DNA from: Escherichia coli
GTDB lineage: Bacteria > Pseudomonadota > Gammaproteobacteria > Enterobacterales > Enterobacteriaceae
Length of the DNA: 64,000 nt
NCBI RefSeq assembly: GCF_030013595.1
Contig: NZ_CP122768.1
Reading direction: 5' to 3' (one strand)
Position numbers and translations under genes: made by a program
The notes under the pieces: generated by a model
What the model was told of the DNA's origin: nothing
The model's database searches: none
Seen by the model: the letters and a program-made list of their open reading frames with translations, nothing else
Shown: one piece after another, positions 1-64,000 of the stretch
Position numbering within the stretch: position 1 is the first letter of the stretch
Layout: every line of letters starts with the position of its first letter

Positions 1-1520
1 CTATTTTGTGTGTTATCGTCAAAACTCAACACACCTCGTTTGTTTTCGGTGTTGAAAAGAGTAATGATGCGCCCATCAATAACACCAACAGAAGGTTTAA
101 TTAACGTGGCTTCCGGTGTATCGTGAACAGTCAGATTAACATAAACACTTTTACCAAATTCAACAATAACGTTATCAGTGTAACGCTGATATTTCACATA
201 AATGTCATAGTTATCACCGGATGTATTGACGGCAAATACATCAAAATCTTTGACGGTATTTCGACGATATGCAACTACGTTAAGTCCTTTAGGTCTATCG
301 TTACCACTACGGAGAAGAATTTCTACTACATCAACTTGGTCATATGCCGTAACGTTGTAACCATTACCACCATGAATACGGAAAAACACACTACGCCCGT
401 TTTGTGGAATTGTTGCGGTTGCCAATTTGAAATATGCAGATACGTTTTCGCTAGAATTGGGAACAGACATAACGACGTTTTTAACAAACATCTTATCAAC
501 TTCGGCTTTGGTGTATGCACCAATCTCGCCAGGAGTCGGCTTATCACCTTCGTGATACATCTTATAGCTAAAGTTCTTCTGTCCTTCTCTATCAAAACCA
601 TAGGTTTCAACACGAGATCCACCAGACGCATAACGGAAAGTAAATCCGCGACCGTGAGCTTTACCGGCAGAGTGAGGAACGTTAAGAGTTAGATCCATGA
701 GTCCATCTTGACCATTGGTACGGAAAGCACCAAAGTAGTTAAGATCTCTCGCTGTCTGGTCTTCCAAATAGTTAGCTGTTTTGGTTAACAGATACCCGCC
801 ATGCTTAGTGTTGGTATTCTTCTTGATGTAAAGAGCATCGTTACTACCTTCAATACCATCAATTCGACGGTTAGCGGCTGCGATCGCTGAATCAGTATCA
901 GTTTTGTTTTTGTCAACCTTTGCGTTAATAGCGGTATGGTTGCTATTCACCGTCCCTGTAAGGTTACTGATTTTAGTATCAACATCTTTCTTGTTGTCGG
1001 AAACGACCTTTTCAATCGCTGTTTTGTTAGCTGCAACCGTGCTAGTTAAGCTAGAAATTTTGTTATCTGCATCGGTTTTATTTGCAGTAACAGTTTTAGT
1101 CAAGTTGCTAACGTTGGTGTTAGTGGTATTAACTTTGTTGTTAATCGCGGTGTTATTGTCATTAACCGTCGTGGTTAAAGCTGCGATTTTATTGTCCGCA
1201 TCTCGTTTATTATTTGCTACAGTAGTTTCTATAGCTGATTTGTTAGATGCAACTGTCCCCGTAAGGTTATTGATCTTAGTATCAGCATCGGTTTTATTTG
1301 CCGCGATAGTCGCATCAGTAGTTTTCTTGTTATTGTCTACTTTTGTGTTTAAAGCATTATGACTTTCAGGAGAAACACTTACTTGAACTACTGCGTTATT
1401 TTTATCTTTGGTATAAATTACATGGTCTGCCATCTGAATAGCGATTTCACCGACCTGTAATTGTTCCGGCGTTGGCTTTTTACCAGCCGTCTGTGTGCGT
1501 TTAAATTGGATCGACTGCAT
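1..1520 (-). CDS. Tail fibre / tailspike-like protein, partial (3' end beyond window start); >500 aa in window
   Basis: Hand translation of minus strand from ATG at ~1518-1520 (SD GAGGTG upstream) is open to position 1: MQSIQFKRTQTAGKKPTPEQLQVGEIAIQ..., then ~29-aa periodic repeats (..NKTDADTKI.NLTGTV..), then Gly/aromatic-rich distal region. Not in ORF track because no stop in window. Confidence 0.6.
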   Translation of the reverse strand, partial: MQSIQFKRTQTAGKKPTPEQLQVGEIAIQMADHVIYTKDKNNAVVQVSVSPESHNALNTKVDNNKKTTDATIAANKTDADTKINNLTGTVASNKSAIETTVANNKRDADNKIAALTTTVNDNNTAINNKVNTTNTNVSNLTKTVTANKTDADNKISSLTSTVAANKTAIEKVVSDNKKDVDTKISNLTGTVNSNHTAINAKVDKNKTDTDSAIAAANRRIDGIEGSNDALYIKKNTNTKHGGYLLTKTANYLEDQTARDLNYFGAFRTNGQDGLMDLTLNVPHSAGKAHGRGFTFRYASGGSRVETYGFDREGQKNFSYKMYHEGDKPTPGEIGAYTKAEVDKMFVKNVVMSVPNSSENVSAYFKLATATIPQNGRSVFFRIHGGNGYNVTAYDQVDVVEILLRSGNDRPKGLNVVAYRRNTVKDFDVFAVNTSGDNYDIYVKYQRYTDNVIVEFGKSVYVNLTVHDTPEATLIKPSVGVIDGRIITLFNTENKRGVLSFDDNTQN

Positions 1521-1597
1521 CGAATCACCTCACTATAAAACAGGAATAAGGGAGGCGTTAACCTCCCAACGTTCATGTTTTATTTAGGTACGCAATC

Positions 1598-2431
1598 TTA
1601 ATACTCACCGAAATCGATCCGGTCCGTCTTAGCCACTGCGCCAATTTCGGCTGGCGTAGGCTTCTCGTTTGTTGTATAGACTTTAATCCATTCCGATTTT
1701 CCGTTGTCCTGAATATTTCGTACCCGCAAACGTGGAGCACCGGAAGTATTACACGTTAATTGCCATGCGCCATGCTCATTAGCTTGAAGATGAATTAACG
1801 ATGTATCAGCACCATAAGGGTTAGTGCTAGCCGTTCCTTTGTAGGTTACAAAGCGGTTTCCTGTCAGAGATTCACTATCAATAGGTCCGGTGAATGGGCT
1901 AACGCCTGAGCCTACGCCAAAATCCCCTTGTCGGATGAGTTTTCCCTCGGTCGCTATACCCCTTGCTAGAATCCCGCCATCTGGTTCAAGTTTAAATTCC
2001 AGTGTTACAGCTTTGTTATCACTACCACGGGTTTTATGTGATGTGACGTAAGCATCGAATATACAAAAGTACCCTGTGTTAGCAGCACTATAGCCAGAGT
2101 TCACAACATAGAACATACGGAAGCGTAAAGGTGTTTTATCCTCTACCGCTTTCATCAACATTGCTTGATGTTCGTCATCCAGAACACGGTTTAACGTGAG
2201 TGTCGTCGGTTCCAGTCTACGATAACCAGCAAGTTTCCCCGTAGCGTCCTGATCGTACTCTTCCAGAGTTTCAATCTCTGTGGATTCTGTTAGCGTAGGG
2301 AATGCTGCGACGTTCTCAATAGAACTAAAGCTAGGATCGAAAAAGTCGACCTGATTGTCTAGCTGGTTAGAGATCGACACTTCAACATGCGATCCCGTAA
2401 AAATATCTAAGTTATCTTGTGTAATATTCAT
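1598..2431 (-). CDS. Virion structural protein, 277 aa (putative tail protein)
   Basis: ORF track; ATG with AAGGGG SD; terminator-like hairpin downstream; C-terminal motif KPTPAEIGA echoes KPTPGEIGA in the tail-fibre ORF. Confidence 0.45.
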   Translation of the reverse strand: MNITQDNLDIFTGSHVEVSISNQLDNQVDFFDPSFSSIENVAAFPTLTESTEIETLEEYDQDATGKLAGYRRLEPTTLTLNRVLDDEHQAMLMKAVEDKTPLRFRMFYVVNSGYSAANTGYFCIFDAYVTSHKTRGSDNKAVTLEFKLEPDGGILARGIATEGKLIRQGDFGVGSGVSPFTGPIDSESLTGNRFVTYKGTASTNPYGADTSLIHLQANEHGAWQLTCNTSGAPRLRVRNIQDNGKSEWIKVYTTNEKPTPAEIGAVAKTDRIDFGEY

Positions 2432-2440
2432 TATTACCCC

Positions 2441-2911
2441 TTAAAAACGCGCTAGATAAGAAAATTTAAGGCTAAGTGTCCCAACGATACCCCCATCACT
2501 AGAATCATCGTCATAATCGGTATTAGAAGCTACTGGAGTGATATCTGAAATTGAGAAGCCCAAATCTTTAAAACGTGGGTTATCCGGCTGAATCTGGATT
2601 ATCTGGCAAATACCCTCATGAATTTTGGTTTCATGAATCTGAGAATACAATTGCATTTCGATAACGCATTCAGCTTGCATTGCATTACCGCCACGGACCC
2701 TATTGTAAGTCTCATTCATTCCGGTGATCCAACAAACCACGTCATCACTAAAGCCTTGCTGAGTTTGTTCTACGTTTAAAGCCAGACCTAAATCTTGTTC
2801 GATAATATCCTGCAAGGCGCGTTTGATTTTCAGTCTAGGCATATTATTAACGGTAGCGAGCATGTGTACCCCCTGCCAGAGTGATAAAGCAATCAGTTGT
2901 ATTGTCACCAT
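2441..2911 (-). CDS. Hypothetical virion morphogenesis/neck protein (156 aa as tracked; more likely ~140 aa from ATG at 2863)
   Basis: ORF track; internal ATG at 2861-2863 has a GGGGG SD, first ATG has none; sits in the head-tail module. Confidence 0.4.
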   Translation of the reverse strand: MVTIQLIALSLWQGVHMLATVNNMPRLKIKRALQDIIEQDLGLALNVEQTQQGFSDDVVCWITGMNETYNRVRGGNAMQAECVIEMQLYSQIHETKIHEGICQIIQIQPDNPRFKDLGFSISDITPVASNTDYDDDSSDGGIVGTLSLKFSYLARF

Positions 2912-3137
2912 TGCGCTTAACGTATTGAACTTTGAAACGCTGATTTTCTACAGTGACAATATCACCCTGCTTTAAGTCTCCCTCACGACAAAATAGAAAT
3001 TCTGTCTCTGTCATTACCCCTGATTCGTCGGTAGTAGTAATTTCATGATAAGCACGAATTGATTTACCACCTTCCACCGAAAATACAGGAGCACTTCGGA
3101 ACATTCTTGATAATTGTGATTCTGATAATTTGAACAT
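2847..3137 (-). CDS. Putative head-tail adaptor/joining protein, 96 aa
   Basis: ORF track; AAGGGGG SD; size and position immediately after capsid gene. Confidence 0.35.
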   Translation of the reverse strand: MFKLSESQLSRMFRSAPVFSVEGGKSIRAYHEITTTDESGVMTETEFLFCREGDLKQGDIVTVENQRFKVQYVKRNGDNTTDCFITLAGGTHARYR

Positions 3138-3165
3138 AGTTACCCCCTTTATGGAGTATTTACAT

Positions 3166-3194
3166 ACAAAAAAGCCCCACCGTTAGGCAGGGCT
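3166..3194 (-). terminator. Rho-independent terminator/attenuator after capsid gene
   Basis: Minus-sense hairpin AGCCCTGCCTAACGGTGGGGCT followed by T-run; same hairpin family recurs at 9845-9872 and 16351-16380. Confidence 0.5.
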
Positions 3195-3212
3195 AATTAT
3201 TATTTTGCTTTC

Positions 3213-3232
3213 GGTGGACGTCCCACCTTTTT
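3213..3232 (+). terminator. Plus-strand hairpin plus T-run (antisense terminator)
   Basis: GGTGGACGTCCCACC followed by TTTTT inside a minus-strand operon. Confidence 0.35.
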
Positions 3233-3286
3233 AGCTGTGGCTTTCGCCGTAACTACCGGAATTTCTTCCGGCAATTCTTCGTTATT

Positions 3287-5293
3287 TCACTCTTCGCCAA
3301 TTTTCAGAACTTTCAGAGCTTCCGGCTGTGCTACAACGTAGTCCAAATCTACAAAGATACGAGGCACTACCGCACCACGGTCACGGTATGTAGTTAGATC
3401 CATATCCAGTTCCAGACCGCCCCACTCACCGATGGTAATACCGGAGAAGTCACCCAGAACGATGTGGTCTGCCGGAATAACGCCAGAAGTAACTACTTCG
3501 TAACCAGCCAGTTTGCCGTTTTCGATGATATAACCGGAAACGCCGTTATCTTTCAGGGTAGATTCCAGTTCGGCAGCAGTTGCACCGCTCATTGCAAACT
3601 TGATCGCCTGAGCAGGAACGCCAGCGTCGGTCAGTGCTGCAATTTCTTTCAGGAAGTCTTTATAAGAGAAAGCAGCTTTCTTGGTAACGCGGCTAGCGTC
3701 TACCAGTTGCTTAACCAGACCAGCCGGACCACGAGCATTTTCTTTATCAGACAGAATCAGTTGTTCCAGTTTGATACGAACAGCTTTGTTAATGTGATCA
3801 GTGATCAGGGTAGCGATGCCCGGAACGGTTTTCAGCGACTGACGGCTGATCGGGTTGCCACCAGCAAAAGTTTTCGGAGACAGTTTCACGTTCGCAAATT
3901 CAGCTTTGCTTTCCGGTGCAGCACCGTTTTCATCAACGAAGCCGAAAGCGTCAACGCTGGAAGCGGTCATTTTTGGAATAGCGGTCGGGGAGTTCAAGCC
4001 ACTGTAAACAGTCACACCCAGACGACCCAGACACGAAGCAGGAAGCAGCATTTCGATGTAGGATTCAGTCATCAGTTTTTCGTCAGTGATAGCGGTCAGG
4101 TCGGCTTTGGTGTTACCAGCAGAAGCAGCACGCAGAGCAGCAGCCGGAACGAATACAGAGCCACCACGAGCAGCACGACCACGCTGCATAGTTGCAGTAG
4201 CAGCCATTGCGGAATATTCAGCTTCGTTAGCGCCGAGCACGTCGCCATCTACCAGGGAGCGGATTACGTTATTAAGATCGAAAGTTTTTTCCATGATTTG
4301 TTCCTTATTAATTTGTTCGTTATTACGTTGAGCATTGGTAATGTTATTTAGTGCCTTAGTGCGGAATGCTTCCGGCGTCATGTCTTTAATTGCCAATGCG
4401 CGTGCTAATTCAGAGTCATCAATATTTAGTTCGCGTGCAATTTCGCGAATTTCTAATTCGTCTTCTTCGGAACGTTCAGCCACTTCCTCGGTTTTTTCTT
4501 CTTCAACCGGAGCGGCTTCACGTTCTTCTTTTACTTCTTCTGTTTCCCGAACAGTTGAACTATCATCATCAACACTTTCAGGATGTTCAGCGTCTTTTCC
4601 GTCTTCGAGATTTTCATCTTCTTTATTCTCTTCAACTTGGCGCTCTTGAGTTTCTTCAACTTCCGGTTCTTTATTTTCTTCTACCGGAGTTTCTTCAACC
4701 TGAGCGGCTTCTTGTTCTTCTTTGATTTCTTCGATTTGTTCTTTAGTCATATCGCGTTTAGCCCCCAAATTAACTGTGATAGTATTTAGAGAGCGATTTA
4801 AACCGACCGTATCGTCTGCGGGCACCGACACCCATGAAATCTCGTGAGGAATCCATTTAGAAACAATGAGTTGCGATTTAGCGTAGTCGATGTGATATTC
4901 TTTAATGTCATAACCGACAGAAATTTTTTCCATCGTACCTTCAATGACTTTATTGCGAATATCATTAGCCAAAGTGCCATGCTTAGAGAATCTAACGGTC
5001 GCACGGCCTACGTTATCCGCATCGATTCGAGCGTTACAAACGACACCAATGTGATTATCGAAATTGTGATTGAACAGCAACGGAGCGTTATTATTCAGAC
5101 GAGACAGATCAACCGCTTCCGGTGTATGTACCAGAATTTCATCTAATACCACCATTTCTTGATTTTGCTCATCCCAAAATTGGCGCTGATAAGGCTGTGT
5201 ACTTGAGAAAGCAATTTCAAATTCGTATTGATCGTTATGCCCTTCATTAATAACTCCACCGTAACCGTTAAGATCGCGGCGAAATTTAAGCAT
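3287..5293 (-). CDS. Prohead protease / scaffold-like acidic linker / major capsid protein fusion (HK97-like), 668 aa
   Basis: ORF track; N-terminal ~170 aa protease-like (LLFNHNFDNHIGVV), central Glu/Lys-rich repeat segment, C-terminal ~370 aa capsid-like; SD AAAGGTGA. Confidence 0.7.
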   Translation of the reverse strand: MLKFRRDLNGYGGVINEGHNDQYEFEIAFSSTQPYQRQFWDEQNQEMVVLDEILVHTPEAVDLSRLNNNAPLLFNHNFDNHIGVVCNARIDADNVGRATVRFSKHGTLANDIRNKVIEGTMEKISVGYDIKEYHIDYAKSQLIVSKWIPHEISWVSVPADDTVGLNRSLNTITVNLGAKRDMTKEQIEEIKEEQEAAQVEETPVEENKEPEVEETQERQVEENKEDENLEDGKDAEHPESVDDDSSTVRETEEVKEEREAAPVEEEKTEEVAERSEEDELEIREIARELNIDDSELARALAIKDMTPEAFRTKALNNITNAQRNNEQINKEQIMEKTFDLNNVIRSLVDGDVLGANEAEYSAMAATATMQRGRAARGGSVFVPAAALRAASAGNTKADLTAITDEKLMTESYIEMLLPASCLGRLGVTVYSGLNSPTAIPKMTASSVDAFGFVDENGAAPESKAEFANVKLSPKTFAGGNPISRQSLKTVPGIATLITDHINKAVRIKLEQLILSDKENARGPAGLVKQLVDASRVTKKAAFSYKDFLKEIAALTDAGVPAQAIKFAMSGATAAELESTLKDNGVSGYIIENGKLAGYEVVTSGVIPADHIVLGDFSGITIGEWGGLELDMDLTTYRDRGAVVPRIFVDLDYVVAQPEALKVLKIGEE

Positions 5294-5338
5294 TTAATCA
5301 CCTTTAATTAATTGGGGGCATTGCGCCCCCGTTGGTTA

Positions 5339-6850
5339 TTAGGGATCGGCTGGGGAATTTTTTTCTTCACCCTCGCCATCAACGATAATATTTAGTGCGC
5401 TCTTTTCGGCTTGAATCTCTGAGAATACTTTTTCAGGATCATCACCACGTTCAAGAATAACGGCAGTACGTGATTTAAGTCCTTTATCAATTAAAGCAAT
5501 CTCGGCGCTTACGTCTTTAAATGGATCGACGGATTCAAAACGAGGACGAATAATAGTAGTGTTGTCGATAATATGCGGAATTGCAGTAATACGAATCGGA
5601 ACAATACCACGCGCGGAATAATGGCGTAGATATGCTTCGAAAATTGGCAATACCACTGTTTCAATCAATTTGTTTTGCAGTGCTTTAACTCGTGTGCGCT
5701 GGGTTAATTCACCGAAACGTGCGGCTGAGTAGTTGATCTGGCTAGTATCACCAGTCAAGCCCTGTTTAAACACGCCTAAGCCCATTGATACGCTAGTAAA
5801 CATCGCATCATTGAAGCTGTTAAAGTCATCACCGCTTTGCGTCGCCTGGATGCTCTTGATCGTTGCCCCTTCCGGCAATTCCTGAATAGTACCCGGTGCA
5901 AAATCCTGTACTACTTCCGGCGCTTGATATTGTTCATCCTCTTCACCAGTATCAAAATCGTCACCAGAATCTTTCGGACGTTCGATAAAGCCCATAGAAC
6001 TAGCCGCAATACGTTTCTGGACGATCGCAGTTTCGCGGAATGCGTCTTGATGTGCGATATCCTTAATCACTGGCAGGAAATCAGTCACACCACGCAGGGA
6101 TTCAGACGCAAGTGGTTGATAATAATGGAATACTTGCGAAGCATCGACGCGATAGTTATCACCTGTGTAAGTCTGAGTCAGTAGGTTGATTTTACGAAAC
6201 CAATATGCAACAGGGCGCATTGTTTCTACGTCATACTCGATCCCCTGATAGATAGCACGTTCTTTGCTTATTTCACGGTTTAGCGACCAGTCGCACTTAT
6301 CAGCAGACAGGATGGAAACATTTAACTCATTGTTTTCTTTGGTTAAAACGATGAAGCACTCACCACCCATAACGCGCTCACGTTCAGCCATTACCAGCAG
6401 TTCACGGAAGTTAAAGCGACCGTTACGAGAGAAGCGTTTAGCGTTCTGCGCCCACTTCCAGAAAGCATTCTCGATCTGCTTATTCAGTGCGCTATCAAGT
6501 TTGCCATTTGATTTAACGATTGACGGCTTCGGATCTAGGCCAGTACCTACCACCATATCGGTGATGTATTGCGTGTAGCGACTGCCAACGGAAGTGTTTA
6601 AGGCCAGAGTACGACCCTGATCATAAAGGCGCTCACCGTTCGATTTGAGAGCCTTATTGAAGGTTCCTGTAATGGTGTCTTGTTGAAGTGATCCATCAAT
6701 ACGATCACCAACCAGTCCTAAACTACGAGTCGCCAGAGATTTCTGGTATCTTTCTATAGATTTGTCGATGAAAATTTTTGGTTGTTGCTGGCGGTGATTA
6801 GTTTTAACTGGAGTTTCTACCGCCTTTTTGCGTCGAAAAAGATTAAACAT
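5339..6850 (-). CDS. Portal protein, 503 aa (family not determined)
   Basis: ORF track; size and position between terminase and protease-capsid gene; acidic C-terminus; AAGGGG SD. Confidence 0.6.
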   Translation of the reverse strand: MFNLFRRKKAVETPVKTNHRQQQPKIFIDKSIERYQKSLATRSLGLVGDRIDGSLQQDTITGTFNKALKSNGERLYDQGRTLALNTSVGSRYTQYITDMVVGTGLDPKPSIVKSNGKLDSALNKQIENAFWKWAQNAKRFSRNGRFNFRELLVMAERERVMGGECFIVLTKENNELNVSILSADKCDWSLNREISKERAIYQGIEYDVETMRPVAYWFRKINLLTQTYTGDNYRVDASQVFHYYQPLASESLRGVTDFLPVIKDIAHQDAFRETAIVQKRIAASSMGFIERPKDSGDDFDTGEEDEQYQAPEVVQDFAPGTIQELPEGATIKSIQATQSGDDFNSFNDAMFTSVSMGLGVFKQGLTGDTSQINYSAARFGELTQRTRVKALQNKLIETVVLPIFEAYLRHYSARGIVPIRITAIPHIIDNTTIIRPRFESVDPFKDVSAEIALIDKGLKSRTAVILERGDDPEKVFSEIQAEKSALNIIVDGEGEEKNSPADP

Positions 6851-6860
6851 GATTTACCCC

Positions 6861-7355
6861 TTATCGCGTAAGACGTAATTTGATATTTTTAATCGGACTA
6901 ATTCCCTGTTTACGTCGTTCGGCTTGAATTAATTTAGATAACTGACGTTCATAATCAGTCTTCAATTGCTGGAGAACACCCAATGACTCATAGGCGAAAG
7001 TATTCCCTTTCACGGTCATTTGAGATAATGCGGCTTCGTCCCCAGATAGCCTGGCGAAAATAACTTGCTCGATTACAGAAATCGTTTCGCGCAGATGTTC
7101 TTTTTTGGATTGTTTGGCGAATACTGGCAAAACAGTTAATTCCTGCATTGATACCAGTTCTTCATCAAGAGTAATAACAATGGTCATCTTCCCTTCTGGA
7201 AAGTCTAACGTTTTAATCTCGTGATTTTCCGGTGCATCATCGACCTGATAGACAATGCCTTTGCTATTACCTACCTGAATTGTTACACCCTCTTCATTCG
7301 CAAGCGTGACTTTTTCGCCTTTACGAATTACTAAGGGAATTAGTTCTAAACTCAT
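6861..7355 (-). CDS. Hypothetical head protein, 164 aa (occupies the gpW-like position between terL and portal)
   Basis: ORF track; AAGGGG SD; tightly spaced with neighbours. Confidence 0.35.
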   Translation of the reverse strand: MSLELIPLVIRKGEKVTLANEEGVTIQVGNSKGIVYQVDDAPENHEIKTLDFPEGKMTIVITLDEELVSMQELTVLPVFAKQSKKEHLRETISVIEQVIFARLSGDEAALSQMTVKGNTFAYESLGVLQQLKTDYERQLSKLIQAERRKQGISPIKNIKLRLTR

Positions 7356-7427
7356 AATTACCCCTTATTTAATTGTTATTGGATTAACAATATTTAGGAG
7401 TAAGCCGCCCCGAAGGACGGCGAGTTA

Positions 7428-9332
7428 TTAGAACGATGTTACCCAGCTACGGCCTCTATTTGGGCGTCTGACGATGTTTTGACGTTGTGGTCGTGTGATT
7501 GGCTTAGTTTCTTCGATTTGCTCGTCAGATTGCGATTTAGGAGCTTCTACAGGTTCTTCTGGTTCACGGTTCAAACTATCTTTGATGGCTTCGAGTTTTT
7601 CCCATGACATTTTATTGAGTACATGACGAGAAGCAGCATAGGAATAAGCCAGGCAGTCCAACGCTTCGTTTCGTGTTTGTCCAACTTTTACCCAACGTGT
7701 GGTATTACCCTGCCGTTTCAACTGTTCAGAAAGCAATTGCTCGCAATAGTCATCAGGAACGTCACCAATCTGGAAGACAGTGTGAGGATCGCCATCTCTC
7801 AAGTTCCGGTTAATCATTTCACGGATCATCGTTTTAAGGTTGTTTACGCCCAGAATTTTAAGGGTAAAACCACCCGTTCTTGTGTCTTTTACCGGAAGGA
7901 TTGGTGCATCAACATTGCTTGCGCCTTTAATGGCGGTTAGATTTTGCCACCGACTACAGAATCGATAGATCACGTTTGTAGCTCGTCCGTTCGATGAGTC
8001 CACGAAAGCAGATAACATCGGGATTCGTTCACCGGATCGGGTATAGAATTTAGCTTTCAGGAAGTTGTAAAGCTGGTTATATGCTGGTGATTCGTGGCGT
8101 TCGCAGTTCACATCATAGAATGATCGGTGATCAACTACGCATAGCCCTTTACGAGAAATACCCAGCAAGGTAGATTCCAGACGGTCTTTTTGCTGGTCAA
8201 CTCCACCTACCAGAGCCAGTACATCATCAGGAATATTGTCTAGGCTAATATCAGTTTTCAGCGTTTCTAATTCGTCGGCTGTGCGGTCTTCGTTAAGATC
8301 ATCGAAGGTTTCACCGAGGACTGTATTGTAGAACGTTGCCAGGGACATATTCGCGTAGCTATCAGCAAAGTCCACCACACACGCACGGATAGAACTAAAC
8401 GGAGACATAAGGCGGTTAGCATGAAAACCGATTACTTCCGCGTTTGGTTCGGTGGCGACCCATTCTCCCTGTCCAACAGCACGTAGGCGATCACCCTCGG
8501 TCCAATCGGTTTCACATTCAGGGCAACGGTAAACGGCTGTATCTGGGTTGGGTAATGATTTACCGTTAATCGTATGCCAATCGAAATGTACGTTACTCCA
8601 TTCCATTACGTGCTTGTGTCCGCAATGCTGGCAAACGACATGATATTTTCTCTTATCCGAGAGTTCCCATTGTTGGTTAATCGCCCCATCACGAGCGGTT
8701 GGAGTGGAAGCAATTACGATCCTTGCATCTTCCCCGAAAGTGGTTGCGCGTTGTTCCGCTAGTTGGATCGGGTTCCCTTCGTCTGACTCATCAGCCGCAT
8801 CAACTTCATCAAGAATAATCAAAGGGAGTGTTTTACCGCGAAGATGTGACGGACTATTCAACGACATGAAATACATAAACGATCCGTTACGAAGCTGAAT
8901 AATCGATGAGTTGTTAACGGCATTGCGATCTGATTTGTCGGTGATCATCGCCTTTAATTCTGGTGTTGCCTCTAATACTGGCTTCACCTTACCAGCGATC
9001 CAAGAATTTAGTTCTCTAACGTTACTTTGCAACACCCCAATATTAGTAGGGTTACTCGCGATCCGATGGAAGATAATTCCGTTAAGAATCATGGTCTTAC
9101 CCAACTGTGCCGAACATTTAAACACAATTTTTCTACGGTCTTCGGTGATCGCGTCCATCATTCCACGTTGGAAGGGATGCAATTTAATTAGCGATCCGGC
9201 TTTAACACCATCGGTTGCAACTACATTAGCCTCTACCCATTCGCTAGGTTTCATCGTTTTAGGTGGGCGAATTGCCGCAGAGATATTTTTAAGAATCTTT
9301 TTTAATTTTGCCTTGTTCGAAATCAGTTTCAT
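7428..9332 (-). CDS. Terminase large subunit, lambda GpA family, 634 aa
   Basis: ORF track; recalled lambda gpA similarity: ..HPFQRGMMDAI.. near N-terminus, Walker-A-like KCSAQLGKT, C-terminal RNEALDCLAYSYAA matching gpA RNEALDCFVYALAA. Confidence 0.85.
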   Translation of the reverse strand: MKLISNKAKLKKILKNISAAIRPPKTMKPSEWVEANVVATDGVKAGSLIKLHPFQRGMMDAITEDRRKIVFKCSAQLGKTMILNGIIFHRIASNPTNIGVLQSNVRELNSWIAGKVKPVLEATPELKAMITDKSDRNAVNNSSIIQLRNGSFMYFMSLNSPSHLRGKTLPLIILDEVDAADESDEGNPIQLAEQRATTFGEDARIVIASTPTARDGAINQQWELSDKRKYHVVCQHCGHKHVMEWSNVHFDWHTINGKSLPNPDTAVYRCPECETDWTEGDRLRAVGQGEWVATEPNAEVIGFHANRLMSPFSSIRACVVDFADSYANMSLATFYNTVLGETFDDLNEDRTADELETLKTDISLDNIPDDVLALVGGVDQQKDRLESTLLGISRKGLCVVDHRSFYDVNCERHESPAYNQLYNFLKAKFYTRSGERIPMLSAFVDSSNGRATNVIYRFCSRWQNLTAIKGASNVDAPILPVKDTRTGGFTLKILGVNNLKTMIREMINRNLRDGDPHTVFQIGDVPDDYCEQLLSEQLKRQGNTTRWVKVGQTRNEALDCLAYSYAASRHVLNKMSWEKLEAIKDSLNREPEEPVEAPKSQSDEQIEETKPITRPQRQNIVRRPNRGRSWVTSF

Positions 9333-9423
9333 GTAATTACCCTCATTACGAAATATGAAGGTATTTATTAAATTGTTGATATTTTGATAAATATGGGTAT
9401 TAAGGCAGAGTTCTTTATGTCGG

Positions 9424-9453
9424 TTGACGATGGAGAACTTTTTCCGATAAAAT
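9424..9453 (+). promoter_or_regulatory. Candidate sigma70 promoter for the 77-aa gene
   Basis: TTGACG, ~17 bp spacer, ATAAAA/TAAAAT about 45 bp upstream of the start codon. Confidence 0.4.
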
Positions 9454-9498
9454 GTAAGTCCTCTAAATAAAGGTGAACATTCACTTTAATTTGGAGAA

Positions 9499-9732
9499 AT
9501 GACTATGACTACTAAAGCTACTCGCGGTCGCCCTGCCCGTTATACTCGTGAACAGATGGCTGATATTGCCTACGCTTACTATACAGCGGATCGCGGGAAG
9601 GAAGCGAAAGAACAGATTCTTAGTGAACATGGGATTTCAGTAGCCCAATTCTATAAGAATATGAAGAAGTTAGACATTAAATTCTATGTTCAGATCGATG
9701 ACGGTCAGATCGTAGAAGCAACAGGTTTTTGA
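9499..9732 (+). CDS. Small putative DNA-binding protein, 77 aa (paralog of 13446..13628)
   Basis: ORF track; N-terminal RGRPARYTRE motif shared with the second small protein (ARPVKFTRE); own promoter and terminator. Confidence 0.45.
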   Translation: MTMTTKATRGRPARYTREQMADIAYAYYTADRGKEAKEQILSEHGISVAQFYKNMKKLDIKFYVQIDDGQIVEATGF

Positions 9733-9740
9733 TTCTCTTT

Positions 9741-9764
9741 GCCACTCTTCGGAGTGGCTTTTTT
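9741..9764 (+). terminator. Rho-independent terminator of the 77-aa gene
   Basis: GCCACTCTTCGGAGTGGC followed by TTTTTT. Confidence 0.6.
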
Positions 9765-9792
9765 GTATCTAAGTTATTGATTTTCTCGAACT

Positions 9793-9835
9793 TCACAATT
9801 TGTGGGAGTCGGGAAACATCCACAATTTGTGGGAG
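9793..9835. repeat. Two direct copies of CACAATTTGTGGGAGT (27-bp period), each with an 11-bp palindromic core CACAA-T-TTGTG
   Basis: Read directly; lies between two convergent terminators. Confidence 0.6.
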
Positions 9836-9844
9836 TTGGATAGT

Positions 9845-9872
9845 AAAAAGCCCCACCATTACGGCAGGGCTT
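9845..9872 (-). terminator. Rho-independent terminator of the 183-aa gene
   Basis: Minus-sense AGCCCTGCCGTAATGGTGGGGCT followed by TTTTT. Confidence 0.55.
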
Positions 9873-9876
9873 CTAA

Positions 9877-10428
9877 TCAGATTCCGAAGATGTCACATAG
9901 GTCGGCTGTGTGGCGTTCTTGTTTTGAATAGTAAATCCGTTCAGCTTCATATAACGTGATAGAATCATCATTAACGACGGTTTCAAACTCCCCTTCTATT
10001 ACCCTTTCTGTGTGCGCTTTACTGCGTAATTCGGCCTCTTCCATGCGATATAAGCCAATACAGATACTACCATATACACCATATTTTTTCTCGTCGAGAT
10101 GGCGACGACCTTTGCGTTGTTCGAACGGAAGATCGTAAGCGGTTATCTTTTTGCGGCGAACTCGATCATATCCACTCTCTTTGGCATCAATCATCATACT
10201 AATCAACATCCCACATTTAACAAGGGATTCAAGGCACTGACGAATAGAATTAGTTCTTGATTGTTTTAATTCTGGGTTAGGATCGTAATATGGATTATCT
10301 ATCCATGATTCATGAATAAGGAAATGTACGTCATCAGCCGTTAAAGGCCAACCACCAACACTTTCAACATCGGTCTTAGTACAATCAAACAGATCCAGAA
10401 TGAATTTCTTTTTGTGCGTCATTTTCAT
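9877..10428 (-). CDS. Hypothetical protein, 183 aa
   Basis: ORF track; last gene of a four-gene minus-strand operon; no family recognised. Confidence 0.45.
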   Translation of the reverse strand: MKMTHKKKFILDLFDCTKTDVESVGGWPLTADDVHFLIHESWIDNPYYDPNPELKQSRTNSIRQCLESLVKCGMLISMMIDAKESGYDRVRRKKITAYDLPFEQRKGRRHLDEKKYGVYGSICIGLYRMEEAELRSKAHTERVIEGEFETVVNDDSITLYEAERIYYSKQERHTADLCDIFGI

Positions 10429-10523
10429 AATGTTCTATCCTCAAAATACTTAAAAAGTACCATGCCGATTTTCGCGGCATGGTCAAAAAATCACCATACA
10501 CCCAATGGGCGTTTGGTTAAAAA

Positions 10524-11363
10524 TTAGATACCAAAGACAGCAAGTGATCCGGCGTTCTTACGAATCAATGCGGCGGTATTATTAACGATTGCACGAGCAT
10601 TGTTAGGCTGCGGTAATTTCAAAGTTGCTATCGTCTCTTCCTCAATCAAGCCCAATTCAACCAGCACTGGTAAACAGTCAGTTGTGAACTCAAGCTGACC
10701 ATGTGCTGATTGTCGGGCATACATGTAAGCAGGAGGAAGAACATCATAGCCACAAGGCTTACCAGAAGCATCCAGACGGCGCTCAATGTGTTTAGCCTCA
10801 CACAATCCCTTAAGAATACGTTGTACCTTCGTAGAGCCTCGTTTTTCGCCCAATAAGCGGGTTAAGCTGTGCCCGTCAATGGCACGGCGAACATGAAGAT
10901 CAATTAATTGTTCTTTTTCTTCCGCTAAAGTCAGAGCCTTACGAATCCAATCAACTTCGGTCATCTTGCTTGCGTCTGGGAAAGCGTTATTCTTTAATTC
11001 TTCATTTTCTTTCTTCAAACGCTGCCATTCATCAACCAGCATTGCGGTATAAACCGGATCGGTCTGTGCGATAACAATGTAGCTATCACGTTCAGTCAGA
11101 AGATAAACTTCAATTGGTTTGCCTTTACGGCCTAAACGGTCAGTTTTTGACCAAAACGCCACTGGCGGTTTGGTTACAATTTGAGCTTCAACCAGACGAT
11201 CAACCGTTCTCATAATATCGGTGTGACGGTTTTCACGCCCCATTAGTTCAGCAATACGCCAGGTAGAAATTGATAATTCTTTCTCTACAGAGTCATTTGC
11301 AGCAGTCAGGTCAACAGAAGAAGCAGTTTTAACAGCAGTATTCATAGTAGTAACAGTATTCAT
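10524..11363 (-). CDS. Rha-family phage regulatory protein (antirepressor-like), 279 aa
   Basis: ORF track; N-terminal ..STWRIAELMGRENRHTDIMRTVDRL.. resembles the Rha-domain pattern (recalled); C-terminal domain unrecognised. Confidence 0.5.
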   Translation of the reverse strand: MNTVTTMNTAVKTASSVDLTAANDSVEKELSISTWRIAELMGRENRHTDIMRTVDRLVEAQIVTKPPVAFWSKTDRLGRKGKPIEVYLLTERDSYIVIAQTDPVYTAMLVDEWQRLKKENEELKNNAFPDASKMTEVDWIRKALTLAEEKEQLIDLHVRRAIDGHSLTRLLGEKRGSTKVQRILKGLCEAKHIERRLDASGKPCGYDVLPPAYMYARQSAHGQLEFTTDCLPVLVELGLIEEETIATLKLPQPNNARAIVNNTAALIRKNAGSLAVFGI

Positions 11364-11451
11364 AGTAGTAATTCCCCTTTCGGTTTAGTGATATTGATCC
11401 TCCTAGTTCCGGCATCACCACCGGAACATTTTTATTTATGATAGAAATTTA

Positions 11452-11784
11452 TTACCAATCGATTTCTACTTGGTCTTCTTCATAATAAGGAATCGCATAT
11501 TCATAACGCCAATTTTCGATGATTTCACGTTCTTCATTAGTAAGAAGGTGATTGTTAACTGGAGTCGCATTGTGATTACCAGCTTCGAATTGCTCGCGAA
11601 CTTCCAGCATTGCATGAATACCAGTTAAGGACATCAGATCAAACGGAACATGCATACTACGGGAGATTGTTTCACGGGATACGCCCCAATCATTTTCTAC
11701 ATGGCTAGGGGTTACAGAAACGGTTTTGCCGGAGATTTTAACAGTCCAGTCATACAGGGATTTAGTGATGGTAAATTCTTTCAT
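11452..11784 (-). CDS. Hypothetical protein, 110 aa
   Basis: ORF track; directly downstream of a consensus promoter. Confidence 0.4.
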   Translation of the reverse strand: MKEFTITKSLYDWTVKISGKTVSVTPSHVENDWGVSRETISRSMHVPFDLMSLTGIHAMLEVREQFEAGNHNATPVNNHLLTNEEREIIENWRYEYAIPYYEEDQVEIDW

Positions 11785-11825
11785 GTTACATCCTCTTTAC
11801 AAATCTAGGTCAAATAGGTTCAAAG

Positions 11826-11883
11826 TTGTCAAGTGCGATAATCATAAAAAAGTTTGAAGATATTGTCAAATACCACTTGACAA
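11826..11883 (-). promoter_or_regulatory. Consensus sigma70 promoter (TTGACA-17-TATGAT, minus strand) bracketed by a 10-bp inverted repeat TTGTCAAGTG / CACTTGACAA
   Basis: -35 at plus 11864-11869, -10 at plus 11841-11846; inverted-repeat arms at 11826-11835 and 11874-11883. Confidence 0.5.
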
Positions 11884-11905
11884 GACACCAAAGGGTTGAC
11901 CTAAC

Positions 11906-12094
11906 TTACAGCATATCTAAGCCTTCATCGTAACCGTAGAAGCCATTCTGAGAAGAGAAGCAGATTGGTGCGTAGTCGTCGTCATCTTCGTCTTGTTCAT
12001 CTTGTTCTGGGGCTTCCTGAGCGGTTTCTTTGCCGTAGTTAAACATGGCTTCATCCAGTTCATAGTGGAAATCCTCTAAAAGAAAGTGAATCAA
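11906..12094 (-). CDS. Small strongly acidic protein (62 aa from TTG; 46 aa from internal ATG); frame uncertain
   Basis: ORF track (TTG start); acidic run EAPEQDEQDEDDDDY; an alternative overlapping frame has the better SD. Confidence 0.25.
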   Translation of the reverse strand: MIHFLLEDFHYELDEAMFNYGKETAQEAPEQDEQDEDDDDYAPICFSSQNGFYGYDEGLDML

Positions 12095-12700
12095 TCTAAT
12101 ATTATTTATAAAGAGAAAATTCTTGTTATTATGAAAGGAGTGATCTGGTAGAGTCCAAAACTGGTCTGTACTTGAAAGGTGATTGGATTCAGTCGGGCAA
12201 AGCCCTCCTTCATGTTTTGATTAAATCATCATCAAAACGAAGAAGTATCTTTAGAATATAAGATCTTTCTTTTGGAGAAATAATAATCAGGAAGCAATTT
12301 GGCAACCGAAGGTTGCAATCCCGAAGGGATAACCAATACCTTTCTAGAAAGTGATTGTTACTCACTTCGTTCGTTTACTAGAATCAGTTATCATCTGGTA
12401 TTAAATCCCTTTCTAAGAAAATCCTTTCAAAAGTGATTCTCGATGCCACGCAGTGGCGTCGCAGACGTTTGGGAGTGAGCGAAGCGAGCGAGCAAACTAG
12501 TTAATTCCTTCTAAGACCATCTAGTATCATCTAGTTTAAATTAGTTGTTACTAGAAGCAATTGGTTGGCGCTTCGCGCAGTCGGGCTAAAGCCCTCCTAA
12601 TTATCTTTTTGGTTATTTGTTGTTTTTAGTTTTACACATGAGCGTAGCGAATGTGTTATATAATATCTATGCACGCCCAATCCCCCGCTTTTTCCCCTCA
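12095..12700. other. ~600 bp hairpin-dense non-coding region (candidate structured RNA or DNA-level origin/packaging signals)
   Basis: No ORF; many short-loop hairpins (GCAACC-GAA-GGTTGC, ATCCC-GAA-GGGAT, GCCAC-GCA-GTGGC, GCGC-TTC-GCGC); CTAG-rich; ~20-bp direct repeats CAGTCGGGC(T)AAAGCCCTCCT at ~12190-12209 and ~12578-12598. Confidence 0.5.
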
Positions 12701-12743
12701 CTAAGTTAATGTTTTATAAAGAGTTTTTCTCACCAATCCTTTT

Positions 12744-12931
12744 CGGGGGCAAATTTCAGGGGCAAAAATTAGATTTTCAGGGGCAAAAATAGTGGGTTTC
12801 AGGGGCAAAAATGAGGGGCAAAATCACTGTTTCCCAGAATTTCAGGGGCAAAAATAGTGGGTTTCAGGGGCAAAAATGGGATGTGGAATCTAGGGGATTT
12901 TGGTTCAGGGGCAAAATTCAGGGGCAATTTT
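12744..12931 (+). repeat. Iteron array: 9 copies of (TTCA)GGGGCAAAAAT, including an exact 38-bp duplication
   Basis: Read directly; copies at ~12746, 12759, 12780, 12802, 12815, 12845, 12867, 12908, 12921; 38-mer TTCAGGGGCAAAAATAGTGGGTTTCAGGGGCAAAAATG at 12777 and 12841. Confidence 0.85.
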
Positions 12932-12968
12932 CATAGTGTAGGGCTAGTGTAGGTTTGAAAATCCTTTG

Positions 12969-13025
12969 TTGACACTGTGTAGGATCGGTGGTATACTTGA
13001 AAATTCGAGATAAATATGTTATAAT
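12969..13025 (+). promoter_or_regulatory. Tandem near-consensus sigma70 promoters next to the iterons
   Basis: P1 TTGACA (12969-12974), 17 bp, TATACT (12992-12997); P2 TTGAAA (12997-13002), 17 bp, TGtTATAAT (13017-13025). Confidence 0.55.
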
Positions 13026-13171
13026 ATTTGTATTGAAAGTGAAAATTTACCGATTTTCCTTCCTATTGTTATCACCGTGTTAAATTGTTATATGTCTGTG
13101 AAGATTTGGATCTGAGAGAAAATCTTGTAACAAATCTTTACAATTCATAGCTCAATTAATGCTCACCGCTT

Positions 13172-13310
13172 TAGCAAAAAGTGCTATGCCTTTTTCTAAA
13201 TTGATTGAATATACATCAATTTGGTTAAATCGTGTTCTTCGCTTTAGCAATTCGTGCTGTGGTTTAACACATTTAACACGTCTGATAACATCTGAATAAC
13301 ATTTTAACAT
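13172..13310 (+). promoter_or_regulatory. Operator-like palindromes and phased TAACAY repeats upstream of the 60-aa gene
   Basis: TAGCAaaaagTGCTA (13172-13186) and TAGCAattcgTGCTg (13245-13259); five TAACAC/TAACAT copies at ~10-11 bp spacing in 13264-13310. Confidence 0.45.
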
Positions 13311-13445
13311 ATCTCTGTTATAAATACATATATAAGAGATAAATGTGAGGGGTTGAAAAATAAAATACAATCCCATATAAATAATAGTGAGCGGTTAACG
13401 CTCTTTTTTAAGAAATCATTAATCCACATTGTAGGAGGATTCGAG

Positions 13446-13628
13446 ATGGCACGACCTGTTAAGTTCACTCGCGAAATCATCTTAGAAATGGCTAAACGCT
13501 ACTTTGAGTTAACGCCGGGTGTGAGAATTGAAGAGTGGTTTAAAAATGAGGGCATCGATAAATCAACCTTTCATAAACTGCTAAAACGATATGACATTAA
13601 AGTGAAGATTGAAGCTACCGTTTGGTAA
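13446..13628 (+). CDS. Small putative DNA-binding protein, 60 aa (paralog of 9499..9732)
   Basis: ATG with AGGAGGA SD inside tracked ORF 13353..13628 (which begins at TTG); MARPVKFTRE motif. Confidence 0.5.
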   Translation: MARPVKFTREIILEMAKRYFELTPGVRIEEWFKNEGIDKSTFHKLLKRYDIKVKIEATVW

Positions 13629-13742
13629 TCAACTTTGACTGAGAATTATATGATGGCTTTAAAAAAGAAAAAGCCTCCTTTGCTGCAACAAGGGAGGCTT
13701 GAAATGAACAATTAAAACTAACTTTCCATAGGAGTATTTATA

Positions 13743-14684
13743 ATGTTATTTTCCGCTAACTTTTTCACTAACGAAGTAACCAACGCTAAAGCAGTTATCA
13801 AATTTGGCACCGAAGCAAACAAGAAGATTCAGCCGAAAGTTGTTGCTCATGTTTCCTTTGCGCAGCAGAAATCCGCTTTCGCTGGCTTTAAAGCACATCG
13901 TGAAGCACTGATCGCGGCTGGCTTTGGTGTTGACGGTAAACTGCCTAACGGCATTCGTAAAGCAATCGACCGCGTTAAACCAGTTAAAGACGTTGCAGTA
14001 GACCACATCGTTACTTTTACCGTTAAGAACTCTTCTGAACTGTTCCACCTGGTTATTGCTGGTGATACTGCTATCGTTTCCGCTCCTAACATGGATTTTC
14101 AGGATACCGCTGATTGCCAGATCACCTTCGGTCGTCGTAAAGAAGTTACCGGAAAAGCTAAACTGAACTTCACTAAATCCGGCAATCCTTACTTTGCTGT
14201 ATTCTTTAACAGCCACGCTACCGAAAAAGAAGTTGTAGAACTGGTTGCTTATGAAGGTGAAGAGAAAGAACGTATTGAATCTTGCGAAGCATTTCTGGAA
14301 CTGGAAGCACAGGTGAATGCTGTTTCTCCGGTTGTTGAAGATCGCTTTGCTGCACTGGAAGCACAGATCGCAGAACTGAAAGCTGCACTGGAAGAAAAAG
14401 ACCAGATTATCGAAGCACAGAAAGCTGAGATTGAAGAACTGAAAGCTAAAGAAGTTGCTCCGGTGGCAGTAGTTGAAAACGCGGCTGATGAGGCCGCAAA
14501 TGATGAAGTAGAAGTGAAAATCGATGTGATGCGTGATCCGATGGCTGCACTGCAATTACTTCGTTCTTTTAAGGGCAAATCTCATTTTTCTAGTGATGTA
14601 GAAGATGAGGAAGAAGAACAGAAACGCAATGCTGCAATGCTTCATGATGAAATGTACGGTACTAACTTTTCTTACTGCCAATAA
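13743..14684 (+). CDS. Hypothetical protein, 313 aa: unrecognised N-terminal domain, coiled-coil, acidic C-terminal tail
   Basis: ORF track; AGGAG SD; heptad-like ALEAQIAELKAALEEKDQIIEAQKAEIEELKAKE; no NTPase or nuclease motif seen. Confidence 0.5.
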   Translation: MLFSANFFTNEVTNAKAVIKFGTEANKKIQPKVVAHVSFAQQKSAFAGFKAHREALIAAGFGVDGKLPNGIRKAIDRVKPVKDVAVDHIVTFTVKNSSELFHLVIAGDTAIVSAPNMDFQDTADCQITFGRRKEVTGKAKLNFTKSGNPYFAVFFNSHATEKEVVELVAYEGEEKERIESCEAFLELEAQVNAVSPVVEDRFAALEAQIAELKAALEEKDQIIEAQKAEIEELKAKEVAPVAVVENAADEAANDEVEVKIDVMRDPMAALQLLRSFKGKSHFSSDVEDEEEEQKRNAAMLHDEMYGTNFSYCQ

Positions 14685-14707
14685 AAAAAGGGACTCCGAA
14701 GAGTCCC
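14684..14707. terminator. Terminator hairpin (A-run/hairpin; works for minus-sense transcripts, possibly bidirectional)
   Basis: AAAAAA then GGGACTCCGAAGAGTCCC immediately after the 313-aa stop. Confidence 0.5.
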
Positions 14708-14780
14708 TAGTAAGTTTAGGTTAGGTTTGCACAACAAAGATGAGGTTATAATGAATATAATGCTACATTATTCTTTAAAG

Positions 14781-14811
14781 CCAGAAAAATAACCGCCCCC
14801 TTCGGGGCGGG
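14781..14811 (-). terminator. Second minus-sense terminator hairpin
   Basis: CCGCCCCCTTCGGGGCGG with T-rich tract on the minus sense; ~100 bp from the previous hairpin. Confidence 0.4.
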
Positions 14812-14968
14812 AGGATTAATACTCAATCTATACTTGTTATGTTTTTATGTTGTATAGTCACTGACTATGAAAACACTGTACTGAATGTGTTTTATGGCTT
14901 TTAATCGGGAACTCTCTTTCGAAAATTCCCTGTTAAAACCACATAAGGAGAAAAGGCAGATTACAATA

Positions 14969-15253
14969 TTATTTAGTCTGTTTGAAAACGAACGTTAAAA
15001 ATTCGATTAAGCAATATACCCAAAGTACGGTCAGCATCAAATGCATAGCAATAGTTGGATGGAAGTTAAAAAGTGTCATACTAACTAGGCCAACAATATA
15101 AGAAATTCCTTCGACAATTAACGCAAGGCTAGCAAATGCAACAAACGCACCTAAGAATAATTCGCCTCGTTCTTTCGGTTCGGTTCCGAGTTTATAAGCA
15201 GAGATAGCAGCCAGAATAGTAATGATGACAGCATAGGTAATAAAAGTAGCCAT
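14969..15253 (-). CDS. Small membrane protein, 94 aa (three predicted TM helices)
   Basis: ORF track; AAGAGGA SD; hydrophobic segments separated by charged loops. Confidence 0.5.
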   Translation of the reverse strand: MATFITYAVIITILAAISAYKLGTEPKERGELFLGAFVAFASLALIVEGISYIVGLVSMTLFNFHPTIAMHLMLTVLWVYCLIEFLTFVFKQTK

Positions 15254-15269
15254 AGTTTTATATCCTCTT

Positions 15270-15298
15270 AAAAGTTAAGCGGGGGATGTTCTCCCCCG
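15270..15298 (-). terminator. Terminator after the terS-like gene
   Basis: Hairpin CGGGGGATGTTCTCCCCCG with T-rich minus-sense tail. Confidence 0.45.
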
Positions 15299-15345
15299 TA
15301 GACGTTGACCATCAACATCTTTCATACATTTATTTATAACGCGTT

Positions 15346-15903
15346 TTAAGACACATCAAATTCATCGTCTTCTTCTGGTTCTTGTTCTTCCGGTTCATCC
15401 ATTAATGGTAATTCTTCTTCCTCGTCTTCTCCCAAATCTGCATTTTCGAACAAGTCCCCTACTTCATTTAAACGACGCTCGATGATCTCCCTTAGCTTAT
15501 TCTTTAATGTTTTCTGGTCATTGGCAGATTCGAGAATTTCTAGGGCATCGATCGTACAAATCTGCAAAATAGTCTGCTTCACTTTCCCGCAATATTCCGC
15601 TAGTTGCTGTTCTACATAACCGACAGGAATCAGGAGGTTCATTTTTTCCTGATTCTCTCGTTCGGCTGCATCTGCCATTGCTCTTTCTCTGCGGAGACGT
15701 TCTTGATCAATCGCTTCTTTGATTGAAGTTTGTTTAAGTGGGTTAATTACGTTCTTTAGCACCCAATCGCAACCTTCCTTTGCCGGAACACGCCTCTTAT
15801 TGGTATTGTAAGGTAGTCCCCTTTCTAACCATCGCTTACCGCCACCATTCAATGTATAGCCATATAAACGGGAAATTTCTGTAAGGGTTAATTCTTCTTT
15901 CAT
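15346..15903 (-). CDS. Nu1-like small terminase subunit candidate (winged-HTH protein with acidic C-terminus), 185 aa
   Basis: ORF track; strong GGAGGA SD; GGGK and W.ERGLP motifs loosely like lambda Nu1 (recalled); first gene inside the element boundary. Confidence 0.4.
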   Translation of the reverse strand: MKEELTLTEISRLYGYTLNGGGKRWLERGLPYNTNKRRVPAKEGCDWVLKNVINPLKQTSIKEAIDQERLRRERAMADAAERENQEKMNLLIPVGYVEQQLAEYCGKVKQTILQICTIDALEILESANDQKTLKNKLREIIERRLNEVGDLFENADLGEDEEEELPLMDEPEEQEPEEDDEFDVS

Positions 15904-16350
15904 TGGTTATCCTCCATTAAATTTGCGTAATTTTATTTATTGGTTTTACGCAAAATCTAAGCGCCTAAATCGCATTCTAACGAAGGGAAAGATCCAGTAA
16001 TGGTAAGGGCTAGGAAGTGGGTTAATAGTCGCGTAGCGACCGCGCTAGGACTGCACTGATCACGTTTTAAAATCTCACACGCACATCAAAAACCGGGGTG
16101 CCGAAAACTCGCTTTATCTGACCCCGATCCAGAACCTAAATCATTTGTCAAGTCTTTCCGATTCAGTAAAGGGGAACATGCATCTAAGCTAGAGAAGCTC
16201 ATAAAGACTAAGTATGAATGCGGTGTTGTTAGTCGGGATGATATGCGAGACGGTTACACTGAAACGCTACCATTTGAAGCATTGCCGGAGATCATCACTA
16301 TCACCAACAAAATGATAAGCGAAAGCATCCTCGTAAGTAATTGATTCCTA

Positions 16351-16380
16351 AGCCCTGTCCTTGTGATGGGGCTTTTTTAT
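16351..16380 (+). terminator. Hairpin plus T-run at the element edge (third member of the AGCCCTG...GGGGCTTTTT family)
   Basis: AGCCCTGTCCTTGTGATGGGGCT followed by TTTTTT. Confidence 0.45.
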
Positions 16381-16394
16381 TGGAAAAATTTTAG

Positions 16395-16724
16395 TTATTG
16401 GGGTTTACAACATTTAGGTTTGCCAATTCGTCTGGCTAACTCTTGCTGAGTGATTTCTGACTGTAAAAAAGCATTTAACAGCAATACCTTAGAGGCGACA
16501 CTCAAAGGCACTTCAATAAAGTGATCGTGACTATTTAATGGCGAAGGTAACGGGATAAGCTCGTTATCTTCAAAATAAAAATCAAATGCGGTCAGTAAAG
16601 CATCTTTTGCCGCTTCCATCGCTTCAGCAACTGTTTCGCCCTGGGTCAACGCTTCAGGGATATCCACAAAAGAAACCATATAACCGCCTTCCGGCGCGGG
16701 TGTAAGAGTGACGGGATAACGCAT
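16395..16724 (-). CDS. hicB: HicB antitoxin, C-terminally truncated at the element junction
   Basis: Matches recalled K-12 HicB from MRYPVTLTPAPEGGYMV.. through ..ARRIGKPK, then 5 non-native codons (CCKPQ) and a stop; C-terminal DNA-binding domain missing. Confidence 0.7.
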   Translation of the reverse strand: MRYPVTLTPAPEGGYMVSFVDIPEALTQGETVAEAMEAAKDALLTAFDFYFEDNELIPLPSPLNSHDHFIEVPLSVASKVLLLNAFLQSEITQQELARRIGKPKCCKPQ

Positions 16725-16769
16725 AATTTCGACTGTCTCTCGCATGTCATTAACCTTTTTAATTGGCGA

Positions 16770-16946
16770 TTAACTCAAACCGAGTTGCTTCAGGATTGCT
16801 TTACGCAATGGTTCTTTAATCTCATCGCAGGGGTGACGCGGCATGACACTGCGCCTCCCGTGAAACCTGAGTTTTAAATGGTTGCTGCCATTCGCTACAT
16901 CGACGCCCTGAGATTCGAGCCAACGTCTGAACTCGCTTTGTTTCAC
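16770..16946 (-). CDS. hicA: HicA mRNA-interferase toxin, 58 aa, GTG start
   Basis: Hand translation VKQSEFRRWLESQGVDVANGSNHLKLRFHGRRSVMPRHPCDEIKEPLRKAILKQLGLS; below the ORF-track size cut-off. Confidence 0.7.
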   Translation of the reverse strand: MKQSEFRRWLESQGVDVANGSNHLKLRFHGRRSVMPRHPCDEIKEPLRKAILKQLGLS

Positions 16947-17167
16947 ATCGCCTCCCTGCCGCTGAGTATATCAACAAAGTAAACATTAGTGTTTACCTCC
17001 GTGTGTAATTTGCTCGAAAATAGCACTAAATCGCCGCAACGGCAGAATGCAATGCAAAATCAGGAAGGAAGATTCCAGAATTTCTTTGCGCTAATTTGCA
17101 AAACTGAATAATAACCTCAAGAAACTATCGGCATCATAGCGGCAAAAGGTGAGAAAAAGGTGGCGGG

Positions 17168-17398
17168 ATGTTTACGAAGGCGTTATCGGTTGTCTTATTA
17201 ACGTGTGCGCTGTTCTCAGGACAACTCATGGCAGGGCACAAAGGACATGAATTTATGTGGGTAAAGAATGTGGATCATCAGCTACGTCATGAAGCGGACA
17301 GCGATGAATTGCGTGCCGTGGCGGAAGAGTCGGCGGAAGGTTTGCGCGAGCATTTTTACTGGCAAAAATCGCGCAAACCAGAAGCGGGACAACGTTGA
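17168..17398 (+). CDS. yncJ: Small secreted protein YncJ, 76 aa
   Basis: ORF track; signal peptide; K-12 position between hicA and ydcP. Confidence 0.6.
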   Translation: MFTKALSVVLLTCALFSGQLMAGHKGHEFMWVKNVDHQLRHEADSDELRAVAEESAEGLREHFYWQKSRKPEAGQR

Positions 17399-17404
17399 GT
17401 CATT

Positions 17405-17445
17405 TATTGCCGGATGCGGCGTGACGCCTTACCCGGCCAACAATA
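17405..17445. repeat. REP element
   Basis: GCCGGATGCGGCGTGACGCCTTACCCGGCC palindromic unit in an intergenic region. Confidence 0.5.
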
Positions 17446-17489
17446 TCATGCAGATTCAATAAGTTGTGAGTAACCAGAAAACTGGCGTT

Positions 17490-19493
17490 TTACCCTTTTC
17501 GCTTCGGCAATGTTTTCAGCAGCTCATCCGGACTTACGGAGGCGACAACACTTCCCGGTAACGGCATTTTCAGAATGTGATTTTTAATTTTGCCGATGAC
17601 GTGCATCTCGCATGGGCGGCAATCAAACTTTAGCGTTAATACTTCATCGCCGTTAACCAGTTGCATTGGCGTCGCCTTCCAGCTTTTGATATTGCCTTTC
17701 GCCTGTTTCGGGCACAGATTGAAGGCAAAGCGCAGACAATGCTTAGTGATCATCACCGGGACTTCGCCCTTCTCTTCATGTGCCTCATACGCCGCGTCAA
17801 TCAGCTGCACACCGTAGCGATGATAAAATTCACGCGCTTTCTGGTTGTATACGTTCGCGAGGAAACTCAGATGCGTTTGCGGATAAACCGGCGCAGGATC
17901 AGCAACCGGTTTACGGCTGCCCCGCTGGTAACCGGCAAGACGTGCAGCATCCAGCATGTCGGCGGCTTCACGGCGGAACTGGTTTAACAGACTGTTTGGT
18001 ACAAACAGCGCACCCGGCAAATTAATTTGCACATCGCGGGCGTAATAGATGGTTTGCCCCAGTTTTGCCAGACCATCCTTTAGATTGTTCATTGCTTTTT
18101 CGGCGTTATTGGCTTCGTCGAACTGCCCGTCCAGCGTATGCATGATGCTGACACCCTCTTCACTGGTGAGGGTCAGAATCAGTTGTTCCTGCCAGCCGCC
18201 CAGTTCAATGTCTACCGCCACCCGACGTTCGCTGGATGTTTTGGTCAGTGCCTGCTGCCAGTTATGATCAAGATTACGGTTTAGTGGGTGATGCGGGCGA
18301 ATTTTGTGCAACTCTGCTGGCATTTCATTGGGCCAGACGCGGTACTGATTTTCTCCGGTTTTCTCGACCGTATTGGCACGAAAGCCGACGACTTCACGTT
18401 TAATCATCACGTTCAGGCCATCGCCATTTGCCAGTGGTTCGGAAACGGCAACATCGAGATGATCTTTCGCCACTTTCAATACTTCACCCACCGGCAGGCC
18501 GATAAATTTCGGCGAATCGAACGCGCCAATATCGCCTTTACGGGCATTCACAAAATAATCTGTGCTACCACGGTGGAAAGTCTTTTCCGTCGATGGAACA
18601 AAGAAATGTTCAGTACGACCTGATGAAGCACGCGTCAGATCGACACGTTCTTCAATAATGGCATCCAGCATCTGGCGATAATGGGCGGTGATATTCTTCA
18701 CGTAGCTCATATCTTTGTAACGCCCTTCAATCTTGAAGGAGCGTACGCCAGCATCAATCAGCGCGCCGAGGTTGGCAGTCTGATCGTTATCTTTCATCGA
18801 CAGCAGATGTTTTTCATAGGAAACCACCCGCCCCTGATCGTCTTTCAATGTGTATGGCAAACGGCACGCCTGCGAGCAATCGCCACGGTTGGCGCTACGC
18901 CCTGTTTGCGCATGAGAAATGTAGCACTGACCCGAATAGGCCACGCACAGTGCGCCATGAATAAAGAATTCAATGGTCGCGTCCGTGGCCTGGTGAATCG
19001 CGCGGATCTGCTCAAGATTCAGTTCTCGCGCCAGCACAATCTGCGTGAAGCCAACATCAGAGAGGAACTTCGCTTTTTCTACTGTACGAATGTCGCACTG
19101 CGTACTGGCGTGCAGTTCAATCGGCGGAATATCAAGTTCCAGAATCCCCATATCCTGAACAATCAGCGCATCGACGCCGGTCTGGTAGAGGTCAGTAATC
19201 AGCCGTTGCGCGGGTTCCAGCTCATCATCATGCAAAATTGTGTTAAGCGTGACGAAAATTTTTGCACCATAACGATGGGCAAACGGCACCAGCTCGGCAA
19301 TATCTTTCAGGCTATTACTGGCATTATGACGGGCACCAAAACCAGGGCCGCCGATATAAACAGCATCGGCACCGTGCAAAATAGCTTCGCGGGCAATGGC
19401 GGCATCGCGTGCCGGACTTAACAGTTCAAGACGATGAGAAGATACAGTCACTTTCTTATCCAGTAGCTGAAAAATGGCGGCTATTTTAGCCAC
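17490..19493 (-). CDS. ydcP: U32-family peptidase-like protein
   Basis: ORF track (667 aa); U32-type motifs; K-12 synteny. Confidence 0.7.
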   Translation of the reverse strand: MAKIAAIFQLLDKKVTVSSHRLELLSPARDAAIAREAILHGADAVYIGGPGFGARHNASNSLKDIAELVPFAHRYGAKIFVTLNTILHDDELEPAQRLITDLYQTGVDALIVQDMGILELDIPPIELHASTQCDIRTVEKAKFLSDVGFTQIVLARELNLEQIRAIHQATDATIEFFIHGALCVAYSGQCYISHAQTGRSANRGDCSQACRLPYTLKDDQGRVVSYEKHLLSMKDNDQTANLGALIDAGVRSFKIEGRYKDMSYVKNITAHYRQMLDAIIEERVDLTRASSGRTEHFFVPSTEKTFHRGSTDYFVNARKGDIGAFDSPKFIGLPVGEVLKVAKDHLDVAVSEPLANGDGLNVMIKREVVGFRANTVEKTGENQYRVWPNEMPAELHKIRPHHPLNRNLDHNWQQALTKTSSERRVAVDIELGGWQEQLILTLTSEEGVSIMHTLDGQFDEANNAEKAMNNLKDGLAKLGQTIYYARDVQINLPGALFVPNSLLNQFRREAADMLDAARLAGYQRGSRKPVADPAPVYPQTHLSFLANVYNQKAREFYHRYGVQLIDAAYEAHEEKGEVPVMITKHCLRFAFNLCPKQAKGNIKSWKATPMQLVNGDEVLTLKFDCRPCEMHVIGKIKNHILKMPLPGSVVASVSPDELLKTLPKRKG

Positions 19494-19523
19494 AAGCGCG
19501 ACGTTGCGAAATAGTTTTCCCGC

Positions 19524-20060
19524 TTAACTGCGCGGGTAATGGATGAGGGAATGAAAATGTACGGTTTGCTCCCCTCCATTACGATAGACATGCGTGACGT
19601 CTGCAGCAAATCGAGCGCCTTCCCCACAATTAAGGCTCTGCCATTCACCATCAACGCACAGATCAAGTTGTCCATCAATGACGACGACATGTTCGATTAC
19701 CCCCTTCTCATGGGGCGTCGATTCGCTTATTGCACCGGGTGCCATCTGAATCGAGAAGTGTTCAAAGCAGAGTTGTGGATCATAAGGAAACAGCGAAGTG
19801 ATCACCATCGCCTGCCGTTGTGGATCATAAACTGAAGGCGTAGCGGACTGCGGCGGAGAAATAAATGTTGAAAATGGCACGTTCAACCCGGTGGCAATTT
19901 TCCATAATGTCGCGACCGTCGGGCTGGATTCATTACGCTCAATCTGCCCTAACATCGCTTTAGAAACGCCCGTCGCTTCTGCCAGTCGCGAAAGACTCCA
20001 GCCGCGCTGCTGACGTAGTTGTTTAAGTGTGGTGGATAAAAAGCGAGCGAGATTTTCCAT
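19524..20060 (-). CDS. ydcN: HTH (XRE) plus cupin transcriptional regulator, 178 aa
   Basis: ORF track; synteny. Confidence 0.7.
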   Translation of the reverse strand: MENLARFLSTTLKQLRQQRGWSLSRLAEATGVSKAMLGQIERNESSPTVATLWKIATGLNVPFSTFISPPQSATPSVYDPQRQAMVITSLFPYDPQLCFEHFSIQMAPGAISESTPHEKGVIEHVVVIDGQLDLCVDGEWQSLNCGEGARFAADVTHVYRNGGEQTVHFHSLIHYPRS

Positions 20061-20151
20061 GCGACTCCTCCGGCAAAACGGAAGTTTATCACTTGTGCGT
20101 TATAACGGACAAATGCTACGGTACCTGTACGTTATAACGCACGAGGTGACT

Positions 20152-21324
20152 ATGCGTCTGTTTTCTATTCCTCCACCCACGCTACTGGCGGGGTTTCTGG
20201 CGGTATTAATTGGCTACGCCAGTTCAGCGGCAATAATCTGGCAAGCAGCGATTGTCGCCGGAGCCACCACTGCACAAATCTCTGGCTGGATGACGGCGCT
20301 GGGGCTGGCAATGGGCGTCAGTACGCTGACTCTGACATTATGGTATCGCGTACCTGTTCTCACCGCATGGTCAACGCCTGGCGCGGCTTTGTTGGTCACC
20401 GGATTACAGGGACTAACACTTAACGAAGCCATCGGCGTTTTTATTGTCACCAACGCGTTAATAGTCCTCTGCGGCATAACGGGACTCTTTGCTCGTCTGA
20501 TGCGCATTATTCCGCACTCGCTTGCGGCGGCAATGCTTGCCGGGATTTTATTACGCTTTGGTTTACAGGCGTTTGCCAGTCTGGATGGTCAATCTACGTT
20601 GTGTGGAAGTATGTTGCTGGTATGGCTGGCAACCAAGGCCGTTGCGCCGCGCTATGCGGTAATTGCCGCGATGATTATTGGGGTCGTGATCGTTATCGCG
20701 CAAGGTGACGTTGTCACAACTGATGTTGTCTTTAAACCCGTTCTCCCCACTTATATTAGCCCTGATTTTTCGTTTGCTCACAGCCTGAGCGTTGCACTCC
20801 CCCTTTTTCTGGTGACGATGGCATCGCAAAACGCACCGGGTATCGCAGCAATGAAAGCCGCCGGATATTCAGCTCCTGTTTCGCCATTAATTGTATTTAC
20901 TGGATTGCTGGCACTGGTTTTTTCCCCTTTCGGCGTTTATTCCGTCGGTATTGCGGCAATCACCGCGGCTATTTGCCAAAGCCCGGAAGCGCATCCGGAT
21001 AAAGATCAACGTTGGCTGGCAGCTGCCGTTGCCGGCATTTTCTATTTGCTCGCAGGTTTGTTTGGTAGTGCCATTACCGGGATGATGGCTGCCCTGCCCG
21101 TAAGTTGGATCCAGATGCTGGCAGGTCTGGCGCTGTTAAGTACCATTGGCGGCAGTTTGTATCAGGCGCTGCATAATGAGCGTGAGCGAGACGCGGCGGT
21201 GGTGGCATTTCTGGTAACGGCAAGTGGATTGACGCTGGTCGGGATTGGTTCTGCGTTCTGGGGATTAATTGCCGGAGGCGTTTGTTACGTGGTGTTGAAT
21301 TTAATCGCTCACAGAAACCGATAA
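20152..21324 (+). CDS. ydcO: BenE-family inner-membrane transporter, 390 aa
   Basis: ATG at 20152 (MRLFSIPPP..) inside tracked ORF 20029..21324; polytopic membrane protein. Confidence 0.7.
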   Translation: MRLFSIPPPTLLAGFLAVLIGYASSAAIIWQAAIVAGATTAQISGWMTALGLAMGVSTLTLTLWYRVPVLTAWSTPGAALLVTGLQGLTLNEAIGVFIVTNALIVLCGITGLFARLMRIIPHSLAAAMLAGILLRFGLQAFASLDGQSTLCGSMLLVWLATKAVAPRYAVIAAMIIGVVIVIAQGDVVTTDVVFKPVLPTYISPDFSFAHSLSVALPLFLVTMASQNAPGIAAMKAAGYSAPVSPLIVFTGLLALVFSPFGVYSVGIAAITAAICQSPEAHPDKDQRWLAAAVAGIFYLLAGLFGSAITGMMAALPVSWIQMLAGLALLSTIGGSLYQALHNERERDAAVVAFLVTASGLTLVGIGSAFWGLIAGGVCYVVLNLIAHRNR

Positions 21325-21325
21325 T

Positions 21326-21350
21326 AAAAAGCGCCATCTTACGATGGCGC
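21326..21350. terminator. Bidirectional terminator between convergent ydcO and ydcL
   Basis: AAAAAGCGCCATCTTACGATGGCGC hairpin. Confidence 0.5.
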
Positions 21351-21358
21351 GGCTGGAA

Positions 21359-22027
21359 TTACTTTTTGTTAACGTCAAACATAGTGGCATCGGTCGCCAT
21401 GTCATCAATAACTTGTTTAATATTTTCGAAAGCCATTGGCGTACTTTCGTTATTCAGGTCTTTACCTTCGCCCTGACGAACGACTTTGATAACCGGTTTA
21501 TTAGTCGCTGCATCAATCAGCTCACCTTCAAAATAGAGGCGAGTATCCATGGTACGGTGGCCCGTCGCCATTTGCGTCCCCGCGACCACTAATGCGACAG
21601 GAACCACTTCATAGAATTGCAGCCCTTCTTTGCTGGTATCAACACCGGTAATGGCCCCACGGAAAATCAGACTACGCGGCCCAGCGGTGGTAACCAGTGG
21701 TTTACGCTGCGCTATCGCTTCTTTCATTTCGGTGTTGGTATAGTTCAAAATTTTATCCAGAACTTTCTGCCCTACCTGGGTTGAAGGTTTCGGTACCGGA
21801 TAATAAGTGATTGGGTTCCAGACGATGCTGTCATATTTGCTTTGATCAAAACTCGGGTCTACCCAACGTAAAACAGGTTTACCTGTTGCTGAGGTTGTTT
21901 CTTTTAAATCAGAGTAATTGTTTAAAAAACCAGAATATTTATCTGGCTGGGTGATTTTAGAGGCACAACCAGACAGAGCCAACAAGCCGCATAAAGCTGC
22001 AACTTTCGCAAATGATGTGGTACGCAT
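21359..22027 (-). CDS. ydcL: Lipoprotein YdcL, 222 aa
   Basis: ORF track; lipobox LSGCAS. Confidence 0.65.
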   Translation of the reverse strand: MRTTSFAKVAALCGLLALSGCASKITQPDKYSGFLNNYSDLKETTSATGKPVLRWVDPSFDQSKYDSIVWNPITYYPVPKPSTQVGQKVLDKILNYTNTEMKEAIAQRKPLVTTAGPRSLIFRGAITGVDTSKEGLQFYEVVPVALVVAGTQMATGHRTMDTRLYFEGELIDAATNKPVIKVVRQGEGKDLNNESTPMAFENIKQVIDDMATDATMFDVNKK

Positions 22028-22329
22028 GAATAGTTTCCTGAGATGATTATATTACTTTCTAAGTTATAGCAAAAAGCGCCGCTTCGTGTTGTGGCAAAAA
22101 AAGTGTTGGTGAAAATAAATTTTTTAGCCCCTTTTCAGACGACATAGTCAATGCCGAAAAAGGGGCTAAGTCAATCATCAGTAGTTAAATTTCAGTAAGT
22201 TAAGCGGCTAAAAAACTTCGACTACTGTGATTAATTTCACATCCCTTCGATAAAAAATATGCTTACCGAAAAGAAGAACAGTAAACCATCTCAGCGTGGG
22301 GAATTTTCACGCGCTTTGTTCTTACCGGA

Positions 22330-22923
22330 TCATTTTTTACGTGCCAGCATCGTGGCGAAACGCAGTTTAATACGATTACCGTTGGCGTCGGTACGGTGCA
22401 GCTCGCCGACGTCTTCATTGTATTTCACCCTCTCCCAGCCTTCGTAATATCGACGTAATTCTCCCTCTTTGAATGCAAACGGGAAGCCGACGGTACATGG
22501 ATAATCAGCGGTATCCATCGCCGCCACAATCAGGTTGTAACCGCCAGGTTTAGTGCAACGTTGCATATTGGCAATCAGCCCTGGGATGGTTTTAGCCTCA
22601 AGGAACATCAGCACCACAGTCGAAATAATAAAATCGTACTGTCCATCAAATGTGAGGTTATTCAGATCAACGACCCGGGTGTGTAAATTATCCAGATTTT
22701 CAATGGACTTAATGCGCTCGACGTTGGCGATACTCATGGCATTTTTATCCCATGCGTCAACATCATAACCATTGGCTGCCAGGTAAAGACTGTTACGACC
22801 ATTGCCACAGCCCAGATCCAGCGTTTTGCCCGGTTTAACCACTTTCACCGCTTCCAGCACTTCAGAGTGTGTGCGGGTTAATTCATATTTATCAGTAAAA
22901 TAGTTTTCATCACGAATGATCAT
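22330..22923 (-). CDS. tehB: Tellurite resistance methyltransferase TehB, 197 aa
   Basis: ORF track; SAM-MTase motif [10 protein letters not shown]; overlaps tehA by 4 bp. Confidence 0.85.
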
Positions 22924-23912
22924 TCTTTGTCCTCTGCTTTCATTAAAACGGCGCGCTCGGTTCTGACTAACAATTTTCCCTGCATCAGAAGCGCAAAAGT
23001 ACGGATGAGCAGTATTGCAATAATAAAATTGGTAAAGATAAACAGCGGCACCGCCAGCGTATGAAAAAATCCATTATCGCTGCCACTCCCCATATGCAAA
23101 CCGGTGGTTGCCAGTGCAGATACGCCGAACGAGAAACTCCAGAATGAAGCATTAAATGGCTGGGAGAGATACCATGGCATCAGACGTAGCATAAACAGCA
23201 GTTGCAGCAGCCCATAACCGAAAAGCATTTTCGCCAGCGTGTCACCCTCGCCGCCGTTGACGCTTAGCCAGGCACTACAGGCCACCAGCGCAGGAGCGAG
23301 CTGAATGCCGAGTGATGTCCGCAGTGCCGTGGGTAATTCTCCCGAACTGCGCAGACGCTGCAAGATCACCGGTTCAAGGCTTAGCCATGAGAAAACGCCT
23401 GCGCCTAAAAACACCAGACCGGCGTCGGTGTAGCCCAACGCACCACAGGCCATTGCGCTGATAAAGTTGTTGGCAACTGTCGGCAGATACAGTCCAGGCG
23501 TGGTAGCTTCTTCAGGGTGAGATCCGCGCCATAATCCCGCAGTTTGCCATGCGGCATAAGCCAGTTGCACCACGACACCAAAACTGAACAGGCACACCGC
23601 CAGTGGGCGAAACCACGGAACAAAACCAATCGCCACCAGCATCGTCGTTGCCGGAAACAAACTCACAAAACTGCTCAGCACTGGATGGCGCACTTCCGCC
23701 AGCACGCTATGCGGAAAGCGTATGAGTCGGGTAATAAATGCGCTAGTTAATAATCCCCAGATGATCATCGCCAGAATCACCAGCCCATCCCCTAACCAGT
23801 GGCTGACCTGCCAAACCTGGCTGGCATAGCGCCAGGCAAATCCCATCCCTATCGTCCCCAACACAATACCAAAGTAGCCTGCCGGCAAATTGAGCACTTT
23901 ATCGCTCTGCAT
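22920..23912 (-). CDS. tehA: Tellurite resistance protein TehA, 330 aa
   Basis: ATG ([15 protein letters not shown]..) inside tracked ORF 22920..24020. Confidence 0.85.
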
Positions 23913-24035
23913 CTTCTTACTCATTTTGTTTAATTTATAAAGTATATTTGAAATGCATTTTATGGAATTTTCTCGAGCATAGCCAGAGCCGCAGAATTTG
24001 CTACGGTTATAGTAAGTCACCTGTGGGAAAACGCT

Positions 24036-25016
24036 ATGCGCAAATATCGTCTAAGTGAAGAACAGCGAGCCTTTAGTTATCAGGAAGATGGCACTAAAAA
24101 AAGTGTGTTATTACGGCAGATTATCGCCATTAGCGATTTTAACGATGTGATAGCAGGAACCGCTGGCGGCTGGATCGATCGCGAAACGGTGTTAGCACAG
24201 GAAGGAAATTGCTGGATTTACGACCAGAATGCTATTGCGTTCGGCGGAGCGGTGATTTCCGGTAATACGCGTATCACCGGCACCAGCGTGCTGTGGGGAG
24301 AGGTTTACGCAACGGATAACGTCTGGATCGATAATAGTGAAATCAGCCAGGGTGCATATATAAGTGACAGCGTCACCATTCATGACTCATTAGTTTACGG
24401 GCAATGTAGAATATTTGGTCACGCCTTAATTGATCAACATTCTATGATCGTCGCCGCACAAGGCTTAACGCCCGACCATCAACTCCTGCTCCAAATTTAT
24501 GATCGCGCAAGGGTTAGCGCCTCGCGTATTGTCCACCAGGCACAAATTTATGGCGATGCCGTCGTCCGGTATGCTTTTATTGAACATCGCGCCGAAGTTT
24601 TTGATTTTGCCAGCGTTGAAGGTAATGAAGAGAACAACGTCTGGCTATGCGATTGCGCTAAAGTCTACGGTCACGCGCAGGTGAAAGCTGGCATAGAAGA
24701 AGATGCCATTCCGACGATTCATTACAGTTCGCAGGTGGCGGAATATGCCATTGTGGAAGGTAATTGTGTGTTAAAACATCATGTCTTGATTGGCGGAAAT
24801 GCCGTGGTATGTGGCGGACCGATTCTGCTCGACGAGCACGTTGTCATACAAGGTGAGAGCCGTATTACAGGTGCGGTGATAATTGAAAACCATGTGGAGT
24901 TAACCGACCACGCCGTCGTTGAAGCCTTTGATGGCGACACGGTTCATGTCCGTGGTCCAAAAGTCATTAACGGCGAGGAACGCATTACTCGAACGCCACT
25001 GGCAGGGTTATTGTGA
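24036..25016 (+). CDS. ydcK: Uncharacterised protein YdcK, 326 aa
   Basis: ORF track; synteny. Confidence 0.6.
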
Positions 25017-25547
25017 ATCGATAATAAGCGCGTATAAGTTCACATCATCATAGGCATCATTCAGGAACTCAGCCTGTTTCAGGCAACCTTCAAGGATAAA
25101 ACCATTGCGCAAAGCGACCTGGTTGCTTTGCGCATTGTCCACCCGACATTTGATCACGAAGCGTCTAAGTTCACCAGACTGAGCGTAATGATGAATCAAT
25201 GCCTGCAGCGCCTGAGAAATGATCCCCTGCCCCTGATGAGATTCGTCCAGCCAGTAGCCGATTTCAGCGGTTTTATTCAGTGGTTCAATACGATTAAACG
25301 AGATAACGCCGATAAGTTCATCTTCTTTGAAAATCATGAACATTTTGGCATAGCCGCGTTGATGCAACATCACATTACCCTGCACCGTTTTTCGCGTGTC
25401 CTCTTCACTCTGAACAAACTGCGGCCAGTTTAGCGACTGCTGTAACCAGGTTTTATTTTTACAGATTAACTGATAAAGAGGTATGACATGACTTTCTGCA
25501 ACAGCATGTAATTCAAGTGATTCACTTACTTTTATCGTTTCAGTCAT
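25008..25547 (-). CDS. rimL: Ribosomal-protein L7/L12 serine acetyltransferase RimL
   Basis: Start MTETIKV.. inside tracked ORF 25008..25562; GNAT fold. Confidence 0.8.
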
Positions 25548-25609
25548 CTTATCTCCAGTCAATCCATGCAGTTGTTAAAAAAGCCGCCTGGCTGGCGGCT
25601 TAGGAAAGT

Positions 25610-25834
25610 TTACACCTCTTTGACGCTCTCCTGCTGCAGGATTTTGAGCATCTCATCTTTTAACTGTAACTTTTGTTTTTTCATGCGGACCACTTCCGCA
25701 TTGTACCCTCGACCGTCGGAACCTTCCTTTCTGGCAATTTCATGATCAAGTTTATTGTGTTTATCGAACAAGGACATAAAGCGAGGATTTTCGTTTTTCA
25801 GACGGGATATTAAATCTCGGTATTCTGGAAACAT
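25610..25834 (-). CDS. ydcH: Small protein YdcH, 74 aa
   Basis: Start MFPEYRD.. inside tracked ORF 25610..25840. Confidence 0.6.
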   Translation of the reverse strand: MFPEYRDLISRLKNENPRFMSLFDKHNKLDHEIARKEGSDGRGYNAEVVRMKKQKLQLKDEMLKILQQESVKEV

Positions 25835-25973
25835 ACGCACTCCCTGTTAGTGGCTGACAAGGTGTATCTGAAATACACACTATCAGATTACTCATTTAAC
25901 TTAGGGAAAAATGCGAGCGGGATCGTGTTTAACCAGACGGCACCTCCCGAAGAAGGTGCCGAAGAAAAAACGA

Positions 25974-27629
25974 TTAACTCATCACGCGGTCGTCAACATA
26001 CTGACGTTTATCCGGCGCTGGCGGGAAATACTGATACAGCCATGTTTCACTGATAGCGTCGCCCTGACAACGCAGATACATCCGCATATCGACCGGATCA
26101 GTGGAGTCCGAAGTCGGATACCAGTCAAACTGAATACGATAACCATCAATGGGTTCAATATAGAGAATTTCGATTTGCTTCGCTTCCCCACTGGAAAGCG
26201 TAATCACCGGCTCAATGCCTTTTGGTGCGGCAGCTTTCAGATCACCACCAACGAAATCGACGGCAAAACGACGCGCCCATTTTTCGGGATAGTGTTCACC
26301 TGGCGCCCAACCTTCCGGGAAACCGCCCATGCCGGTACGCGTCGCCATAACGCGCGCTAATGGGCAATGAACAGGCGGTTGCGCACTCCAGTACAGACGA
26401 TACTGGAATGCAAACTCATCACCCGCTTTTACAGCTTTTTCTGGCTGCCAGAAGCAGACAATGTTATCCAGCGTTTCACCCGTAGTTGGGATTTCCATCA
26501 GGCCGATGGTGCCCTTACCCCACTTGTTACGCGGTTCCACCCACAGACTTGGGCGTTTGTTATACCAGCCCATAATGTCCTGATAATGAGAGAAATCACG
26601 ATCCAGTTGCAATAAACCAAACCCTTTCGGGTTGTTGTCGGTGTAAGCATTGAACTGCAATTTTTGCGGATTGCTCAGCGGACGGCAAATCCACTCGCCG
26701 TTGCCCCGCCACATGGACAGACGATCAGAGTCATGGATTTGCGGATGAATGGTGTCGCACATCCGACGTTCATTAGTACCGCAGCTGAACATGCTGGTCA
26801 TCGGCGCAATGCCCAGCTGTTTAATGTCTTTGCGCGCATACAGGTGATTTTCCACATCCATAATCACCTGACTTTTCTCACAATGGATAGTGAACTTATA
26901 GGCACCAGTAATGCTGGTGCTATCGAGCAACGCATAAACGGTAAAGGTGGTTGCCCCCGGTTTTACCGTATCAAACCAGAAGGCGGTAAAGTCGGGGAAC
27001 TCTTCTTTACTGTCGGTGTAAGTGTCGATCGCCAGGCCGCGAGCCGATAGACCGTATTGATATGTGTCGTCAACGGCGCGGAAATAACTCGCACCGAGGA
27101 ATGATACTACATCACGGCGCGCCAGTTCGGGGGCTTTAAACACGCGAAAACCGGCAAAACCGAGATCGCTTTGCCCTTCTAATTGTTTGGTATCAACACC
27201 CGCATCGTTGTATTTGAACAACTCCGGGCGAAAGTGAATTTCACGCGCCAGATGTGTTGCGGGATCAACAGAAAACATACGAACGCGGCGACGGAAACCC
27301 ATTCCCATATGGAAGAACTGAGCGTCCAGTTGACGGTTCTCAACGTTATGCCAGAGCGATTTTTCGGCGTCGTATTGAATACTGTTATAAGCCTGCGGCG
27401 TCATTGTCGCCAGAGTGTCAGGTAACGGACGCGGCGCACCACGCCACGCGGTTTGCGCTAAGTCGTGCGCCATTGACTGTAGAATGGAGAAGTCAAAACG
27501 CTGGGTTTGCCCGTCGGCAATATCAGAATCTGCCGCGAATGCCGCCTGAGAAAAAAGAGAAGCAATGCCGCTGGTACCGCACACGGCGGCCATAGCCATT
27601 GAACCTTTAATAAATCGTCTACGATCCAT
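25974..27629 (-). CDS. opgD: Glucans biosynthesis protein D (OpgD/MdoD), 551 aa, Tat signal
   Basis: ORF track; [10 protein letters not shown] twin-arginine leader. Confidence 0.85.
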
Positions 27630-27853
27630 ACCTGAAAGTGAGTCCTTCTGGTGTTGTGAATGGTCCCGCGCTGGTCGTTTTCAGCGGCAAGAAAGTGCTT
27701 ATTTATGACCGCTCACTCTAGACAATATTTATTAATAATCCAATTGTTGAACTCAGAGAATATGCATTAATCGGCAATTTTTTTATGTCGATGGGATGAG
27801 CCTGATTCGTTTGTAAAATCAGGCAAATTTTTGCAAAGGCGGATGGTCAGAAT

Positions 27854-29197
27854 TTAAAGCAAACCACAGCGACGTTTACTGCGATCTTCCGCTTCCTGAT
27901 AAAGCTGGAACTCATCCAAAACCGGGCAGCCCAACGCCTGCTCAAATGTTTCGCGACTGGCATTACCGTGACTGCGTGCCTGCGTTTCATTACCCAGATT
28001 TGACTGGAAGATCCCCGCCGCGCTAACGGGCAAGAAATCTTCATAGGTAATGGGTTGCGCCACTACCCAACCACGTTCAATTAAGGGCTGTGGATCGTCT
28101 CCGGGATGAATCGCCTGACGATGCGCCTCACCCGAAGGCGTCAGACGGTACCGGAACCATGCCAGCCCTTGCTGACGCATTAAAAACTCACTGTCAGGAA
28201 AAGCGCGGAAGGTTTCCTGTAAATGCATTTGGTGAGTGAGATTATCCTGCCCGGTTCCAGCGTTCCGCAGTAGATCATCATACAGTTGTCGTCCTTTCGG
28301 CGTTAATGCCACGCCACGCTGCTCTATTTCACCAAAGCGCGCGGTATGCGTGCCCTGTTTCTGCCCTGCAAACAACACCGTCTCTTCCAGTGCTTTAAAG
28401 CTGGTCTGGCGTAGTAAAATAGGTACCTCGCGGCGCGGCGGCCCTTCGATCAGAATTTTGGGTTCAATCCCGCATTCAGGCATCATCGACTGCACCCGGT
28501 CAATATCCAGCGTGCGTGGCGTCAGGTGGTTGATATGGCATCCAGGAAAACAGACCACATCAGCAATCAGCCGATGTTCGTTATGCAAGGCGCGATAGGT
28601 TACTTCATCCACCGTTGCTGACTGGTGCCAGCGAAACGTTTCCAGGGCTTCCTGCACAAACTCCTGTGCCTGTGTTTCGTTAAAACCGCCCCGCTGCTCA
28701 TATTCCTCTAACAGTTGTCGACAACGTGGGGTGAAGATATCGCGCTGACGCAGAATCTCCGCTGCTTTCTGGCGCAAAAATTCGTTCTCGATAAGCTCAA
28801 GGCGGAGTAATGAGGTAAAAATGCGGAAGGGATTACGCGCCAGAGAAGCATCATCAATGGGCCGAAATGCTGTGGAATGTACCGGCACTCCCGCCTGCGA
28901 GAGATCGTAATAGCTCACCGGGTACATCCCCATAATGGCAAACATCCGCCGAAGAGTAGCAAGCTCTTGTGCAGTCCCAACGCGAATCGCCCCATGACGT
29001 TCAACATTCAGTCGCGCCAGCTCGTCTGCATTTACCATTTTTTCGTGCAGTTGAGGATTGTTTTCCAGCACAGCCAGATTCACATCAGCTACCAGTTCCA
29101 GCAGCGTGCCGTACTGCGGAACTTCTTGCTGGTACATGGCTGACATTGCCTGCGAAAACTGTTCCCGAATCTCATCCGCCGTGATGCTGTTCGCCAT
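27854..29197 (-). CDS. ydcJ: Uncharacterised protein YdcJ, 447 aa
   Basis: ORF track; size and synteny. Confidence 0.7.
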   Translation of the reverse strand: MANSITADEIREQFSQAMSAMYQQEVPQYGTLLELVADVNLAVLENNPQLHEKMVNADELARLNVERHGAIRVGTAQELATLRRMFAIMGMYPVSYYDLSQAGVPVHSTAFRPIDDASLARNPFRIFTSLLRLELIENEFLRQKAAEILRQRDIFTPRCRQLLEEYEQRGGFNETQAQEFVQEALETFRWHQSATVDEVTYRALHNEHRLIADVVCFPGCHINHLTPRTLDIDRVQSMMPECGIEPKILIEGPPRREVPILLRQTSFKALEETVLFAGQKQGTHTARFGEIEQRGVALTPKGRQLYDDLLRNAGTGQDNLTHQMHLQETFRAFPDSEFLMRQQGLAWFRYRLTPSGEAHRQAIHPGDDPQPLIERGWVVAQPITYEDFLPVSAAGIFQSNLGNETQARSHGNASRETFEQALGCPVLDEFQLYQEAEDRSKRRCGLL

Positions 29198-29413
29198 AAT
29201 GTCTGCCTCCAGTGGTCAGTAATCTGGAGTGTAGGTAACCGCATTCACTCTGGCGGGAAGAATTTGCAAACTGTGATCTCGCCGCGAAAACATTAATATT
29301 ATCCATTTTGATGTAATACAATTGCTTTAATTGTTAATAATATTTTGCAATCAAGTTATCATAATCAAACAACTTCACTTGTCAGCGACACCGCTTCGTT
29401 TTTAACATCGCTT

Positions 29414-30337
29414 ATGGAAAAAAATAGTCTGTTTAGTCAGCGCATCCGTTTGCGCCACCTTCATACATTCGTAGCTGTCGCACAACAAGGAACTTTGGGG
29501 CGCGCGGCTGAAACCCTTAATTTGAGTCAACCTGCGCTCTCTAAGACATTGAATGAACTGGAGCAACTGACGGGCGCTCGCTTGTTTGAGCGTGGTCGTC
29601 AGGGGGCGCAACTTACCTTACCCGGCGAACAATTTTTAACGCATGCAGTCAGAGTTCTTGACGCCATCAACACTGCCGGACAGTCGCTTCATCGTAAAGA
29701 AGGTCTTAATAATGATGTCGTCAGGGTTGGTGCACTACCTACTGCGGCACTGGGGATATTACCTTCGGTTATAGGTCAGTTTCATCAGCAACAAAAAGAG
29801 ACGACCTTGCAAGTTGCGACAATGAGTAACCCTATGATTCTGGCGGGTTTGAAAACCGGGGAAATCGATATCGGCATTGGTCGGATGTCAGATCCTGAAC
29901 TGATGACCGGGCTTAATTACGAACTGCTGTTTCTTGAATCGCTGAAGCTGGTTGTCCGCCCTAATCATCCGCTACTTCAGGAGAACGTAACGCTAAGCCG
30001 GGTGCTGGAATGGCCGGTCGTTGTATCACCAGAAGGCACTGCGCCACGCCAGCATTCAGATGCATTAGTGCAGAGCCAGGGATGTAAAATTCCTTCGGGT
30101 TGTATCGAAACGCTGTCTGCTTCGCTATCTCGTCAACTTACGGTTGAATACGATTACGTGTGGTTTGTCCCTTCTGGCGCTGTAAAAGACGACCTGCGTC
30201 AAGCCACGCTGGTGGCCCTGCCTGTTCCTGGACATGGTGCAGGCGAACCGATTGGAATACTGACCCGCGTAGATGCAACGTTCTCTTCTGGTTGCCAGTT
30301 GATGATTAACGCTATTCGAAAATCAATGCCGTTCTGA
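29414..30337 (+). CDS. ydcI: LysR-family transcriptional regulator, 307 aa
   Basis: Start MEKNSLFSQRIRLRHLHTF.. inside tracked ORF 29345..30337; LysR HTH. Confidence 0.75.
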   Translation: MEKNSLFSQRIRLRHLHTFVAVAQQGTLGRAAETLNLSQPALSKTLNELEQLTGARLFERGRQGAQLTLPGEQFLTHAVRVLDAINTAGQSLHRKEGLNNDVVRVGALPTAALGILPSVIGQFHQQQKETTLQVATMSNPMILAGLKTGEIDIGIGRMSDPELMTGLNYELLFLESLKLVVRPNHPLLQENVTLSRVLEWPVVVSPEGTAPRQHSDALVQSQGCKIPSGCIETLSASLSRQLTVEYDYVWFVPSGAVKDDLRQATLVALPVPGHGAGEPIGILTRVDATFSSGCQLMINAIRKSMPF

Positions 30338-30374
30338 AAGGTGAAGGGATCTGTCGATCCCTCCTTTAACATTT

Positions 30375-32015
30375 TCACACCGTAGCGAAACTAACTGGTT
30401 TACCAACTCCGCGAGGTTCTGCCGACACAGAATGTTTGTTCAGACGGAATACGTCCACCGCCTCAGTTAATCGTGCAGCCTGTTCTTCAAGGGACACCGC
30501 CGCCGCTGAGGCCTCTTCTACCAGAGAAGCATTCTGTTGCGTCACCTTATCCATTTCAGAAATCGCCTGGCTAACCTGAGTTATGCCTCTACTTTGTTCA
30601 TCCGAGGCGGCGGCGATTTCCTGCATGATATGTGTGACACTCGCGACGGCATCAACAATAGTGCTCATGGTTTTCCCTGCCGTTGCCACCTCATCCGACC
30701 CCAGGTCAATTAACCTGACTGATTCACTGATCAAGCCTTCAATCTCTTTCGCCGCCTGAGCGCTGCGGCTTGCGAGTGTCCGTACTTCGCTGGCGACAAC
30801 GGCAAATCCACGCCCTTGCTCACCCGCTCGCGCGGCTTCAACGGCAGCATTCAGTGCCAGAATATTCGTCTGGAAAGCAATACTGTTGATGACGGCGGTG
30901 ATCTCAGAAATTTTCTTCGAACTCGTGGAGATAGCGCCCATCGTTTTTACTACACCGGAAACCGTCTGCCCGCCATCGCTGGCTTTAATAGAAGCCTCTT
31001 GCGCCAGTTTGCTGGCATGATGCGCGTTATCCGCATTCTGTTTCACCGTCGCAGTAAGTTGCTCCATGCTGGCGGCAGTTTGTTCGATAGCCGCCGCTTG
31101 TTCTTCGGTGCGAGATGACAGGTCCGCATTGCCAGCTGAAATTTCGCTGGTGCCACGATAAATCTCTTCCGCACCCTGTCGAACAGTCCCTACTGTCATC
31201 CCCAGTGAATGCTGCATTTGCTGTAAATGACGACTTAAGCGACCGATTTCATTACGACCCGCCGGTTCATCATTCATCGTCAGATCGCCACTGGCGATTT
31301 TTTCAATCCGTTGTGCGGCATGTTGCAGTGGACGAATGACGATCCGACGTAGCACTATAAATGTTATCAGCGTCATGACCAGGGCAAGCACAAACGCGCC
31401 AATCATGAACATCCCACCCAGGCGGGTGCGCTGATGGGCCAGTTCCGCCAGTTGGTTGGCTCTGGCGCTACGTATCTTAACGGCTTTGCTCAAAATATCG
31501 GTATAAGCATTATCCAGCGGTCGGATCTGCTCACTTTCATGATTGATAATCGCTTCAAACATGCCATTTTTGGCATATTTCAACATCGGTTGCATACCCG
31601 TGATATAAGCCTGGAAGCGTTGATTTAATTCAGTGTCGAGGGCTTCATCAGCAGGTGTTTTCACCGACCGATTCTGATAAGCACGATAACCTTGCTGCGA
31701 CTGTTTAATCTCCGATTCGGCTTGCGCAATATTTCGCTTCATTGCTTCCAATTCCGCAATACGACTCGCAGCACCGGCCTGAATCATATTGATCCGGGCT
31801 GAACGCAAAAAATCTGAACTGTTCGCTAACCCGGTCCGAATCTCAATCTCCGCAGTAACATCCCGCTGATCGCGATCGGCCTGCCAAAGGAAATAGCCGG
31901 CCAGGGCTGAACTTAATGCGAATAGAACTAAGATACCGCCAAGAATGCAGGCAAATAACGGAACCAGCCTGATGTGATGCAAAAAACCTAATCGCTGTGA
32001 GGGAGTTGTATTCAT
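30375..32015 (-). CDS. trg: Methyl-accepting chemotaxis protein III (ribose/galactose sensor), 546 aa
   Basis: ORF track; MCP signalling domain. Confidence 0.9.
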
Positions 32016-32355
32016 TACCGTTGTCTCTCGTCCAGGTTTACTCCTGATAGAAAGTCATCGGCACTTGACGGTAATTACTTATGACCAAAAACCTCTTTGC
32101 GTCACATTTTTACAACAATTATGGCAGAGAAAATTAATGCTATTGGAATGAAGAGAGTAACGAATGGCTAAACTGGCTAACCCGAATGACGAAAAATTCT
32201 GGAAAACAGCACGCAATTTCGTCAGGTGATTATTTTCGTCCCTAAGGAAACCACATAGGATGCTCACGGGTGCCTGAGACTTTCTGTTTTCAGGCTAACC
32301 GGGAATCAGAAAGACGAAGGCCCCGACCGATATTTCTATCAACCGAGGCCAACGA

Positions 32356-32563
<208 letters not shown>

Positions 32564-32634
32564 GGGCAAGCGCGGGGATTTTCCCCGCGCATCTGACTAG
32601 CAGATTCATTTTCTCATGGCACCCCTTTTACACT

Positions 32635-32787
32635 TCAGTTAGTGCATGTTTTTTTCGATGCACTAATAGAACCATCATTACAGACAAATTTGCCGCCTGC
32701 CGTACAGTGTGAGATCCCCCCTTTCGAACCAGAACAGGGTTTGCGCCCGGCATCGGCAAAAAAGGAAACAAGCGCTCCTATAACCAA
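32635..32787 (-). pseudogene. ydcA: ydcA-like small Cys-rich protein ORF with disrupted 5' end
   Basis: Minus frame encodes ..[43 protein letters not shown]; the only ATG (at ~32798) is in another frame and hits a stop after 6 codons. Confidence 0.3.
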
Positions 32788-33042
32788 GATGTTTTCATAT
32801 AACCTCCATGGTTTATCGAATCTTATGTTCGATTTGAACGTTATACGCTGGTTTATTTTGATACCGTTGATGAGATCAAAGATCGGGTGAATTGATTAAA
32901 GATAAGCCAGATGGACGTATGGATAAGGATTATGGTTTTATTTGTCATACAAATAAATATAATAGGCGCTTCCGATGTAGACCCGTATTCTTCGCCTGTA
33001 CCACGGGTCGGTTTTAGTACAGGCGTTTTCTTTAAATATCCT

Positions 33043-33573
33043 TCAGGAACGTTTACGCGGCATCATGCGTAGAAGTGTGTTGTCCTTCCAGAAATAGTGG
33101 TGTGCCAGTGCAGCCGCAGCGTGCAACCCGATGACAAAATATCCCAGATTCGCCAGCATTTCATGCCACGACTTTAAGCTATCAACCCGTTCGAAATTGG
33201 CCTCTGATGCATAAGGCATCGTCAAACCAAACGCAAACCACGGGTTGCCTCGGTTATACATCATCACCAAACCAATCACTGGCAGCGCAATAAACAGGAG
33301 ATAAATCACCAAATGTCCCAAATGCGCCAGTCCCGTCATCATCGGTTTTGGCTTAGGTATAATCGGCGGGGTTGGGTATTTCAGCCTTAACAAAAGACGA
33401 ACGACCATCAGCACGAGAATTGATATGCCACAGGAAACATGAATCATGTTGATGAGTGGCCGATCGCTACGTGGGAAGAAACCCCGAAACTCCATTGCGC
33501 AATACGCTGCGATAACCAGCATAAAGACCAGCCAGTGAATGCTGATTTGTAACCTTGAGTATTTATTTCCCAT
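33043..33573 (-). CDS. cybB: Cytochrome b561, 176 aa
   Basis: Start MGNKYSRLQISIHW.. inside tracked ORF 33043..33609. Confidence 0.85.
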   Translation of the reverse strand: MGNKYSRLQISIHWLVFMLVIAAYCAMEFRGFFPRSDRPLINMIHVSCGISILVLMVVRLLLRLKYPTPPIIPKPKPMMTGLAHLGHLVIYLLFIALPVIGLVMMYNRGNPWFAFGLTMPYASEANFERVDSLKSWHEMLANLGYFVIGLHAAAALAHHYFWKDNTLLRMMPRKRS

Positions 33574-33761
33574 AACATTTCCTGCTTTAACATAATTTTC
33601 CGTTAACATAACGGGCTTTTCTTAAAATTTCATTAAATATTGTTCACCCGTTTTCAGTACGTTACGTTTCACGGCAAGAATGTAGATTGCCCATCCCGCC
33701 ATCCTGGTCTAAGCCTGGAAAGGATCAATTTTCATCCGAACGTTCCTGACAGGAGAAGACC

Positions 33762-34763
33762 ATGAGTAAAGTTGGTATTAACGGTTTTGGTCGTATCGGT
33801 CGACTGGTGTTGCGTCGATTACTTGAAGTCAAAAGCAACATAGACATTGTCGCTATTAATGATCTCACTTCCCCAAAAATTCTCGCCTACCTGCTGAAAC
33901 ATGATTCAAACTACGGACCATTCCCCTGGAGCGTTGATTTTACGGAAGATTCACTTATCGTTGATGGAAAAAGTATCGCGGTTTACGCCGAAAAAGAGGC
34001 TAAAAATATTCCATGGAAAGCGAAAGGCGCAGAAATCATTGTCGAATGTACTGGCTTTTATACCTCCGCCGATAAATCGCAGGCGCACCTTGATGCTGGT
34101 GCGAAGAAGGTGTTGATTTCCGCCCCTGCCGGTGAAATGAAAACCATCGTTTATAACGTCAATGACGACACACTGGATGGCAACGACACCATTGTTTCCG
34201 TGGCGTCATGCACCACTAATTGTCTTGCACCGATGGCCAAAGCCTTGCACGACAGTTTCGGAATAGAAGTCGGCACGATGACGACCATTCATGCCTATAC
34301 CGGCACTCAGTCACTGGTGGATGGCCCGCGTGGTAAAGATTTACGTGCTTCACGCGCAGCGGCAGAAAATATCATTCCCCACACTACGGGGGCGGCAAAA
34401 GCCATTGGTCTGGTGATCCCGGAACTGAGCGGCAAACTGAAAGGTCATGCGCAACGCGTACCCGTGAAAACAGGTTCGGTGACTGAACTGGTGTCTATTC
34501 TTGGAAAAAAAGTGACTGCCGAAGAGGTGAACAACGCGCTTAAAAAGGCGACAAACAATAATGAGTCATTTGGTTATACCGATGAAGAAATAGTCTCTTC
34601 CGATATCATTGGCAGCCATTTCGGTTCGGTGTTTGATGCCACGCAAACGGAAATTACCGCCGTGGGCGATTTACAGCTGGTGAAAACGGTCGCCTGGTAC
34701 GATAACGAATATGGCTTCGTCACACAGCTCATTCGCACCCTCGAAAAATTCGCTAAACTCTGA
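33762..34763 (+). CDS. gapC: Glyceraldehyde-3-phosphate dehydrogenase C, intact 333 aa
   Basis: ORF track; NAD-binding [10 protein letters not shown] and active site [10 protein letters not shown]. Confidence 0.85.
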
Positions 34764-34803
34764 CGCACACAGGCGGAGGAAAAACCTCCGCCTCTTCCAC
34801 TCA

Positions 34804-36243
34804 TTAAGACTGTAAATAAACCACCTGGGTCTGCAGATATTCATGCAGGCCATGTTTACCATCTGCGCCGCCAATACCGGATTTACGCCATCCGGCGTGG
34901 AAGCCTTGCATAGCTTCGAAGTTTTCACGGTTGATGTAAGTTTCACCAAACTTCAGCCCTTTAATGGCTTTCATCGCGACGTTCAGATTTTGGGTATAGA
35001 TTGATGAGGTCAGGCCGTAATCACTGTCATTCGCCATTGCGATAGCATCTTCCAGCGTGTCAAATGCGACCACCGGCAGAACCGGGCCAAAGGTTTCCTC
35101 ATGCATAATCGACATTTCCTGGCGAACATCCAGCAGCAATGTCGGCGGATAATAATATCCTTTCCCCTCTACCGCTTTGCCACCCAACGCCACTCTCGCC
35201 CCTTCTTCTACTGCGCGCGCCACTTTTTGCTCGACCCTTTCCAGCGCCGCGGCGTTAATCAACGGCCCCATCGCAATGTCGTTGCGTTCTGCGGGGTTAC
35301 CAAATTGAACCGCCTGCAACGCTTCACCCAGCCGATTGACGAACTGATCATAAATGCCTTTCTGTACATAAACACGTTCTGCACAGTTACACACTTGCCC
35401 ACTATTAATGACGCGTGAATCAACGATGGCTTTGACTGCCAGTTCAAGATCGGCATCGTCCATTACGATAGCTGGTGCTTTACCCCCCAATTCCAGGCAC
35501 ACTTTGGTGATGTTTTTCGCCGCAGTCGCCATGATCTTTTCACCTGCAGAGACGCTGCCTGTCATACTGACCATTGCGACCTTTGGGTTACCCGCCAGTT
35601 CTTGCCCAACGGTTTCACCACGCCCCAGAACAAGGTTAAACACGCCGCGCGGAAGGCCTATTTCATCGACGATTTTGGCGAATGCAATCGCATTGTTTGG
35701 CGTAAATTCACTGGGTTTAATGACAATGGTATTACCAGTCAAAAGAGCGGGAGCCATTTTGCGGGCAATGAGGAAGAACGGGAAGTTCCACGGCAGAATG
35801 CCGGTAGTCACACCAAGCGCACGTTTAAACAGAAGAATATTTTCTCCTGGACGATCGCTTTGAATAATCTCGCCCTCGTAACGCCGTGCCCACTCCGCCA
35901 TGTAATCGATATAGTCCGCAGTAAAAGCCACTTCGACTTCAGCCAGCTGCTGGATCTTGCCCCCTTCTTCAACAATCAGCGCACTGATTTCACTGGCGCG
36001 TTCGCGGATCCCGGCGGAGATTTTGCGCAACCAACTGGCGCGTTCAATGGCAGGCAACGCTTCCCATTCTGGTTGTGCACGTTCTGCTGCATCGATTGCC
36101 TTACGGGCATCCTCGGCCTGACCATCGGGAATGCGGGAAATGACAACCTCAGTAGCAGGGTTTACCACATCAATCCATGCGTCTCCACGCCAGGTAACAA
36201 ACTGTCCATCGATATACATAGGATGTTGAACGGGTACTGACAT
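34804..36243 (-). CDS. aldA: Lactaldehyde/aldehyde dehydrogenase A, 479 aa
   Basis: ORF track; ALDH motifs. Confidence 0.9.
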   Translation of the reverse strand: MSVPVQHPMYIDGQFVTWRGDAWIDVVNPATEVVISRIPDGQAEDARKAIDAAERAQPEWEALPAIERASWLRKISAGIRERASEISALIVEEGGKIQQLAEVEVAFTADYIDYMAEWARRYEGEIIQSDRPGENILLFKRALGVTTGILPWNFPFFLIARKMAPALLTGNTIVIKPSEFTPNNAIAFAKIVDEIGLPRGVFNLVLGRGETVGQELAGNPKVAMVSMTGSVSAGEKIMATAAKNITKVCLELGGKAPAIVMDDADLELAVKAIVDSRVINSGQVCNCAERVYVQKGIYDQFVNRLGEALQAVQFGNPAERNDIAMGPLINAAALERVEQKVARAVEEGARVALGGKAVEGKGYYYPPTLLLDVRQEMSIMHEETFGPVLPVVAFDTLEDAIAMANDSDYGLTSSIYTQNLNVAMKAIKGLKFGETYINRENFEAMQGFHAGWRKSGIGGADGKHGLHEYLQTQVVYLQS

Positions 36244-36439
36244 GGGCGACTCCTGTGATTTATATGTTTGTTTTCGGTGAATACATTGTTAATTAACATC
36301 AATCATCAAAGAGACGGCATCGTGAAAGGACAATTCTGTGAAGGGCTTCATAAAAACAAGTGTAAAAGGAATAAAAGGCAGAAATAAACGTCAGGAGTCA
36401 TGCCCGTTTGCAAACAAGTGGTTCACAAACGGGCAATTT

Positions 36440-37240
36440 TTAACGTAACGAGCGACTTTCCATCGCCTCGATGAGCACCGCATCGTGTTTCAGCGTTTGC
36501 CATGCATGGATGACTTCTGCCGGAAAATCAACGTGAACGATAAAATCTCGCCCGCGGGGACCGTAGCCATCGCTATCATCGCGTAAACGCGGCAGCTCGC
36601 CAGTGAGTAGTGAGAGATAACGCTCAACCGGCCATAATCCTTGCAACGGATTAACAAAGATTACACTGTCTGCGTTGTTTCCTAGCTGAGGAACGAATCC
36701 GGGATAACTTAACCAGCGTGGTGCATCGGGATTGTCCCCAGTCATACGGCGGAACGTCGCCATCGTGCGCCGCTGCATGGTGGGGTCCTGAACAACGATA
36801 GCCGTATGAACTCGTTCTACGGCCTGATTCAATAGCGCGATGCTAAAGCGTGCGTTTTCACCGCAGTTTGTTGACTGGTCTTCAATCCAGATTTTTTCAT
36901 GCGGAATGTGCCAGAACTGATGAGCGATATCCGCCAGGATGGTAGCTTCTGCTCTGCCAGTGGTGCGGATAGTGTTGTAGTGCGGATGCTGTGCGATGGC
37001 ACTATACAAAAAAGTTGTCGAGTGACCGATACCACCACTAATCAGTAGAGGAATTTGCTGATCGCGGGCAATCTTGCATGCCGCATCGATAGTTGGCATA
37101 ACCGCATTGCCTGCAAGGATCACGCAATCGGCCTGATACGGCATCTCACCGGAGAAATCATCCTGCGCCAGCCACTGACCGATAACATTTATGGCATCTA
37201 TGGTTGCCGGCGAAAGCGTCGGAAACGGGGTAATGTTCAT
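36440..37240 (-). CDS. ydcF: DUF218-family protein YdcF, 266 aa
   Basis: ORF track; synteny. Confidence 0.7.
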
Positions 37241-37454
37241 GGTTCCTCCTTATCGTTTCCTTAAGAATACTGCGTGAGATAATAATGAGAAGCGGAGCAC
37301 TCTGAAAGGAGGAAGTCGTATTTCCTTAACCGCTACTCCGCAAGCCTGACATATCTTTTAAGGAAATGCTGTAGATAAACATTATTCATCTTGCAGCAGA
37401 GAATTGTATTTTTCTGAATTCCTGAATTTTTGCCCTTACCGTTTTAGAATTAAT

Positions 37455-37487
37455 AAAAAACCCGGCGCTAAATGCTTACCGGGTTTT
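37455..37487 (-). terminator. Rho-independent terminator downstream of hrpA
   Basis: AAAAAACCCGGCGCTAAATGCTTACCGGGTTTT. Confidence 0.55.
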
Positions 37488-37511
37488 AGATTTATCAGGC
37501 AAATAGCAGTG

Positions 37512-40500
37512 TTAACCGCTAATCTGCTCCATCGCCTGCAAAATACGCTTATCTGAAATCGGATAAGGCGTACCAAGTTGTTGAGCGAAGTAACTAACGC
37601 GCAGCTCTTCTATCATCCAGCGGATCTCTTTCACGTCTTCATCCTCACGACGTGCGGGCGGCAGTTTGTTGATCCATTGCTGCCACGCCTGCTGGACGTT
37701 TTCGACTTTCAGCATCTGAGCACGGTCACGATGCGGATCAACCGCCAGTTTTTCCAGTCGTTTTTCAATCGCCTGCAAATAACGCAGCGTGTCGCCCAGC
37801 CGTTTAAAACCGTTGCCAGTGACAAAACCGCGATACACCAACCCGCCCATCTGCGCTTTGATGTCAGAAAGCCCCAGCGCCATAGTCATATCCACCCGCC
37901 CTTTCAGGCGTTTGTTGATATTGAAGACTGCAGTAAGGATTTGCTCGACCTGCTTCGCAATATCCACCACCGTGTCGTTCAGTTCAGCGCGGACTTTTTC
38001 ATGCAGCGCAGCAAAGCCTTCTTCCGTCCAGACCGGGCCACCATTGGCGTCGATCAGTTGATCCACACCGCAGGAGATACAGTCGTCGATCAGCTCCAGC
38101 ACTTTGCCATACGGGTTAAAGTACAGCCCCAGCTTGGCTTTGTTTGGCAACTTCTCATGCAAATATTTGATTGGCGAGGGAATATTCAGCAGCAGTAGAC
38201 GGCGAAGACCGTTCCACATTGCCTGCTTTTGTTCCAGCGGATTATCAAACAGTTTGATCGCCACGCTGTCGCGTTCATCCACTAGCGCTGGCCACGCCTT
38301 CACTTTATAGTTGCCACGCTTCTGTTCGTAGCTTTCCGGCAGCTGACCAAAACTCCAGATATGTAAGCCGCTCTGCTCGATACCGTCATCCGCCACCGCA
38401 GACAGCGTTTCCTGCACTTTGCCTTTCAGCGCATCTTTCAGATCTTGTAGAGAGCGCCCTTCTTTTAGCTTCTTGTTTTTGTCATCCACCACGCGGAAGG
38501 TGATTTTCAGGTGATCAGGCACCTGATCCCAGTGCCAGTCTTCGCGGTCAACGGTAACGCCGGTCATCCGCCGTAACTCGCGCTCAAGGCTGTCGAGCAA
38601 CGGTAACTCCAGCGGTGTGACGCGGCCTAAAAACGCTTCGGCGTAGTTTGGCGCGGGCACAAAATTACGGCGTACCGGTTTCGGCAACGATTTAATCAAT
38701 GCGATGATCAGTTCACGACGCAGGCCGGGGATTTGCCATTCAAACCCGCTCTCTTCTACCTGATCAAGCAGCGGCAGCGGAATATGCACGGTCACACCGT
38801 CCGCGTCCGCGCCTGGCTCAAACTGATAGCTCAAACGCAGCTTGAGATTGCCCTGATGCCAGAAGTTCGGATAATCCAGCTTGCTGATTTTTTCCGCCCC
38901 TTCTTTGATCAACATGCTCTTTTCAAAGTTGAGCAAATCAGGCGTTTCGCGGCTGACTTTTTTCCACCAGCTGTCGAAGTGACGTGCGGAGATTACATCG
39001 TGGCTGATGCGCTGGTCGTAGAACTCAAACAACGTTTCGTCATCAACCAGAATATCGCGGCGACGTGATTTGTGTTCCAGCTCTTCCACTTCGGCCCGCA
39101 GTTTCAGGTTTTCACGGAAGAATGCGTGACGCGTCTGCCAGTCACCTTCCACCAGCGCGTGGCGAATAAAGAGTTCACGACATAACGCCGGATCGATCTG
39201 GCTGTAGTTGACCTTACGCGCAGCAACAATCGGCAAACCATAAACAGTGACTTTTTCCGTTGCCATCACCGCGCCCTGCGCCCGTTCCCAGTGCGGTTCG
39301 CTGTAGGTGCGTTTAATCAAATGCTGAGCAACGGGTTCTACCCATTCAGGGTCGATACGTGCCGCAATGCGCCCCCACAGGCGGCTGGTTTCTACCAGTT
39401 CCGCCACCATTACCCATTTCGGCGGCTTTTTAAATAAGCCGGAACCGGGGAAAATGGAGAAACGCGCGTTACGTGCGCCGGTATATTCTTGTTTATCGGC
39501 ATCTTTCATGCCGATATGGGAAAGCAAACCGGTCAGTAAGGCGATGTGAATTTCGCGATACTCCGCCGGTTCGCTGTTAACCGGAATGCCAAGTTCTTTC
39601 ACTACCTGACGCAACTGGGTGTAGATATCCTGCCATTCGCGCACGCGCAGATAGTTGAGATAATCGGTACGACACAGGCGACGGAAGGCGTTAGAAGAAA
39701 GCGCCTTTTGCTGCTCGCCGAGATAATTCCACAGATTTACAAACGCGAGGAAGTCGGATTCTTTGTCGTGGAAGCGGCGATGTTTTTCGTCCGATGCCTG
39801 CTGTCTATCCATCGGACGCTCGCGCGGATCCTGAATGGAGAGCGCGGACGTGATAATCATCGCCTCACGCACGCAGCCATGTTTTTGCGCTTCCAGCACC
39901 ATACGCGCCAGACGTGGGTCGACAGGCAACTGCGAGAGCTGGCGACCGAGCGGCGTCAGTTTATAGGCGCTGGCCTGTTCATCCGTGGTGATCGCGCCCA
40001 GTTCTTCGAGCAGACGCACGCCATCCTGGATATTGCGTTTATCCGGTGCTTCTACAAACGGGAATGCGGCGATATCGCCCAACCCCAGCGCGGTCATCTG
40101 TAAAATAACCGAGGCCAGGTTGGTACGCAGAATCTCCGGATCGGTAAACTCCGGGCGCGAGAGGAAATCGTCTTCGGAATAGAGACGAATACAGATCCCT
40201 TCGGACACACGACCACAGCGGCCTTTACGCTGATTGGCAGACGCCTGCGAAATGGGCTCAATCGGCAAACGCTGCACTTTAGTGCGATAGCTGTAGCGGC
40301 TGATACGCGCCGTACCTGGGTCGATAACGTATTTAATCCCCGGTACGGTCAGCGACGTTTCCGCGACGTTGGTCGCCAGCACAATGCGCCGTCCACTGTG
40401 CGACTGGAACACGCGGTTCTGTTCGCTGTTCGAAAGCCGCGCATAAAGCGGCAAGATTTCGGTATGGCGTAAGTTCAGCTTGTTCAGCGCATCGGCGGTA

Positions 40501-41414
40501 TCGCGAATTTCCCGCTCACCACTCATAAAGATCAGAATGTCGCCAGGGCTTTCCTGACTCAGTTCGTCTACGGCGTCAAAAATCGCCTGCAACTGATCGC
40601 GCTCGGTGTCATCGGCTTCTTCAACAATCGGGCGATAGCGCACTTCCACCGGATAGGTCCGACCGGAGACTTCGATAATCGGCGCATTATTAAAGTGGCG
40701 CGAAAAGCGTTCCGGGTCGATAGTCGCGGAAGTGATAATGATTTTTAGGTCAGGACGCCGCGGCAGCAACTCTTTCAAATAGCCGAGCAGAAAATCGATA
40801 TTCAGGCTACGTTCGTGCGCTTCGTCAATAATGATAGTGTCGTACTGCATCAGCAGGCGGTCTTGCTGGATCTCCGCCAGCAGGATACCGTCGGTCATCA
40901 GCTTGACCATCGTGTTATCACTTACGTGATCGCTGAAACGCACTTTGTAACCGATGCAACCGCCCGGCTCCGTTTTCAGCTCTTCCGCAATACGGTTCGC
41001 CACCGTTCGTGCCGCCAGGCGACGCGGTTGGGTATGACCGATCAGCCCTTTAATCCCGCGCCCCAGCTCCATACAGATTTTCGGTAGCTGAGTCGTTTTA
41101 CCGGAACCGGTTTCCCCGGCGACGATCACCACCTGGTGATCACGAATCGCGTCGAGAATGTCCTGCTTTTTCTGACTAACCGGCAAATTGTCGGGATAAG
41201 TGATTTCCGGTCGTGCCGCTTCACGCAGCAGTACTTTCCCTGCCGCCTGGTCAATCTCTTTCGCCATCTCCTGGAAAATGGCCTGTTGTGCATCAGGATT
41301 TTTAACCTTCTTAACACCGTGCAGACGGCGAGAAAAACGCTGTCTGTCGCGCAGCATCAGCGAATCCAGCCGCTGCTGCAAGGCCGTAAAGGTCAATTTT
41401 TGTTGTTCTGTCAT
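37512..41414 (-). CDS. hrpA: ATP-dependent RNA helicase HrpA, 1300 aa
   Basis: ORF track; DEAH-box motifs (GETGSGKT, DEAHER). Confidence 0.9.
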   Translation of the reverse strand: MTEQQKLTFTALQQRLDSLMLRDRQRFSRRLHGVKKVKNPDAQQAIFQEMAKEIDQAAGKVLLREAARPEITYPDNLPVSQKKQDILDAIRDHQVVIVAGETGSGKTTQLPKICMELGRGIKGLIGHTQPRRLAARTVANRIAEELKTEPGGCIGYKVRFSDHVSDNTMVKLMTDGILLAEIQQDRLLMQYDTIIIDEAHERSLNIDFLLGYLKELLPRRPDLKIIITSATIDPERFSRHFNNAPIIEVSGRTYPVEVRYRPIVEEADDTERDQLQAIFDAVDELSQESPGDILIFMSGEREIRDTADALNKLNLRHTEILPLYARLSNSEQNRVFQSHSGRRIVLATNVAETSLTVPGIKYVIDPGTARISRYSYRTKVQRLPIEPISQASANQRKGRCGRVSEGICIRLYSEDDFLSRPEFTDPEILRTNLASVILQMTALGLGDIAAFPFVEAPDKRNIQDGVRLLEELGAITTDEQASAYKLTPLGRQLSQLPVDPRLARMVLEAQKHGCVREAMIITSALSIQDPRERPMDRQQASDEKHRRFHDKESDFLAFVNLWNYLGEQQKALSSNAFRRLCRTDYLNYLRVREWQDIYTQLRQVVKELGIPVNSEPAEYREIHIALLTGLLSHIGMKDADKQEYTGARNARFSIFPGSGLFKKPPKWVMVAELVETSRLWGRIAARIDPEWVEPVAQHLIKRTYSEPHWERAQGAVMATEKVTVYGLPIVAARKVNYSQIDPALCRELFIRHALVEGDWQTRHAFFRENLKLRAEVEELEHKSRRRDILVDDETLFEFYDQRISHDVISARHFDSWWKKVSRETPDLLNFEKSMLIKEGAEKISKLDYPNFWHQGNLKLRLSYQFEPGADADGVTVHIPLPLLDQVEESGFEWQIPGLRRELIIALIKSLPKPVRRNFVPAPNYAEAFLGRVTPLELPLLDSLERELRRMTGVTVDREDWHWDQVPDHLKITFRVVDDKNKKLKEGRSLQDLKDALKGKVQETLSAVADDGIEQSGLHIWSFGQLPESYEQKRGNYKVKAWPALVDERDSVAIKLFDNPLEQKQAMWNGLRRLLLLNIPSPIKYLHEKLPNKAKLGLYFNPYGKVLELIDDCISCGVDQLIDANGGPVWTEEGFAALHEKVRAELNDTVVDIAKQVEQILTAVFNINKRLKGRVDMTMALGLSDIKAQMGGLVYRGFVTGNGFKRLGDTLRYLQAIEKRLEKLAVDPHRDRAQMLKVENVQQAWQQWINKLPPARREDEDVKEIRWMIEELRVSYFAQQLGTPYPISDKRILQAMEQISG

Positions 41415-41605
41415 AACGTTAGTGGGCAGTAGGCTGCCTGATTAATTTTCTTTTAAATGATAGATATAGAGTACCACATCGCGGCTTTCTATGCGTTGTT
41501 CAATAAATTCGAACATAGGCTTCGATTTATTGCGCTATCTCTGTGGCAGGATTGTGAATAAAGTGTCAGCAAGCAACGGGGCATCGCCCATTCAAACATC
41601 TATAA

Positions 41606-42220
<615 letters not shown>

Positions 42221-42234
42221 CCGGACACGATCTT

Positions 42235-42264
42235 GATGTGGACTGTAGATATTCAGTCCACATC
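42235..42264. terminator. Bidirectional terminator hairpin between azoR and ynbD
   Basis: GATGTGGACTGTAGATATTCAGTCCACATC. Confidence 0.45.
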
Positions 42265-42273
42265 TCAATCCGC

Positions 42274-45280
<3,007 letters not shown>

Positions 45281-45352
45281 CGCTGTATTATCACTGGTGG
45301 TAAAAAAATGTTCCCCAGGGATGCGTGAATTTTACATTTTCTCTATTTTCCT

Positions 45353-46249
45353 TCAGTAACAGCAGTAGCGAATAAAATAAAAAAATACCGGAGCGGTGAA
45401 AATTAATGAGTCAATCCTGTCAAGGAGTCCGCCATGTCCTGGTAATAGTTTTCCACTATCTTTAACACCAATATCTCGTTTGATGGCTGACATCACTACA
45501 TCGCCGCAAAAACCACTAATACCAATTAACAAACCCGCTAATAATGCCTGTAATGTATCTAGCGGTGTCAGCAACGGTCCAATAATCAGTGACGCAATCA
45601 TGGTGGTGATTACGCCGCCCATCAGACCTTCCAATGTTTTTCCCGGGCTGACTTTAGGGACCACTTTTCTTCTGCCGCAGGATTTTCCCCATAAATACTG
45701 TGCAATATCGTTTGACTCGGTTAATGCCAAAAGAAATAACACCAGTAACGCCCCGCCCTGGATATTTGTGGTTGGCAACATTAATAACCAGGCGGCATGA
45801 CTCAAGGCGAAAACGGTCATTATCCAGCCACAAAAAATGGCGCTCACGGTATGCAGAAAACCGGAGGGGTCACCCACTAAAACTCGCCAGGTGGCTAATA
45901 TCAGAAACCCAGCCAAAGGTATAAATAACAGAAACAGCTCAAAGCAATTAAAACCGATAAGCAAATAGTTAAGAGGAATACCCCAATATAACCAACGCGG
46001 AAAATGTACAGATATAAGCGTACAATATTCTTTCAATGCCAGAAAACTTATCAGCGCAAAAAACGTCAACGTCATCCAGCGTGGACCTGAAATCACCATT
46101 GAAAAACAAATGACGATGCCCCACCAGGTACGAATACGTAATGTAACTTCATCCCCTTTTCTCTCCGGTAACCGCCATACCAGAAAACGGTTTATCAGCG
46201 TTGCTAAAATTAACAACGCGAAAAGTGTTGCCAGAGATTTTTCCAGCAT
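45353..46249 (-). CDS. ynbB: CDP-diglyceride synthetase-like protein, 298 aa
   Basis: ORF track; CdsA-like C-terminal motif. Confidence 0.7.
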   Translation of the reverse strand: MLEKSLATLFALLILATLINRFLVWRLPERKGDEVTLRIRTWWGIVICFSMVISGPRWMTLTFFALISFLALKEYCTLISVHFPRWLYWGIPLNYLLIGFNCFELFLLFIPLAGFLILATWRVLVGDPSGFLHTVSAIFCGWIMTVFALSHAAWLLMLPTTNIQGGALLVLFLLALTESNDIAQYLWGKSCGRRKVVPKVSPGKTLEGLMGGVITTMIASLIIGPLLTPLDTLQALLAGLLIGISGFCGDVVMSAIKRDIGVKDSGKLLPGHGGLLDRIDSLIFTAPVFFYFIRYCCY

Positions 46250-46860
46250 TATCTTTCAGCGCTCATAAGAAGCACACTCCGACAACGATTAATCGCAGTC
46301 CAGAGAAGCAGAATTGAAGTAATGCTCCATAAAAGATTATTCCATTGCATCCATTGTGGATAAATGGCAATGGCCAGCCCCCACAAACCAAATATTAACG
46401 CGCGATCGCTTTTGCCAAATGGACCGACATAACTACGAATACCGTTAATCGTCTGCGCGAGTAAACCGCAAAACTCGGTCAATATGGTGCAAAATAACAT
46501 GAGTATCACGAGTGATGCATTACTTTCAGGTAAAAATAAAAACGGTAAATAGAGCGCAATATCGGAAATAACATCGCCAGTCTCATTCAAAATCGCCCCA
46601 AGACGTGTTTGCTGATTGCACTCACGCGCCAACATGCCATCCAGCGCATTGAGTGCCATACGAATAAAAAGCACGATGGGCAATAGCAGAAACATGCCAG
46701 GATATGGCACCAACGCCAACAACAAACCGGTGAGAAGAGAAAGTGCCAAAGCGGCAAGTGTGATCTGATTTGCAGACACTTGCAGCTTATGAAGCCAAAA
46801 CATCGTCGGCCTTAACAGCGACTGAAAGAGCGGTTTTATCTGGTAGAGCGTCATTATCAA
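46249..46860 (-). CDS. ynbA: CDP-alcohol phosphatidyltransferase-like membrane protein, 203 aa
   Basis: ORF track; D..DG motif. Confidence 0.7.
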   Translation of the reverse strand: MIMTLYQIKPLFQSLLRPTMFWLHKLQVSANQITLAALALSLLTGLLLALVPYPGMFLLLPIVLFIRMALNALDGMLARECNQQTRLGAILNETGDVISDIALYLPFLFLPESNASLVILMLFCTILTEFCGLLAQTINGIRSYVGPFGKSDRALIFGLWGLAIAIYPQWMQWNNLLWSITSILLLWTAINRCRSVLLMSAER

Positions 46861-47024
46861 TCCTTGATAATTCTGTTTGCGCTATGGTGCATCAATTCCC
46901 CTGACGGAGATATCGCAACACGCCGCTTCATTAAAAATTCAGAATATATCAAGGTATTGGGGACTCACCGTCAGGAATGATTATCCCCAATAAATCAAGT
47001 GGTTAAAAATTATTACGCTGTTAT

Positions 47025-49337
47025 TCAATACAACTCATCAAGTTTTCTCATCGCTTGTTCCCGTATTGCGCGCGTCTTACCGTTAAGCGCCAGCTGCCGA
47101 ACTAAATCCAGTTCAGGGTTAACAAGCTCTAACGCCAGCAAAGGATCACGTTTCAGCCTCGCCTTTAATACATCAACTGGAAAACGGGGATTATTCATCG
47201 CCACAATCCACCACTCGGGATCAATTTCTGCCGCCAGTACTGCAGGCGGTGTGTGGCGGTTGCTAAGTGCGCCGAACTTGAAAAATGTGAGATTGCTTTT
47301 CGCCAGTGTACTCCACCATATACGATCCGGTTGTTTTGCCAGTACATCCAGTTGTGCTAACGCATCGGGGTCTAGTGCATAATATACACGTAACGCTTCG
47401 TTAACCTGCGCACGGGAACTGTTTTCCTGCCTCAGAAAAAACTTCGCCAAAATATCATTGCGTGGCGTGTTTTGCTGTAATTCCTTGAGAACAACAGCGG
47501 GTAAATTATCCCAACTAATTAATGCACTCTCTAAAAAGTCCCAGCCTTCCGAACGTATCAGAGAGGTGGCATTTAATAGCATCTGGTCATCAACTTCACC
47601 GTGGCTAATCAGCTCAGACAAAATCATATCAGCGCTGGTTTCATATGCTGCAGAATCTGCTTTCGGATTATTTTTTCGATGCGATAAAGCGCGATGCCAA
47701 ATTTTTTGTTTCATCGCCGTACTCAGATACTGATTTTTCGCCAGATTACTCCACCCCGCAGGATCGTTGAAACGTGTCAATAACCGTTGTAAAGCGGCGT
47801 CAGAGTGAATTACCTGCATATCCTGACAGCAAAAATAGGCAGGAAATTTTTTCTCCATCTTTTTAACAAAATTAAACTGTAAGTTATCTGGCAATGCTAA
47901 AAATAACACACGTATTAGATCATCGTCATTCTCGAATTTTTGGTGTAAATATACTGCTATTTTGTCACTCTCTTGTGGCGTCATCCGCAACAATTGACCA
48001 TGGTGTTTCATCTCTGCCAGCTTTGACGCTAAGCTTGTGACAACATCGTTTGATGAATCGTTCGCCAACTGCATTGCCTGATTGTAGGTGAGTTGTCCTC
48101 CAGCACCGACCTGACGAATAGAGAAATCATCACTGCGGATATAGCCATCAATAATGGATTCGGGCAATAACCACGCATCTTTATAAAGCTCCTGAATGAT
48201 CATATCCCAATCTCTTTTCGCCAGAGTCATGACGATATCCAGAGGGAGATTTTCACGTAGCGCAAGATTCAACGGACCGACACCATCAGGTAGATGACTC
48301 ATTCGCGTCATTATTTCGACAGAGAGCGGTTCACGGTCGAGCAACCCCAGAACAACAGGCTGGTAACCCAATTGCTGATCGGTCAACTCCAGAATCTCAT
48401 TGTCAGGCATATATCTCGCCATACTTGCAATCGTTTGTCCATCATTGCTATTAATAAGTTGTTTGCGTAGGTTAGCTGAAATTCCTTTAAGCCTTGGGAG
48501 AGTTCGCATTACGGCAAGATCAAATGTCGCAATGTCTCGTCCTTCAAATGCAGCAACTTTGCCTTCATCCAGCATTTGCAATTCCTGCACTAACTCAGGA
48601 GAAGGCTTAGGGCGAAACAGCGCTTCTTTTTTCATCTGATTACAGACATTCCCTGCCATGCGAATATTGCTTCGCTTAAAAATTTCTTTCAGAGCATCTT
48701 CATCATTTATTAGGCCCCAATAATATGCATCAGGATTTATTATCGCCAGCGCTTTTTTGACATTTTCAGTGTCATTTTTGTCACTCGCACGGACCATGAA
48801 TTCACTATTTGTCGAAGACGCAACAACAGGTGCAATTATGTCATTGATAAATATCCCACGCGCATTAATACTCCCCTTAATCGTAGACGGATTATCGTAA
48901 TATGAGTCGATAAATACCAGTCCACTTGCATTTATCGAACCGGTAATTAACAGTGGTGAATCCGTAACTATATTCGTTGCCGTCACATCACCGAGAATAA
49001 CCCATGGATTAGAAAGAGAGAAAGTGGAAATATTACCTTTGACTGTCAAATTGCCAAGAACAATCAATTTTTGATTACTCTCTATATTACCTTCTACCAC
49101 TAAATCGCCACGATGCACTTTCCAGTCCGATGCAGATAAACCGAAGGGGACAAGATTCACGCTACTGTTGATAGCTTGTTCAACTTGTTGTTTATCTTCA
49201 GCGGTAGCCGCAGAAAAAAATGGTTCAATATCAACTGCATTTGCAACACATCGAAGTTCCGCCTGTACTGGAAGACTCAGCATAAACAGGGGAAGTAAAC
49301 CTATCCAGCTGCAAATCCTGGGCTTAAACATATGCAC
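47025..49337 (-). CDS. ydbD: Uncharacterised protein YdbD (770 aa tracked from GTG; 768 aa from ATG at 49331)
   Basis: ORF track; signal peptide. Confidence 0.7.
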   Translation of the reverse strand: MHMFKPRICSWIGLLPLFMLSLPVQAELRCVANAVDIEPFFSAATAEDKQQVEQAINSSVNLVPFGLSASDWKVHRGDLVVEGNIESNQKLIVLGNLTVKGNISTFSLSNPWVILGDVTATNIVTDSPLLITGSINASGLVFIDSYYDNPSTIKGSINARGIFINDIIAPVVASSTNSEFMVRASDKNDTENVKKALAIINPDAYYWGLINDEDALKEIFKRSNIRMAGNVCNQMKKEALFRPKPSPELVQELQMLDEGKVAAFEGRDIATFDLAVMRTLPRLKGISANLRKQLINSNDGQTIASMARYMPDNEILELTDQQLGYQPVVLGLLDREPLSVEIMTRMSHLPDGVGPLNLALRENLPLDIVMTLAKRDWDMIIQELYKDAWLLPESIIDGYIRSDDFSIRQVGAGGQLTYNQAMQLANDSSNDVVTSLASKLAEMKHHGQLLRMTPQESDKIAVYLHQKFENDDDLIRVLFLALPDNLQFNFVKKMEKKFPAYFCCQDMQVIHSDAALQRLLTRFNDPAGWSNLAKNQYLSTAMKQKIWHRALSHRKNNPKADSAAYETSADMILSELISHGEVDDQMLLNATSLIRSEGWDFLESALISWDNLPAVVLKELQQNTPRNDILAKFFLRQENSSRAQVNEALRVYYALDPDALAQLDVLAKQPDRIWWSTLAKSNLTFFKFGALSNRHTPPAVLAAEIDPEWWIVAMNNPRFPVDVLKARLKRDPLLALELVNPELDLVRQLALNGKTRAIREQAMRKLDELY

Positions 49338-49353
49338 TCCATGCCATTAAAAA

Positions 49354-50062
49354 AGAATAAATATCCTCCGGCATAGCCGGAGGTTTTTCAAATGCGCCTG
49401 TAAGGCTCTGTTACCAGCCGCGCCCTAACAGGCGCATACGATCTGACATTTGCATTCAACTTCGTTACTTACGGCCCGTAAACGGGCTGCCCGGATATGG
49501 AATCGATAACTGCTCCCCCATTTTATCCTCTTCAAGCTGGTGCTTTATGTAGTCCTGTATCTTCGCCGTGTTCTTACCCACCGTATCGACATAGTACCCT
49601 CGGCACCAGAACTCCCTGTTTCTGTATTTGAATTTCAAATCCCCAAACTGCTCGTAAAGCATCAGACTGCTTTTCCCTTTCAGATATCCCATAAAGCCGG
49701 ATACGCTCATTTTGGGTGGGATTTCCACAAGCATATGGATATGATCTGCGCAGCACTCTGCTTCCAGAATCCGTACGCTTTTCCACTCACACAGCTTTCT
49801 CAAAATACTGCCTATCGCCCTACGCTTCTCTCCGTAAAACGCCAGTCTTCGGTATTTCGGCGCAAAAACTATGTGATATTTACAGTTCCAGCGGGTGTGC
49901 GCTAAGCTCTTTTCGTCCCCCATTGGGACCCCCTTTTGATTTCTTGTTTGACACTTGCAGTTGCCAGACCGCAAGGTGTTTTAACAAATCAAAAGGGGTT
50001 TTAATAACTGGCTCAAAGCTGAAAGCTTTCCGGAACCCCCAGCCTAGCTGGGGGTTTTCTGT
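49354..50062 (-). mobile_element. IS200 (IS200/IS605 family), ~709 bp; boundaries approximate
   Basis: Contains tnpA; LE perfect hairpin AACCCCCAGC-CTA-GCTGGGGGTT at 50034-50056; RE hairpin CCTCCGGCATAGCCGGAGG at ~49365-49383. Confidence 0.8.
49465..49923 (-). CDS. tnpA: IS200 transposase TnpA (Y1/HUH), 152 aa
   Basis: MGDEKSLAHTRWNCKYHIVFAPKYRR.. with HxH motif (ADHIHMLVEIPP); inside tracked ORF 49465..49974. Confidence 0.85.
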   Translation of the reverse strand: MGDEKSLAHTRWNCKYHIVFAPKYRRLAFYGEKRRAIGSILRKLCEWKSVRILEAECCADHIHMLVEIPPKMSVSGFMGYLKGKSSLMLYEQFGDLKFKYRNREFWCRGYYVDTVGKNTAKIQDYIKHQLEEDKMGEQLSIPYPGSPFTGRK

Positions 50063-50145
50063 GCACAAATAAAAAACCGCAACCTGTATCAGCGTTGCGG
50101 TTTGTGTATCACATGCTAAAAATTAGAACGTCCAGCATCAGGACG

Positions 50146-50736
50146 TTACTGTTTCGGTCGCAGATTCTCATCAAATACCAGGCGCTGCCTGCCAGGTTCA
50201 ACTTCCCGCAATGGCTCGACTTGATGTAACGTCTGCTTACAGCGTGTCACCAGCACCTGGTACTCATGCGCACCCTGCTTTTTCCATGCCAACTCCTGCT
50301 CACTGAGTTCACGAATCGCTTTCGCCGGGCTGCCGACAATCAGGTAATTAGCTGGCATTTCTGCTTTGGCTTTCACAAATGCGGATGCGCCAACAATGCT
50401 GTTCTCGCCAATCACCGCACCGTCTATCACTACCGCGTTCATTCCCACTAATGCATTGCGGCGGATAATGCAGCCGTGAAGGATAGCGCTATGACCAATA
50501 TGTCCATCTTCTTCCACGACAGTATCCTGCTCGGGAAAACCGTGCATAACGCAATTATCCTGAATGTTCGCGCCATCTTTCACCACGATACGACCAAAAT
50601 CGCCACGCAGGCTGGCATTTGGCCCAACGTAAACACCCTTGCCGAGAATAACATCGCCGATCAATACCGCTGTCGGATGAACAAAACTCTCTTCTGGCAC
50701 AACCGGAGTCAGACCGTCTATCTGATAAATTGGCAT
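50146..50736 (-). CDS. paaY: Phenylacetic acid degradation protein PaaY (hexapeptide-repeat), 196 aa
   Basis: ORF track; left-handed beta-helix repeats. Confidence 0.8.
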
Positions 50737-50850
50737 AACGCGTCCTGTTCAATATTCAAGCCGCCAAAACGTTGAAAATACAGGCTTCCCGGCGCAGGCA
50801 GTTCACCGACCGAGGTTTCACCTTTTTCACTAACGAACGCTAAAGCAGCA
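50737..50850 (-). pseudogene. paaX: Probable 3' remnant of paaX
   Basis: Minus-frame coding potential immediately upstream of and overlapping paaY start; inferred from K-12 paaXY arrangement only. Confidence 0.3.
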
Positions 50851-50852
50851 GG

Positions 50853-51077
50853 CGCTACGCGCTGATAAAGTTTGCCGATAAAGGTTTGGTGGTCGCGCAA
50901 TATATTCGTAACCGTCGTCTCGATTTTTGTGCTGATGCGATTCGCCATGCCGCAGATGATGAAAAACTGGCAGGTATTGGCTTTCATTGGGGATTTTCCG
51001 ATCAGAGTCATTTTTCAACGGTATTTAAGCAACGCTTTGGGATGACGCCAGGCGAGTATCGACGTAAATTCCGCTAA
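50853..51077 (+). pseudogene. feaR: 3' remnant of AraC-family regulator gene feaR
   Basis: Plus frame encodes only the AraC-type C-terminal HTH (..IGFHWGFSDQSHFSTVFKQRFGMTPGEYRRKFR), open from a stop at ~50850, no plausible N-terminus. Confidence 0.5.
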
Positions 51078-51248
51078 CTAATTCGCGTTGCATGTACAGC
51101 AACGCGAATTAGTTAAAACAGATATTTGACTATGCATTTTTCAGGGCGAAAGGCAATTTGACAGGAATTTTTGAATATTCACCTTGTTTCCGGAAAATAG
51201 AATAATCGCCTTCTCCTGTAGCGTTATCCCGATATTGCGGTTTTGCTA

Positions 51249-51575
51249 TTAAAATTTTCGCACCCATTTACCGTTTATCCCTTGTACATATTCCCCCGGT
51301 TTAGCCCGAGCTACGAGCTTTTGCCCGGCGAGTTTCGCGATATCATCTACCGAGACATTATTTTGCTTTGCCAGTTGTTGGTAACTCGCTTTACGTTCGG
51401 CATTAATGTCGTTTACTAATTTCTCTGTTTCAGCATCTGTTTTCAGCGCAACCAGATAACCATAAAATGTTTCCCCTACCCGCCCCTGAGTTCTGGCTTC
51501 ATCCAGAGTCAATGCCATTACATTGCTGCTTACAAGCCCAACAAGAAACGCACAAAGAAGTAATGTTTTCTTCAT
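51249..51575 (-). CDS. ydbL: DUF1318 periplasmic protein YdbL, 108 aa
   Basis: Start MMKKTLLLCAF.. inside tracked ORF 51249..51656. Confidence 0.7.
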   Translation of the reverse strand: MKKTLLLCAFLVGLVSSNVMALTLDEARTQGRVGETFYGYLVALKTDAETEKLVNDINAERKASYQQLAKQNNVSVDDIAKLAGQKLVARAKPGEYVQGINGKWVRKF

Positions 51576-51582
51576 CATCGCC

Positions 51583-51768
51583 TCAGAAAAGATCGCTACG
51601 AGTCTCAAGCAGCTCTTCGACATCTTTGTCTGCCTTGATGATGATCTCATGCTCAATTTTAACGTTCATATTGATAGTGATCGGTTCCTTAGGTGCAGCG
51701 ACTTCAATGCGAGGCGTACAGCCAACCAGCATAAAAGATGACGTCAACGCAGCCAGTAAAATTTTCAT
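51583..51768 (-). CDS. ynbE: Lipoprotein YnbE, 61 aa
   Basis: ORF track; lipobox LVGC. Confidence 0.7.
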   Translation of the reverse strand: MKILLAALTSSFMLVGCTPRIEVAAPKEPITINMNVKIEHEIIIKADKDVEELLETRSDLF

Positions 51769-54404
51769 TGTTTTTCCTCACACTCTTTTCCTTGCGGACA
51801 GTCATTTCCCGGCAGACGTGCGTTCTGCTCCAACCATGCCTGGAGATTATCGCCAAAGCGTAAACTGCGCCACAGCGTAAAAATATTCTCTTCATGATGG
51901 TAATTAAGGTTTACCGTACCGCTTTTACCATCAACGCGACTGGTACCTGTAATGTTGGCCTGCATGGTTAATAAACCGAGATTATCTAAGTTAATTTTTG
52001 TCGATGAACGGCTAATTTCCATATAGCGCAACCAGTTAATTGCTGAACCCGCAGTCATATTATCTTTTACCACCGCATCAGCAGTGTCTTTATCCAGCCG
52101 CAAGGTCATTGGCCCACTATTTGCCAGCCAGCCATCTTTCACTATCCATTTTTCATTGTTTAGCCATAACGGCAATGCACCACTAAATGCCCCGGACATG
52201 GCGAATTGTTTCGGATTGACGGCGCTAACCAGTTCGCTGGATGAGAGATTATTCAGCCGCAACAGCGCCGGGTCATGTTGCGGCATGCGTAATTGTTTCA
52301 TCAGCACGTTACCGCCTAACACATCGACGCTAACATCAGTCAACAGCAATGGTTCTTCTTCTGTCCACGGATAGCGCCCTTGCAAATCAGCCGTAATATT
52401 TTTCGCTGTCACCAGATTAATCACTTCGGCAATTCGCAACGTAACGGGGCCGCGAGTCCCCAGATGCCAGGCTCCATCGGCAAAACGGAAAGGCAGGACA
52501 AAATCGACACCGTTAACCTGATTATCTGGCATCCAGGCACTACCGCCTTTCAACACGCCGTGCCCTCCCGCGCGGAATCCTTGTTCAGGCGCAGCAGAAA
52601 ATGCAACCTGAGCATACAGTTCACCATCGCGTAAGTTCATCTTCCAGTCGGGTGGCACCAGCGGCTGGAATACAGTCAGTGATTGTTTAGGCCACCAGGC
52701 GTTACCGCGCAGACGAATACCGTCCCAGCGACCATTTACCCGAACCGGGCCAATCTCACCAGCATGTAAATCGCCTTTAAAGAGGAAATACGTCGGATCG
52801 CGTCCATCGACGCTAAATTTTAAGGTTGATGGCGGTAACACACTGCCGCCAGTGAACAGCGTTTGCCCGGCGTCCAGTGACAGCGCGCCGCTAAAGGAGG
52901 GATGCTGTGCGTCACGTACCCAGACGACGGGCTTGTCGAGAATTAGTCGCGGCTTTTCTACCGTCATCGTACCGTATTGTAACTGGTCGAAACCGGTGGA
53001 GAGATCGGTCAGCGTAATCGTGCTGTCATGCCACTCACCCTTTCCTGCGACATCCCAGGTGGCATTCATCGGTGTAAAACTGCCTTTTCCCCAGTAGCGC
53101 CACTGCCAGCGGCCAGCGTCAGGGAGAAAATCATTCGCCAGTCCATCCATATGCAGCACGAAATCGCCCAGTTCATTTTCATGCGCCTGCAAAATGGCCT
53201 GCAAACGTCCGTCAACACCACGTTGGGTGACTTTTACACCCGCTAAAGGCCAGCGGATTTCATCGATGTCCAGCGAATCAATGACTCTTCCCTTTGAACG
53301 AAGTAACGCGCCAGGCTCAAAGGCCAGCGTTGGGTCAGTCAGACTTCCGCTTAGCTTCGCAGGTAAACGGGCATATAAAATGAGGTCCGCCTGTTTCGCT
53401 TCACCGGTCAGCTGCAGAGGCAGCTGGCTGTTATCCATGCTTAATTTTCCTGGGCCAAAATTAAGCACCGCGTTGCCTTTACCCGCTTGCCCCTGGGTCA
53501 GCACACTCAGTCGTCCGCTGACCAGAGCGTTCTCGAGCCCTGCCTGCCAGTTGTCGACTTTGACACCCAGTCTGCCACTCAAAGGAAAACCTGCATACGG
53601 CCAGCTCCAGCGACCATCGCTTACAGTCAATTGTTGGCGAGTAATTTGCCACGGCAAATCGAGCAACGGATCGCCATTATCCCGTGCCAGCACAATCAAT
53701 TGCCCGCTATTTTCCTGCCAGTCCAGCTCGGCATCCACCAGTGAAGGCTCCTGCGGCAAGTTTAACGTCGCAGTAGCATGACCACTTACCGGAAGTCCAT
53801 CCGGCACGAGCGGCATAGTAAATTCCCCCACCAGTTTTATCGGTGGCTGATTTTCAAACGCGGCGACATTCAGTTCGCTGACTGTAAGTTGTTGCCCTTT
53901 AAGCTGGCCTTGAAATTTAACTTTTTCGCCCTGATAACGCAGTTGCTGGATATCAGAGGTTAACGCGAGAGAGAGTTTTCCCTGCCACTCCTGCCAGGGA
54001 GAAAAAATCAGTTTATCGATATTGATCCAGGTGTTAGGCAACATGGCCTGCCACTGCGCGAGGGTTTTTGGAGCGGCAGGCGATTGCTCCGTCTGCGGCA
54101 ATTTCGCCAGACAAGCAGAATCAAGTTCTACCGTGCCGACGTTCAATAACCAGCGGCTCGGATGTGAAAGGCTGGCGTTGGTGATATGCGCAAGCTGACA
54201 ATCTCCCACCAGATAACGGAGATCGGGAATGATTAAACCTTTACGCGTAATGCGTGGGCTTTCATCTAATGCAATACGTGTCCCGAGCGGTAGCCAGATG
54301 CCCGCCAGCGTGGGAACCCACAAGCCGAGCGTCATCAGCAGCGTCAACGGCACAAGAATAATCAGTAATAACAGCGCGAGAACGGCTTTATATTTACCCA
54401 GCAT
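51765..54404 (-). CDS. ydbH: AsmA-like protein YdbH, 879 aa
   Basis: ORF track; N-terminal TM anchor. Confidence 0.8.
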   Translation of the reverse strand: MLGKYKAVLALLLLIILVPLTLLMTLGLWVPTLAGIWLPLGTRIALDESPRITRKGLIIPDLRYLVGDCQLAHITNASLSHPSRWLLNVGTVELDSACLAKLPQTEQSPAAPKTLAQWQAMLPNTWINIDKLIFSPWQEWQGKLSLALTSDIQQLRYQGEKVKFQGQLKGQQLTVSELNVAAFENQPPIKLVGEFTMPLVPDGLPVSGHATATLNLPQEPSLVDAELDWQENSGQLIVLARDNGDPLLDLPWQITRQQLTVSDGRWSWPYAGFPLSGRLGVKVDNWQAGLENALVSGRLSVLTQGQAGKGNAVLNFGPGKLSMDNSQLPLQLTGEAKQADLILYARLPAKLSGSLTDPTLAFEPGALLRSKGRVIDSLDIDEIRWPLAGVKVTQRGVDGRLQAILQAHENELGDFVLHMDGLANDFLPDAGRWQWRYWGKGSFTPMNATWDVAGKGEWHDSTITLTDLSTGFDQLQYGTMTVEKPRLILDKPVVWVRDAQHPSFSGALSLDAGQTLFTGGSVLPPSTLKFSVDGRDPTYFLFKGDLHAGEIGPVRVNGRWDGIRLRGNAWWPKQSLTVFQPLVPPDWKMNLRDGELYAQVAFSAAPEQGFRAGGHGVLKGGSAWMPDNQVNGVDFVLPFRFADGAWHLGTRGPVTLRIAEVINLVTAKNITADLQGRYPWTEEEPLLLTDVSVDVLGGNVLMKQLRMPQHDPALLRLNNLSSSELVSAVNPKQFAMSGAFSGALPLWLNNEKWIVKDGWLANSGPMTLRLDKDTADAVVKDNMTAGSAINWLRYMEISRSSTKINLDNLGLLTMQANITGTSRVDGKSGTVNLNYHHEENIFTLWRSLRFGDNLQAWLEQNARLPGNDCPQGKECEEKQ

Positions 54405-54611
54405 GGGTAGTTAATATCCTGATTTAGCGAAAAATTAAGCATTCAATACGGGTATTGTGGCATGTTTAACCGTTCAGTTGAAGGTTGCGCCTACACTAAG
54501 CATAGTTGTTGATGAATTTTTCAATATCGCCATAGCTTTCAATTATATTTGAAATTTTGTAAAATATTTTTAGTAGCTTAAATGTGATTCAACATCACTG
54601 GAGAAAGTCTT

Positions 54612-55601
54612 ATGAAACTCGCCGTTTATAGCACAAAACAGTACGACAAGAAGTACCTGCAACAGGTGAACGAGTCCTTTGGCTTTGAGCTGGAATTTTT
54701 TGACTTTCTGCTGACGGAAAAAACCGCTAAAACTGCCAATGGCTGCGAAGCGGTATGTATTTTCGTAAACGATGACGGCAGCCGCCCGGTGCTGGAAGAG
54801 CTGAAAAAGCACGGCGTTAAATATATCGCCCTGCGCTGTGCCGGTTTCAATAACGTCGACCTTGACGCGGCAAAAGAACTGGGGCTGAAAGTAGTCCGTG
54901 TTCCAGCCTATGATCCAGAAGCCGTTGCTGAACACGCCATCGGTATGATGATGACGCTGAACCGCCGTATTCATCGCGCGTATCAGCGTACTCGTGACGC
55001 CAACTTCTCTCTGGAAGGTCTGACCGGCTTTACTATGTATGGCAAAACGGCAGGCGTTATCGGTACCGGTAAAATCGGTGTGGCGATGCTGCGCATTCTG
55101 AAAGGTTTTGGTATGCGTCTGCTGGCGTTCGATCCGTATCCAAGTGCGGCGGCACTGGAACTCGGTGTGGAGTATGTCGATCTGCCAACCCTGTTCTCTG
55201 AATCAGACGTTATCTCTCTGCACTGCCCGCTGACACCGGAAAACTACCATCTGTTGAACGAAGCCGCCTTCGATCAGATGAAAAATGGCGTGATGATCGT
55301 CAATACCAGTCGCGGTGCATTGATTGATTCTCAGGCGGCAATTGAAGCGCTGAAAAATCAGAAAATTGGTTCGTTGGGTATGGACGTGTATGAGAACGAA
55401 CGCGATCTGTTCTTTGAAGACAAATCCAACGACGTGATCCAGGATGACGTGTTCCGTCGTCTGTCTGCCTGCCACAACGTGCTGTTTACCGGGCACCAGG
55501 CATTCCTGACAGCAGAAGCACTGACCAGTATTTCTCAGACTACGCTGCAAAACTTAAGCAATCTGGAAAAAGGCGAAACCTGCCCGAACGAACTGGTTTA
55601 A
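54612..55601 (+). CDS. ldhA: D-lactate dehydrogenase, 329 aa
   Basis: ORF track; 2-hydroxyacid dehydrogenase motifs. Confidence 0.9.
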   Translation: MKLAVYSTKQYDKKYLQQVNESFGFELEFFDFLLTEKTAKTANGCEAVCIFVNDDGSRPVLEELKKHGVKYIALRCAGFNNVDLDAAKELGLKVVRVPAYDPEAVAEHAIGMMMTLNRRIHRAYQRTRDANFSLEGLTGFTMYGKTAGVIGTGKIGVAMLRILKGFGMRLLAFDPYPSAAALELGVEYVDLPTLFSESDVISLHCPLTPENYHLLNEAAFDQMKNGVMIVNTSRGALIDSQAAIEALKNQKIGSLGMDVYENERDLFFEDKSNDVIQDDVFRRLSACHNVLFTGHQAFLTAEALTSISQTTLQNLSNLEKGETCPNELV

Positions 55602-55699
55602 TCTTGCCGCTCCCCTGCATTCCAGGGGAGCTGATTCAGATAATCCCCAATGACCTTTCATCCTCTATTCTTAAAATAGTCCTGAGTCAGAAACTGTAA

Positions 55700-56134
55700 T
55701 TGAGAACCACAATGAAGAAAGTAGCCGCGTTTGTTGCGCTAAGCCTGCTGATAGCGGGATGTGTAAGTAATGACAAAATTGCTGTAACCCCAGAACAGCT
55801 ACAGCATCATCGCTTTGTGCTGGAAAGCGTAAACGGTAAGCCCGTGACCAGCGATAAAAATCCGCCAGAAATCAGCTTTGGTGAAAAGATGATGATTTCC
55901 GGCAGCATGTGTAACCGCTTTAGCGGTGAAGGCAAACTGTCTAATGGTGAACTGACAGCCAAAGGGCTGGCAATGACCCGTATGATGTGCGCTAACCCGC
56001 AGCTTAATGAACTCGATAACACCATTAGCGAAATGCTGAAAGAAGGTGCACAAGTGGATCTGACCGCGAACCAGTTAACGCTGGCGACCGCGAAACAGAC
56101 ATTAACTTATAAGCTGGCGGATTTAATGAATTAA
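55700..56134 (+). CDS. hslJ: Heat-shock lipoprotein HslJ
   Basis: ORF track; lipobox IAGC. Confidence 0.8.
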   Translation: MRTTMKKVAAFVALSLLIAGCVSNDKIAVTPEQLQHHRFVLESVNGKPVTSDKNPPEISFGEKMMISGSMCNRFSGEGKLSNGELTAKGLAMTRMMCANPQLNELDNTISEMLKEGAQVDLTANQLTLATAKQTLTYKLADLMN

Positions 56135-56397
56135 TAGCTGCCACAGCTCCCGGCGGCAAGTGACTGTTCGCTACAGCGTTTGCCGTTGGGTAATGCACAC
56201 ATCCCAATCGCCGTACCATCCAGTTGACGGGCAACAGAAAGCGAACCGCCGATCATTGCACAACTTGCTTCTCCACTACTGGACATCGACGCTTTTAAAC
56301 CTGGCGCTACGTGCGCCGCAGTCGCCTGCTGAACAGGTTCACTACTACACGCCGACAATAATAAAGCGGCACACCCTACCCAAAACGCTGCTCGCAT
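56131..56397 (-). CDS. ydbJ: Lipoprotein YdbJ, 88 aa
   Basis: ORF track. Confidence 0.65.
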   Translation of the reverse strand: MRAAFWVGCAALLLSACSSEPVQQATAAHVAPGLKASMSSSGEASCAMIGGSLSVARQLDGTAIGMCALPNGKRCSEQSLAAGSCGSY

Positions 56398-56670
56398 CTT
56401 TTCTTCCTCTGATCTTCAAGCCAAACGACACCGCCATAAATAATAGGCAGCACAGAGGGCGACGTCGAGAGCTGTCCTGCGCGTTGCCCCGCATTTTTAC
56501 TTTTTTATGGCTATTTTTTTGCCCTCTGTTTGATCAAAACATTCATTACGCTGATGTGGGGGACACAAAAGCGAAAATGCAGAAGAAAGCCATTTGCTAA
56601 AATTGAAGGATTACTACTGGGCGCGCAGCAATTTCGTGCGCCCCTCATTTGCGCAATGTAAGGGTGTCAT

Positions 56671-59600
56671 ATGATTACTATTGACGGTAATGGCGCGGTT
56701 GCTTCGGTGGCGTTTCGCACCAGTGAAGTTATCGCCATCTACCCTATTACCCCCAGTTCCACAATGGCAGAACAGGCTGATGCCTGGGCCGGAAACGGCT
56801 TGAAGAACGTTTGGGGAGACACACCACGCGTGGTTGAAATGCAGTCGGAAGCGGGTGCTATCGCTACCGTGCATGGCGCTTTGCAGACGGGTGCCCTTTC
56901 AACATCGTTTACGTCATCGCAGGGTTTGCTGCTGATGATCCCGACGCTGTACAAACTGGCAGGCGAACTGACGCCATTTGTCCTGCATGTAGCGGCACGT
57001 ACCGTTGCCACACATGCACTCTCTATTTTTGGCGATCATTCCGACGTTATGGCGGTGCGCCAGACGGGTTGCGCGATGTTGTGTGCGGCTAACGTCCAGG
57101 AAGCGCAAGACTTTGCTCTCATTTCGCACATCGCAACGCTGAAGAGCCGCGTGCCATTTATTCATTTCTTTGATGGTTTCCGCACGTCCCACGAAATCAA
57201 TAAAATTGTCCCGCTGGCCGATGACACTATTCTTGATCTCATGCCGCAGGCCGAAATTGATGCTCATCGCGCCCGGGCGCTCAACCCGGAACATCCGGTG
57301 ATCCGCGGTACGTCCGCCAATCCTGACACTTATTTCCAGTCTCGCGAAGCCACCAACCCGTGGTACAACGCAGTTTACGACCATGTTGAACAGGCGATGA
57401 ATGATTTCGCTGCCGCGACAGGTCGTCAGTATCAGCCGTTTGAGTATTACGGGCATCCGCAAGCGGAACGGGTGATTATCCTGATGGACTCTGCCATTGG
57501 CACCTGTGAAGAAGTCGTTGATGAATTGCTAACCCGTGGCGAAAAAGTCGGCGTGCTGAAAGTTCGCCTGTACCGTCCCTTCTCCGCCAAACACTTGCTA
57601 CAAGCTCTGCCGGGATCCGTACGCAGCGTGGCGGTACTGGACAGAACCAAAGAACCCGGTGCCCAGGCTGAACCGCTCTATCTGGATGTGATGACCGCAC
57701 TGGCAGAAGCCTTTAATAATGGCGAGCGCGAAACCCTGCCCCGTGTCATTGGTGGGCGCTATGGTCTTTCATCCAAAGAATTTGGCCCGGACTGTGTACT
57801 GGCGGTATTTGCCGAGCTCAACGCGGCTAAACCGAAAGCGCGCTTTACGGTTGGTATTTACGATGATGTGACCAATCTGTCACTGCCGTTGCCGGAAAAC
57901 ACCCTGCCAAACTCGGCGAAACTTGAAGCCTTGTTTTATGGCCTTGGTAGTGATGGCAGCGTTTCCGCGACCAAAAACAATATCAAGATTATCGGTAATT
58001 CCACGCCGTGGTACGCACAGGGCTATTTTGTTTACGACTCCAAAAAGGCGGGCGGCCTGACGGTTTCTCACCTTCGCGTGAGCGAGCAGCCGATTCGTTC
58101 CGCTTATCTGATTTCCCAGGCTGATTTTGTTGGCTGCCACCAGTTGCAGTTTATTGATAAATATCAGATGGCTGAACGTTTAAAACCTGGCGGCATTTTC
58201 CTGCTCAACACACCGTACAGCGCAGATGAAGTATGGTCGCGCTTGCCGCAGGAAGTTCAGGCCGTGTTAAACCAGAAAAAGGCGCGCTTCTATGTGATTA
58301 ACGCGGCGAAAATCGCCCGCGAATGTGGCCTGGCGGCCCGTATTAATACCGTCATGCAGATGGCTTTTTTCCATCTGACGCAAATTCTGCCTGGCGATAG
58401 CGCCCTCGCAGAATTGCAGGGTGCGATTGCCAAAAGTTACAGTAGCAAAGGTCAGGATCTGGTGGAGCGCAACTGGCAGGCTCTGGCGCTGGCGCGTGAA
58501 TCCGTAGAAGAAGTTCCGTTGCAGCCGGTTAATCCGCACAGCGCCAATCGACCGCCTGTGGTTTCCGATGCCGCTCCTGATTTCGTGAAAACCGTTACCG
58601 CGGCGATGCTCGCCGGGCTTGGTGATGCCCTCCCCGTTTCGGCGCTGCCGCCAGACGGCACCTGGCCGATGGGCACCACGCGCTGGGAAAAACGCAATAT
58701 CGCCGAAGAGATCCCCATCTGGAAAGAGGAACTCTGTACCCAATGTAACCACTGCGTCGCCGCTTGCCCACACTCAGCTATTCGCGCAAAAGTGGTACCG
58801 CCTGAAGCGATGGAAAACGCCCCTGCCAGCCTGCATTCGCTGGATGTGAAATCGCGTGATATGCGCGGGCAGAAATATGTCTTGCAGGTGGCACCGGAAG
58901 ATTGCACCGGTTGTAACCTGTGCGTCGAAGTTTGCCCGGCGAAAGACCGTCAGAATCCAGAGATTAAAGCCATCAATATGATGTCGCGGCTGGAACATGT
59001 CGAAGAAGAGAAAATCAATTACGATTTCTTCCTCAACCTGCCAGAAATCGACCGTAGCAAACTGGAACGTATTGATATTCGTACATCGCAGCTGATTACA
59101 CCGCTGTTTGAATATTCCGGTGCTTGCTCCGGTTGTGGCGAGACGCCGTATATTAAATTGCTGACTCAGCTCTATGGCGACCGGATGTTGATCGCTAACG
59201 CCACCGGCTGTTCTTCAATTTATGGCGGTAACCTGCCCTCTACACCGTATACCACCGATACCAACGGTCGTGGACCGGCATGGGCGAACTCGCTGTTTGA
59301 AGATAACGCCGAATTTGGCCTTGGTTTCCGCCTGACGGTCGATCAACACCGTGTCCGCGTGCTGCGTCTGCTGGATCAATTTGCCGATAAAATCCCGGCG
59401 GAATTACTAACTGCGTTGAAATCAGACGCCAAGCCAGAGGTTCGTCGTGAACAGGTTGCAGCTTTACGCCAGCAACTCAACGATGTTGCCGAAGCACATG
59501 AACTGCTACGTGACGCAGATGCACTGGTAGAAAAATCAATCTGGCTGATTGGTGGCGACGGCTGGGCTTACGATATCGGCTTTGGCGGTCTGGATCATGT

Positions 59601-60195
59601 ATTGAGTTTGACCGAAAACGTCAACATTCTGGTGCTGGATACGCAATGCTATTCCAATACCGGTGGTCAGGCGTCGAAAGCGACACCGCTGGGTGCAGTA
59701 ACTAAGTTTGGCGAGCATGGCAAACGTAAAGCGCGTAAAGATCTTGGCGTCAGTATGATGATGTACGGTCATGTTTATGTGGCGCAGATTTCTCTCGGCG
59801 CGCAGCTCAACCAGACGGTGAAAGCGATTCAGGAAGCGGAAGCGTATCCGGGGCCATCGCTGATCATCGCTTATAGCCCGTGTGAAGAGCATGGTTACGA
59901 TCTGGCACTCAGCCACGATCAGATGCGCCAACTCACTGCCACCGGCTTCTGGCCGCTATATCGCTTCGATCCACGTCGAGCCGATGAAGGCAAACTGCCG
60001 CTGGCACTGGATTCACGCCCGCCGTCAGAAGCACTGGAAGAAACGTTACTTCATGAGCAACGTTTCCGTCGTCTGAATTCGCAGCAGCCAGAAGTGGCAG
60101 AACAGTTATGGAAAGATGCTGCAGCTGATTTGCAAAAACGCTATGACTTCCTGGCACAAATGGCCGGAAAAGCGGAAAAAAGCAACACCGATTAA
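56671..60195 (+). CDS. ydbK: Pyruvate:flavodoxin oxidoreductase, 1174 aa
   Basis: ORF track; two 4Fe-4S ferredoxin CxxCxxCxxxCP motifs and TPP-binding region. Confidence 0.9.
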   Translation: MITIDGNGAVASVAFRTSEVIAIYPITPSSTMAEQADAWAGNGLKNVWGDTPRVVEMQSEAGAIATVHGALQTGALSTSFTSSQGLLLMIPTLYKLAGELTPFVLHVAARTVATHALSIFGDHSDVMAVRQTGCAMLCAANVQEAQDFALISHIATLKSRVPFIHFFDGFRTSHEINKIVPLADDTILDLMPQAEIDAHRARALNPEHPVIRGTSANPDTYFQSREATNPWYNAVYDHVEQAMNDFAAATGRQYQPFEYYGHPQAERVIILMDSAIGTCEEVVDELLTRGEKVGVLKVRLYRPFSAKHLLQALPGSVRSVAVLDRTKEPGAQAEPLYLDVMTALAEAFNNGERETLPRVIGGRYGLSSKEFGPDCVLAVFAELNAAKPKARFTVGIYDDVTNLSLPLPENTLPNSAKLEALFYGLGSDGSVSATKNNIKIIGNSTPWYAQGYFVYDSKKAGGLTVSHLRVSEQPIRSAYLISQADFVGCHQLQFIDKYQMAERLKPGGIFLLNTPYSADEVWSRLPQEVQAVLNQKKARFYVINAAKIARECGLAARINTVMQMAFFHLTQILPGDSALAELQGAIAKSYSSKGQDLVERNWQALALARESVEEVPLQPVNPHSANRPPVVSDAAPDFVKTVTAAMLAGLGDALPVSALPPDGTWPMGTTRWEKRNIAEEIPIWKEELCTQCNHCVAACPHSAIRAKVVPPEAMENAPASLHSLDVKSRDMRGQKYVLQVAPEDCTGCNLCVEVCPAKDRQNPEIKAINMMSRLEHVEEEKINYDFFLNLPEIDRSKLERIDIRTSQLITPLFEYSGACSGCGETPYIKLLTQLYGDRMLIANATGCSSIYGGNLPSTPYTTDTNGRGPAWANSLFEDNAEFGLGFRLTVDQHRVRVLRLLDQFADKIPAELLTALKSDAKPEVRREQVAALRQQLNDVAEAHELLRDADALVEKSIWLIGGDGWAYDIGFGGLDHVLSLTENVNILVLDTQCYSNTGGQASKATPLGAVTKFGEHGKRKARKDLGVSMMMYGHVYVAQISLGAQLNQTVKAIQEAEAYPGPSLIIAYSPCEEHGYDLALSHDQMRQLTATGFWPLYRFDPRRADEGKLPLALDSRPPSEALEETLLHEQRFRRLNSQQPEVAEQLWKDAAADLQKRYDFLAQMAGKAEKSNTD

Positions 60196-60223
60196 ATGCT
60201 CTGGATAAGAATTATCCAATTCT

Positions 60224-60328
60224 AAAAAAAAGCCCGAACGACTGTTCGGGCTTGTCTCATTATTTGTTGGATAAACAGTAACAAGGGTCCAACAGAAAAT
60301 AATCTTTGTGACAATAAAGGCATATAAC
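60224..60328 (-). ncRNA. micC: MicC small RNA
   Basis: Minus-sense GTTATATGCCTTTATTGTCACA.. 5' end and hairpin plus U-tract terminator; between ydbK and ompN as in K-12. Confidence 0.7.
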
Positions 60329-60555
60329 CCGCGAAGAATAACGTATAGCAAATTAAAAGTATAATTTTTATTTTGTATGTATTATCTTCGATACATTCAC
60401 CAGACTTATTATCATTTCAGAAGAATTATTTGATTAAGGTTTTACTTAAGGCGTAACAAATGATATTTATCGGCTAACTGAACTTCTCCTTTAGGATGTT
60501 TTCACTCCCCGAAATGGGGATAAAAGGCAAATAAAATAACTAAAGGATTTATTCA

Positions 60556-61689
60556 ATGAAAAGCAAAGTACTGGCACTTTTAATTCCTGCCCTGCTCGCC
60601 GCAGGTGCTGCACATGCAGCCGAAGTTTATAATAAAGACGGCAACAAATTAGATCTGTATGGCAAAGTTGATGGCCTGCATTATTTTTCTGATAATTCAG
60701 CGAAAGATGGTGACCAGAGCTATGCGCGTCTGGGTTTTAAAGGCGAAACCCAAATTAACGATCAACTCACTGGCTACGGTCAATGGGAATACAATATTCA
60801 GGCAAACAACACTGAATCCTCAAAAAACCAGTCATGGACCCGTCTGGCATTTGCCGGATTGAAATTTGCAGATTACGGTTCTTTCGATTACGGACGTAAT
60901 TATGGCGTAATGTACGACATCGAAGGCTGGACCGATATGCTGCCTGAATTTGGCGGTGACTCTTATACCAATGCAGACAACTTTATGACTGGTCGTGCCA
61001 ATGGCGTCGCGACTTATCGTAATACTGATTTCTTCGGTCTGGTAAATGGTCTGAACTTCGCGGTGCAGTATCAAGGTAACAACGAAGGTGCCAGTAATGG
61101 TCAGGAAGGCACCAACAACGGACGTGATGTTCGCCATGAAAACGGTGACGGCTGGGGTCTTTCCACAACATATGATTTAGGCATGGGCTTTAGCGCTGGT
61201 GCGGCATACACCTCTTCTGACCGCACCAATGACCAGGTTAACCATACTGCGGCGGGTGGTGATAAAGCAGACGCGTGGACTGCTGGGCTAAAATACGATG
61301 CTAACAATATTTACCTGGCAACCATGTATTCAGAAACGCGTAATATGACCCCGTTTGGCGACAGCGATTATGCTGTTGCTAACAAAACCCAGAACTTTGA
61401 AGTTACTGCACAGTACCAGTTTGATTTTGGTCTGCGTCCGGCAGTCTCTTTCCTGATGTCTAAAGGCCGTGACCTGCACGCTGCCGGTGGTGCAGACAAC
61501 CCGGCAGGTGTTGATGATAAAGATCTGGTTAAATACGCCGATGTTGGCGCGACTTACTATTTCAACAAAAATATGTCCACCTACGTTGACTATAAAATCA
61601 ACCTGTTGGATGAAGATGACAGCTTCTACGCTGCCAACGGCATCTCTACCGATGATATTGTCGCTTTAGGTCTGGTTTATCAGTTCTAA
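60556..61689 (+). CDS. ompN: Outer-membrane porin OmpN, 377 aa
   Basis: ORF track; signal peptide; C-terminal ..GLVYQF. Confidence 0.85.
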
Positions 61690-61697
61690 ATCCTCCT

Positions 61698-61721
61698 GCC
61701 CGCTGTTATGGCGGGCTTTTT
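61698..61721 (+). terminator. ompN terminator
   Basis: GCCCGCTGTTATGGCGGGCTTTTT. Confidence 0.6.
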
Positions 61722-61748
61722 CTGCTTATTCTTCCTCCTTTGATCTAA

Positions 61749-62264
<516 letters not shown>

Positions 62265-62270
62265 CACTAA

Positions 62271-62296
62271 CGCCCGCACATTGCTGCGGGCTTTTT
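62271..62296 (+). terminator. uspF terminator
   Basis: CGCCCGCACATTGCTGCGGGCTTTTT. Confidence 0.6.
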
Positions 62297-62487
62297 GATT
62301 CATTTCGCAAATGTGCTGACATTTTCCCCTCTAATCCGTACCATACACGCCACAGTTTTTATATCAGATTTCTTATGCTGGGCGTTCCGGCATGACGCAT
62401 ACTCTTCTGATGCCATATAACGAATTGAGTCGCTTTTAAATGTCGCAAAATCAAGAAATTAGTAAGAAAGAACAATACAACCTGAAC

Positions 62488-62643
62488 AAGTAAGGGCAAA
62501 AATCACAACTATCTGACGCATAATAATTTTATTTATTTTTCAATACGTTAAGCAACATCAACAACTACAATAAGCTACGATAACCCACTCTTTTTTTGCC
62601 CCATTTTTGCCCCTTTTGCGGCTTTTTGCCCCATTTTTGCCAC
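62488..62643. repeat. Second GGGGCAAAAA(T) motif cluster (one forward copy, four to five inverted copies)
   Basis: TAAGGGCAAAAATCAC at ~62491; TTTTTTTGCCCCATTTTTGCCCC..TTTTTGCCCCATTTTTGCCAC at 62592-62643; same core as the 12744-12931 iterons. Confidence 0.7.
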
Positions 62644-62803
62644 TAAAAAAATCCTAAAACACCCAATCCGTGAACTGCAATTGGCACCCATGAATACTTT
62701 CCAATAGAATCTGTATCGGCTGGAAATCATTCAATACTCGCACTATCGAAAGTTATCCAGCCAGCCGCGGTACGTTCTTGCATACGACGTGCCGCGGCTT
62801 CTG

Positions 62804-63370
62804 TTATTCCACTACAAAATTCCTAACCGACCTCAAATCCTCCAGACTGCTCAGTTCCTCTTTCATCTCCCGCTGACGCCGATAAATCTCATCGTTGCGA
62901 TCGACCTGTGCCTGCACCATTGCAGTAAGCAGCTCATCCAGTTTCTGCATCGACAGTTTCACCTGTTGATTATCGGCATCACCCCACGCAAGGGTGGTTC
63001 GTGCCGTATCGGATTTCGCCGCCATTACTACCGGATAAAGACGGGCCATTGAGTCGGGGCCAGCATTCCAGGTACGACCGTTCCATTCGAACGTGAACGG
63101 CTGCGCTTCCTGTTCTGCACGCCAGGCGTTGATTTCCTGGCGTTTAGCGGCTTTTGCCGCTGCGATAAGTTCCGGCGTGACGGTGAACGGGGCGATTTCG
63201 CCCCATTTGCCGCTTTGTAACTCTTCCCAGATACGCTGACCTGTTGTTGCCGTGTCTTCTGGTGTGGCGGTGTACGGAACGGGGGCTTCCATACCCTCAA
63301 ACAGAACATCGCAGTCAATCGCACCGGATTCGGTATAACGGGGACTGGTAATCTCTTTTATCTGCATCAT
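62804..63370 (-). CDS. Tail fibre assembly (chaperone) protein, 188 aa
   Basis: ORF track; directly downstream of and overlapping a tail-fibre ORF. Confidence 0.55.
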   Translation of the reverse strand: MMQIKEITSPRYTESGAIDCDVLFEGMEAPVPYTATPEDTATTGQRIWEELQSGKWGEIAPFTVTPELIAAAKAAKRQEINAWRAEQEAQPFTFEWNGRTWNAGPDSMARLYPVVMAAKSDTARTTLAWGDADNQQVKLSMQKLDELLTAMVQAQVDRNDEIYRRQREMKEELSSLEDLRSVRNFVVE

Positions 63371-64000
63371 GCAATCCTCACAAACAAAGAAACTAAGCCC
63401 CGGTTATAAAACTTAACATCCGGGCCGCCAGATAAAGCGACATATGTACCAGGCAGGGTACCCCCGTAGACAAATGACCTCGCAGCAGCACTAAATCCTG
63501 ACGTGCGATACTCCGCTTCAAAGACCACCTGCCGGAGTCTTGAGCCTGACACGCCTTGTGCACGAAGTAACGTAACCTCACTGCTGCCATCGTCCGGTAG
63601 GTATGCAGCAAGAACCAGGCCTCCGGGGAACGGAGGACGCTTTGATGTATTTTCTGTTGCATACAACAGTTGCATCAGGCTATTACGTGACCAGAACAAC
63701 CGCGACCATGCTTTTGGTAGGTCTGGCGGACGCATGGATTTTTTAACCAGTACCTGATATTTCGCAGGACCTTCACCGAATCCCCCATCGTATTCTGCAT
63801 CACCATGAAACGTTATCCACCGACGCGCTTCTGCTTCAATACCGGCAGAGTCAATTCCGTATCGTATGTCTATATCCACAAGTCCACGGAAATAAGGTTG
63901 CCCCATGTCATACGCAATGATGGGGTTATACGAAGTGTTAGTCCCTCCATATTGTGTTACCGCGTAACGCCCGGGGGTGACTTCGAACACCCATTTCAGA
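63367..64000 (-). CDS. Tail fibre protein, C-terminal part (5' end beyond window)
   Basis: Tracked ORF 63367..63990 begins at a GTG 10 nt from the window edge and the frame stays open to position 64000. Confidence 0.5.
   Translation of the reverse strand, partial: LKWVFEVTPGRYAVTQYGGTNTSYNPIIAYDMGQPYFRGLVDIDIRYGIDSAGIEAEARRWITFHGDAEYDGGFGEGPAKYQVLVKKSMRPPDLPKAWSRLFWSRNSLMQLLYATENTSKRPPFPGGLVLAAYLPDDGSSEVTLLRAQGVSGSRLRQVVFEAEYRTSGFSAAARSFVYGGTLPGTYVALSGGPDVKFYNRGLVSLFVRIA

Follow-up and report, generated by a model that had tools for sequence, protein, structure and literature searches.

A codon-adapted prophage protein of Escherichia coli with type-matched upstream iterons as a candidate iteron-binding replication initiator

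The window analysed in this study, a 64,000-nucleotide stretch of Escherichia coli DNA, contains at 13743–14684 on the plus strand an unannotated ORF that starts with ATG and encodes a protein of 313 amino acids. This ORF is a real gene, and its homologues at 50% identity (the Salmonella orthologue) and 34% identity have kept both length and synteny. The gene is located in an E. coli prophage of ~36 kb that has a serine recombinase and is integrated in hicB. Its operon contains a 60-aa gene and the 313-aa gene and nothing else. The 313-aa gene is on the strand opposite to the capsid gene, at a distance of 8 kb, and belongs to neither the head nor the tail module. The capsid gene (3287–5293) encodes a 668-aa product with a long acidic scaffold-like stretch in the middle, and its homologue was named major capsid protein by PGAP. 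E. coli and Shigella assemblies with a near-identical copy of the 313-aa protein numbered in the hundreds, and 34 of the 5,426 complete E. coli genomes had one. Roughly 1% of the complete E. coli genomes carried the prophage lineage, which was also represented among Shigella and Salmonella assemblies. None of the isolated phages was close, as the megablast match covered the tail-fibre tip only and the best terminase match was 44% identical, and a literature search by protein accession and insertion site returned nothing relevant.

The features of the control region and of the protein are collected in Table 1. The N-terminal domain has a pI of 9.75 and a net charge of +8, and Lys, Arg, Asn and His account for many of its invariant positions. 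The AlphaFold model, which was of low confidence overall (mean pLDDT 57–59), showed an unbroken helix at residues 161–236 with a core pLDDT of about 70–82, and Pfam gave weak coiled-coil matches across residues 186–240. These results agreed with the coiled coil claimed in the original prediction, and the acidic tail was also confirmed, residues 161–313 having a pI of 4.28 and a net charge of −24 with the acidic run included. The same prediction was correct in describing a good Shine-Dalgarno sequence and a protein without NTPase or nuclease motifs.

Table 1. Features of the control region and of the 313-aa gene in the window (types are the classes of N-terminal domain and cognate repeat described in the text).
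Feature	Position	Strand	Remarks
Nine direct type-1 iterons, (T)TCAGGGGCAAAA	12743–12929	+	Proposed binding target of the 313-aa protein
Two TAGTGTAGG repeats between iterons and promoter	12934–12955	+	0–3 copies at type-1 loci, 6–9 at type-2 loci
Two tandem strong sigma-70-like promoters	12969–13025	+	TTGACA-17-TATACT and TTGAAA-17-TATAAT; extended −10 TG; directed toward the 60-aa and 313-aa genes
Terminator-like hairpin, GAGCGGTTAACGCTC then T run	13389–13409 (hairpin 13389–13403)	+	In the leader, just before the 60-aa gene
Conserved 60-aa gene	13446–13628	+	Always directly upstream of the 313-aa gene
Conserved hairpin, 12-bp stem AAGCCTCCTTTG/CAAGGGAGGCTT, preceded by an A run	13671–13700		GGAGG in the 3' arm
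Mini-ORF ATG-AAC-AAT-TAA	13704–13715	+	5 nt past the GGAGG of the hairpin 3' arm
GGAG Shine-Dalgarno sequence	13731–13734	+	8 nt before ATG; within conserved GGAGTATTTATA(A)ATG; preceded by a G-poor leader
N-terminal domain, residues 1–160	13743–14222	+	Basic, mixed alpha/beta, type-specific; proposed iteron-recognition domain
Long helix/coiled coil, residues 161–236	14223–14450	+	Proposed oligomerisation module
Acidic, mostly disordered C-terminal region, residues 237–313	14451–14684	+	Contains DVEDEEEE; terminal motif AAMLHDEMYGTNFSYCQ
G+C-rich hairpin directly past the stop codon	14689–14708		T run on the minus strand only

The presence of iterons, noted earlier, was borne out by counting. 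The window contains 23 TCAGGGGCAAAA-like matches against 6.8 expected, of which nine are clustered in the array, and this count was reached in 0 of 100 shuffles. The start-to-start spacings within the array are 13, 21, 22, 13, 30, 22, 41 and 13 nt, and the phase coherence peaked at a period of 11 bp (R = 0.65). The repeats are direct and not palindromic, and they lie only on the upstream side of the rightward promoter, without overlapping its −35 element or flanking the promoter. No sigma-70-like promoter in leftward orientation was found beside the array in the window. The two promoter sites (12969–12997 and 12997–13025) each showed 11 of 12 matches. The equivalent of TTGACA-17-TATACT follows the array immediately on its 3' side at type-2 and type-3 loci, and the promoter of the common leader variant is common to all three types. 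Thus, two strong sites exist where the original prediction had placed iteron-proximal promoters; expression of the ORF from them is only plausible, because they are ~720 nt upstream and two hairpins and the 60-aa gene intervene. An AT-rich stretch (72–73% A+T at 13020–13140) adjoins the array. In addition, the Salmonella locus (L003) contains three perfect DnaA boxes in the interval that separates the 60-aa gene from the big gene, whereas the window and the other loci have only the conserved near-DnaA-box TAATCCACA. DnaA boxes were rejected as a general mark of an origin, the cluster being confined to the Salmonella locus.

The leader of the operon is rich in conserved elements. The terminator-like hairpin at 13389–13403 was kept in every related locus aligned and is possibly an attenuator, and the common leader variant has up to three terminators between promoter and gene. 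The 60-aa product, which gave no PHROG or NCBIfam match, may be a helix-turn-helix protein on a reading of its sequence by us rather than by any tool. The hairpin at 13671–13700 forms, on the plus strand, the 5' side of the untranslated region of the 313-aa gene. Read on the minus strand, it has the form of an intrinsic terminator and was so flagged in two other loci (L028 and L025); a search by eye for a minus-strand promoter, from which an antisense RNA ending there could start, gave no convincing candidate. The mini-ORF, consisting of a start, one or two codons and TAA, was kept in type-1 and type-2 loci including the Salmonella and AT-rich loci. Another ORF starting from ATGATGGC (13650) was considered as a small leader gene and is probably not coding, because frameshifts between loci alter the peptide while the DNA is conserved. 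The Rfam search over 11700–16500 detected no RNA family.

The codon adaptation of the 313-aa gene was extreme, which had not been noticed earlier. Its CAI of 0.644 was the highest in the window when the 31 ORFs with 200 aa or more were compared (median 0.279), and exceeded that of the capsid gene (0.487). The Salmonella orthologue reached 0.724, and values of 0.70–0.71 and 0.56 were obtained for type 2 and type 3, respectively. Such codon usage implies very high expression, with an abundance at the level of nucleoid proteins, and it occurs alongside strong promoters, a G-poor leader and hairpins at both ends of the gene. To our knowledge, the known initiators are not abundant and a CAI of 0.64–0.72 has no precedent among them.

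The slot downstream of the conserved 60-aa gene was found to hold three types of N-terminal domain that could not be aligned with each other, in proteins of one overall architecture. Comparison of the three by hhalign was not significant (E = 0.05–0.7), and they may be analogous or may have diverged past detection. Each type has its own repeat at the same upstream position, which is TCAGGGGCAAAA for type 1, TAGTGTAGGTTT for type 2 and GGGGA-N6 for type 3. The sequence AGGGGCAA was present in 4–9 copies at type-1 loci and in none at type-2 loci. GTGTAGG occurred in 6–9 copies at type-2 loci and in 0–3 copies at type-1 loci and hence is not exclusive to type 2, and GGGGA-N6 was found in 14–16 copies at type-3 loci, partly at an exact spacing of 11 nt. 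The phasing of the repeats peaked at a period of 10.5–11.5 bp in all three types (R = 0.65–0.77), as expected from binding along one face of duplex DNA. A metagenome scan returned the same three types and no others, and a contig scan anchored on the 60-aa gene gave no match.

The type of the array and the type of the N-terminal domain were found to change together, which, like the type-matched pairs themselves, is new here. Mismatched pairs numbered zero in about 35 distinct loci, these loci not being phylogenetically independent. The DNA between repeats and gene has been swapped at least three times with the pairing kept, and the variants of the 60-aa gene, which lies in this interval, were found across types and were tied neither to the iteron type nor to the N-domain type. 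For example, a type-1 locus (L027) and a type-2 locus (L028) showed 94–100% identity over the 600 bp between array and gene, whereas their arrays were 30–42% and their genes 26–58% identical. Similarly, strain UTME-9 harbors two sibling prophages that are 98.4% identical across 30.7 kb, with differences confined to the control region, the big gene and the right-end cargo; the region in which they differ looks like an immunity region. Among the 5,426 complete E. coli genomes, the type-1 array was found in 32 and the full type-1 N-domain in 32, and the listed accessions correspond. Of the 18 type-2 genomes, only UTME-9, which carries both prophages, also had the type-1 array. The co-variation could in principle reflect shared ancestry together with gene conversion of the middle segment and not selection.

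Types 1 and 2 have a conserved C-terminal motif in common after the acidic run, a further feature not described before; type-2 proteins carry QMALHDAIYDTNYSAYAYAA, which is related to the terminal motif AAMLHDEMYGTNFSYCQ of type 1. In some relatives (L019, P0124 and P0128) the C-terminal region is swapped for a different domain, referred to as type B. Furthermore, protein P0131 combines an ORF6N domain (E = 1.8e-20) with a coiled coil that is nearly the same (72% identity) and with the C-terminal domain of type B, and this layout suggested the N-terminal position as a DNA-binding slot. When the 72-aa type-B domain was used as query, one fragment was found, and tblastn of this domain against phages gave no match.

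Searches of families and folds returned little. The initial homologue search gave proteins that were all at least 99% identical, and the search of 1.84 billion representatives gave three full-length clusters only. A protein of 2,097 aa (P0130) was rejected as a spurious homologue, being a repeat protein in an unrelated context. Sequence searches of Pfam, PHROGs, NCBIfam, PADLOC and PDB with types 1, 2 and 3 yielded coiled-coil noise only; this included Phage_scaffold PF06810 (i-E 1.1) and phrog_530 (E = 0.009), both confined to the coiled coil, and LmuB as the sole PADLOC match, a weak one in the coiled coil (E = 0.0038, 14.5 bits). The N-terminal domain matched no family or fold, including the Rep, O and winged-helix families, and no Pfam match to ORF6N, Bro, KilA-N or Rha was obtained in it; when the N-domain alignment was compared by hhalign with P0131, the ORF6N protein, E was 0.5. 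No SSB or OB-fold was matched in sequence, Foldseek placed an SSB at rank 43 (E = 1.8) with the low-confidence model, and a ribbon-helix-helix fold was not detected in the 313-aa protein. Thus, the N-terminal domain remained unrecognised as originally described, and the structure prediction and fold search gave no confident match to a known structural protein family.

These findings together suggested that the 313-aa protein is a type-specific DNA-binding protein of the prophage control and origin region. The protein probably binds the upstream iterons, and this is what the pairing of domain and repeat types points to; the iterons, noted earlier only as the site of promoters, are thereby its probable target. 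The basic N-terminal domain (about residues 1–160) would recognise the direct repeats 0.8 kb upstream, and the coiled coil would link protomers, allowing many copies to gather along an array whose phasing roughly follows the helix. The C-terminal acidic region, which carries the conserved terminal motif, may touch a partner or set the stability of the protein. Very large amounts, reminiscent of phi29 p6, would be made, probably early after induction, from the strong promoters beside the array. The most likely role appears to be that of an origin-binding initiator or organiser of phage DNA replication, like lambda O or plasmid Rep, and this part we propose tentatively; the complete reading, from iteron binding through to replication, is likewise possible but short of probable. 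The core prophage has no recognisable replication gene apart from this candidate, and no helicase, primase, polymerase or loader is annotated in the UTME-9 prophages, which suggests that the missing function is an initiator using the host replisome. A DEAD-box helicase considered as partner of the protein was dropped, being missing from the UTME-9 prophages. The direct-repeat arrays beside an AT-rich stretch and the DnaA-box trio of the Salmonella relative are consistent with a replication role. An array directly upstream of strong promoters is equally typical of a transcriptional regulator.

The main rival is an immunity repressor or silencer. It would cover the type-specific array, with divergent control promoters on either side, and prevent expression of the leftward operon of lytic and structural genes; the three types would in that case be heteroimmune classes. 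The co-variation of array and N-domain suits an operator–repressor pair as well as an origin–initiator pair, the UTME-9 prophages differ exactly in this module like heteroimmune siblings, strong promoters adjoin the array, and no CI-like repressor was recognisable elsewhere in the prophage. The layout also resembles that of the phage Mu repressor and the abundance that of a prophage-encoded nucleoid-type silencer. Moreover, ssrA-type degradation tags are known from unstable repressors, and the ends of type-2 (...AYAYAA), type-3 (...DFAA) and type-B (...RKAA) proteins resemble such tags; the window protein ends in ...SYCQ. We nevertheless consider a repressor rather unlikely. The array is made of direct repeats clear of the rightward −35 element, the window has no leftward sigma-70-like promoter beside it, and the conserved terminator between promoter and gene, up to three in the common leader variant, counts against steady expression in a lysogen. 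Known repressor genes have poor codon adaptation, and a CAI of 0.64–0.72 is far beyond their range. In strain BS74R-D, two prophages coexist whose 313-aa and 60-aa proteins are identical, and thus a shared type does not block double lysogeny.

An early, abundant anti-defence protein acting as DNA mimic or decoy, as variable cargo past a small regulator in the manner of anti-CRISPR/aca loci, would fit the strong promoter, the conserved 60-aa partner, the hypervariable, highly expressed and largely acidic protein, and the empty family and fold searches that are common among anti-defence proteins. The defence or anti-defence role of the original prediction is improbable and leaves the joint change of array and N-domain across a recombined spacer unexplained. 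The N-terminal domain of the protein is basic and not acidic, and the one architecture in all types with a C-terminal motif common to types 1 and 2 argues for one conserved function and not a varied cargo set. A single-stranded DNA- or RNA-binding protein like T4 gp32 or T7 gp2.5, which might inhibit translation of its own mRNA by way of the 5' hairpin and the G-poor leader, would agree with codon adaptation in the range of very abundant proteins, with an N-terminal domain that is basic and beta-rich, with a conserved aromatic motif at the end of the acidic tail, and with the conserved 5' hairpin followed by an unstructured leader. It is no less improbable, for neither sequence nor structure searches matched an OB-fold or SSB, and type specificity tied to a duplex array is unexpected for a sequence-independent single-strand binder. 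The least credible roles are those of a centromere-binding adaptor like ParR and of a scaffold or decoration protein of the virion. An acidic-tailed binder and some ten phased direct repeats beside an operon promoter do recall R1 parC/ParR, but neither annotation nor searches revealed a ParM, ParA or TubZ-like gene in the ES2 and UTME-9 prophages, and the prophage is chromosomally integrated. Therefore, the partition adaptor suggested originally was disfavoured; 'adaptor-like' came closest among the earlier guesses in the limited sense of an array binder that offers its tail to a partner, which is not of the ParR type. The scaffold-like role fared no better, as the family matches that favour it are weak and restricted to the coiled coil, the gene is outside the head module on the opposite strand, and the capsid protein already has its own scaffold-like stretch.

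The candidate initiator was compared with known systems. In lambdoid O proteins a variable N-terminus co-varies with the iterons and is joined to a conserved C-terminal partner motif. Like O with its ori iterons and Rep initiators such as pSC101 RepA, R6K pi and P1 RepA, the prophage has a protein of ~300 aa beside a direct-repeat array, with an N-terminal part that changes together with the repeats and a C-terminal part that keeps a possible partner motif. It too encodes no recognisable replisome proteins and would be host-dependent, with an AT-rich stretch flanking the array and, in one relative, a DnaA-box cluster. Unlike these systems, it has no sequence or fold similarity to Rep_3, RepA or O, its repeats are ~12 bp in 9–16 copies spaced 11–22 bp instead of iterons of 17–22 bp, the array is 0.8 kb from the gene with the separate 60-aa gene between, and the protein includes a long coiled coil, is acidic over half its length and has codon usage that implies far greater abundance. 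The phi29 p6 protein would be similar in very high expression, in the proposed assembly of many copies on phased sites near a replication and early-promoter region, and in a possible dual role in replication and transcription. However, p6 has 104 aa, no strict sequence specificity, no coiled coil and no homology to the 313-aa protein, and belongs to another host and a phage with protein-primed replication.

The Mu repressor c is built in the same order, with DNA binding at the N terminus, multimerisation through a coiled coil in the centre and a tail at the C terminus. Mu c and CgpS-type silencers have many sites in the control region, as the 313-aa protein would have, with type-specific N-termini and targets among related phages, and the protease-tag-like C-termini of several relatives add to this likeness; homology was not found, the gene here lies downstream of a terminator-containing leader, Mu c is not abundant, and the window protein does not end in ...AA. 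The ORF6N, Bro-N, KilA-N and Rha proteins also combine a DNA-binding-type N-domain with a coiled coil and an exchangeable C-terminal domain, and P0131 links them to the relatives of the 313-aa protein, whose N-domain nevertheless has no detectable Pfam similarity to them; we know of no pairing of these families with type-specific repeat arrays. The R1 ParR/parC system shares the phased repeats and an acidic C-terminal tail for a possible partner, and differs in its ParM-like NTPase and in the size of ParR, the 313-aa protein being three times larger with no ribbon-helix-helix fold detected.

If iteron binding holds, the protein would be the specificity determinant, in replication, immunity or both, of an uncharacterised prophage lineage. 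Its recognition domain, for which no fold is known, comes in at least three versions that do not align with one another, and each version has its own repeat, which makes it a natural system for studying how protein–DNA specificity diversifies. The implied abundance is beyond the need of any known initiator or repressor, so the mode of action may be new. It is conceivable, though quite unlikely, that the protein represents a new class of phage-encoded nucleoid-protein-like DNA organisers made at HU- or H-NS-like levels, with a fast-evolving recognition domain nucleating on a type-specific array. Each phage would then mark or organise only its own genome among closely related co-residents, for replication, silencing or protection, and the acidic tail motif would be a handle for a host or phage partner.

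The three array–protein pairs could also serve as orthogonal DNA-binding parts, and the operon with its strong promoter, leader terminators, hairpin and mini-ORF, and optimised ribosome-binding region is a possible model or tool for very high regulated expression. At its distal end, the post-stop hairpin probably marks the 3' end of the 313-aa mRNA. Its T run on the minus strand only indicates that it terminates the convergent terS/94-aa operon, and the same hairpin was present in two other loci (L004 and L028).

The 313-aa ORF with a good Shine-Dalgarno sequence, as the original prediction described it, was confirmed, with GGAG placed 8 nt 5' of its ATG. It is a real gene, since near-identical copies are widespread (hundreds of assemblies; 34 of 5,426 complete E. 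coli genomes) and diverged homologues keep both length and neighbours in a Salmonella prophage (L003; 50% identity) and on an AT-rich contig (L004; 34% identity). The CAI of the gene was 0.644, the highest among the 31 window ORFs of at least 200 aa (median 0.279), as compared with 0.487 for the capsid gene and 0.23-0.38 for other phage genes. Because the Salmonella orthologue scored 0.724 though its protein is only 50% identical, the codon bias has been maintained independently in the diverged orthologue. This independently kept bias implied that the 313-aa protein would be produced in very large amounts, in line with the strong promoters, G-poor leader, ribosome-binding site and flanking hairpins.

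Features of the 313-aa gene, its control region and the surrounding prophage (window coordinates unless a locus is named)
Feature	Coordinates	Strand	Remarks
Distal part of tail-fibre gene	1-794	minus	
668-aa ORF	3287-5293		major capsid protein per PGAP in homologous prophage
gpA-type large terminase	7428-9332	minus	
62-aa remnant ORF	11906-12094		
Conserved non-coding region	12180-12720		~550 nt
Direct-repeat array (iterons)	12743-12929		
Two near-consensus sigma-70 promoters	12969-13025		predicted
74-aa ORF	13152-13376	minus	putative
60-aa gene	13446-13628		
Stable hairpin, 5' side of 313-aa gene	13671-13700		
Same hairpin with mini-ORF	13671-13715		
Conserved ribosome-binding region			GGAGTATTTATA(A)ATG, after G-poor leader
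313-aa gene	13743-14684	plus	
Hairpin directly 3' of 313-aa stop codon	14689-14708		
Nu1-like small terminase (terS)	15346-15903	minus	phrog_57, E 2.7e-11
hicB remnant	16395-16745		
Target-gene pieces at prophage ends	L065 3291-3410 and 39205-39516		
Target-gene pieces at prophage ends	L066 2776-3117 and 40340-40744		
Large serine recombinase, lysis genes, tail genes, portal			in complete element
Rha-family regulator			prophage gene
A few small prophage genes			without assigned function
Type 1 protein			query family; starts MLFSANFF
Type 2 protein			324-342 aa; starts MKNSKRITFN
Type 3 protein			333-337 aa; starts MKQNNFSITVY; second similar gene follows

The 60-aa gene is always found directly 5' of the 313-aa gene and is far better conserved (83% against 34% identity in L004), and it was used as the anchor for searching IMG/VR and metagenomes. 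In related prophages, the slot 3' of this gene holds proteins of the same build, each consisting of a beta-rich N-domain (~170 aa), then a coiled coil, an acidic stretch and, last, a short motif at the C-terminus, with N-domains of three mutually unalignable types. No significant similarity among these types was detected by hhalign, and family searches returned no family match for proteins of any type. All types are codon optimised (CAI 0.56-0.71; small downstream genes, 0.24-0.38). The type-2 tail ...EDTEEEQEE...QMALHDAIYDTNYSAYAYAA aligns with ...DVEDEEEEQKRNAAMLHDEMYGTNFSYCQ of the query, so conservation of the tail extends beyond one N-domain type. In some type-1 proteins (L019, P0124 and P0128), a different folded C-terminal domain replaces this tail; the same domain is present in an ORF6N-domain protein (P0131), whose coiled coil is 72% identical to that of the query. 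Type-2 proteins (L036 5301-6302, L042 5297-6322 and other loci) end in ...DTNYSAYAYAA or, in one longer variant, AYAYAYAYAYAA, resembling the ssrA degradation tag ...ENYALAA. Proteins with the alternative C-terminal domain and type-3 proteins likewise end in AA, and the downstream genes encode small coiled-coil proteins that terminate in ...LRIVA or ...LRLVA. In contrast, the C-terminus of the window protein is ...SYCQ.

The repeat array changes with the N-domain type. In the type-1 array of the window, TCAGGGGCAAAA is present as nine direct copies. At the equivalent position, loci of type 2 contain 6-9 copies of (TA)GTGTAGG(TTT) and zero AGGGGCAA, although GTGTAGG is not exclusive to them (0-3 copies in type-1 loci), and type-3 loci contain 14-16 copies of GGGGA-N6, some at exact 11-nt spacing. 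Coherence of the repeat positions peaked at a period of 10.5-11.5 bp in each of the three types (R 0.65-0.77), and this phasing of ~11 bp fits binding along one face of the DNA duplex. The pairing appears to be more than joint travel of neighbouring DNA, because the 60-aa gene, located between the array and the big gene, has variants that recur across types; because the 600 bp array-to-gene spacer of loci L027 and L028 is 94-100% identical while their arrays are 30-42% and their genes 26-58% identical; and because the sibling prophages of strain UTME-9 (98.4% identity over 30.7 kb) differ only in control region, big gene and right-end cargo. Among complete E. coli genomes, the type-1 array and the full type-1 N-domain were each found in 32, with corresponding accessions, and one of 18 type-2 genomes (UTME-9) also had a type-1 array. 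Mismatched pairs numbered 0 in about 35 distinct loci, a raw count over related loci that are not independent observations.

The module belongs to a ~36 kb prophage, whose right-hand part occupies the window up to about 16390 and which was read as a whole element in E. coli ES2 and UTME-9. Its 668-aa capsid ORF has a scaffold-like, Glu-rich and highly acidic middle of roughly 150 residues between N- and C-terminal parts and may be a fusion of protease, scaffold and capsid protein. The same lineage splits hicB in the window, UTME-9 and BS74R-D, and ycdX in ES2, UTME-9, BS74R-D and the Salmonella-type locus. Both serine recombinase genes of UTME-9 lie within the 98.4%-identical block, yet the two prophages occupy different target genes. 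A close isolated phage was not found by megablast, which matched the tail-fibre tip only, and the best terminase match among isolated phages was 44% identical.

In the simplest reading, which we consider likely, the N-domain would recognise the type-specific array, the coiled coil would join protomers, and the acidic tail, together with the conserved motif in it, would contact a partner or set protein stability. A role in origin binding, that is, in replication initiation or organisation, is favoured, though less certain than recognition of the array. The direct-repeat arrays adjoin an AT-rich stretch, three perfect DnaA boxes (TTATCCACA) lie beside the gene in the Salmonella relative, and no recognisable replication gene was found in the core prophage as read in ES2 and UTME-9. 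The DEAD-box helicase of ES2 is missing from the UTME-9 prophages, which makes it cargo. In addition, lambdoid O proteins have an N-terminus that varies together with the iterons and a conserved C-terminal motif, and the present family follows an O-like pattern. The leader, too, suggests that the gene is expressed once the prophage is induced and not during lysogeny, given the conserved terminator 5' of the 60-aa gene, to which the common leader variant adds two T-run hairpins.

In the main rival reading, the protein would act as an immunity repressor or silencer. In its favour, the module does resemble an immunity region, a CI-like repressor is not recognisable in the prophage, and several relatives carry the degradation-tag-like ...AA ends. 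Against it, the array consists of direct repeats 5' of the promoter core, the gene is located behind terminators, and BS74R-D carries a pair of prophages whose 313-aa proteins and 60-aa proteins are identical between the two. Codon optimisation also speaks against this rival, as repressor genes are not known to be codon optimised. The extreme expression is poorly explained by either origin binding or repression and is the most unusual feature of the gene. No description of the protein, its N-domain types or the array pairing was found in the literature searched; an iteron-specific protein defining the type of a mobile element is a known kind of system, whereas the fold, the predicted abundance and the operon design have no known precedent.

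The non-coding region upstream of the array shows conservation among relatives from E. coli and Salmonella and contains several G+C-rich hairpins, such as CAGTCGGGCAAAGCCCTCCT (twice), and 5-6 boxes like AATCCCTTTCTAAG or the palindrome CCTTTCTAGAAAGG, which are common to all three types. It gave zero Rfam matches and may serve the leftward (structural) operon as a structured leader, or hold operators for a regulator of all types. The common leader variant (L019, L025, L031, L036, L043 and L057-L059), about 400 nt 5' of the 60-aa gene, has in all three types a perfect palindrome (TTGACAACTGTCAA) that covers the strong promoter's -35 element. This palindrome resembles an operator at which one regulator, perhaps the 60-aa protein, would act in all types. 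The two repeated T-run hairpins of this variant lie 5' of the conserved terminator, a layout that recalls the leader-termination immunity of phage P4. ORFs like the 74-aa one between the promoters and the 60-aa gene occur in L017 and L050 (52-72 aa) and are absent from the other leader variant. In L003, the DnaA boxes lie in a ~200 nt insertion (7692-7859) between the 60-aa gene and the hairpin, which E. coli loci lack and which also carries the inverted repeat TTTTTGGGTCAAAAA / TTTTGACCCAAAAA.

The 3' arm of the hairpin on the 5' side of the big gene holds GGAGG, followed ~5-9 nt on by a mini-ORF (ATG, 1-2 codons, TAA). Its codons differ by locus (MNN, MKH, MT, MTH), with start and stop kept in type-1 and type-2 loci, and it is absent from type 3. 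This mini-ORF is reminiscent of the bar minigenes of lambda and may serve to load ribosomes or to control how the big gene is translated. Incomplete forms of the big gene also occur: on a metagenomic contig (L050 814-1535), an internal deletion and a frameshift have left 67-aa N-terminal and 123-aa C-terminal ORFs of a type-1 gene, and the complete genomes 14EC029 and EC05 have partial genes only, without the type-1 array.

Elsewhere in the window prophage, ~330 nt of a 153-aa minus-strand gene are deleted, leaving the 62-aa remnant; the gene is intact in ES2 and the Salmonella relative (compared with L001 15091-15555). A 101-aa plus-strand gene that separates terS from the attachment junction in ES2, UTME-9 and BS74R-D is not intact in the window, where the longest ORF of 15904-16394 is 33 aa. 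The tail-fibre DNA shares 94% identity with the tail-fibre gene of ELT4, a T-even-type phage, and 77-83% with gp37 of other T4-like phages, which indicates that the receptor-binding tip was exchanged recently between a temperate and a virulent phage.

Follow-up and report, generated by a model that had tools for sequence, protein, structure and literature searches.

A fixed position beside the small terminase gene (terS) of an uncultured prophage lineage houses interchangeable small membrane proteins within a conserved RNA frame. In the 64,000-nucleotide stretch of Escherichia coli DNA analysed here (the window), this slot holds an uninterrupted ATG-to-TAA ORF of 94 codons on the minus strand (14969..15253), the product of which is predicted to be a three-helix inner-membrane protein. 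Our tentative reading, at a probability of roughly 0.35, is that it is a throttled, membrane-compromising late protein that acts in the manner of holins or small membrane toxins, a statement that concerns its mode of action and not membership of a known holin family.

The 94-aa ORF is a genuine gene under purifying selection. Among nine E. coli loci the pairwise dN/dS was 0.1-0.35 and variable sites were distributed 8/5/18 over the three codon positions, and all nine alleles that were translated are intact. At a nucleotide identity of at least 90% the allele was identified in 30 of 5,426 complete E. coli genomes, in each case over the full 285 bases. The dN/dS values exclude a chance ORF, and a recent foreign insertion is excluded by composition, which is not deviant: the GC content of the ORF is 37% and that of the surrounding prophage arm 34-45%, hence it is no outlier. 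Identical copies of the protein are represented in RefSeq by WP_000190126, labelled hypothetical protein.

Kyte-Doolittle windows gave three hydrophobic stretches (approximately residues 1-20, 32-62 and 68-90), and an AlphaFold2 model for which ten homologues were supplied placed helices at residues 2-22, 26-64 and 66-93 with a mean pLDDT of 83.8. By charge count the N-terminus carries no charge throughout the family and is predicted to be periplasmic; loop 1 is basic, with 1-3 K/R, and predicted to be cytoplasmic; the short loop 2 is either acidic or neutral and contains an invariant proline. The protein ends in K-Q-T-K (four residues, +2), a tail predicted to be cytoplasmic, and the tails of its homologues have 4-6 residues with 1-2 K. 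This charge distribution fits an N-out/C-in topology. A signal peptide or lipoprotein is excluded, the N-terminus having neither a basic n-region nor a lipobox. A sequence-only reading of this DNA had described a 94-aa three-TM protein with its own Shine-Dalgarno sequence (SD) and tandem terminators downstream, and this description holds throughout: the ORF is intact and preceded by AAGAGGA 9 nt before the ATG, hydropathy, modelled helices and charge pattern agree on three segments, and two terminator-like hairpins follow on the same strand.

The slot is occupied in 46 of 46 distinct loci from five genera (E. coli, Salmonella, Providencia, Proteus and Edwardsiella were counted), a figure that takes in every distinct locus with terS and enough downstream DNA. 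The hydrophobic ORF or ORFs lie directly in the slot in 45 of these loci, and in the 46th the cassette has been displaced by an IS4-family insertion and is still present. The slot is never empty and is therefore a fixed feature of the phage lineage with exchangeable content; the occasional add-on that the sequence-only reading implied does not match a position that is filled in every relative examined. The content includes 92-98-aa three-TM homologues, a pair of 33-aa and 57-aa ORFs, and unrelated 74-76-aa two-TM proteins. The Providencia slot carries a 98-aa homologue (hhalign probability 98%), and those of Proteus and Edwardsiella carry unrelated proteins of 74 aa and 76 aa that have two helices and a long basic loop and are predicted to be N-out/C-out. 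In about half of the E. coli prophages the slot holds the 33-aa ORF (one helix) and the 57-aa ORF (two helices), which were left unannotated by PGAP; each has its own SD, and both are intact and in frame in 16 of 16 complete distinct sequences. This pair replaces the 94-aa gene in loci L013-L016, L004 and L096. When the window is compared with these alleles, nucleotide identity mostly exceeds 80% in terS and the 3' flank and is only 20-50% in the ORF, and across the E. coli allele classes the non-coding flanks are 80-100% identical as against the same 20-50%. The three-helix and 57-aa alleles all end in ...TK because the conserved flank ACTAAATAATAKTGTMAT begins within the last two codons. When IMG/VR was scanned with this flank motif, 27 loci of the family were retrieved, most of them on viral contigs 23-45 kb in length; the 94-aa allele is present in eleven and the 57-aa allele in sixteen.

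Allele class appears from these comparisons to be independent of the rest of the phage. Between E. coli ES2, with the 94-aa allele, and 14EC029, with the 33+57-aa allele, the tape-measure protein is 91% identical, the tail-tip protein 90%, the endolysin 97% and a 56-aa membrane ORF near the endolysin 100%, so that in this pair the slot allele shows no co-variation with the tape-measure, tail-tip or endolysin genes. The cassette has a constant order, namely a TATAAATA box, two tandem hairpins, an SD, the ORF, a structured 3' UTR of about 185 nt and two terminators. The Providencia cassette is parted from terS by an AbiTii gene that runs on the opposite strand; since every cassette element is kept there, the cassette is a unit in its own right.

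Several insertions were observed at this position. In locus L003 (E. coli PE15, NZ_CP041628.1) the colistin resistance element ISApl1-mcr-1-pap2-ISApl1 lies inside the 57-aa allele of the cassette, and in other strains the gap from terS to the cassette has received IS421 (L004) or an IS4-family element (L096). The hairpin region may therefore be a preferred site of insertion. Variable cargo was also found near terS, including a GIY-YIG nuclease, lysozyme-inhibitor proteins of the LprI family, a reverse-transcriptase-TIR protein encoded upstream of terS, and AbiTii in the gap that separates terS from the cassette (loci L124 in Providencia, L121 in Edwardsiella, and L004/L013/L017 and L016 in E. 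coli). The prophage arm around terS looks like a hot spot for anti-phage or accessory genes.

The upstream part of the RNA frame lies between terS and the ORF on the minus strand. The conserved TATAAATA box (15331..15338), found in five genera, might serve as a -10 element or mark a site of RNA processing, and in Providencia it travels with the cassette, parted from terS by another gene. About 10 nt downstream of it lies hp1 (15300..15320), a 9-bp hairpin whose sequence is wholly different in Providencia, Proteus and Edwardsiella, where a hairpin is still present. One nucleotide further follows hp2 (15280..15298), a G+C-rich hairpin followed by CTTAACTTTT, which is terminator- or attenuator-like and is kept in five genera with compensatory changes. 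Across the E. coli and Salmonella sequences 5 of the 16 hp1/hp2 pairs show compensatory changes, and in Providencia, Proteus and Edwardsiella the layout of box, hp1 and hp2 is retained with folding z-scores of -2.3 to -4.6. The SD AAGAGGA (15263..15269) comes next, and in the Providencia and Salmonella alleles the SD region folds into a local hairpin.

Downstream, the approximately 185 nt from the stop codon to the first terminator fold as hairpin A, hairpin B and terminator T1, with compensatory changes in 19 of 33 pairs. Hairpin A (14896..14940, minus strand) has 18 pairs, 8 of them with compensatory (double) changes, and 98% of its alignment cells are paired; none of 500 shuffles matched the observed values on four of five measures and 5 of 500 did so on the fifth, and slid-register controls collapse. 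Read from the other strand, several of its G-U pairs would turn into C-A mismatches, which assigns the structure to the sense RNA of the membrane gene. Between hairpins A and B lies the TTTTCATAGTC box (14863..14873), predicted to be unpaired, whose core TTCATAGT is identical in 10 of 10 aligned sequences from E. coli, Salmonella and Providencia. Hairpin B (14828..14857) has a stem of 6-9 bp with compensatory changes and an 18-nt A-rich loop. Directly 5' of T1, the unpaired conserved AAUCCUCC (14810..14817) is complementary to the SD (GAGGAU), from which a putative anti-SD role is inferred. T1 (14785..14810, hairpin core 14810..14793) consists of a 7-bp G+C stem followed by a T-run, and T2 (14683..14708, core 14708..14689), which is bidirectional with a minus-strand T-run, lies right after the stop codon of a convergent gene encoding a 313-aa protein; the region has 9 terminator-like sites where 3.2 are expected. 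An Rfam scan of 9300-16500 at E<=1 returned nothing for the 5' or 3' structures, and the covariation-supported RNA frame, which belongs to no described family, appears to be new. The interval between the terminators (14709-14784, minus strand, about 80 nt) ends at T2 and contains, besides a conserved UGUGUUGUU-AAACCUAA stretch, another C/U-rich motif; it could be a separate small RNA. When this interval was scored as a candidate antitoxin-like sRNA, its duplex scores against the translation start region were inconsistent across three alleles (z of -2.2, +0.6 and -3.3, with differing partner regions).

The membrane protein itself is, as far as the searches reach, a lineage-restricted orphan; the gene was already annotated, and its lineage restriction is new. 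Comparison with Pfam (which includes the T4 Imm family), PHROGs, NCBIfam and PADLOC gave nothing meaningful and no homology to any holin, superinfection-exclusion (Sie) or defence family. Profile searches at E<=10 with six alleles (seven proteins in PHROGs) found no Pfam, PHROG or NCBIfam match, and tblastn and blastn against 50,697 phage genomes gave only a trivial match, to terminator T2. No match at E<=0.001 was obtained in a PDB sequence-profile search or with Foldseek against BFVD and PDB, and the literature yielded nothing of relevance on the RefSeq ids of the protein or on serine-recombinase prophages integrated in hicB. With HMMER, 1.84 billion representatives gave 6 clusters, and a profile search over 5.8 billion proteins gave 20 clusters, all from E. 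coli or Salmonella, 92-95 aa in length and 30-98% identical. Homologues of the 94-aa protein are confined to E. coli, Salmonella and Providencia, and those whose context was read lie in the same slot after terS, convergent with the same pair of genes for an HTH and a coiled-coil protein. A profile search with terS widened the lineage by three genera (Providencia, Proteus and Edwardsiella), and a scan of IMG/VR for distant terS relatives found the same lineage only. Homology to a conserved phage structural membrane protein, which the sequence-only reading had named as telling against its proposals, was looked for and none was found; the holin-like, superinfection-exclusion and abortive-infection functions that it had put forward are candidates.

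Positions 1 to approximately 16,390 of the window are the right arm of a prophage with genes mostly on the minus strand. It includes genes for a 668-aa capsid-family protein, a portal protein and then a gpW-like head-tail joining protein, all on that strand, followed by a gpA-type large terminase gene (terL, 7428..9332, minus strand), a variable block with a Rha-like gene, a stretch of about 1.5 kb without annotated genes (11785-13352), and the plus-strand pair encoding the HTH protein and the 313-aa coiled-coil protein, which converges on the membrane gene. The upstream neighbour of the latter encodes a Nu1-like TerS of 185 aa (15346..15903, minus strand) that matches PHROG 57 (E=2.7e-11 over 145 residues). 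PF07471 (Phage_Nu1) was recorded for two TerS homologues, P0082 and P0102 (faint for P0102, whose locus was read), the window protein itself having no direct Pfam match, and PGAP labels some copies 'terminase small subunit'. By this profile match the neighbour is probably a Nu1-type small terminase. The sequence-only reading had placed the membrane gene beside a terS-like gene and inside a packaging region: the first part stands, as the two genes adjoin, and the second does not, as terL lies 5.6 kb from the membrane gene beyond the convergent operon and the gene-free stretch of about 1.5 kb. Together, terS and the membrane gene form an isolated two-gene unit and not a part of a packaging operon.

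The prophage ends in the window inside hicB, which is cut to 116 aa. The chromosomal hicAB toxin-antitoxin locus (16395-16946) is the attachment site, with hicA intact and the 3' end of hicB lost. In E. coli ES2 an identical membrane protein is encoded by an element of about 36 kb inserted in ycdX, with a large serine recombinase at its far end and an M15 endolysin ending the tail operon, and one further relative is inserted in a cytosine permease gene; related serine recombinases therefore differ in their targets. The lineage appears to be uncultured and to resemble no cultured phage: tblastn with TerS found no match in the phage genome collection, and the best TerL match there has 44% identity.

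Other features of the arm were noted. At the left end of the window, positions 1-794 of the plus strand share 78-94% DNA identity with gp37, the gene for the distal long tail fibre in T4-like lytic phages; this segment lies on the strand opposite to the head genes, and the ES2 counterpart is a different tail-fibre gene on the minus strand, which suggests a mosaic or inverted tail-fibre module. In the middle of the gene-free stretch, with divergent gene blocks on either side, repeats of the form TTCAGGGGCAAA(A/T)(A/T)T at 12742-12940 (four copies of a 24-nt family and three of an overlapping 43-nt family) gave no Rfam match and could be origin iterons, terminase binding sites or a partition site. 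A similar gap of about 1.2-1.5 kb is present in 8 of 9 Logan/NCBI loci read from E. coli, Salmonella, Providencia and Proteus; in one locus a gene is called within it, and Edwardsiella carries genes at this place. The terS leader (15904-16152, minus strand, about 250 nt) is conserved in the E. coli and Salmonella relatives and contains CTTGACAAA-N8-AGGTWCT, a terminator-like hairpin and a dyad rich in G+C, GCGGTCGCTACGCGAC (16043-16027). Some 20 nt ahead of the terS SD it also has an inverted repeat of 7 bp, TGCGTAA-N15-TTACGCA (15952-15924). In lambda, cosN-cosB lies upstream of Nu1, and by analogy the leader may be a cos region or else a regulated late promoter; in a search for a motif common to this leader and other operons, as a shared late promoter would provide, both motifs tested occurred once only.

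A consensus scan found no sigma-70-type promoter before the ORF or before terS, and the gene is therefore taken to be co-transcribed with terS. On the plus strand there is no terminator near the cassette and no promoter nearer than 13,302. In the preferred holin-like reading, the membrane gene would be transcribed along with terS, late after induction and at a low level, and the terminator-like hp2, as an attenuator, and RNA structure around the SD would throttle its expression. The scarce protein would insert in the inner membrane, oligomerise and compromise the barrier, and this damage would set or assist lysis timing for the signal-less M15 endolysin of the phage.

The ES2 endolysin is a 117-aa M15 peptidase (PHROG 894, E=2e-46) without a predicted membrane segment, and the slot protein is the sole annotated polytopic small membrane protein of this prophage. 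Among the five ES2 genes around the endolysin and four att-proximal ones no convincing holin-family match was found, the best score (E=0.037) being that of a single-TM coiled-coil protein, and no embedded lipoprotein spanin was found in the lysis region. As neither a recognisable holin nor a lipoprotein spanin is present, the lysis system of the lineage is non-canonical. The ES2 lysis region (locus L002, 19646-21547) encodes, upstream of the endolysin, a 92-aa protein with one N-terminal helix and a coiled coil, a weakly hydrophobic 56-aa protein and two soluble proteins.

The likeness to class I holins such as lambda S105 and P2 Y lies in size (about 90-105 aa), three helices, a predicted N-out/C-in topology and an uncharged N-terminus, and a phage with a signal-less endolysin needs a holin. 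The gene is constrained, and its slot is fixed in position and always filled. In lambdoid phages the holins are constant in protein class and unrelated in sequence; the slot protein likewise keeps its class among related phages with unrelated sequences, and its replacement by non-homologous two-TM or 33+57-aa proteins between conserved flanks would, by analogy, be a holin hallmark. Phage T7 has its holin gene (17.5) directly beside terS (gene 18) and distant from the endolysin, a layout that the slot gene, adjoining a late packaging gene, resembles. Against this stand several differences. Class I holins have a long charged cytoplasmic C-terminal tail; the slot protein has a charged tail of only four residues, no dual-start motif and no profile match, and appears by sequence and fold to be similar to no holin. 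Its gene is outside the lysis cassette, approximately 30 kb from the endolysin, which in ES2 and 14EC029 stands at the far end of the tail operon, and is flanked by elaborate conserved RNA structures that class I holin genes do not have. Of the features of that class, the three-TM N-out/C-in form is present as a prediction, and the long charged tail, the position in a lysis cassette and family membership are absent. The Proteus and Edwardsiella variants with their long basic loop are predicted to be N-out/C-out with two TM segments, to our knowledge not a holin topology. The 56-aa and 92-aa membrane ORFs, being nearer the endolysin, could include the true holin, and slot allele class does not co-vary with the endolysin. 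Strong terminators insulate the unit, AbiTii parts it from terS in Providencia, and the TATAAATA box, were it the cassette's own promoter, could make the unit moron-like.

A close rival of the holin-like reading, possible and on balance unlikely, is that the slot encodes a superinfection-exclusion or immunity protein of the inner membrane, which would be made from the repressed prophage and would block the DNA-injection conduit of related phages. HK97 gp15, P22 SieA and T4 Imm block DNA injection by related incoming phages, and the slot protein resembles all three (SieA having 162-164 aa and three TM segments) as a small helical inner-membrane protein of a temperate phage. P22 SieA and HK97 gp15 are the closest precedents: SieA, with three TM segments in the inner membrane, occurs as three types that share less than 30% identity (PMC10883804), and gp15, the product of a moron, is a small protein of the inner membrane (PMC3594210). 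In common with Sie genes, the cassette is an insulated transcription unit, equipped with an SD, a pair of terminators and a TATAAATA box that is kept with it despite AbiTii, and it has strongly divergent allele classes at the same genomic position between conserved flanks; the att-proximal arm also gathers cargo in relatives (LprI-family, GIY-YIG nuclease, RT-TIR and AbiTii proteins). Unlike Sie proteins, the slot protein is much shorter than SieA and has no homology to them: the characterised Sie families (SieA, gp15/YebO and Imm) gave no Pfam, PHROG or tblastn match, the last against the 50,697 phage genomes. The consensus scan detected no sigma-70 promoter from which a repressed prophage might express the gene, the slot is present in every relative and never empty as a typical moron would be, and allele class does not follow the tape-measure and tail-tip genes, which are 90-91% identical across different classes. 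An SD-sequestering structure and an upstream terminator would also be unusual in a constitutively expressed protective gene.

It is rather improbable that the slot encodes a locked membrane toxin of type I character, in which SD sequestration, local or by the anti-SD in the 3' UTR, would keep the mRNA inert; similarly improbable is the further step, in which processing would unlock the mRNA and the peptide would depolarise the cell, resulting in prophage stabilisation or abortive infection. The hydrophobic product recalls hok/sok, aapA1/isoA1, GhoT and OrtT, of which GhoT and OrtT are small two-TM toxins, and the highly structured 5' and 3' UTRs, which are covariation-supported, recall those of hok and aapA1. 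As in locked type I mRNAs, some alleles have the SD in a predicted local hairpin, and a motif resembling an anti-SD is found close to the 3' end. The conserved unpaired AUCCUC 5' of T1 complements the SD, in Edwardsiella GUCUCC stands opposite the SD GGAGAC, and in MFE folds of the whole transcript the SD-like GAGGA pairs with 3' UCCUC in 6 of 11 alleles; against this, long-range pairing over 6 bp, as seen in MFE folds, counts as weak evidence, and the T1-T2 duplex scores are inconsistent in three alleles. The 33-76-aa hydrophobic peptides of other alleles suit a toxin, and the 33-aa and 57-aa products would fit within the limit of at most about 60 aa and one helix that marks type I toxins. 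The 92-98-aa three-TM proteins, the 94-aa one included, are well beyond this size and single-helix pattern, and no antisense RNA gene, antisense promoter or terminator, or Rfam antitoxin family was found. On these family searches, the protein appears to belong to no known holin, Sie or type I toxin family.

The same RNA evidence allows for an undescribed RNA-controlled phage cassette, a proposal that we regard as doubtful, in which leader and 3' UTR would lock or time the translation of interchangeable membrane-damaging proteins. Such a cassette, no less doubtful as a type, would combine the logic of holins with that of type I toxins and would be fixed beside terS throughout the lineage. The 3' UTR, with its invariant box, A-rich loop and anti-SD, may also be released as a 3'-UTR-derived sRNA.

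Quite improbable is a reading in which the RNA is primary and the small membrane ORFs have a minor or unrelated role, the region serving as an insulator or terminator block or as the source of a 3'-UTR-derived regulatory RNA between convergent operons: the greater conservation of the flanks than of the ORF in E. coli, the compensatory changes in 19 of 33 3'-UTR pairs and the TTTTCATAGTC box core, invariant in all 10 sequences, would agree with it, but the ORF is under purifying selection within its allele class, the split-allele ORFs keep SD and frame in all 16 complete distinct sequences, and every replacement is again a small membrane protein, where a passenger ORF would have decayed.

A sporadic moron is excluded, as no locus among the 46 has an empty slot and the composition is not deviant. 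The morons of HK97 and HK022 were reportedly defined by Juhala et al. in 2000. The cassette resembles the morons defined for these phages (PMC3594210) as a self-contained unit with terminators (T1 and T2) between two phage operons, encoding a small envelope protein; unlike them, the slot is never absent from relatives, neither patchy presence nor deviant composition is seen, and its own promoter is putative.

Small phage membrane proteins govern lysis timing and phage entry, and most of them are still orphans. Here a single slot is reserved for such proteins by an uncultured lineage that about 1% of complete E. coli genomes carry and that extends to Salmonella, Providencia, Proteus and Edwardsiella. 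Small membrane orphans are common in prophages; with a slot that is obligatory and set in an RNA frame, the function of this one is unusually easy to test. What is new is a fixed cassette that exchanges non-homologous small membrane proteins, unannotated ones among them. If the holin-like reading is true, the slot would supply the missing holin of the lineage and reveal a new way of controlling it; were the exclusion reading true, it would define a new Sie family.

Follow-up and report, generated by a model that had tools for sequence, protein, structure and literature searches.

The hicB-side end of an Escherichia coli prophage: a probable packaging region, a decayed nuclease gene in a cargo slot and an attachment site

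In phage lambda, the packaging site is arranged as cosQ-cosN-cosB upstream of Nu1, the region between cosN and the Nu1 gene being cosB. In lambda and phage 21, specificity is set by the pairing of the Nu1 N-domain with cosB, and large terminase subunits (TerL) of the gpA family are typical of cos phages. The locus described here is a gap at positions 15904-16394 of a 64,000-nucleotide stretch of Escherichia coli DNA (GCF_030013595.1, NZ_CP122768.1), referred to as the window. Like lambda, it is accompanied by a gpA-type TerL and by a small-subunit candidate with an N-terminal DNA-binding domain, and conserved non-coding DNA adjoins the gene of that candidate on its upstream side. As in the lambda/phage 21 pair, one element switches with the N-domain of the small subunit and the rest is shared. 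The locus differs from lambda cos in that 6 kb of other genes separate the terS-like gene from terL and in that the region abuts an attachment site; moreover, it has no sequence similarity to lambda cos and is known here from sequence alone.

The remaining parts of the locus also have described counterparts. Phage GIY-YIG/T5orf172 homing-endonuclease-like genes (PF10544, PF13455, PHROG 681) are resembled by an intact allele found in a related prophage, in its domain and cysteine-rich N-terminal region as well as in its intergenic site, which is occupied or vacant among collinear genomes. The window, in contrast, holds the last 18% of the gene and has no GIY/YIG strands, start or promoter. Accessory ('moron') or hotspot slots at the ends of prophages and satellites hold unrelated genes with their own terminators, or nothing, at one bordered position, and the same is seen here, with the difference that the cargo proteins, like their neighbours, match no PADLOC defence model and have annotations limited to an LprI domain and a nuclease. 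The attachment (att) sites of large serine recombinases (phiC31/Bxb1 type) are similar to the element boundary in having imperfect inverted arms around a short core and in targeting a host coding sequence, and a 559-aa protein of relatives combines Resolvase, Recombinase and Zn_ribbon_recom domains. The shared core of 12 bp is, however, longer than the strictly needed 2-bp crossover dinucleotide.

We consider it probable that positions 15904-16424 form the right end of a ~38-kb siphophage-like prophage integrated in the 3' end of hicB, and that this end comprises a packaging region, the tail of a nuclease gene and an att arm (Table 1). Each of these parts is of a kind that is ordinary in phages. 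The proposed order, starting at the terS-like gene and going rightward, is a conserved block (~250 bp), a slot for accessory genes, and the att arm with its 12-bp core. To the left of the interval lie genes for TerL, portal and a protease-capsid fusion, and tail-fibre genes reach the window start. TerL (7428-9332) matches PF05876 (E = 1.4e-61) and PF20454 (E = 5.4e-46), placing it with the gpA-type proteins of lambda-type cos phages. To the right, hicB, hicA, yncJ and rlhA follow in the same order as in E. coli K-12. The interval had been described in a first-pass annotation as free of ORFs and its coding remnant as promoter-less, and both statements hold: in an ORF scan, the longest frames that begin with a start codon measure 33-38 aa, and a sigma-70 consensus scan of both strands returned nothing in 15904-16394. 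Rfam scans at the gathering threshold (whole window) and by E-value (15800-16500) placed no RNA family in the interval, the single match being at chance level (18 bits vs a gathering score of 50).

Table 1. Features at the hicB-side end of the prophage (positions in the window)
Feature	Position	Strand	Remark
TerS-like gene, 185 aa	15346-15903	-	N-terminal helix-turn-helix-like domain, coiled coil, acidic tail
ORF-free gap	15904-16394		between terS-like start (15903, minus strand) and hicB stop (16395)
Perfect 9-bp inverted repeat TTTGCGTAA-N15-TTACGCAAA	15922-15954	.	terS-like leader
Invariant GC-rich element GTTAATAGTCGCGTAGCGACCGCGC	16021-16045	.	putative TerS-type-specific recognition (cosB-like) site
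GC-rich segment TAGTCGCGTAGCGACCGCGCTA	16026-16047
Open frame	16060-16341, TGA 16342-16344	+	94 codons
GC-rich block ACCGGGGTGCCGAAAACTC	16092-16110	.	quasi-palindrome between T/A runs; alternative cosN candidate
Conserved left border of slot, TTGTCAAGTCTTT	16145-16157	.	kept in E. coli and Salmonella relatives
Nuclease 3' remnant (64 codons and stop)	16148-16344	+	without start codon, ribosome-binding site or promoter
Predicted intrinsic terminator of cargo cassette	16350-16383	+	hairpin and T-run
Phage-derived att arm	16387-16412	.	contains GTTATTGGGG, inverted partner of GTTATTGTGGGGG at other prophage end
Host hicB, truncated, 116-aa ORF	16395-16745	-	last 34 codons replaced by five phage codons and stop
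12-bp core TTTAGGTTTGCC	16413-16424	.	common to attP and hicB attB; true element/chromosome boundary

The prophage belongs to an uncultured family of modest interest, and about 60 of 5,426 complete E. coli genomes contain a relative. The prophage found whole in strain ETEC1703 (L004) has a length of ~38 kb. Relatives are integrated in hicB or in ycdX, a PHP-domain phosphatase gene, with similar attP arms (GTTATTG..GGGG; L004, L005, L006, L027, L058-L060, L063), and a literature search on prophage integration in hicB or ycdX found nothing relevant. Relatives in Salmonella and Proteus also adjoin a PHP gene, and in Proteus a HicB-like gene is close by. Among 50,697 phage records, the TerL of the family is at best 44% identical, to that of phage DCP80. 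Two TerL alleles (window 7428-9332; L029 8024-9931) with 58% protein identity reassort freely with the types of terS and of the left block, as the conserved DNA upstream of the terS-like gene is called here, and all types share about 98% identity over the first 48 nt of terL. In E. coli PE15 (L001 1-2038), an mcr-1/pap2 segment flanked by ISApl1 is found about 400 bp beyond the 3' end of the terS-like gene, a place taken in the window by genes for 94-aa and 313-aa proteins, and the colistin-resistance gene mcr-1 is in this case inside the prophage family. Elsewhere in the window, the small proteins encoded at 9499-9732 and 13353-13628 (plus strand) are alike by eye (..RPxxYT/FTRE...), match no Pfam, PHROG or NCBIfam family and may be paralogous DNA-binding proteins. 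Gathering-level Rfam matches at 32268-32419, 32969-33032, 49933-50056 and 60216-60331 are to sok antitoxin RNA, RydC, STnc490 and MicC, ordinary enterobacterial chromosomal sRNAs.

The assignment of the terS-like gene product as a small terminase subunit would rest on one PHROG profile and weak PDB matches. Over 145 residues the protein is matched by phrog_57, 'terminase small subunit' (E = 2.7e-11), a name that NCBI also gives to some homologues of the protein. A profile search returned only 12 weak PDB matches, three of which are solved TerS N-domains (6hn7_B, 1j9i_A and 7lw0_A; E 0.09-0.75), 1j9i being lambda gpNu1. Structure models were poor from the single sequence (pLDDT 54) and moderate from an alignment (pLDDT 73), and a Foldseek comparison of the model with the PDB gave no match with E <= 0.001, the fold search showing only generic winged-helix resemblances. 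The gene is 6 kb away from terL and the two do not form one co-oriented operon, an arrangement that is unusual for a true TerS. The gene and the conserved block could instead make up a module with a regulatory or hitch-hiking role, such as a DNA-binding regulator and its operators, with cos or pac elsewhere. The distance from terL, the location at the outermost end of the prophage in a two-gene unit of its own and the generic fold resemblances would all suit such a module, as would the lack of a Pfam or NCBIfam terminase match for the protein and of a tblastn match in about 50,000 phage genomes. Nevertheless, we regard it as quite unlikely in view of the PHROG match over most of the protein's 185 residues and the presence of three TerS domains among so few PDB matches. 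In addition, no other TerS candidate was seen adjoining terL, and all relatives, over the range from E. coli to Proteus, have the gene in this place.

The interval directly upstream of the TerS-like gene is where a packaging site of the lambda type would be. Over ~250 bp, conserved islands are found among 24 distinct related sequences, and this non-coding block carries the terS leader and, by analogy with lambda cos-Nu1, may hold a packaging recognition region. Within it lies the GC-rich segment that had been put forward as a weak cos-like candidate. The segment is present and conserved: GTTAATAGTCGCGTAGCGACCGCGC is identical in 22 of the 24 distinct left-block sequences and its flanks vary, and the segment makes up the longest unchanged stretch when the two main types of left-block sequence are compared. 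It is under selection, because a 16-mer (16028-16043) recurs exactly in a Salmonella relative (L058) in which the flanks and TerS (69% identical) have diverged.

The GC-rich element covaries with the type of the TerS N-domain. Every distinct sequence with an N-domain of the RRVP type has GCGGTCGCTACGCGAC (24/24), all three with the RRCP type have ACAACGAGCTAAA in place of the GC-rich element, and the other N-domain types have neither. A binding element that matches the type of the DNA-binding domain of its subunit is what would be expected of cosB, but the sequences are tightly linked and the lineages non-independent; with element and domain only 125-200 bp apart in related lineages, linkage contributes to the covariation and alone could suffice. 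One TerS (L008) is chimeric, the N-terminal ~82 residues being of the RRCP type and the C-terminal half of the window type, and the 150 bp upstream switch together with the N-domain. A possible association of the element with TerL, suspected as L3Cip3 differs in both, was rejected by cross-tabulating TerL alleles against left-block types.

As the segment follows the TerS N-domain and not TerL, it is more likely to be a recognition site for TerS, similar to cosB, than a cut site, and to this extent the earlier cos-like proposal needs to be modified. Its being cosN itself, nicked by TerL to yield cohesive ends, is unlikely. The segment is GC-rich with short dyads (GTCGC-GTA-GCGAC), lies 125-145 bp upstream of the terS-like start, is invariant in 22 distinct relatives as well as exact in the Salmonella relative, and is accompanied by a TerL of the gpA family, all of which would be in keeping with cosN. 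However, the same segment is found in genomes with a TerL of only 58% identity, and a wholly different sequence can stand beside a TerL of the window type. The swapped module of L008, furthermore, corresponds exactly to the TerS N-domain and about 150 bp upstream, and the comparable region of lambda, from cosN to Nu1, is cosB. By position, the second GC-rich block (Table 1) would be a better cosN candidate than the putative recognition site. It lies just beyond the swapped module and is kept across both TerS types, GTGCCGAAAACTC being present in all 24 distinct left blocks, including two TerS type-2 sequences, and at the corresponding place in Proteus and Salmonella relatives there is a GC-rich block with T-runs on either side. 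The left-block motifs recur elsewhere in the prophage only as chance-level 11-12-mers. Neither the DNA of the interval nor the TerS protein had a match in the phage collection (50,697 records), so there was no mapped cos site to borrow, and the matches in IMG/VR are not virion contigs but predicted prophages whose ends were trimmed to host or gene boundaries.

Two further motifs are conserved in the region. The inverted repeat of the terS-like leader adjoins the ribosome-binding site of the gene (GGAGGA, reverse complement of 15909-15914), and diverged relatives in E. coli and Salmonella, with either TerS type, retain its arms (TTGCGTAA/TTACGCA). The repeat may act as an operator or form an RNA hairpin. 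On the minus strand, a perfect TTGACA (16146-16151) is followed 8-10 nt on by a conserved AGGTWCT (together 16131-16151), and the pair is kept in most relatives. The TTGACA was rejected as a standard promoter, there being no acceptable -10 at 16-18 bp in any variant, and the pair could be an unusual phage promoter or a protein-binding site.

Beyond the conserved block, the site is a variable cargo slot that spans from TTGTCAAGTCTTT to the terminator or att arm. It holds a 101-aa gene in L001, L004 and L008, a gene for an LprI-like (LprI-domain) protein in L007 and an intact nuclease gene in L002, and is empty in L005 and L006. Different small genes, or one for a 390-397-aa CapR-domain protein, occupy it in the relatives from Salmonella and Proteus and in diverged ones from E. 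coli. In the window, a hairpin of 10 pairs (16350-16374) followed by TTTTTTATT has a fold energy of -14.6 kcal/mol (z = -2.2 vs shuffles), and with its GC-rich stem and U-run at the 3' end of a gene it has the predicted features of a Rho-independent terminator. Such a terminator is predicted after every cargo type (nuclease, 101-aa gene and LprI-like gene), with base changes in L007 that keep the pairs, and is absent from the empty-slot relatives.

The content of the slot in the window had been recognized from its translation as a plus-strand frame of ~90 residues without a usable start codon, ending just before a terminator and suggestive of a decayed gene. This description proved accurate. 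The frame of 94 codons reads as the translation given before, with the terminator close behind, and has no ATG, GTG or TTG before codon 62; the first canonical start is an ATG at 16243 that would give 33 aa only. Start and promoter have been lost, and the tail of the frame matches an intact gene. By megablast, positions 245-491 of the interval match, at 97%, the 3' end of a gene for a 'GIY-YIG nuclease family protein' in E. coli PRO_A, and no match covering at least 80% of the interval was found among 5,426 complete E. coli genomes. At the PRO_A locus (L002) the 354-aa gene is intact, and its neighbours on the two sides are, as in the window, the terS-like gene and the truncated hicB. The remnant differs from L002 3001-3197 at 4 of 197 nt, all synonymous, and a comparison at the protein level, which had been proposed as a check, showed its product to be identical (64/64) to residues 291-354 of the intact nuclease; across the intact nuclease family, a protein search aligned it to residues 289-352. 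The nuclease-derived part of the frame is thus the last 64 of its 94 codons (16150-16341), and the first 30 are chance read-through of the conserved non-coding block.

The intact L002 nuclease matches PF13455 (23.7 bits, cut-off 22.3), PF10544 (23.1 bits, cut-off 20) and phrog_681 'endonuclease' (E = 7.5e-52), and no match was found among PDB sequences. Its family is broad, with 992 representatives at E <= 0.001 and a best identity of 58% among 1.84 billion representative proteins; the same search recovered a called 83-aa copy of the remnant. The sequence in the window is a fragment of a GIY-YIG/T5orf172 member and not itself a member, because its 94-aa translation matches no Pfam family and the intact allele does. 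The nuclease-domain match in the intact protein starts at residue 252 and the remnant at 291, so the catalytic core is incomplete in the remnant. Of the related prophages in those 5,426 complete genomes, one has the intact gene, one a remnant and the others neither. The gene is therefore polymorphic in presence at a fixed intergenic site among collinear genomes. The prophage family encodes two further proteins of this sort, namely a CapR and GIY-YIG paralogue, encoded beside the recombinase gene and sharing 48% identity over the nuclease domain, and a NUMOD3 protein from within the tail module; in L004 their genes are at 11973-13148 and 21643-22413. The nuclease looks like one of several homing-endonuclease-like passengers, as judged from domain matches.

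The junction that created the remnant can be located precisely. The 10-mer TCAAGTCTTT occurs exactly twice in the intact L002 locus, at 2019 in the upstream non-coding block and 982 bp further on, at 3001, inside the nuclease gene. The window holds a single copy, at 16148-16157, which is the deletion junction, and the comparison of two copies with one therefore points to a deletion between short direct repeats. Loss of the 982 bp between these 10-bp repeats, probably by slippage or illegitimate recombination, removed the promoter, the ribosome-binding site and codons 1-290 of a free-standing homing-endonuclease-like GIY-YIG/T5orf172 gene that formerly held the slot in the window lineage, leaving an untranslatable 64-codon tail before the original terminator. 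The deleted stretch carried a promoter-like CTGACC-17-TAGAAT with extended -10 and an AGGAGG ribosome-binding site. The identical junction is found in an IMG/VR prophage (L010), in a Logan contig (L027) and in strain CFSAN061761, where the match begins exactly at the second repeat copy, and a 521-bp region identical to that of the window is present in four public assemblies. The contig L027 has a different terS type, is integrated in ycdX and carries the 101-aa gene after the remnant. A few remnant lineages have substitutions (H->Y, M->L, L->I), a two-codon in-frame deletion or a replaced C-terminus. Most simply, a single old deletion would have been spread by recombination between the conserved flanks, and the remnant would now be drifting.

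The remnant is most probably inert. That the open frame is a working small gene, in which the C-terminal part of the nuclease has been retained in some new function, is in our judgement very improbable. The persistence of the same junction and open frame in three different contexts, an in-frame ATG in L027 that gives 83 aa and has been called as a gene, and the lack of any amino-acid change in the window copy relative to the intact allele would all be consistent with such a gene. On the other hand, neither the window nor L010 has an ATG, GTG or TTG in the first 61 codons of the frame, no Shine-Dalgarno or promoter-like site was found for the frame in the window, the N-terminal half of the nuclease domain is missing, and the changes in the other remnant lineages are of the kinds listed above. 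The four synonymous differences, moreover, are expected if the divergence of the alleles is older than a recent deletion. A more specific possibility, to which we give equally little credence, is that the tail, as a frame of 83-94 codons with the identical junction, has stayed open in three recombinationally distinct backgrounds because it is expressed, for example by read-through or from an unrecognized phage promoter, as an immunity or dominant-negative piece against a paralogous GIY-YIG nuclease or its target site in related phages. A drifting and probably silent remnant of a cargo gene is preferred.

The interval had also been thought to hold the end of the element. It does lie at the end of the integrated prophage, but the physical boundary is outside it, within the reading frame of hicB and ~20-30 bp further right. 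Homology to ycdX-integrated relatives ends at about 16386 and identity to K-12 hicB begins at 16413, the DNA between them being a phage-derived att arm. The other arm was taken from the left junction of L3Cip3, a relative integrated in hicB, where the core (GGCAAACCTAAA in the hicB sense) precedes the 3' part lost from the truncated gene. Combining the two junctions with the K-12 attB gave a reconstructed attP (hicB sense) of GTGTTATTGTGGGGGCATTATATTA|GGCAAACCTAAA|TGTTGTAAACCCCAATAAC. Its arms are imperfect inverted repeats, and both ends of the prophage are hybrid junctions. The boundary is a serine-recombinase att site inside hicB; the recombinase gene itself is seen only in relatives (L004 and L028), at the opposite end of the prophage and outside the window.

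Integration has left hicB as a truncated host gene that is not part of the element. HicB keeps residues 1-104 of the K-12 protein, and its C-terminal 34 residues are exchanged for phage-encoded CCKPQ and a stop; RefSeq annotates the gene in relatives as 'incomplete, missing C-terminus'. Since hicB is truncated and hicA intact, the antitoxin of the lysogen is altered. In a genome with the same configuration (L030, GCA_026548445.1), the T-run of the att core is 1 bp shorter (TTTAGGTTGCC) and frameshifts hicB, which may be a sequencing error or a real variant.

The value of these results is mainly for annotation: the interval is a prophage end with a pseudogene fragment, a terminator and an attachment site, and hicB is a host gene cut by integration. 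They also provide a defined attP/attB pair for an uncultured prophage family that targets hicB or ycdX via a serine recombinase. Finally, the TerS N-domain and the upstream 16-mer swap as a module and reassort freely with two TerL types, which, if confirmed, would represent a packaging-specificity system in the style of lambda and phage 21.

Follow-up and report, generated by a model that had tools for sequence, protein, structure and literature searches.

A serine-integrase prophage family that probably uses the antitoxin gene hicB of Escherichia coli as its attachment site

The hicAB locus of Escherichia coli contig NZ_CP122768.1 (assembly GCF_030013595.1) carries an intact toxin gene beside an antitoxin gene that stops short where DNA of lower GC content begins. 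Is the short hicB an allele or the edge of an inserted element, by what kind of enzyme was the junction made, and what has become of the control of HicA? The stretch of 64,000 nucleotides analysed here (the window) is in the reverse complement of the K-12 orientation. The genes at the junction and to its right are as follows, the names of the last three being taken from the annotation of matching genomes.

16395–16724, minus strand: truncated hicB, identified with Pfam, encoding HicB residues 1–104 followed by CCKPQ and a stop; 109 amino acids from the K-12/PDB start
16395–16745, minus strand: the same hicB reading frame from an upstream ATG at 16745; 116 amino acids
16770–16946, minus strand: hicA, intact toxin gene, 58 amino acids, GTG start, His23 present; product the same in sequence as that of strain 746 (L003, WP_000813794.1), whose locus is uninterrupted
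16979–16996: perfect and intact palindrome GTAAACA-N4-TGTTTAC, 33–50 nt upstream of hicA; candidate HicB operator (hicO)
17168–17398, plus strand: yncJ
17490–19493, minus strand: rlhA/ydcP
19524–20060, minus strand: sutR/ydcN

Residues 1–104 of the truncated protein are those of full-length HicB, which is chain B of PDB entry 6HPB, and the reading frame then runs through five codons to a TAA at 16395–16397. The first-pass annotation had described an intact hicA next to a HicB that agrees with the K-12 protein through residue 104 and then reads five foreign codons and a stop, and both statements hold. The last 34 residues of HicB (QEITRLFNLHH...SLVMV) have no match anywhere in the window, and neither a second copy of the junction core nor the hicB 3' remnant was found in its whole length. 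In relatives, PGAP labels the truncated gene “incomplete; missing C-terminus”, and both hicB pieces are annotated as incomplete.

The distribution of the junction was determined with a 141-bp probe across the break (16340–16480), which was searched against 5,426 complete E. coli genomes. The probe matched 5,283 genomes in all and was fully covered in 36, with phage DNA fused to hicB every time; nearly all of the others match only from 16413 rightwards and carry an ordinary hicB, as in L003, where the gene is uninterrupted and full-length. A second probe, for the reciprocal junction in which the hicB 3' remnant lies next to ydcR, was fully covered in 34 of the 5,426 genomes. The earlier remark that the junction does not regenerate the 3' end of hicB was correct, and the missing part lies at the other prophage end. 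Paired junctions are mostly 33–41 kb apart, while six genomes with only 4–14 kb between them indicate prophages in decay. The five lysogens fetched in full show a constant order of hicA, truncated hicB, prophage, a 559-amino-acid recombinase, the hicB 3' remnant (117–120 nt) and ydcR. Exact truncated HicB proteins are present on about 1,500 public contigs, Shigella included. Phage attachment sites of both types described below (A and B) are found on two distinct hicAB alleles, and PRO_A is a lysogen with yet another, a pattern that indicates several independent insertions into hicB. In NZ_CP124819.1 (strain C325), two hicB junctions lie 205 kb apart on the same strand, suggesting that the chromosome has undergone an inversion, one end of which lies in the prophage.

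Comparison of the two prophage ends with each other and with uninterrupted hicB resolves the window's junction into the following elements of a hybrid attachment site.

16390–16419: phage (attP-derived) half-site, with a distal GTTATT motif (16394–16399) that contains the stop codon of truncated hicB
16413–16424: 12-bp block TTTAGGTTTGCC, encoding G-K-P-K, identical in type A attP and attB; one copy in the window
16420–16421: putative crossover dinucleotide, TT on the plus strand and AA in the hicB sense, the first two bases of codon K102
16422–16451: host (attB-derived) half-site, hicB codons about 92–101, identical to uninterrupted hicB

In the sense of hicB, attB reads ...CGAATT GGC AA ACCTAAA CAGGAG..., and the 5' junction of the gene in the window reads GGCAAACCTAAA-TGTTGTAAACCCCAATAA, so that the 12 bp at 16413–16424 look like a shared core. 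In type A lysogens TTTAGGTTTGCC is the apparent “direct repeat” of the two prophage ends, and alignment against uninterrupted hicB maps the junction and finds this block at both of them. The visible divergence lies at 16412/16413, but the boundary between host and phage would lie seven bases to the right, at the TT of 16420–16421. The host bases 16413–16419 are copied by attP, and P103, K104 and the third base of K102 would thus be phage DNA that matches hicB by coincidence.

The position of strand exchange was read from natural polymorphisms within the core, which are assumed to be older than the integration. The third base of the core is a phage G or A at the hicB 3' junction and a host C at the 5' junction (MEI003, H2, E275a, PI7, L73, L036, L043, L044). 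The sixth base is a phage C at the hicB 5' junction (PRO_A, DEC5A, CE0007a, E275a, PI7, L73, EC42405) and the host A at the 3' junction wherever this was read, the 3' junction of EC42405 not having been recovered. Paired-junction polymorphisms thus bracket the crossover on both sides in at least 10 lysogens. E275a and PI7, which carry both differences, read GGC-AA-CCCGAAT at the 5' junction of hicB, with GGG-AA-ACCTAAA at its 3' junction; since their differences lie on both sides of the AA, only the AA (TT, 16420–16421), inside codon K102, can be the exchange point if that assumption holds.

Serine integrases are characterised by a 2-bp crossover within a palindromic attP. When reconstructed, attP forms an imperfect inverted repeat with the AA at its centre: its half-sites match at 15 of 30 positions in type A, the type of the window's phage (shuffle p ~0.016), and at 19 of 30 in type B (shuffle p<5e-5). 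In both types GTTAT(T/C) is conserved as a distal motif and a TTAGG-like sequence lies proximally; in the same register the dyad symmetry of attB is low (8/30). Type B phages have only GG-N-AA in common with attB and their insertion point is identical; they give truncated HicB the tail G-N-P-N-V-V-N-P-K, with the same total protein length. The circular attP is predicted to read ...TATTAGGS-AA-ACCTAAATGTTGTAAACCCC..., and the reciprocal junction, left of the window, would read ...ATTATATTAGG(C/G)-AA-ACCTAAACAGGAG... and continue into the last 34 hicB codons and ydcR.

The 559-residue protein encoded at the far end of related lysogens contains the Pfam domains PF00239 (Resolvase), PF07508 (Recombinase) and PF13408 (Zn_ribbon_recom), the architecture of a large serine recombinase (LSR). 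All eight integrases that were translated carry the N-terminal motif YSYIRFSSMRQ, which fits the catalytic serine motif R-x-S-S/T-x-x-Q. The gene itself lies beyond the left edge of the window. Among the contigs that are 99.98–99.99% identical in nucleotide sequence to the window's phage (L017–L022, L033, L034), L033 and L034 have the recombinase, with the same domains, at their far end, and the second junction was read from the close relatives L036, L043 and L044; from these we infer that the integrase gene and second junction of this genome lie outside the window. The best matches in a protein search of 50,697 deposited phage genomes are ~30% identical (Bcep176, YbcK-like), and a PDB search returned only a weak match to the resolvase domain.

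Related integrases were found at other sites. Sister prophages (L004 NZ_CP038857.1, NZ_OW848980.1, L037–L042), whose integrases are 87–93% identical to the hicB enzyme, are inserted in ycdX, which they truncate, adjoining ycdY/ycdZ; their junctions share only ...GG(A/G)-AA-CCC.... The same central AA thus appears to be used with a different attB, hicB or ycdX, as in a natural specificity-switch pair. A further prophage with the same phage backbone (L045, GCA_049837335.1) encodes a 560-residue serine recombinase of ~35–40% identity and adjoins an amidohydrolase gene, apparently a third insertion site reached by a swap of the integrase module.

The explanation that we favour, with a probability of about 0.85, is that window positions 16390–16451 are the integrase-distal hybrid site of an LSR phage integrated in hicB, and that the truncated antitoxin would still sequester HicA. 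The LSR would pair an imperfectly palindromic attP of ~50–60 bp with an attB spanning hicB codons about 92–112 and exchange strands at a single AA, a reaction in which long homology would be unneeded and the target gene not rebuilt. Because such a serine integrase would cross over at 2 bp, the 3' end of hicB would not be regenerated: the gene would be split into a 5' part in the window and a 3' part ~35–40 kb away beside ydcR, outside the window. Precise excision by the LSR and a directionality factor would restore hicB. The defining features of LSR integration that can be tested on sequence all appear to be present: the domains, the catalytic serine motif, exchange at a central dinucleotide (from natural variants) and the inverted repeat of attP.

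Two other accounts of the junction were weighed. Had the short hicB been an allelic variant, made by a nonsense or frameshift mutation and merely adjoining an element, one might point to the frequency of the protein in databases and to PGAP, which sometimes names it simply “HicB family antitoxin”. We give this account practically no credence. The DNA to the left of 16413 is phage DNA in all 36 genomes with this end, no element-free genome has the same short hicB, and the missing 34 codons are intact at the other end of the prophage; on the 36 of 36 phage fusions and the reciprocal junctions the allelic reading was rejected. The short hicB is a prophage junction, specific and recurrent, for which chance is no explanation. 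Insertion by a tyrosine integrase or a transposase, with TTTAGGTTTGCC as the att core or a target-site duplication, draws on the identical 12 bp that flank both prophage ends in type A lysogens, but it is very improbable. The annotation of the five fully fetched prophages contains no tyrosine integrase, their transposases belong to insertion sequences within the prophage, and the Resolvase/Recombinase/Zn-ribbon protein of 559 residues is always at the prophage end. Nor do the base differences inside the 12 bp behave as a duplication would, since they segregate to the left and right of a single AA, around which attP is palindromic. On the LSR domains, the type B junctions, which fall at the same point with so little in common with attB, and the symmetry of attP, a target-site duplication or a tyrosine integrase was rejected.

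LSR prophages and elements that split host genes include SPbeta in spsM and skin in sigK of Bacillus subtilis, A118/phi10403S in comK of Listeria, and Bxb1 in groEL1. The hicB prophage resembles these elements in its integrase architecture (Resolvase, Recombinase and Zn ribbon), in having an intragenic attB, a 2-bp crossover and a palindromic attP, in not regenerating the target gene, and in that precise restoration on excision is possible. It differs from them in its host, E. coli, in its target, a chromosomal type II antitoxin gene, and in an integrase at most ~30% identical to any deposited phage integrase; a developmental or regulatory role of the hicB insertion is only hypothetical. With the tyrosine-integrase prophages (lambda-like, P4-like) it has in common site specificity and the recurrent use of one chromosomal locus. 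In those that integrate at the 3' end of a tRNA or protein gene, attP copies this end and regenerates the gene, whereas here only 2–12 bp are common to the two sites and hicB is cut short. As an event it is of an ordinary kind, a standard serine-integrase prophage splitting a host gene.

The window contains the integrase-distal part of the prophage, delimited by its lower GC, the annotation of relatives and Pfam searches on identical proteins. GC is 0.36–0.47 in this part and about 0.45–0.55 in the chromosome to its right.

1–16419: integrase-distal 16.4 kb of the prophage, continuing past the window start
window left end, within the prophage: tail-fibre tip
3287–5293: capsid-protease fusion
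5339–6850: portal
7428–9332: large terminase
10524–11363: Rha-like gene
16350–16384, plus strand: terminator-like hairpin with T-run, ending the last phage transcription unit and facing hicB; conserved in related lysogens

The prophage family was found in 63 of the 5,426 complete E. coli genomes (~1%), and in a public contig collection 1,111 blocks are indexed for one tail protein of the family. A nucleotide search of the 50,697 deposited phage genomes revealed no similarity beyond the tail-fibre tip (window 1–794) and no isolate of this phage. The tip itself matches gp37, the distal subunit of the long tail fibre in T4-like phages, at 94% for ELT4 and about 79% for Phi1-like phages, and in relatives a Gp38-like adhesin is encoded beside it, which suggests that a receptor-binding module has been exchanged between this temperate phage and virulent T4-like phages. 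The tail-fibre gene also differs in length between contigs that are otherwise 99.99% identical: alignments of window positions about 1283–1306 with L017 11149–11267 overlap by 24 bases, and coordinate arithmetic gives an indel of ~95 bp, which suggests that the fibre shaft has changed in length by way of repeats.

Eight direct copies of TTCAGGGGCAAA lie at 12742–12928 on the plus strand, where 0.39 would be expected by chance, with spacings of 13, 21–22 and 41–43 nt. They fall within 11785–13350, a region of ~1.5 kb that has no open reading frame of at least 90 amino acids and is unannotated in relatives too. These repeats look like iterons, and may mark an origin of phage replication or else sites for a repressor or for partition. 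An Rfam scan of window positions 1–20000 gave no match. Between the lysis genes and the integrase, relatives have a variable cargo slot (L023, L025, L026, L028, L029, L033–L044) that holds a UvsW-like helicase (496 amino acids) with or without CapR-like or MUG113-like proteins, or, in other relatives, unrelated small genes; it may hold defence or counter-defence genes. In E. coli PE15, a pig isolate (L007 2817–7470, NZ_CP041628.1), the hicB prophage carries the colistin-resistance transposon ISApl1-mcr-1-pap2-ISApl1.

The domains of the parent antitoxin are defined by its crystal structure. In intact HicB, Pfam places HicB_lk_antitox at residues 3–67 and HTH_3 at residues 88–134; the truncated protein keeps the first match (3–67) and loses the second. 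The break after residue 104 (...ITQQELARRIGKPK|QEITRLFN...) falls in the turn that leads from the positioning helix to the recognition helix. The cut thus lies inside the helix-turn-helix, and the DNA-binding domain is broken, with the recognition helix and C-terminal helices lost and the HicA-binding domain retained. The first-pass annotation had the DNA-binding domain gone altogether, which is right from the recognition helix onward, but residues 88–104 of HTH_3 (88–134) remain. Judged by its features the locus is a disrupted class 3 HicAB module, in which the HicA toxin of dsRBD fold with its catalytic histidine and the HicA-binding partial RNase H domain of the HicB N-terminus are present, and the helix-turn-helix domain for DNA binding and dimerisation is no longer detected.

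Compared with the HicAB of K-12 (PDB 6HPB, 6HPC, 6U0I), hicA, the promoter region, the candidate operator and HicB residues 1–104 are identical or nearly so; residues 105–138 of HicB are missing, and a five-residue phage-encoded tail is added. The palindrome at 16979–16996, a candidate HicB operator, is conserved in all aligned strains. The helix-turn-helix motifs of HicB dimerise the protein, and the promoter P2, which HicB represses, yields a transcript that gives HicB but not HicA (PMC10865869, PMC8138530); His23 of HicA is the catalytic histidine (PMC8138530). Natural HicB antitoxins of 63–103 amino acids without any DNA-binding domain exist (PMC10865869, PMC8138530), and the antitoxins of class 1/2 HicAB (Gerdes 2024, PMC10865869) are likewise of ~100 amino acids, essentially the partial RNase H domain that binds HicA. 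In class 1/2 the small HicB is the native architecture, whereas that of the window is a class 3 protein truncated by insertion, which keeps two orphan helices.

Deprived of a working helix-turn-helix, truncated HicB would neither dimerise by that motif nor bind the operator, and P2 would be derepressed. With operator binding lost and P2 yielding HicB only, truncated antitoxin would be made in excess; the lysogen would over-produce an antitoxin that still sequesters HicA, and the insertion would be harmless. Continued neutralisation of HicA together with lost autorepression is therefore plausible, and the idea fits the domain map, the published biology of HicAB and the intact hicA of most lysogens. 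The truncated protein, with its two orphan helices and the CCKPQ tail, could also be unstable or prone to degradation by Lon.

The state of hicA in lysogens bears on whether the split is tolerated. Among the 34 lysogens listed, out of 36 in all, hicA is annotated as intact in 26, and the other eight have an allele with a 22-bp deletion, confirmed in PRO_A, that frameshifts the gene. In L73 the prophage has decayed to a 7-kb remnant that is riddled with insertion sequences and has no integrase, so that hicB is permanently split, and both hicA and the 109-residue hicB are intact. Given an intact hicA in most lysogens, including the integrase-less L73, the split is tolerated. Retention of hicA is no proof of neutralisation, because K-12 survives the loss of hicB function, which acts through toxin activation (PMC11481867, citing sigma-E suppressor work); low expression of hicA may be another reason why the gene is kept. 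Of the complete E. coli genomes, about 22% lack any match to hicA, whereas about 97% contain the 3' end of hicB.

Two further readings concern what the insertion does to the cell. Insertion might disable the antitoxin and unleash HicA, so that lysogens survive only by inactivating hicA; the frameshifts in eight of the 34 listed lysogens, and EC42405, which has lost hicA altogether along with the 5' end of hicB, would agree with this. It is nonetheless improbable. Irrespective of the prophage, roughly 18–21% of hicA-bearing complete genomes have the allele with the 22-bp deletion, which is about as common as among lysogens and gives no sign of selection for toxin loss after insertion, and hicA is intact in the window and in L73; a necessary decay of hicA after insertion was rejected on these frequencies. 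Somewhat less improbable, though still doubtful, is a phage regulatory switch (“active lysogeny”), by which HicAB would be constitutive and devoid of a DNA-binding domain in the lysogen and would return to autoregulation on excision. Its effects could include a blunted HicA-based abortive infection or an altered stress tolerance. The target point preserves the neutralising domain, excision by serine integrases is precise, the hicB site has been used repeatedly, HicA systems have been proposed to act in phage defence (PMC10865869), and loss of hicB function alters sigma-E dependence (PMC11481867). Against it, the use of ycdX by sister phages whose integrases are so close suggests that the site is chosen by a loose DNA motif and not by toxin–antitoxin biology, and a stop within five codons is unremarkable in AT-rich phage DNA, where chance is expected to supply one in ~20% of cases or more. 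That the choice of attB is not neutral, and that a cut between the neutralising domain and the recognition helix makes the prophage a reversible toxin–antitoxin switch, is accordingly unlikely; if true, it would alter HicA-dependent phenotypes (abortive infection, superinfection, stress tolerance, sigma-E dependence), to the benefit of phage or host.

With this prophage, hicB joins the list of E. coli prophage insertion sites; in the searchable open-access literature we found no paper that names hicB/ydcQ as a prophage attachment site, and the LF82 paper mentions phage-borne hicAB only. The analysis documents a serine-integrase phage family that is present in about 1% of complete E. coli genomes and has no sequenced isolate. 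For annotation, the presence of two hicB fragments is a sign of a prophage, complete or decayed, which in PE15 carries mcr-1. The sister integrases that target hicB and ycdX are a ready pair for the study of specificity change in serine integrases. The truncated hicB would be a natural separation-of-function allele, with the toxin-binding domain kept and no working DNA-binding domain; as it is present in hundreds of sequenced strains, the P1/P2 model of HicAB autoregulation is testable without building a mutant.

Follow-up and report, generated by a model that had tools for sequence, protein, structure and literature searches.

The 64,000-nucleotide stretch of DNA that we analyzed, hereafter the window, carries ydcA between cybB and rydC on one side and yncP, hokB, and trg on the other. 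The gene order, gapC-cybB-rydC-ydcA-yncP-hokB-trg, is that of Escherichia coli K-12 and places ydcA at the orthologous position; the K-12 order, aldA-gapC-cybB-rydC-ydcA-yncP-hokB-trg, runs reversed in the window, and ydcA is consequently found on the minus strand (32798-32635). Downstream of ydcA, at a distance of 25 nt, lies yncP (22 codons, 32541-32609, minus strand), which was located using the K-12 annotation (b4774) and matching genomes, and which overlaps, in antisense, the 3' end of hokB (32414-32563, plus strand) in the sokB/mokB/hokB toxin-antitoxin locus. Rfam's "sok" model, RF01794, gives a match of 109.7 bits at 32268-32419 on the plus strand, that is, the hokB/mokB strand, while sokB as annotated in K-12 falls on the opposite one (minus strand, ~32310-32366); with its 157 positions, RF01794 seems to span the hok leader region and not just the ~57-nt antisense RNA. 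The last neighbor on this side is trg (30375-32015, minus strand). On the other side, the rydC sRNA gene (32969-33032, plus strand; Rfam RF00505, 92.5 bits) is divergent from ydcA, and the intergenic region that the two share (32799-32968) is unaltered, columns 1-109 of the upstream alignment being invariant. A promoter scan of 32500-33100 found no sigma-70 consensus site. As for gapC (33762-34763, plus strand), it encodes a type I glyceraldehyde-3-phosphate dehydrogenase of 333 aa and is an intact ORF both in the window and in matching genomes, whereas the K-12 MG1655 annotation lists it as a pseudogene (b4493).

The sequence-only reading had matched the 45 C-terminal residues encoded at this locus to YdcA, a 57-aa protein with a signal sequence and a predicted periplasmic location (PMC11340327). 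This identification is borne out, since 44 of these 45 residues are identical in K-12 YdcA (the exception is Y17F), and a 476-base region finds its match at the syntenic ydcA locus in 5,415 of 5,426 complete E. coli genomes, which rules out a chance resemblance. The K-12 gene (b1419, NP_415936.1; NF007462/PRK10040; PF27300) has the same locus, neighbors, promoter region, Shine-Dalgarno (SD) sequence, and ATG. Alignment with it, which had been suggested as a check, gives a clean 10-bp gap in what is otherwise YdcA sequence. Compared with K-12, the window thus lacks ten bases, in codons 3-6, with loss of the N-terminal MKKLALI, and it displays four signal-peptide substitutions (F9V, M10I, T12A, and Y17F) that are common to the nearest intact alleles. 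The evident parent haplotype is the allele found in strain 746 and others (WP_001595708.1), which differs only by the 10-bp deletion: over 311 columns, the gap is the sole difference and all 301 shared bases are identical, including the 100 bases upstream that hold the ribosome-binding site.

In the alignment with K-12, strain 746, and MMC-J-0066, the ten bases are absent directly 3' of ATGAAAA, that is, ATGAAAA[AACTGGCACT]CATCTTGG with the absent bases in single brackets, and the deletion junction falls at 32791-32792 on the minus strand. Inspection of the alignment revealed no microhomology at the ends of the deletion. Since 10 is not a multiple of three, the ancestral ATG is out of frame with the rest of ydcA, and the locus, from ancestral ATG to stop, now lies in two reading frames. 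The only ATG (32798-32796), 4 nt after an intact GGAGG ribosome-binding site (32807-32803), opens a six-codon ORF (32798-32778) that encodes MKTSWL and terminates prematurely at TAG (32780-32778), in agreement with the stop after six codons that the sequence-only reading had noted. The other frame stays open from upstream of this ATG as far as a TGA at 32637-32635, and its first conventional start, a TTG, gives a 50-aa ORF (32787-32635). This remnant encodes residues 8-57 of YdcA with no further change, 50/50 residues being identical to the closest intact allele. It comprises what is left of the signal-peptide coding region (32790-32749), with putative starts at ATC 32790 and TTG 32787 and the A-D-A cleavage motif still in place, followed by the 37-residue mature domain and the stop codon (32748-32635), which are unaltered with respect to both strain 746 and K-12 (37/37 residues in the latter). 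The description "Cys-rich" that had been given to this ORF corresponds to the four cysteines of its mature part; these four conserved residues and 14/14 invariant positions of the family, which follow the pattern P-C-x-G-x-K-G-G...H-C...F-x-C-x-D-G...S...C, are kept in the window's frame.

A homologue search retrieved YdcA-family members from Escherichia, Citrobacter, Yersinia, Hafnia, Acinetobacter, and Actinobacillus, and an exhaustive profile search returned 330 representative clusters (E <= 0.001). In an alignment of 41 sequences, all members show the same architecture, which consists of a Met, a Lys or Arg within two or three residues of it, a hydrophobic run, an A-x-A motif, and then a near-invariant domain, (R/K)xPCSGxKGGISHC...FVCNDGSxSxSKKxC. 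An AlphaFold model of YdcA computed from this alignment (mean pLDDT 78) predicts a signal-peptide helix and a small β-hairpin domain, and some members of the family carry two or three YdcA domains in tandem. Among 146 family representatives, the domain starts at a median residue of 26, and it starts before residue 18 in just six, which look like truncated gene calls. Of the 110 representatives whose presequence has a normal length, 100 combine a Lys or Arg among their first eight residues with an uncharged run of at least 10. While the presequence of intact YdcA has two Lys and a core of 14 residues, that of the remnant is 13 (from TTG) or 14 (from ATC) residues long, with no Lys or Arg and an uncharged core of 9-10, and it does not qualify as a signal peptide defined by a basic n-region, a core of at least 10 residues, A-x-A, and a canonical start. 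The only SD, which is the one site with an anti-SD duplex (-10 kcal/mol), is separated from the ATG by 4 nt, as against 12 nt for the ATC and 15 nt for the TTG.

The deletion allele is real but rare, and it is lineage-specific. Only 3 of the 5,426 complete genomes match the 476-base region without a gap, namely 2012C-4221, HCP5S3_I2, and LCP30S3_I5, the other matches listed spanning 486 bases, and a 90-base probe across the junction detects the same three genomes. More than 5,400 complete genomes have intact alleles, which begin with MKK(L/I/F)ALIL. The allele has two independent sources, since 2012C-4221 is a CDC strain from the USA and the two others were isolated from pig feces in the UK. 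Its RefSeq protein (WP_064226499.1) is found on 122 NCBI contigs, compared with 485 for the protein of the parent allele; for that of the K-12 allele, the number is at least 1,000. Over 22 kb, the window and the two pig isolates show 100% identity, while its 22000-44000 portion shows 99.2% identity to 2012C-4221, with 172 SNPs and no indels. Of these SNPs, ~18 are inside a ~10-kb low-divergence block (29-39 kb) that includes ydcA, several of them clustering at the 5' end of trg (31638-31905). Such a mosaic divergence is typical of recombination blocks, and the shared block points to a single inherited event, consistent with one inherited or recombined haplotype. We also considered decay of the remnant as evidence for relaxed selection, and its freedom from further mutations as evidence against a pseudogene, and rejected both as uninformative, because the shared haplotype diverges by just ~0.1-0.2%, which corresponds to ~0.25 substitutions, so that no change is expected in 166 bases.

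Although the allele is already in public databases, it is labeled there as a CDS. In 3/3 genomes that carry it, RefSeq lists a 156-nt CDS, annotated not as a pseudogene but as a "hypothetical protein" or "YdcA family protein" of 51 aa, which starts at the ATC at position 32790 of the window, 12 nt from the GGAGG core. RefSeq keeps the remnant as a CDS because its score remains barely above the cut-off of the NCBIfam model NF007462: the 50-aa version scores a borderline 119.7 bits against a cut-off of 118, while the intact parent allele scores 139.8 bits. A Pfam scan of the intact and truncated proteins returned no match in a copy of the database older than PF27300, the family listed for YdcA homologues. 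The 50-aa version starting at TTG is absent from a collection of 15 billion proteins, and gene callers other than PGAP therefore did not call it. The RefSeq CDS is an annotation rescue. An intact ORF with this N terminus, the finding that would speak against a disrupted 5' end, exists in this lineage only nominally, in the shape of that 51-aa CDS. As for the two possibilities entertained by the sequence-only reading, the frameshift pseudogene is supported by the 10-bp deletion, while the ATC CDS is no evidence for a working variant start. The CDS label hides what is likely a loss of function.

We conclude, with a probability of about 0.85, that the window carries a lineage-specific frameshift allele of ydcA that amounts to a pseudogene. 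One deletion of 10 bp has taken out codons 3-6 (AACTGGCACT), and ribosomes loading at the unaltered GGAGG/ATG would make the hexapeptide MKTSWL and then terminate, passing both alternative starts in the wrong frame. The frame of the mature domain has been left without an ATG, without a properly spaced ribosome-binding site, and without the first seven residues (MKKLALI) of the Sec signal peptide, which include both n-region lysines and one third of the hydrophobic core. Little or no precursor would be made, and any that was made would be poorly exported. YdcA needs Sec export to reach the periplasm, the only compartment in which its four cysteines would be oxidized by the Dsb system. Mature YdcA would therefore be absent or at a very low level; judging from the sequence, production and export of the secreted 37-residue peptide have very probably ceased, and the allele is best read as a frameshift pseudogene, a weak hypomorph at most. 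If yncP is co-transcribed with ydcA, the ~150 nt left untranslated upstream of it could, purely by inference, cause Rho-dependent polarity. This would be an ordinary lineage-specific loss-of-function lesion in the gene of a small, poorly characterized periplasmic protein, and it would matter little.

The foremost alternative is that TTG 32787 or ATC 32790 acts as a functional variant start, with a short uncharged signal peptide, making the allele a hypomorph and not a null. The open frame does retain the signal-peptide remnant and the full mature domain, it clears the NF007462 cut-off and is a CDS in RefSeq, more than 100 assemblies retain the allele, and a hydrophobic core of nine residues sometimes still targets proteins to Sec. 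Moreover, the end of the leader ORF and the TTG overlap, the latter being located 7 nt upstream of the hexapeptide stop, so that reinitiation is conceivable. However, neither start has an SD at a working distance, TTG is a weak start codon in E. coli and ATC a very weak one, and the strong upstream ATG and SD would drive ribosomes through the TTG in a different frame. The scarcity of family representatives in which the domain starts this early, apparently all truncated calls, and the failure of non-PGAP callers to report the 50-aa ORF also argue against it. Taking these points together, we consider a working variant start unlikely. A particular form of it would be a low-output allele created by the deletion and coupled to the leader ORF, in which translation of MKTSWL is followed by reinitiation at TTG 32787 and by export of a 50-residue precursor, its uncharged 13-residue signal peptide being cleaved off at A-D-A. 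The lineage would thereby retain the mature YdcA peptide at a lower dose, which strikes us as improbable.

Two other explanations are much less credible. In one, ydcA would really be intact and the gap an artifact of sequencing or assembly. Small indels are common assembly errors, and other ydcA variants in the databases resemble homopolymer errors at a run of seven A; the loss of 10 bp of non-repetitive sequence is no homopolymer error, though, and the identical junction was recovered in three complete genomes from two laboratories in two countries, with the derived protein on the 122 contigs mentioned above. This reproducibility in independent laboratories virtually rules out an assembly error. 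The remaining proposal, a programmed -1 ribosomal frameshift in the first codons, could restore a near-normal signal peptide (~M-K-N-I-L-V-I-G), since the -1 frame is open from the ATG and there is a run of four A at the start. Yet the sequence concerned, G-AAA-ACA in ATG-AAA-ACA-TCT, is no slippery heptamer of the X-XXY-YYZ type, neither a stimulatory structure nor an internal SD can be seen by inspection, and a run of four A is much too short for transcriptional slippage. In addition, the arrangement is not a conserved one, as it stems from a deletion that arose recently in a rare lineage, and we regard recoding as highly implausible. A frameshift pseudogene is thus the reading that we retain.

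A second N-terminal frameshift allele of ydcA is found in E. coli and E. ruysiae (P0007; MFVGMLVSF..., GCA_012296465.1). As in the window, codons 4-5 are disrupted, and here too a 50-aa ORF runs from a TTG, which annotators still call. It differs in that the lesion is a 1-bp deletion in a more divergent Escherichia background, and it is represented on five contigs. This independent frameshift suggests that ydcA is dispensable and has been repeatedly lost. Near the 3' end of the gene, there is a run of seven A (32643-32649 on the minus strand, ...TCGAAAAAAACATGC...), and some YdcA variants in the databases end in ...SKKHALTEV (P0037, 181 contigs) or ...SKKNMH (P0011 and P0013). These ends correspond to +1/-1 shifts at the A7 run, which remove the last conserved Cys, and they could reflect either real length variation or homopolymer errors of long-read sequencing.

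As for the role of intact ydcA, the literature yielded a single phenotype. Deletion of the gene in E. coli W leads to sensitivity to 300 mM 3-hydroxypropionate, which is removed by deletion of yieP, and a YieP site detected by ChIP-exo led to the selection of ydcA and rydC as candidate target operons (PMC7642389). Earlier work, as cited in that paper, reports YdcI-dependent induction of ydcA at pH 5. Strains with the deletion allele would represent natural ydcA-defective backgrounds that could be compared with their intact relatives for the 3-hydroxypropionate phenotype.

The YdcA-family profile matches one protein in the PDB, Dis2 (Lpg0823) of Legionella pneumophila (7MUC/7MUD, chain AN), a component of the outer-membrane cap in Dot/Icm, a type IV secretion system (T4SS). 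The E value is 2e-5 when the signal peptide is included and 3e-3 when the mature domain is used alone, and Dis2 contains two copies of the motif. When the AF2 model of YdcA was compared with the PDB using Foldseek, no match was significant by itself, and the top one was again Dis2 (E 0.5-0.9), with 38-39% identity and an rmsd of 1.7-2.6 Å over 33-34 columns. Both proteins have a signal peptide and a small disulfide-pinned domain with the pattern C-x3-GGI-x2-C ... G-x2-VCN-[DN]-G-x2-S. However, Dis2 is composed of two lobes with five disulfides, whereas YdcA is a single-lobe protein with four Cys and lacks a T4SS context. According to a 2025 study, Dis2 is specific to Legionellales and without obvious homologues in organisms with prototypical T4SSs (PMC12716638), and two Dot/Icm papers describe it as lacking significant structural similarity in the PDB and obvious homologues outside Legionellales; YdcA is mentioned in none of these. 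On the strength of the profile match and the model, intact YdcA probably resembles one lobe of Dis2, a likeness that is of more general interest than the pseudogene and that bears on the intact protein, not on the verdict reached for the allele.

Follow-up and report, generated by a model that had tools for sequence, protein, structure and literature searches.

Intact gapC in an Escherichia coli strain and its relation to the K-12 pseudogene and to the crystallised enzyme EcGAPDH1

The gapC locus in the literature and in the window

The gapC gene of Escherichia coli K-12 MG1655 (b4493; formerly gapC_1/gapC_2, b1417/b1416) lies between cybB and aldA and is annotated as a pseudogene of 1001 bp. 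As cited in two later publications (PMC2949598; PMC1796617), Espinosa-Urgel and Kolter described an intact gapC from non-laboratory isolates in 1998; environmental isolates have the gene in intact form, and its expression is reported to be preferential in fresh water. The second of these publications regards gapC as a laterally acquired gene that is adaptive for survival in aquatic habitats (PMC1796617). In K-12, a ChIP-seq peak of sigma-S RNA polymerase is located between gapC_1 and cybB (PMC4447067). Transcripts of gapC are rpoS-dependent and increase under carbon limitation (PMC2759082; PMC4512719), and it has been speculated that the gene groups with gluconeogenic genes (PMC2759082). It has also been used as a qPCR marker of E. 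coli, in a study citing UniProt P58072 (the GapC of O157:H7) and Hidalgo et al., 1996 (PMC10614358). Citrobacter sp. S-77 has both gapA and gapC, and GapA is the purified and dominant glyceraldehyde-3-phosphate dehydrogenase (GAPDH) there (PMC6325607).

At the protein level, “EcGAPDH1” of E. coli has been purified and crystallised, and is an active NAD-dependent GAPDH with a KM of 0.73 mM for D-glyceraldehyde-3-phosphate (D-G3P) (Zhang et al., Biomolecules 2021; PMC8615399). The published in vitro assay was carried out at pH 10 and 50 °C. Mutation C150A abolishes the activity, and C150S and H177A cut it 10^3-10^4-fold; the structures hold NAD, phosphate, G3P, the thioacyl intermediate and 1,3-bisphosphoglycerate (1,3-BPG), and Asp34 is listed among the NAD ligands (PMC8615399). 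The same paper uses the name EcGAPDH1 without any use of the name gapC.

The window analysed here, a stretch of 64,000 nucleotides of E. coli DNA (contig NZ_CP122768.1), contains a gapC gene in the corresponding setting (Table 1). The order cybB (-), gapC (+), aldA (-) is the K-12 order in reverse orientation, which identifies the gene as the E. coli gapC orthologue, and gapA is not within the window. Just upstream of cybB, as in K-12, Rfam detects the small RNA RydC (92.5 bits) and, at 109.7 bits, sok, the antitoxin RNA of the type I toxin-antitoxin locus hokB/sokB. The mechanical list of open reading frames begins cybB at an in-frame ATG further upstream (33043-33609, -; 188 aa); with the annotated start at 33573, the protein has 176 aa and the cybB-gapC intergenic region is 188 bp long.

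The Shine-Dalgarno sequence of gapC is unchanged in 6/6 diverse E. coli alleles, and 171 of the 188 columns of the intergenic region are invariant in an alignment of six alleles that includes K-12. A promoter scan found no sigma-70 consensus promoter within this region; the sole promoter-like match on the gapC strand (33567-33596) starts inside cybB. Because the scan gave no consensus match inside the intergenic region, we infer the position of the gapC promoter only as far as the 188-bp region itself. At the other end of the gene, the G+C-rich hairpin between gapC and aldA has a folding energy of -17.8 kcal/mol by RNA fold prediction. The terminator scan did not call this hairpin as a terminator, because it has no T-run; it is probably a shared terminator of the two convergent genes, a predicted function.

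Table 1. Coordinates of features at and around the gapC locus in the window
Feature	Position	Strand	Remarks
gapC CDS	33762..34763	+	ATG to TGA, 333 aa + stop; NAD-dependent phosphorylating type I GAPDH
Shine-Dalgarno AGGAG	33751..33755	+	6 nt before gapC ATG; read from sequence
gapC codon 39 (AAA, Lys)	33876..33878	+	site of K-12 nonsense TAA; alignment with b4493
A7 homopolymer run (gene nt 744-750)	34505..34511	+	site of K-12 deletion; alignment
cybB-gapC divergent intergenic region	33574..33761		188 bp; presumed site of gapC promoter
Hairpin AGGCGGAGG-AAAAA-CCTCCGCCT	34771..34793		G+C-rich; within the 40 bp that separate the stop codons of the convergent genes gapC and aldA
cybB (cytochrome b561 / superoxide oxidase)	33043..33573	-	divergent neighbour defining the locus; order as in K-12 and other E. 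coli
aldA (aldehyde dehydrogenase A)	34804..36243	-	convergent neighbour defining the locus; 479-aa ORF and synteny
sok RNA	32268-32419	+	Rfam
RydC RNA	32969-33032	+	Rfam
YdcA-family gene	about 32636-32791	-	156 bp in this lineage (WP_064226499.1) vs 174 bp in K-12

Reading frame, family membership and active site

The original prediction placed a complete 333-aa GAPDH reading frame at this locus and described gapC as a pseudogene in K-12. Both statements agree with the present results, far better than could be expected by chance: the frame runs exactly from ATG to TGA, and b4493 bears two lesions in addition to its annotation. Direct alignment of the two genes reveals 33 differences in 1002 nt (96.7% nucleotide identity). 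The K-12 lesions are an A>T change at nt 115, which turns the AAA of codon 39 into the stop codon TAA, and, at nt 744-750, the loss of one base of the A7 run (to A6), which causes a frameshift; the window gene contains neither of them and is uninterrupted. K-12 gapC also differs by R18G, and the remaining differences are mostly located at third codon positions. In the two genomes closest to the strain, the gapC protein is annotated as intact under the name “gap” (WP_064226498.1), and the PGAP remark on gapC of a K-12-like strain reads “frameshifted; internal stop.” The allele of APEC O1:K1:H7 contains a synonymous G that breaks the A7 run (GGAAAGAAAGTG) and thus removes the slippage-prone homopolymer.

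The GapC protein matches the TIGR01534 model of type I GAPDH (EC 1.2.1.12) at 446.2 bits against a cutoff of 367.2 (E = 7e-134), and the match spans residues 3-325 and model positions 1-330 of 330. The NAD-binding Rossmann domain (Pfam Gp_dh_N, PF00044; E = 9e-36) is located at residues 3-102 and the catalytic domain (Gp_dh_C, PF02800; E = 4e-58) at residues 155-313. The NAD-binding and catalytic-cysteine motifs that had been noticed in the translation were likewise found: the former comprises an N-terminal GxGxxG together with Asp34 (in AINDLT), the acidic residue at the end of beta-strand 2 that determines specificity for NAD+ and not NADP+, and the latter is S149-C150-T151-T-N-C, accompanied by His177. 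The phosphate-site residues Thr180, Thr182, Thr209, Gly210 and Arg232 are all present, and Arg11, Ile12, Asp34, Ser120 and Asn315 are kept as well. An inactivating substitution in the catalytic motif, which the original prediction had named as the observation that would speak against it, was looked for and is absent; all catalytic and ligand residues checked are conserved. Ala196, the counterpart of Arg195 in the Bacillus stearothermophilus enzyme, was considered as an inactivating change; this was rejected, since 7C5F, an active enzyme, has identical residues at this site. E. coli GapA presumably also lacks an arginine at the equivalent position.

A search of PDB sequences identified 7C5F, the structure of EcGAPDH1, as identical to the window GapC at 329 of 333 positions, ungapped and over the full length. 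The four substitutions (I29V, D104E, K262Q and N265T, from the window to 7C5F) are all non-catalytic. The translated gapC allele of O111:H8 is exactly the 7C5F sequence, and therefore the crystallised enzyme corresponds to a common natural GapC allele. “Arg78,” given as an NAD ligand in the description of the structures (PMC8615399), is Lys78 (in YAEKEAK) in both 7C5F and the window GapC; the mismatch probably reflects an error of numbering or typing in the publication, and the gapC gene studied here does not deviate at this residue.

With a high degree of confidence, the window gene can be regarded as the intact ancestral gapC of E. coli, encoding a type I NAD+-dependent phosphorylating GAPDH (EC 1.2.1.12) that is a paralogue of GapA. 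By analogy with the structures of the nearly identical protein, the thiolate of Cys150 would attack C1 of glyceraldehyde-3-phosphate, His177 would help hydride transfer to NAD+ held by the Rossmann domain, and phosphate would then cleave the thioacyl-enzyme to release 1,3-bisphosphoglycerate. We infer that this allele is expressed and active in the strain, where it would probably serve as an auxiliary GAPDH that is induced by stress, in stationary phase or by the environment, and not as the main glycolytic enzyme.

Distribution, loss and selection across E. coli genomes

The gapC locus was matched in 5417 of 5426 complete E. coli genomes. Alleles were counted with 40-mer probes centred on each lesion, for which megablast requires an exact word of 28 bases, so that a central mismatch yields no match; the resulting counts are lower bounds, as alleles with nearby SNPs are missed. 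The intact AAA allele at codon 39 was found in 3718/5426 genomes (69%) and the K-12 TAA allele in 1155/5426 (21%), and about 544 genomes match neither probe. At least some of the latter are intact alleles such as that of strain 319, in which two SNPs fall within the probe and the longest exact match is 23 bases, so that the share of genomes with an intact codon 39 is 69% or more. The K-12 A6 frameshift haplotype was found in 1049/5426 genomes (19%), and K-12 flanks with an intact A7 run in 0/5426. The absence of any match to the latter probe is read as a sign that the K-12 flanking haplotype always carries the A6 deletion, in preference to a reading as a failed search. As an independent check, full-length matches were taken at even intervals from the ranked list; 8 of these 39 rows, about 20%, have a match length of 1000-1001 bp.

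The K-12 lesions are present in many isolates whose sources range over humans, pigs, cattle, poultry, dogs, an opossum, beach water, soil and sediment. Because about 21% (nonsense) and about 19% (frameshift) of the genomes are carriers and many of these are wild, the K-12 pseudogene derives from a natural lineage and was not born in the laboratory; as judged from this distribution among genomes, its lesions represent a natural polymorphism passed on clonally, and not the laboratory decay of which the literature speaks. Further, independent decay is also seen: strains S171-1 and ES1 contain a second 1-bp deletion in gapC at nt 988, and in strain SCPM-O-B-7615 an IS1A element has replaced the 3′ portion of gapC together with the terminal part of aldA. 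In total, about one in five E. coli genomes has lost gapC, through at least three different routes, and the gene is thus dispensable in some settings.

RefSeq annotates gapC as intact in every non-decayed genome inspected, including those of B2, B1 and other lineages. Intact gapC is the normal state of E. coli and that of the majority of genomes, is documented in publications from 1998 onwards, and is neither new nor special to this strain. The original prediction had suggested a functional second GAPDH “in this strain”; the functional part is upheld at the level of sequence, by the match to the active 7C5F enzyme and by the selection described below, and the strain-specific part is not. The only addition made here is a small, quantitative one, namely that the K-12 lesions are present in about a fifth of complete genomes.

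Selection was evaluated with six alleles, those of the window, a food isolate, APEC O1:K1:H7, O111:H8, strain 319, and K-12 with its frameshift repaired. The dN/dS ratio (Nei-Gojobori) is 0.02-0.08 in 15/15 pairs, with dS up to 0.19; these ratios show, for the alleles compared, that gapC is under strong purifying selection in E. coli. The window GapC differs from the common alleles by 2-5 amino acids, and its D104 and K262 are absent from all five of the alleles with which it was compared. As a nucleotide allele it is rare, since alleles at least 99% identical to it were found in 4 of 5417 genomes. Over the 20 kb around gapC (26000-46000), 7 SNPs separate the window from its closest complete genome, that of the pig faecal isolate HCP5S3_I2, and the identity to strain 2012C-4221 is 99.3%. 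Because the next genomes are only about 98.3% identical and so few gapC alleles reach 99%, the strain is placed by these comparisons in a sparsely sampled lineage.

Five copies of gapC are recorded on “plasmids,” and mobility of the gene was considered on this account; it was rejected, as the E. coli records are mislabelled chromosomes of 4.8-4.9 Mb or large fragments of 250-385 kb that are non-mobilizable. A type I GAPDH gene with 74% nucleotide identity is present on two Pantoea megaplasmids, each about 0.5 Mb in size. In the neighbouring aldA gene, which is of full length in the window (479 aa), HCP5S3_I2 has a premature stop, Q473* (window position 34827, - strand), caused by one of the 7 SNPs, and is annotated seven codons short, so that the window stems from none of the genomes in the complete-genome collection; in the O111:H8 strain 08-4455, aldA is annotated as frameshifted beside an intact gapC. 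Together with the IS1 case, these observations suggest that aldA is also lost occasionally.

Alternative readings and comparison with known enzymes

Several explanations compete with that of an active auxiliary enzyme. The frame might be intact and gapC nevertheless silent or physiologically irrelevant, a cryptic gene awaiting disabling mutations in this lineage. Such a state would be in keeping with the repeated loss of the gene in E. coli (K-12-type lesions in about 20%, further decay and the IS1-associated deletion), with the scan that found no sigma-70 consensus promoter in the upstream intergenic region, and with the dominance of GapA in a related enterobacterium that has both genes (PMC6325607). 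However, dN/dS values this low over the observed range of dS are incompatible with neutral drift, the Shine-Dalgarno sequence and the promoter region are conserved, and the literature reports regulated expression (PMC4447067; PMC2759082; PMC2949598), so that a silent gapC appears quite unlikely. It is even harder to accept that the intactness is an artefact of sequencing or assembly, such as a miscounted A7 homopolymer. The K-12 frameshift does sit in a homopolymer, and homopolymers are error-prone on some platforms; yet the gene is identical in independently assembled genomes (100% over the gene in 2012C-4221, and without gapC differences in the pig isolates), 4/4 other intact alleles are in frame, three of them with A7 and that of APEC with a run of the same length containing its synonymous G, and the difference at codon 39 is a substitution and not an indel. 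An artefact can hardly be taken seriously on these grounds.

A further possibility is that the GAPDH fold serves another reaction here, as an erythrose-4-phosphate dehydrogenase (E4PD; Epd/GapB), an ArsJ-associated arsenate-handling enzyme, or an NADP-dependent or purely gluconeogenic GAPDH. GapC shows similarity to the E4PD models (276.3 bits with TIGR01532 and 279.6 with NF010058) and to that of the ArsJ-associated GAPDH (306.9 with NF033735), and a gluconeogenic grouping has been speculated (PMC2759082). These scores are nevertheless below the respective cutoffs of 530.55, 539 and 450, as opposed to the type I GAPDH cutoff, which is exceeded; arsJ is absent beside gapC, whose neighbours are cybB and aldA, and Asp34 is a residue of NAD specificity. 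Moreover, the 99%-identical enzyme uses NAD+ to oxidise G3P, and its structures contain bound G3P as well as 1,3-BPG and the thioacyl intermediate (PMC8615399). A different reaction is thus very improbable, and a type I NAD+-dependent GAPDH remains the preferred reading.

It is also tempting to speculate, with considerable reservation, that gapC encodes a condition-specific GAPDH (induced by sigma-S or in fresh water), and that selection favours its loss, or tolerates it, in only some host-restricted sublineages of E. coli; this idea is rather unlikely. It draws on the K-12 haplotype shared by about 20% of complete genomes, many of them from wild isolates, and on the independent losses in other lineages. 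If it were correct, the K-12 pseudogene would be a natural ecotype marker, as opposed to a product of laboratory decay, and the rare D104/K262 allele would come from a lineage in which GapC still matters. The evidence shows that the gapC polymorphism is natural; loss of gapC might be adaptive, and the D104/K262 allele might differ in function. Regardless of this speculation, a second and in all probability active GAPDH, borne by most natural E. coli, is missing from K-12-based metabolic models and annotations; GapC should be considered in strain-specific models, in the design of gapA knockouts and in work that targets GAPDH in strains other than K-12.

Among the known enzymes, the E. coli GapC designated EcGAPDH1 (7C5F, 7C5G-R and 7C7K; UniProt P58072 of O157:H7; WP_000048667.1-type) is encoded by the same gene at the same locus. 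Its catalytic and ligand residues are the same as those of the window GapC, and the four substitutions between them are conservative or at the surface. The K-12 gene occupies the orthologous locus and differs by its interruption. GapA (b1779), the housekeeping glycolytic GAPDH, shares with GapC the type I family, the two-domain architecture and the catalytic Cys and His; by contrast, it is only 46% identical at the amino-acid level and is encoded at a different locus. No structure of E. coli GapA is among the 60 best PDB matches to GapC, which is nearer to solved GAPDH chains scoring 410-484 bits than to those at about 305-313 bits. Epd/GapB, the gamma-proteobacterial erythrose-4-phosphate dehydrogenase, has the same fold and a related sequence, whereas GapC falls far below both E4PD cutoffs.
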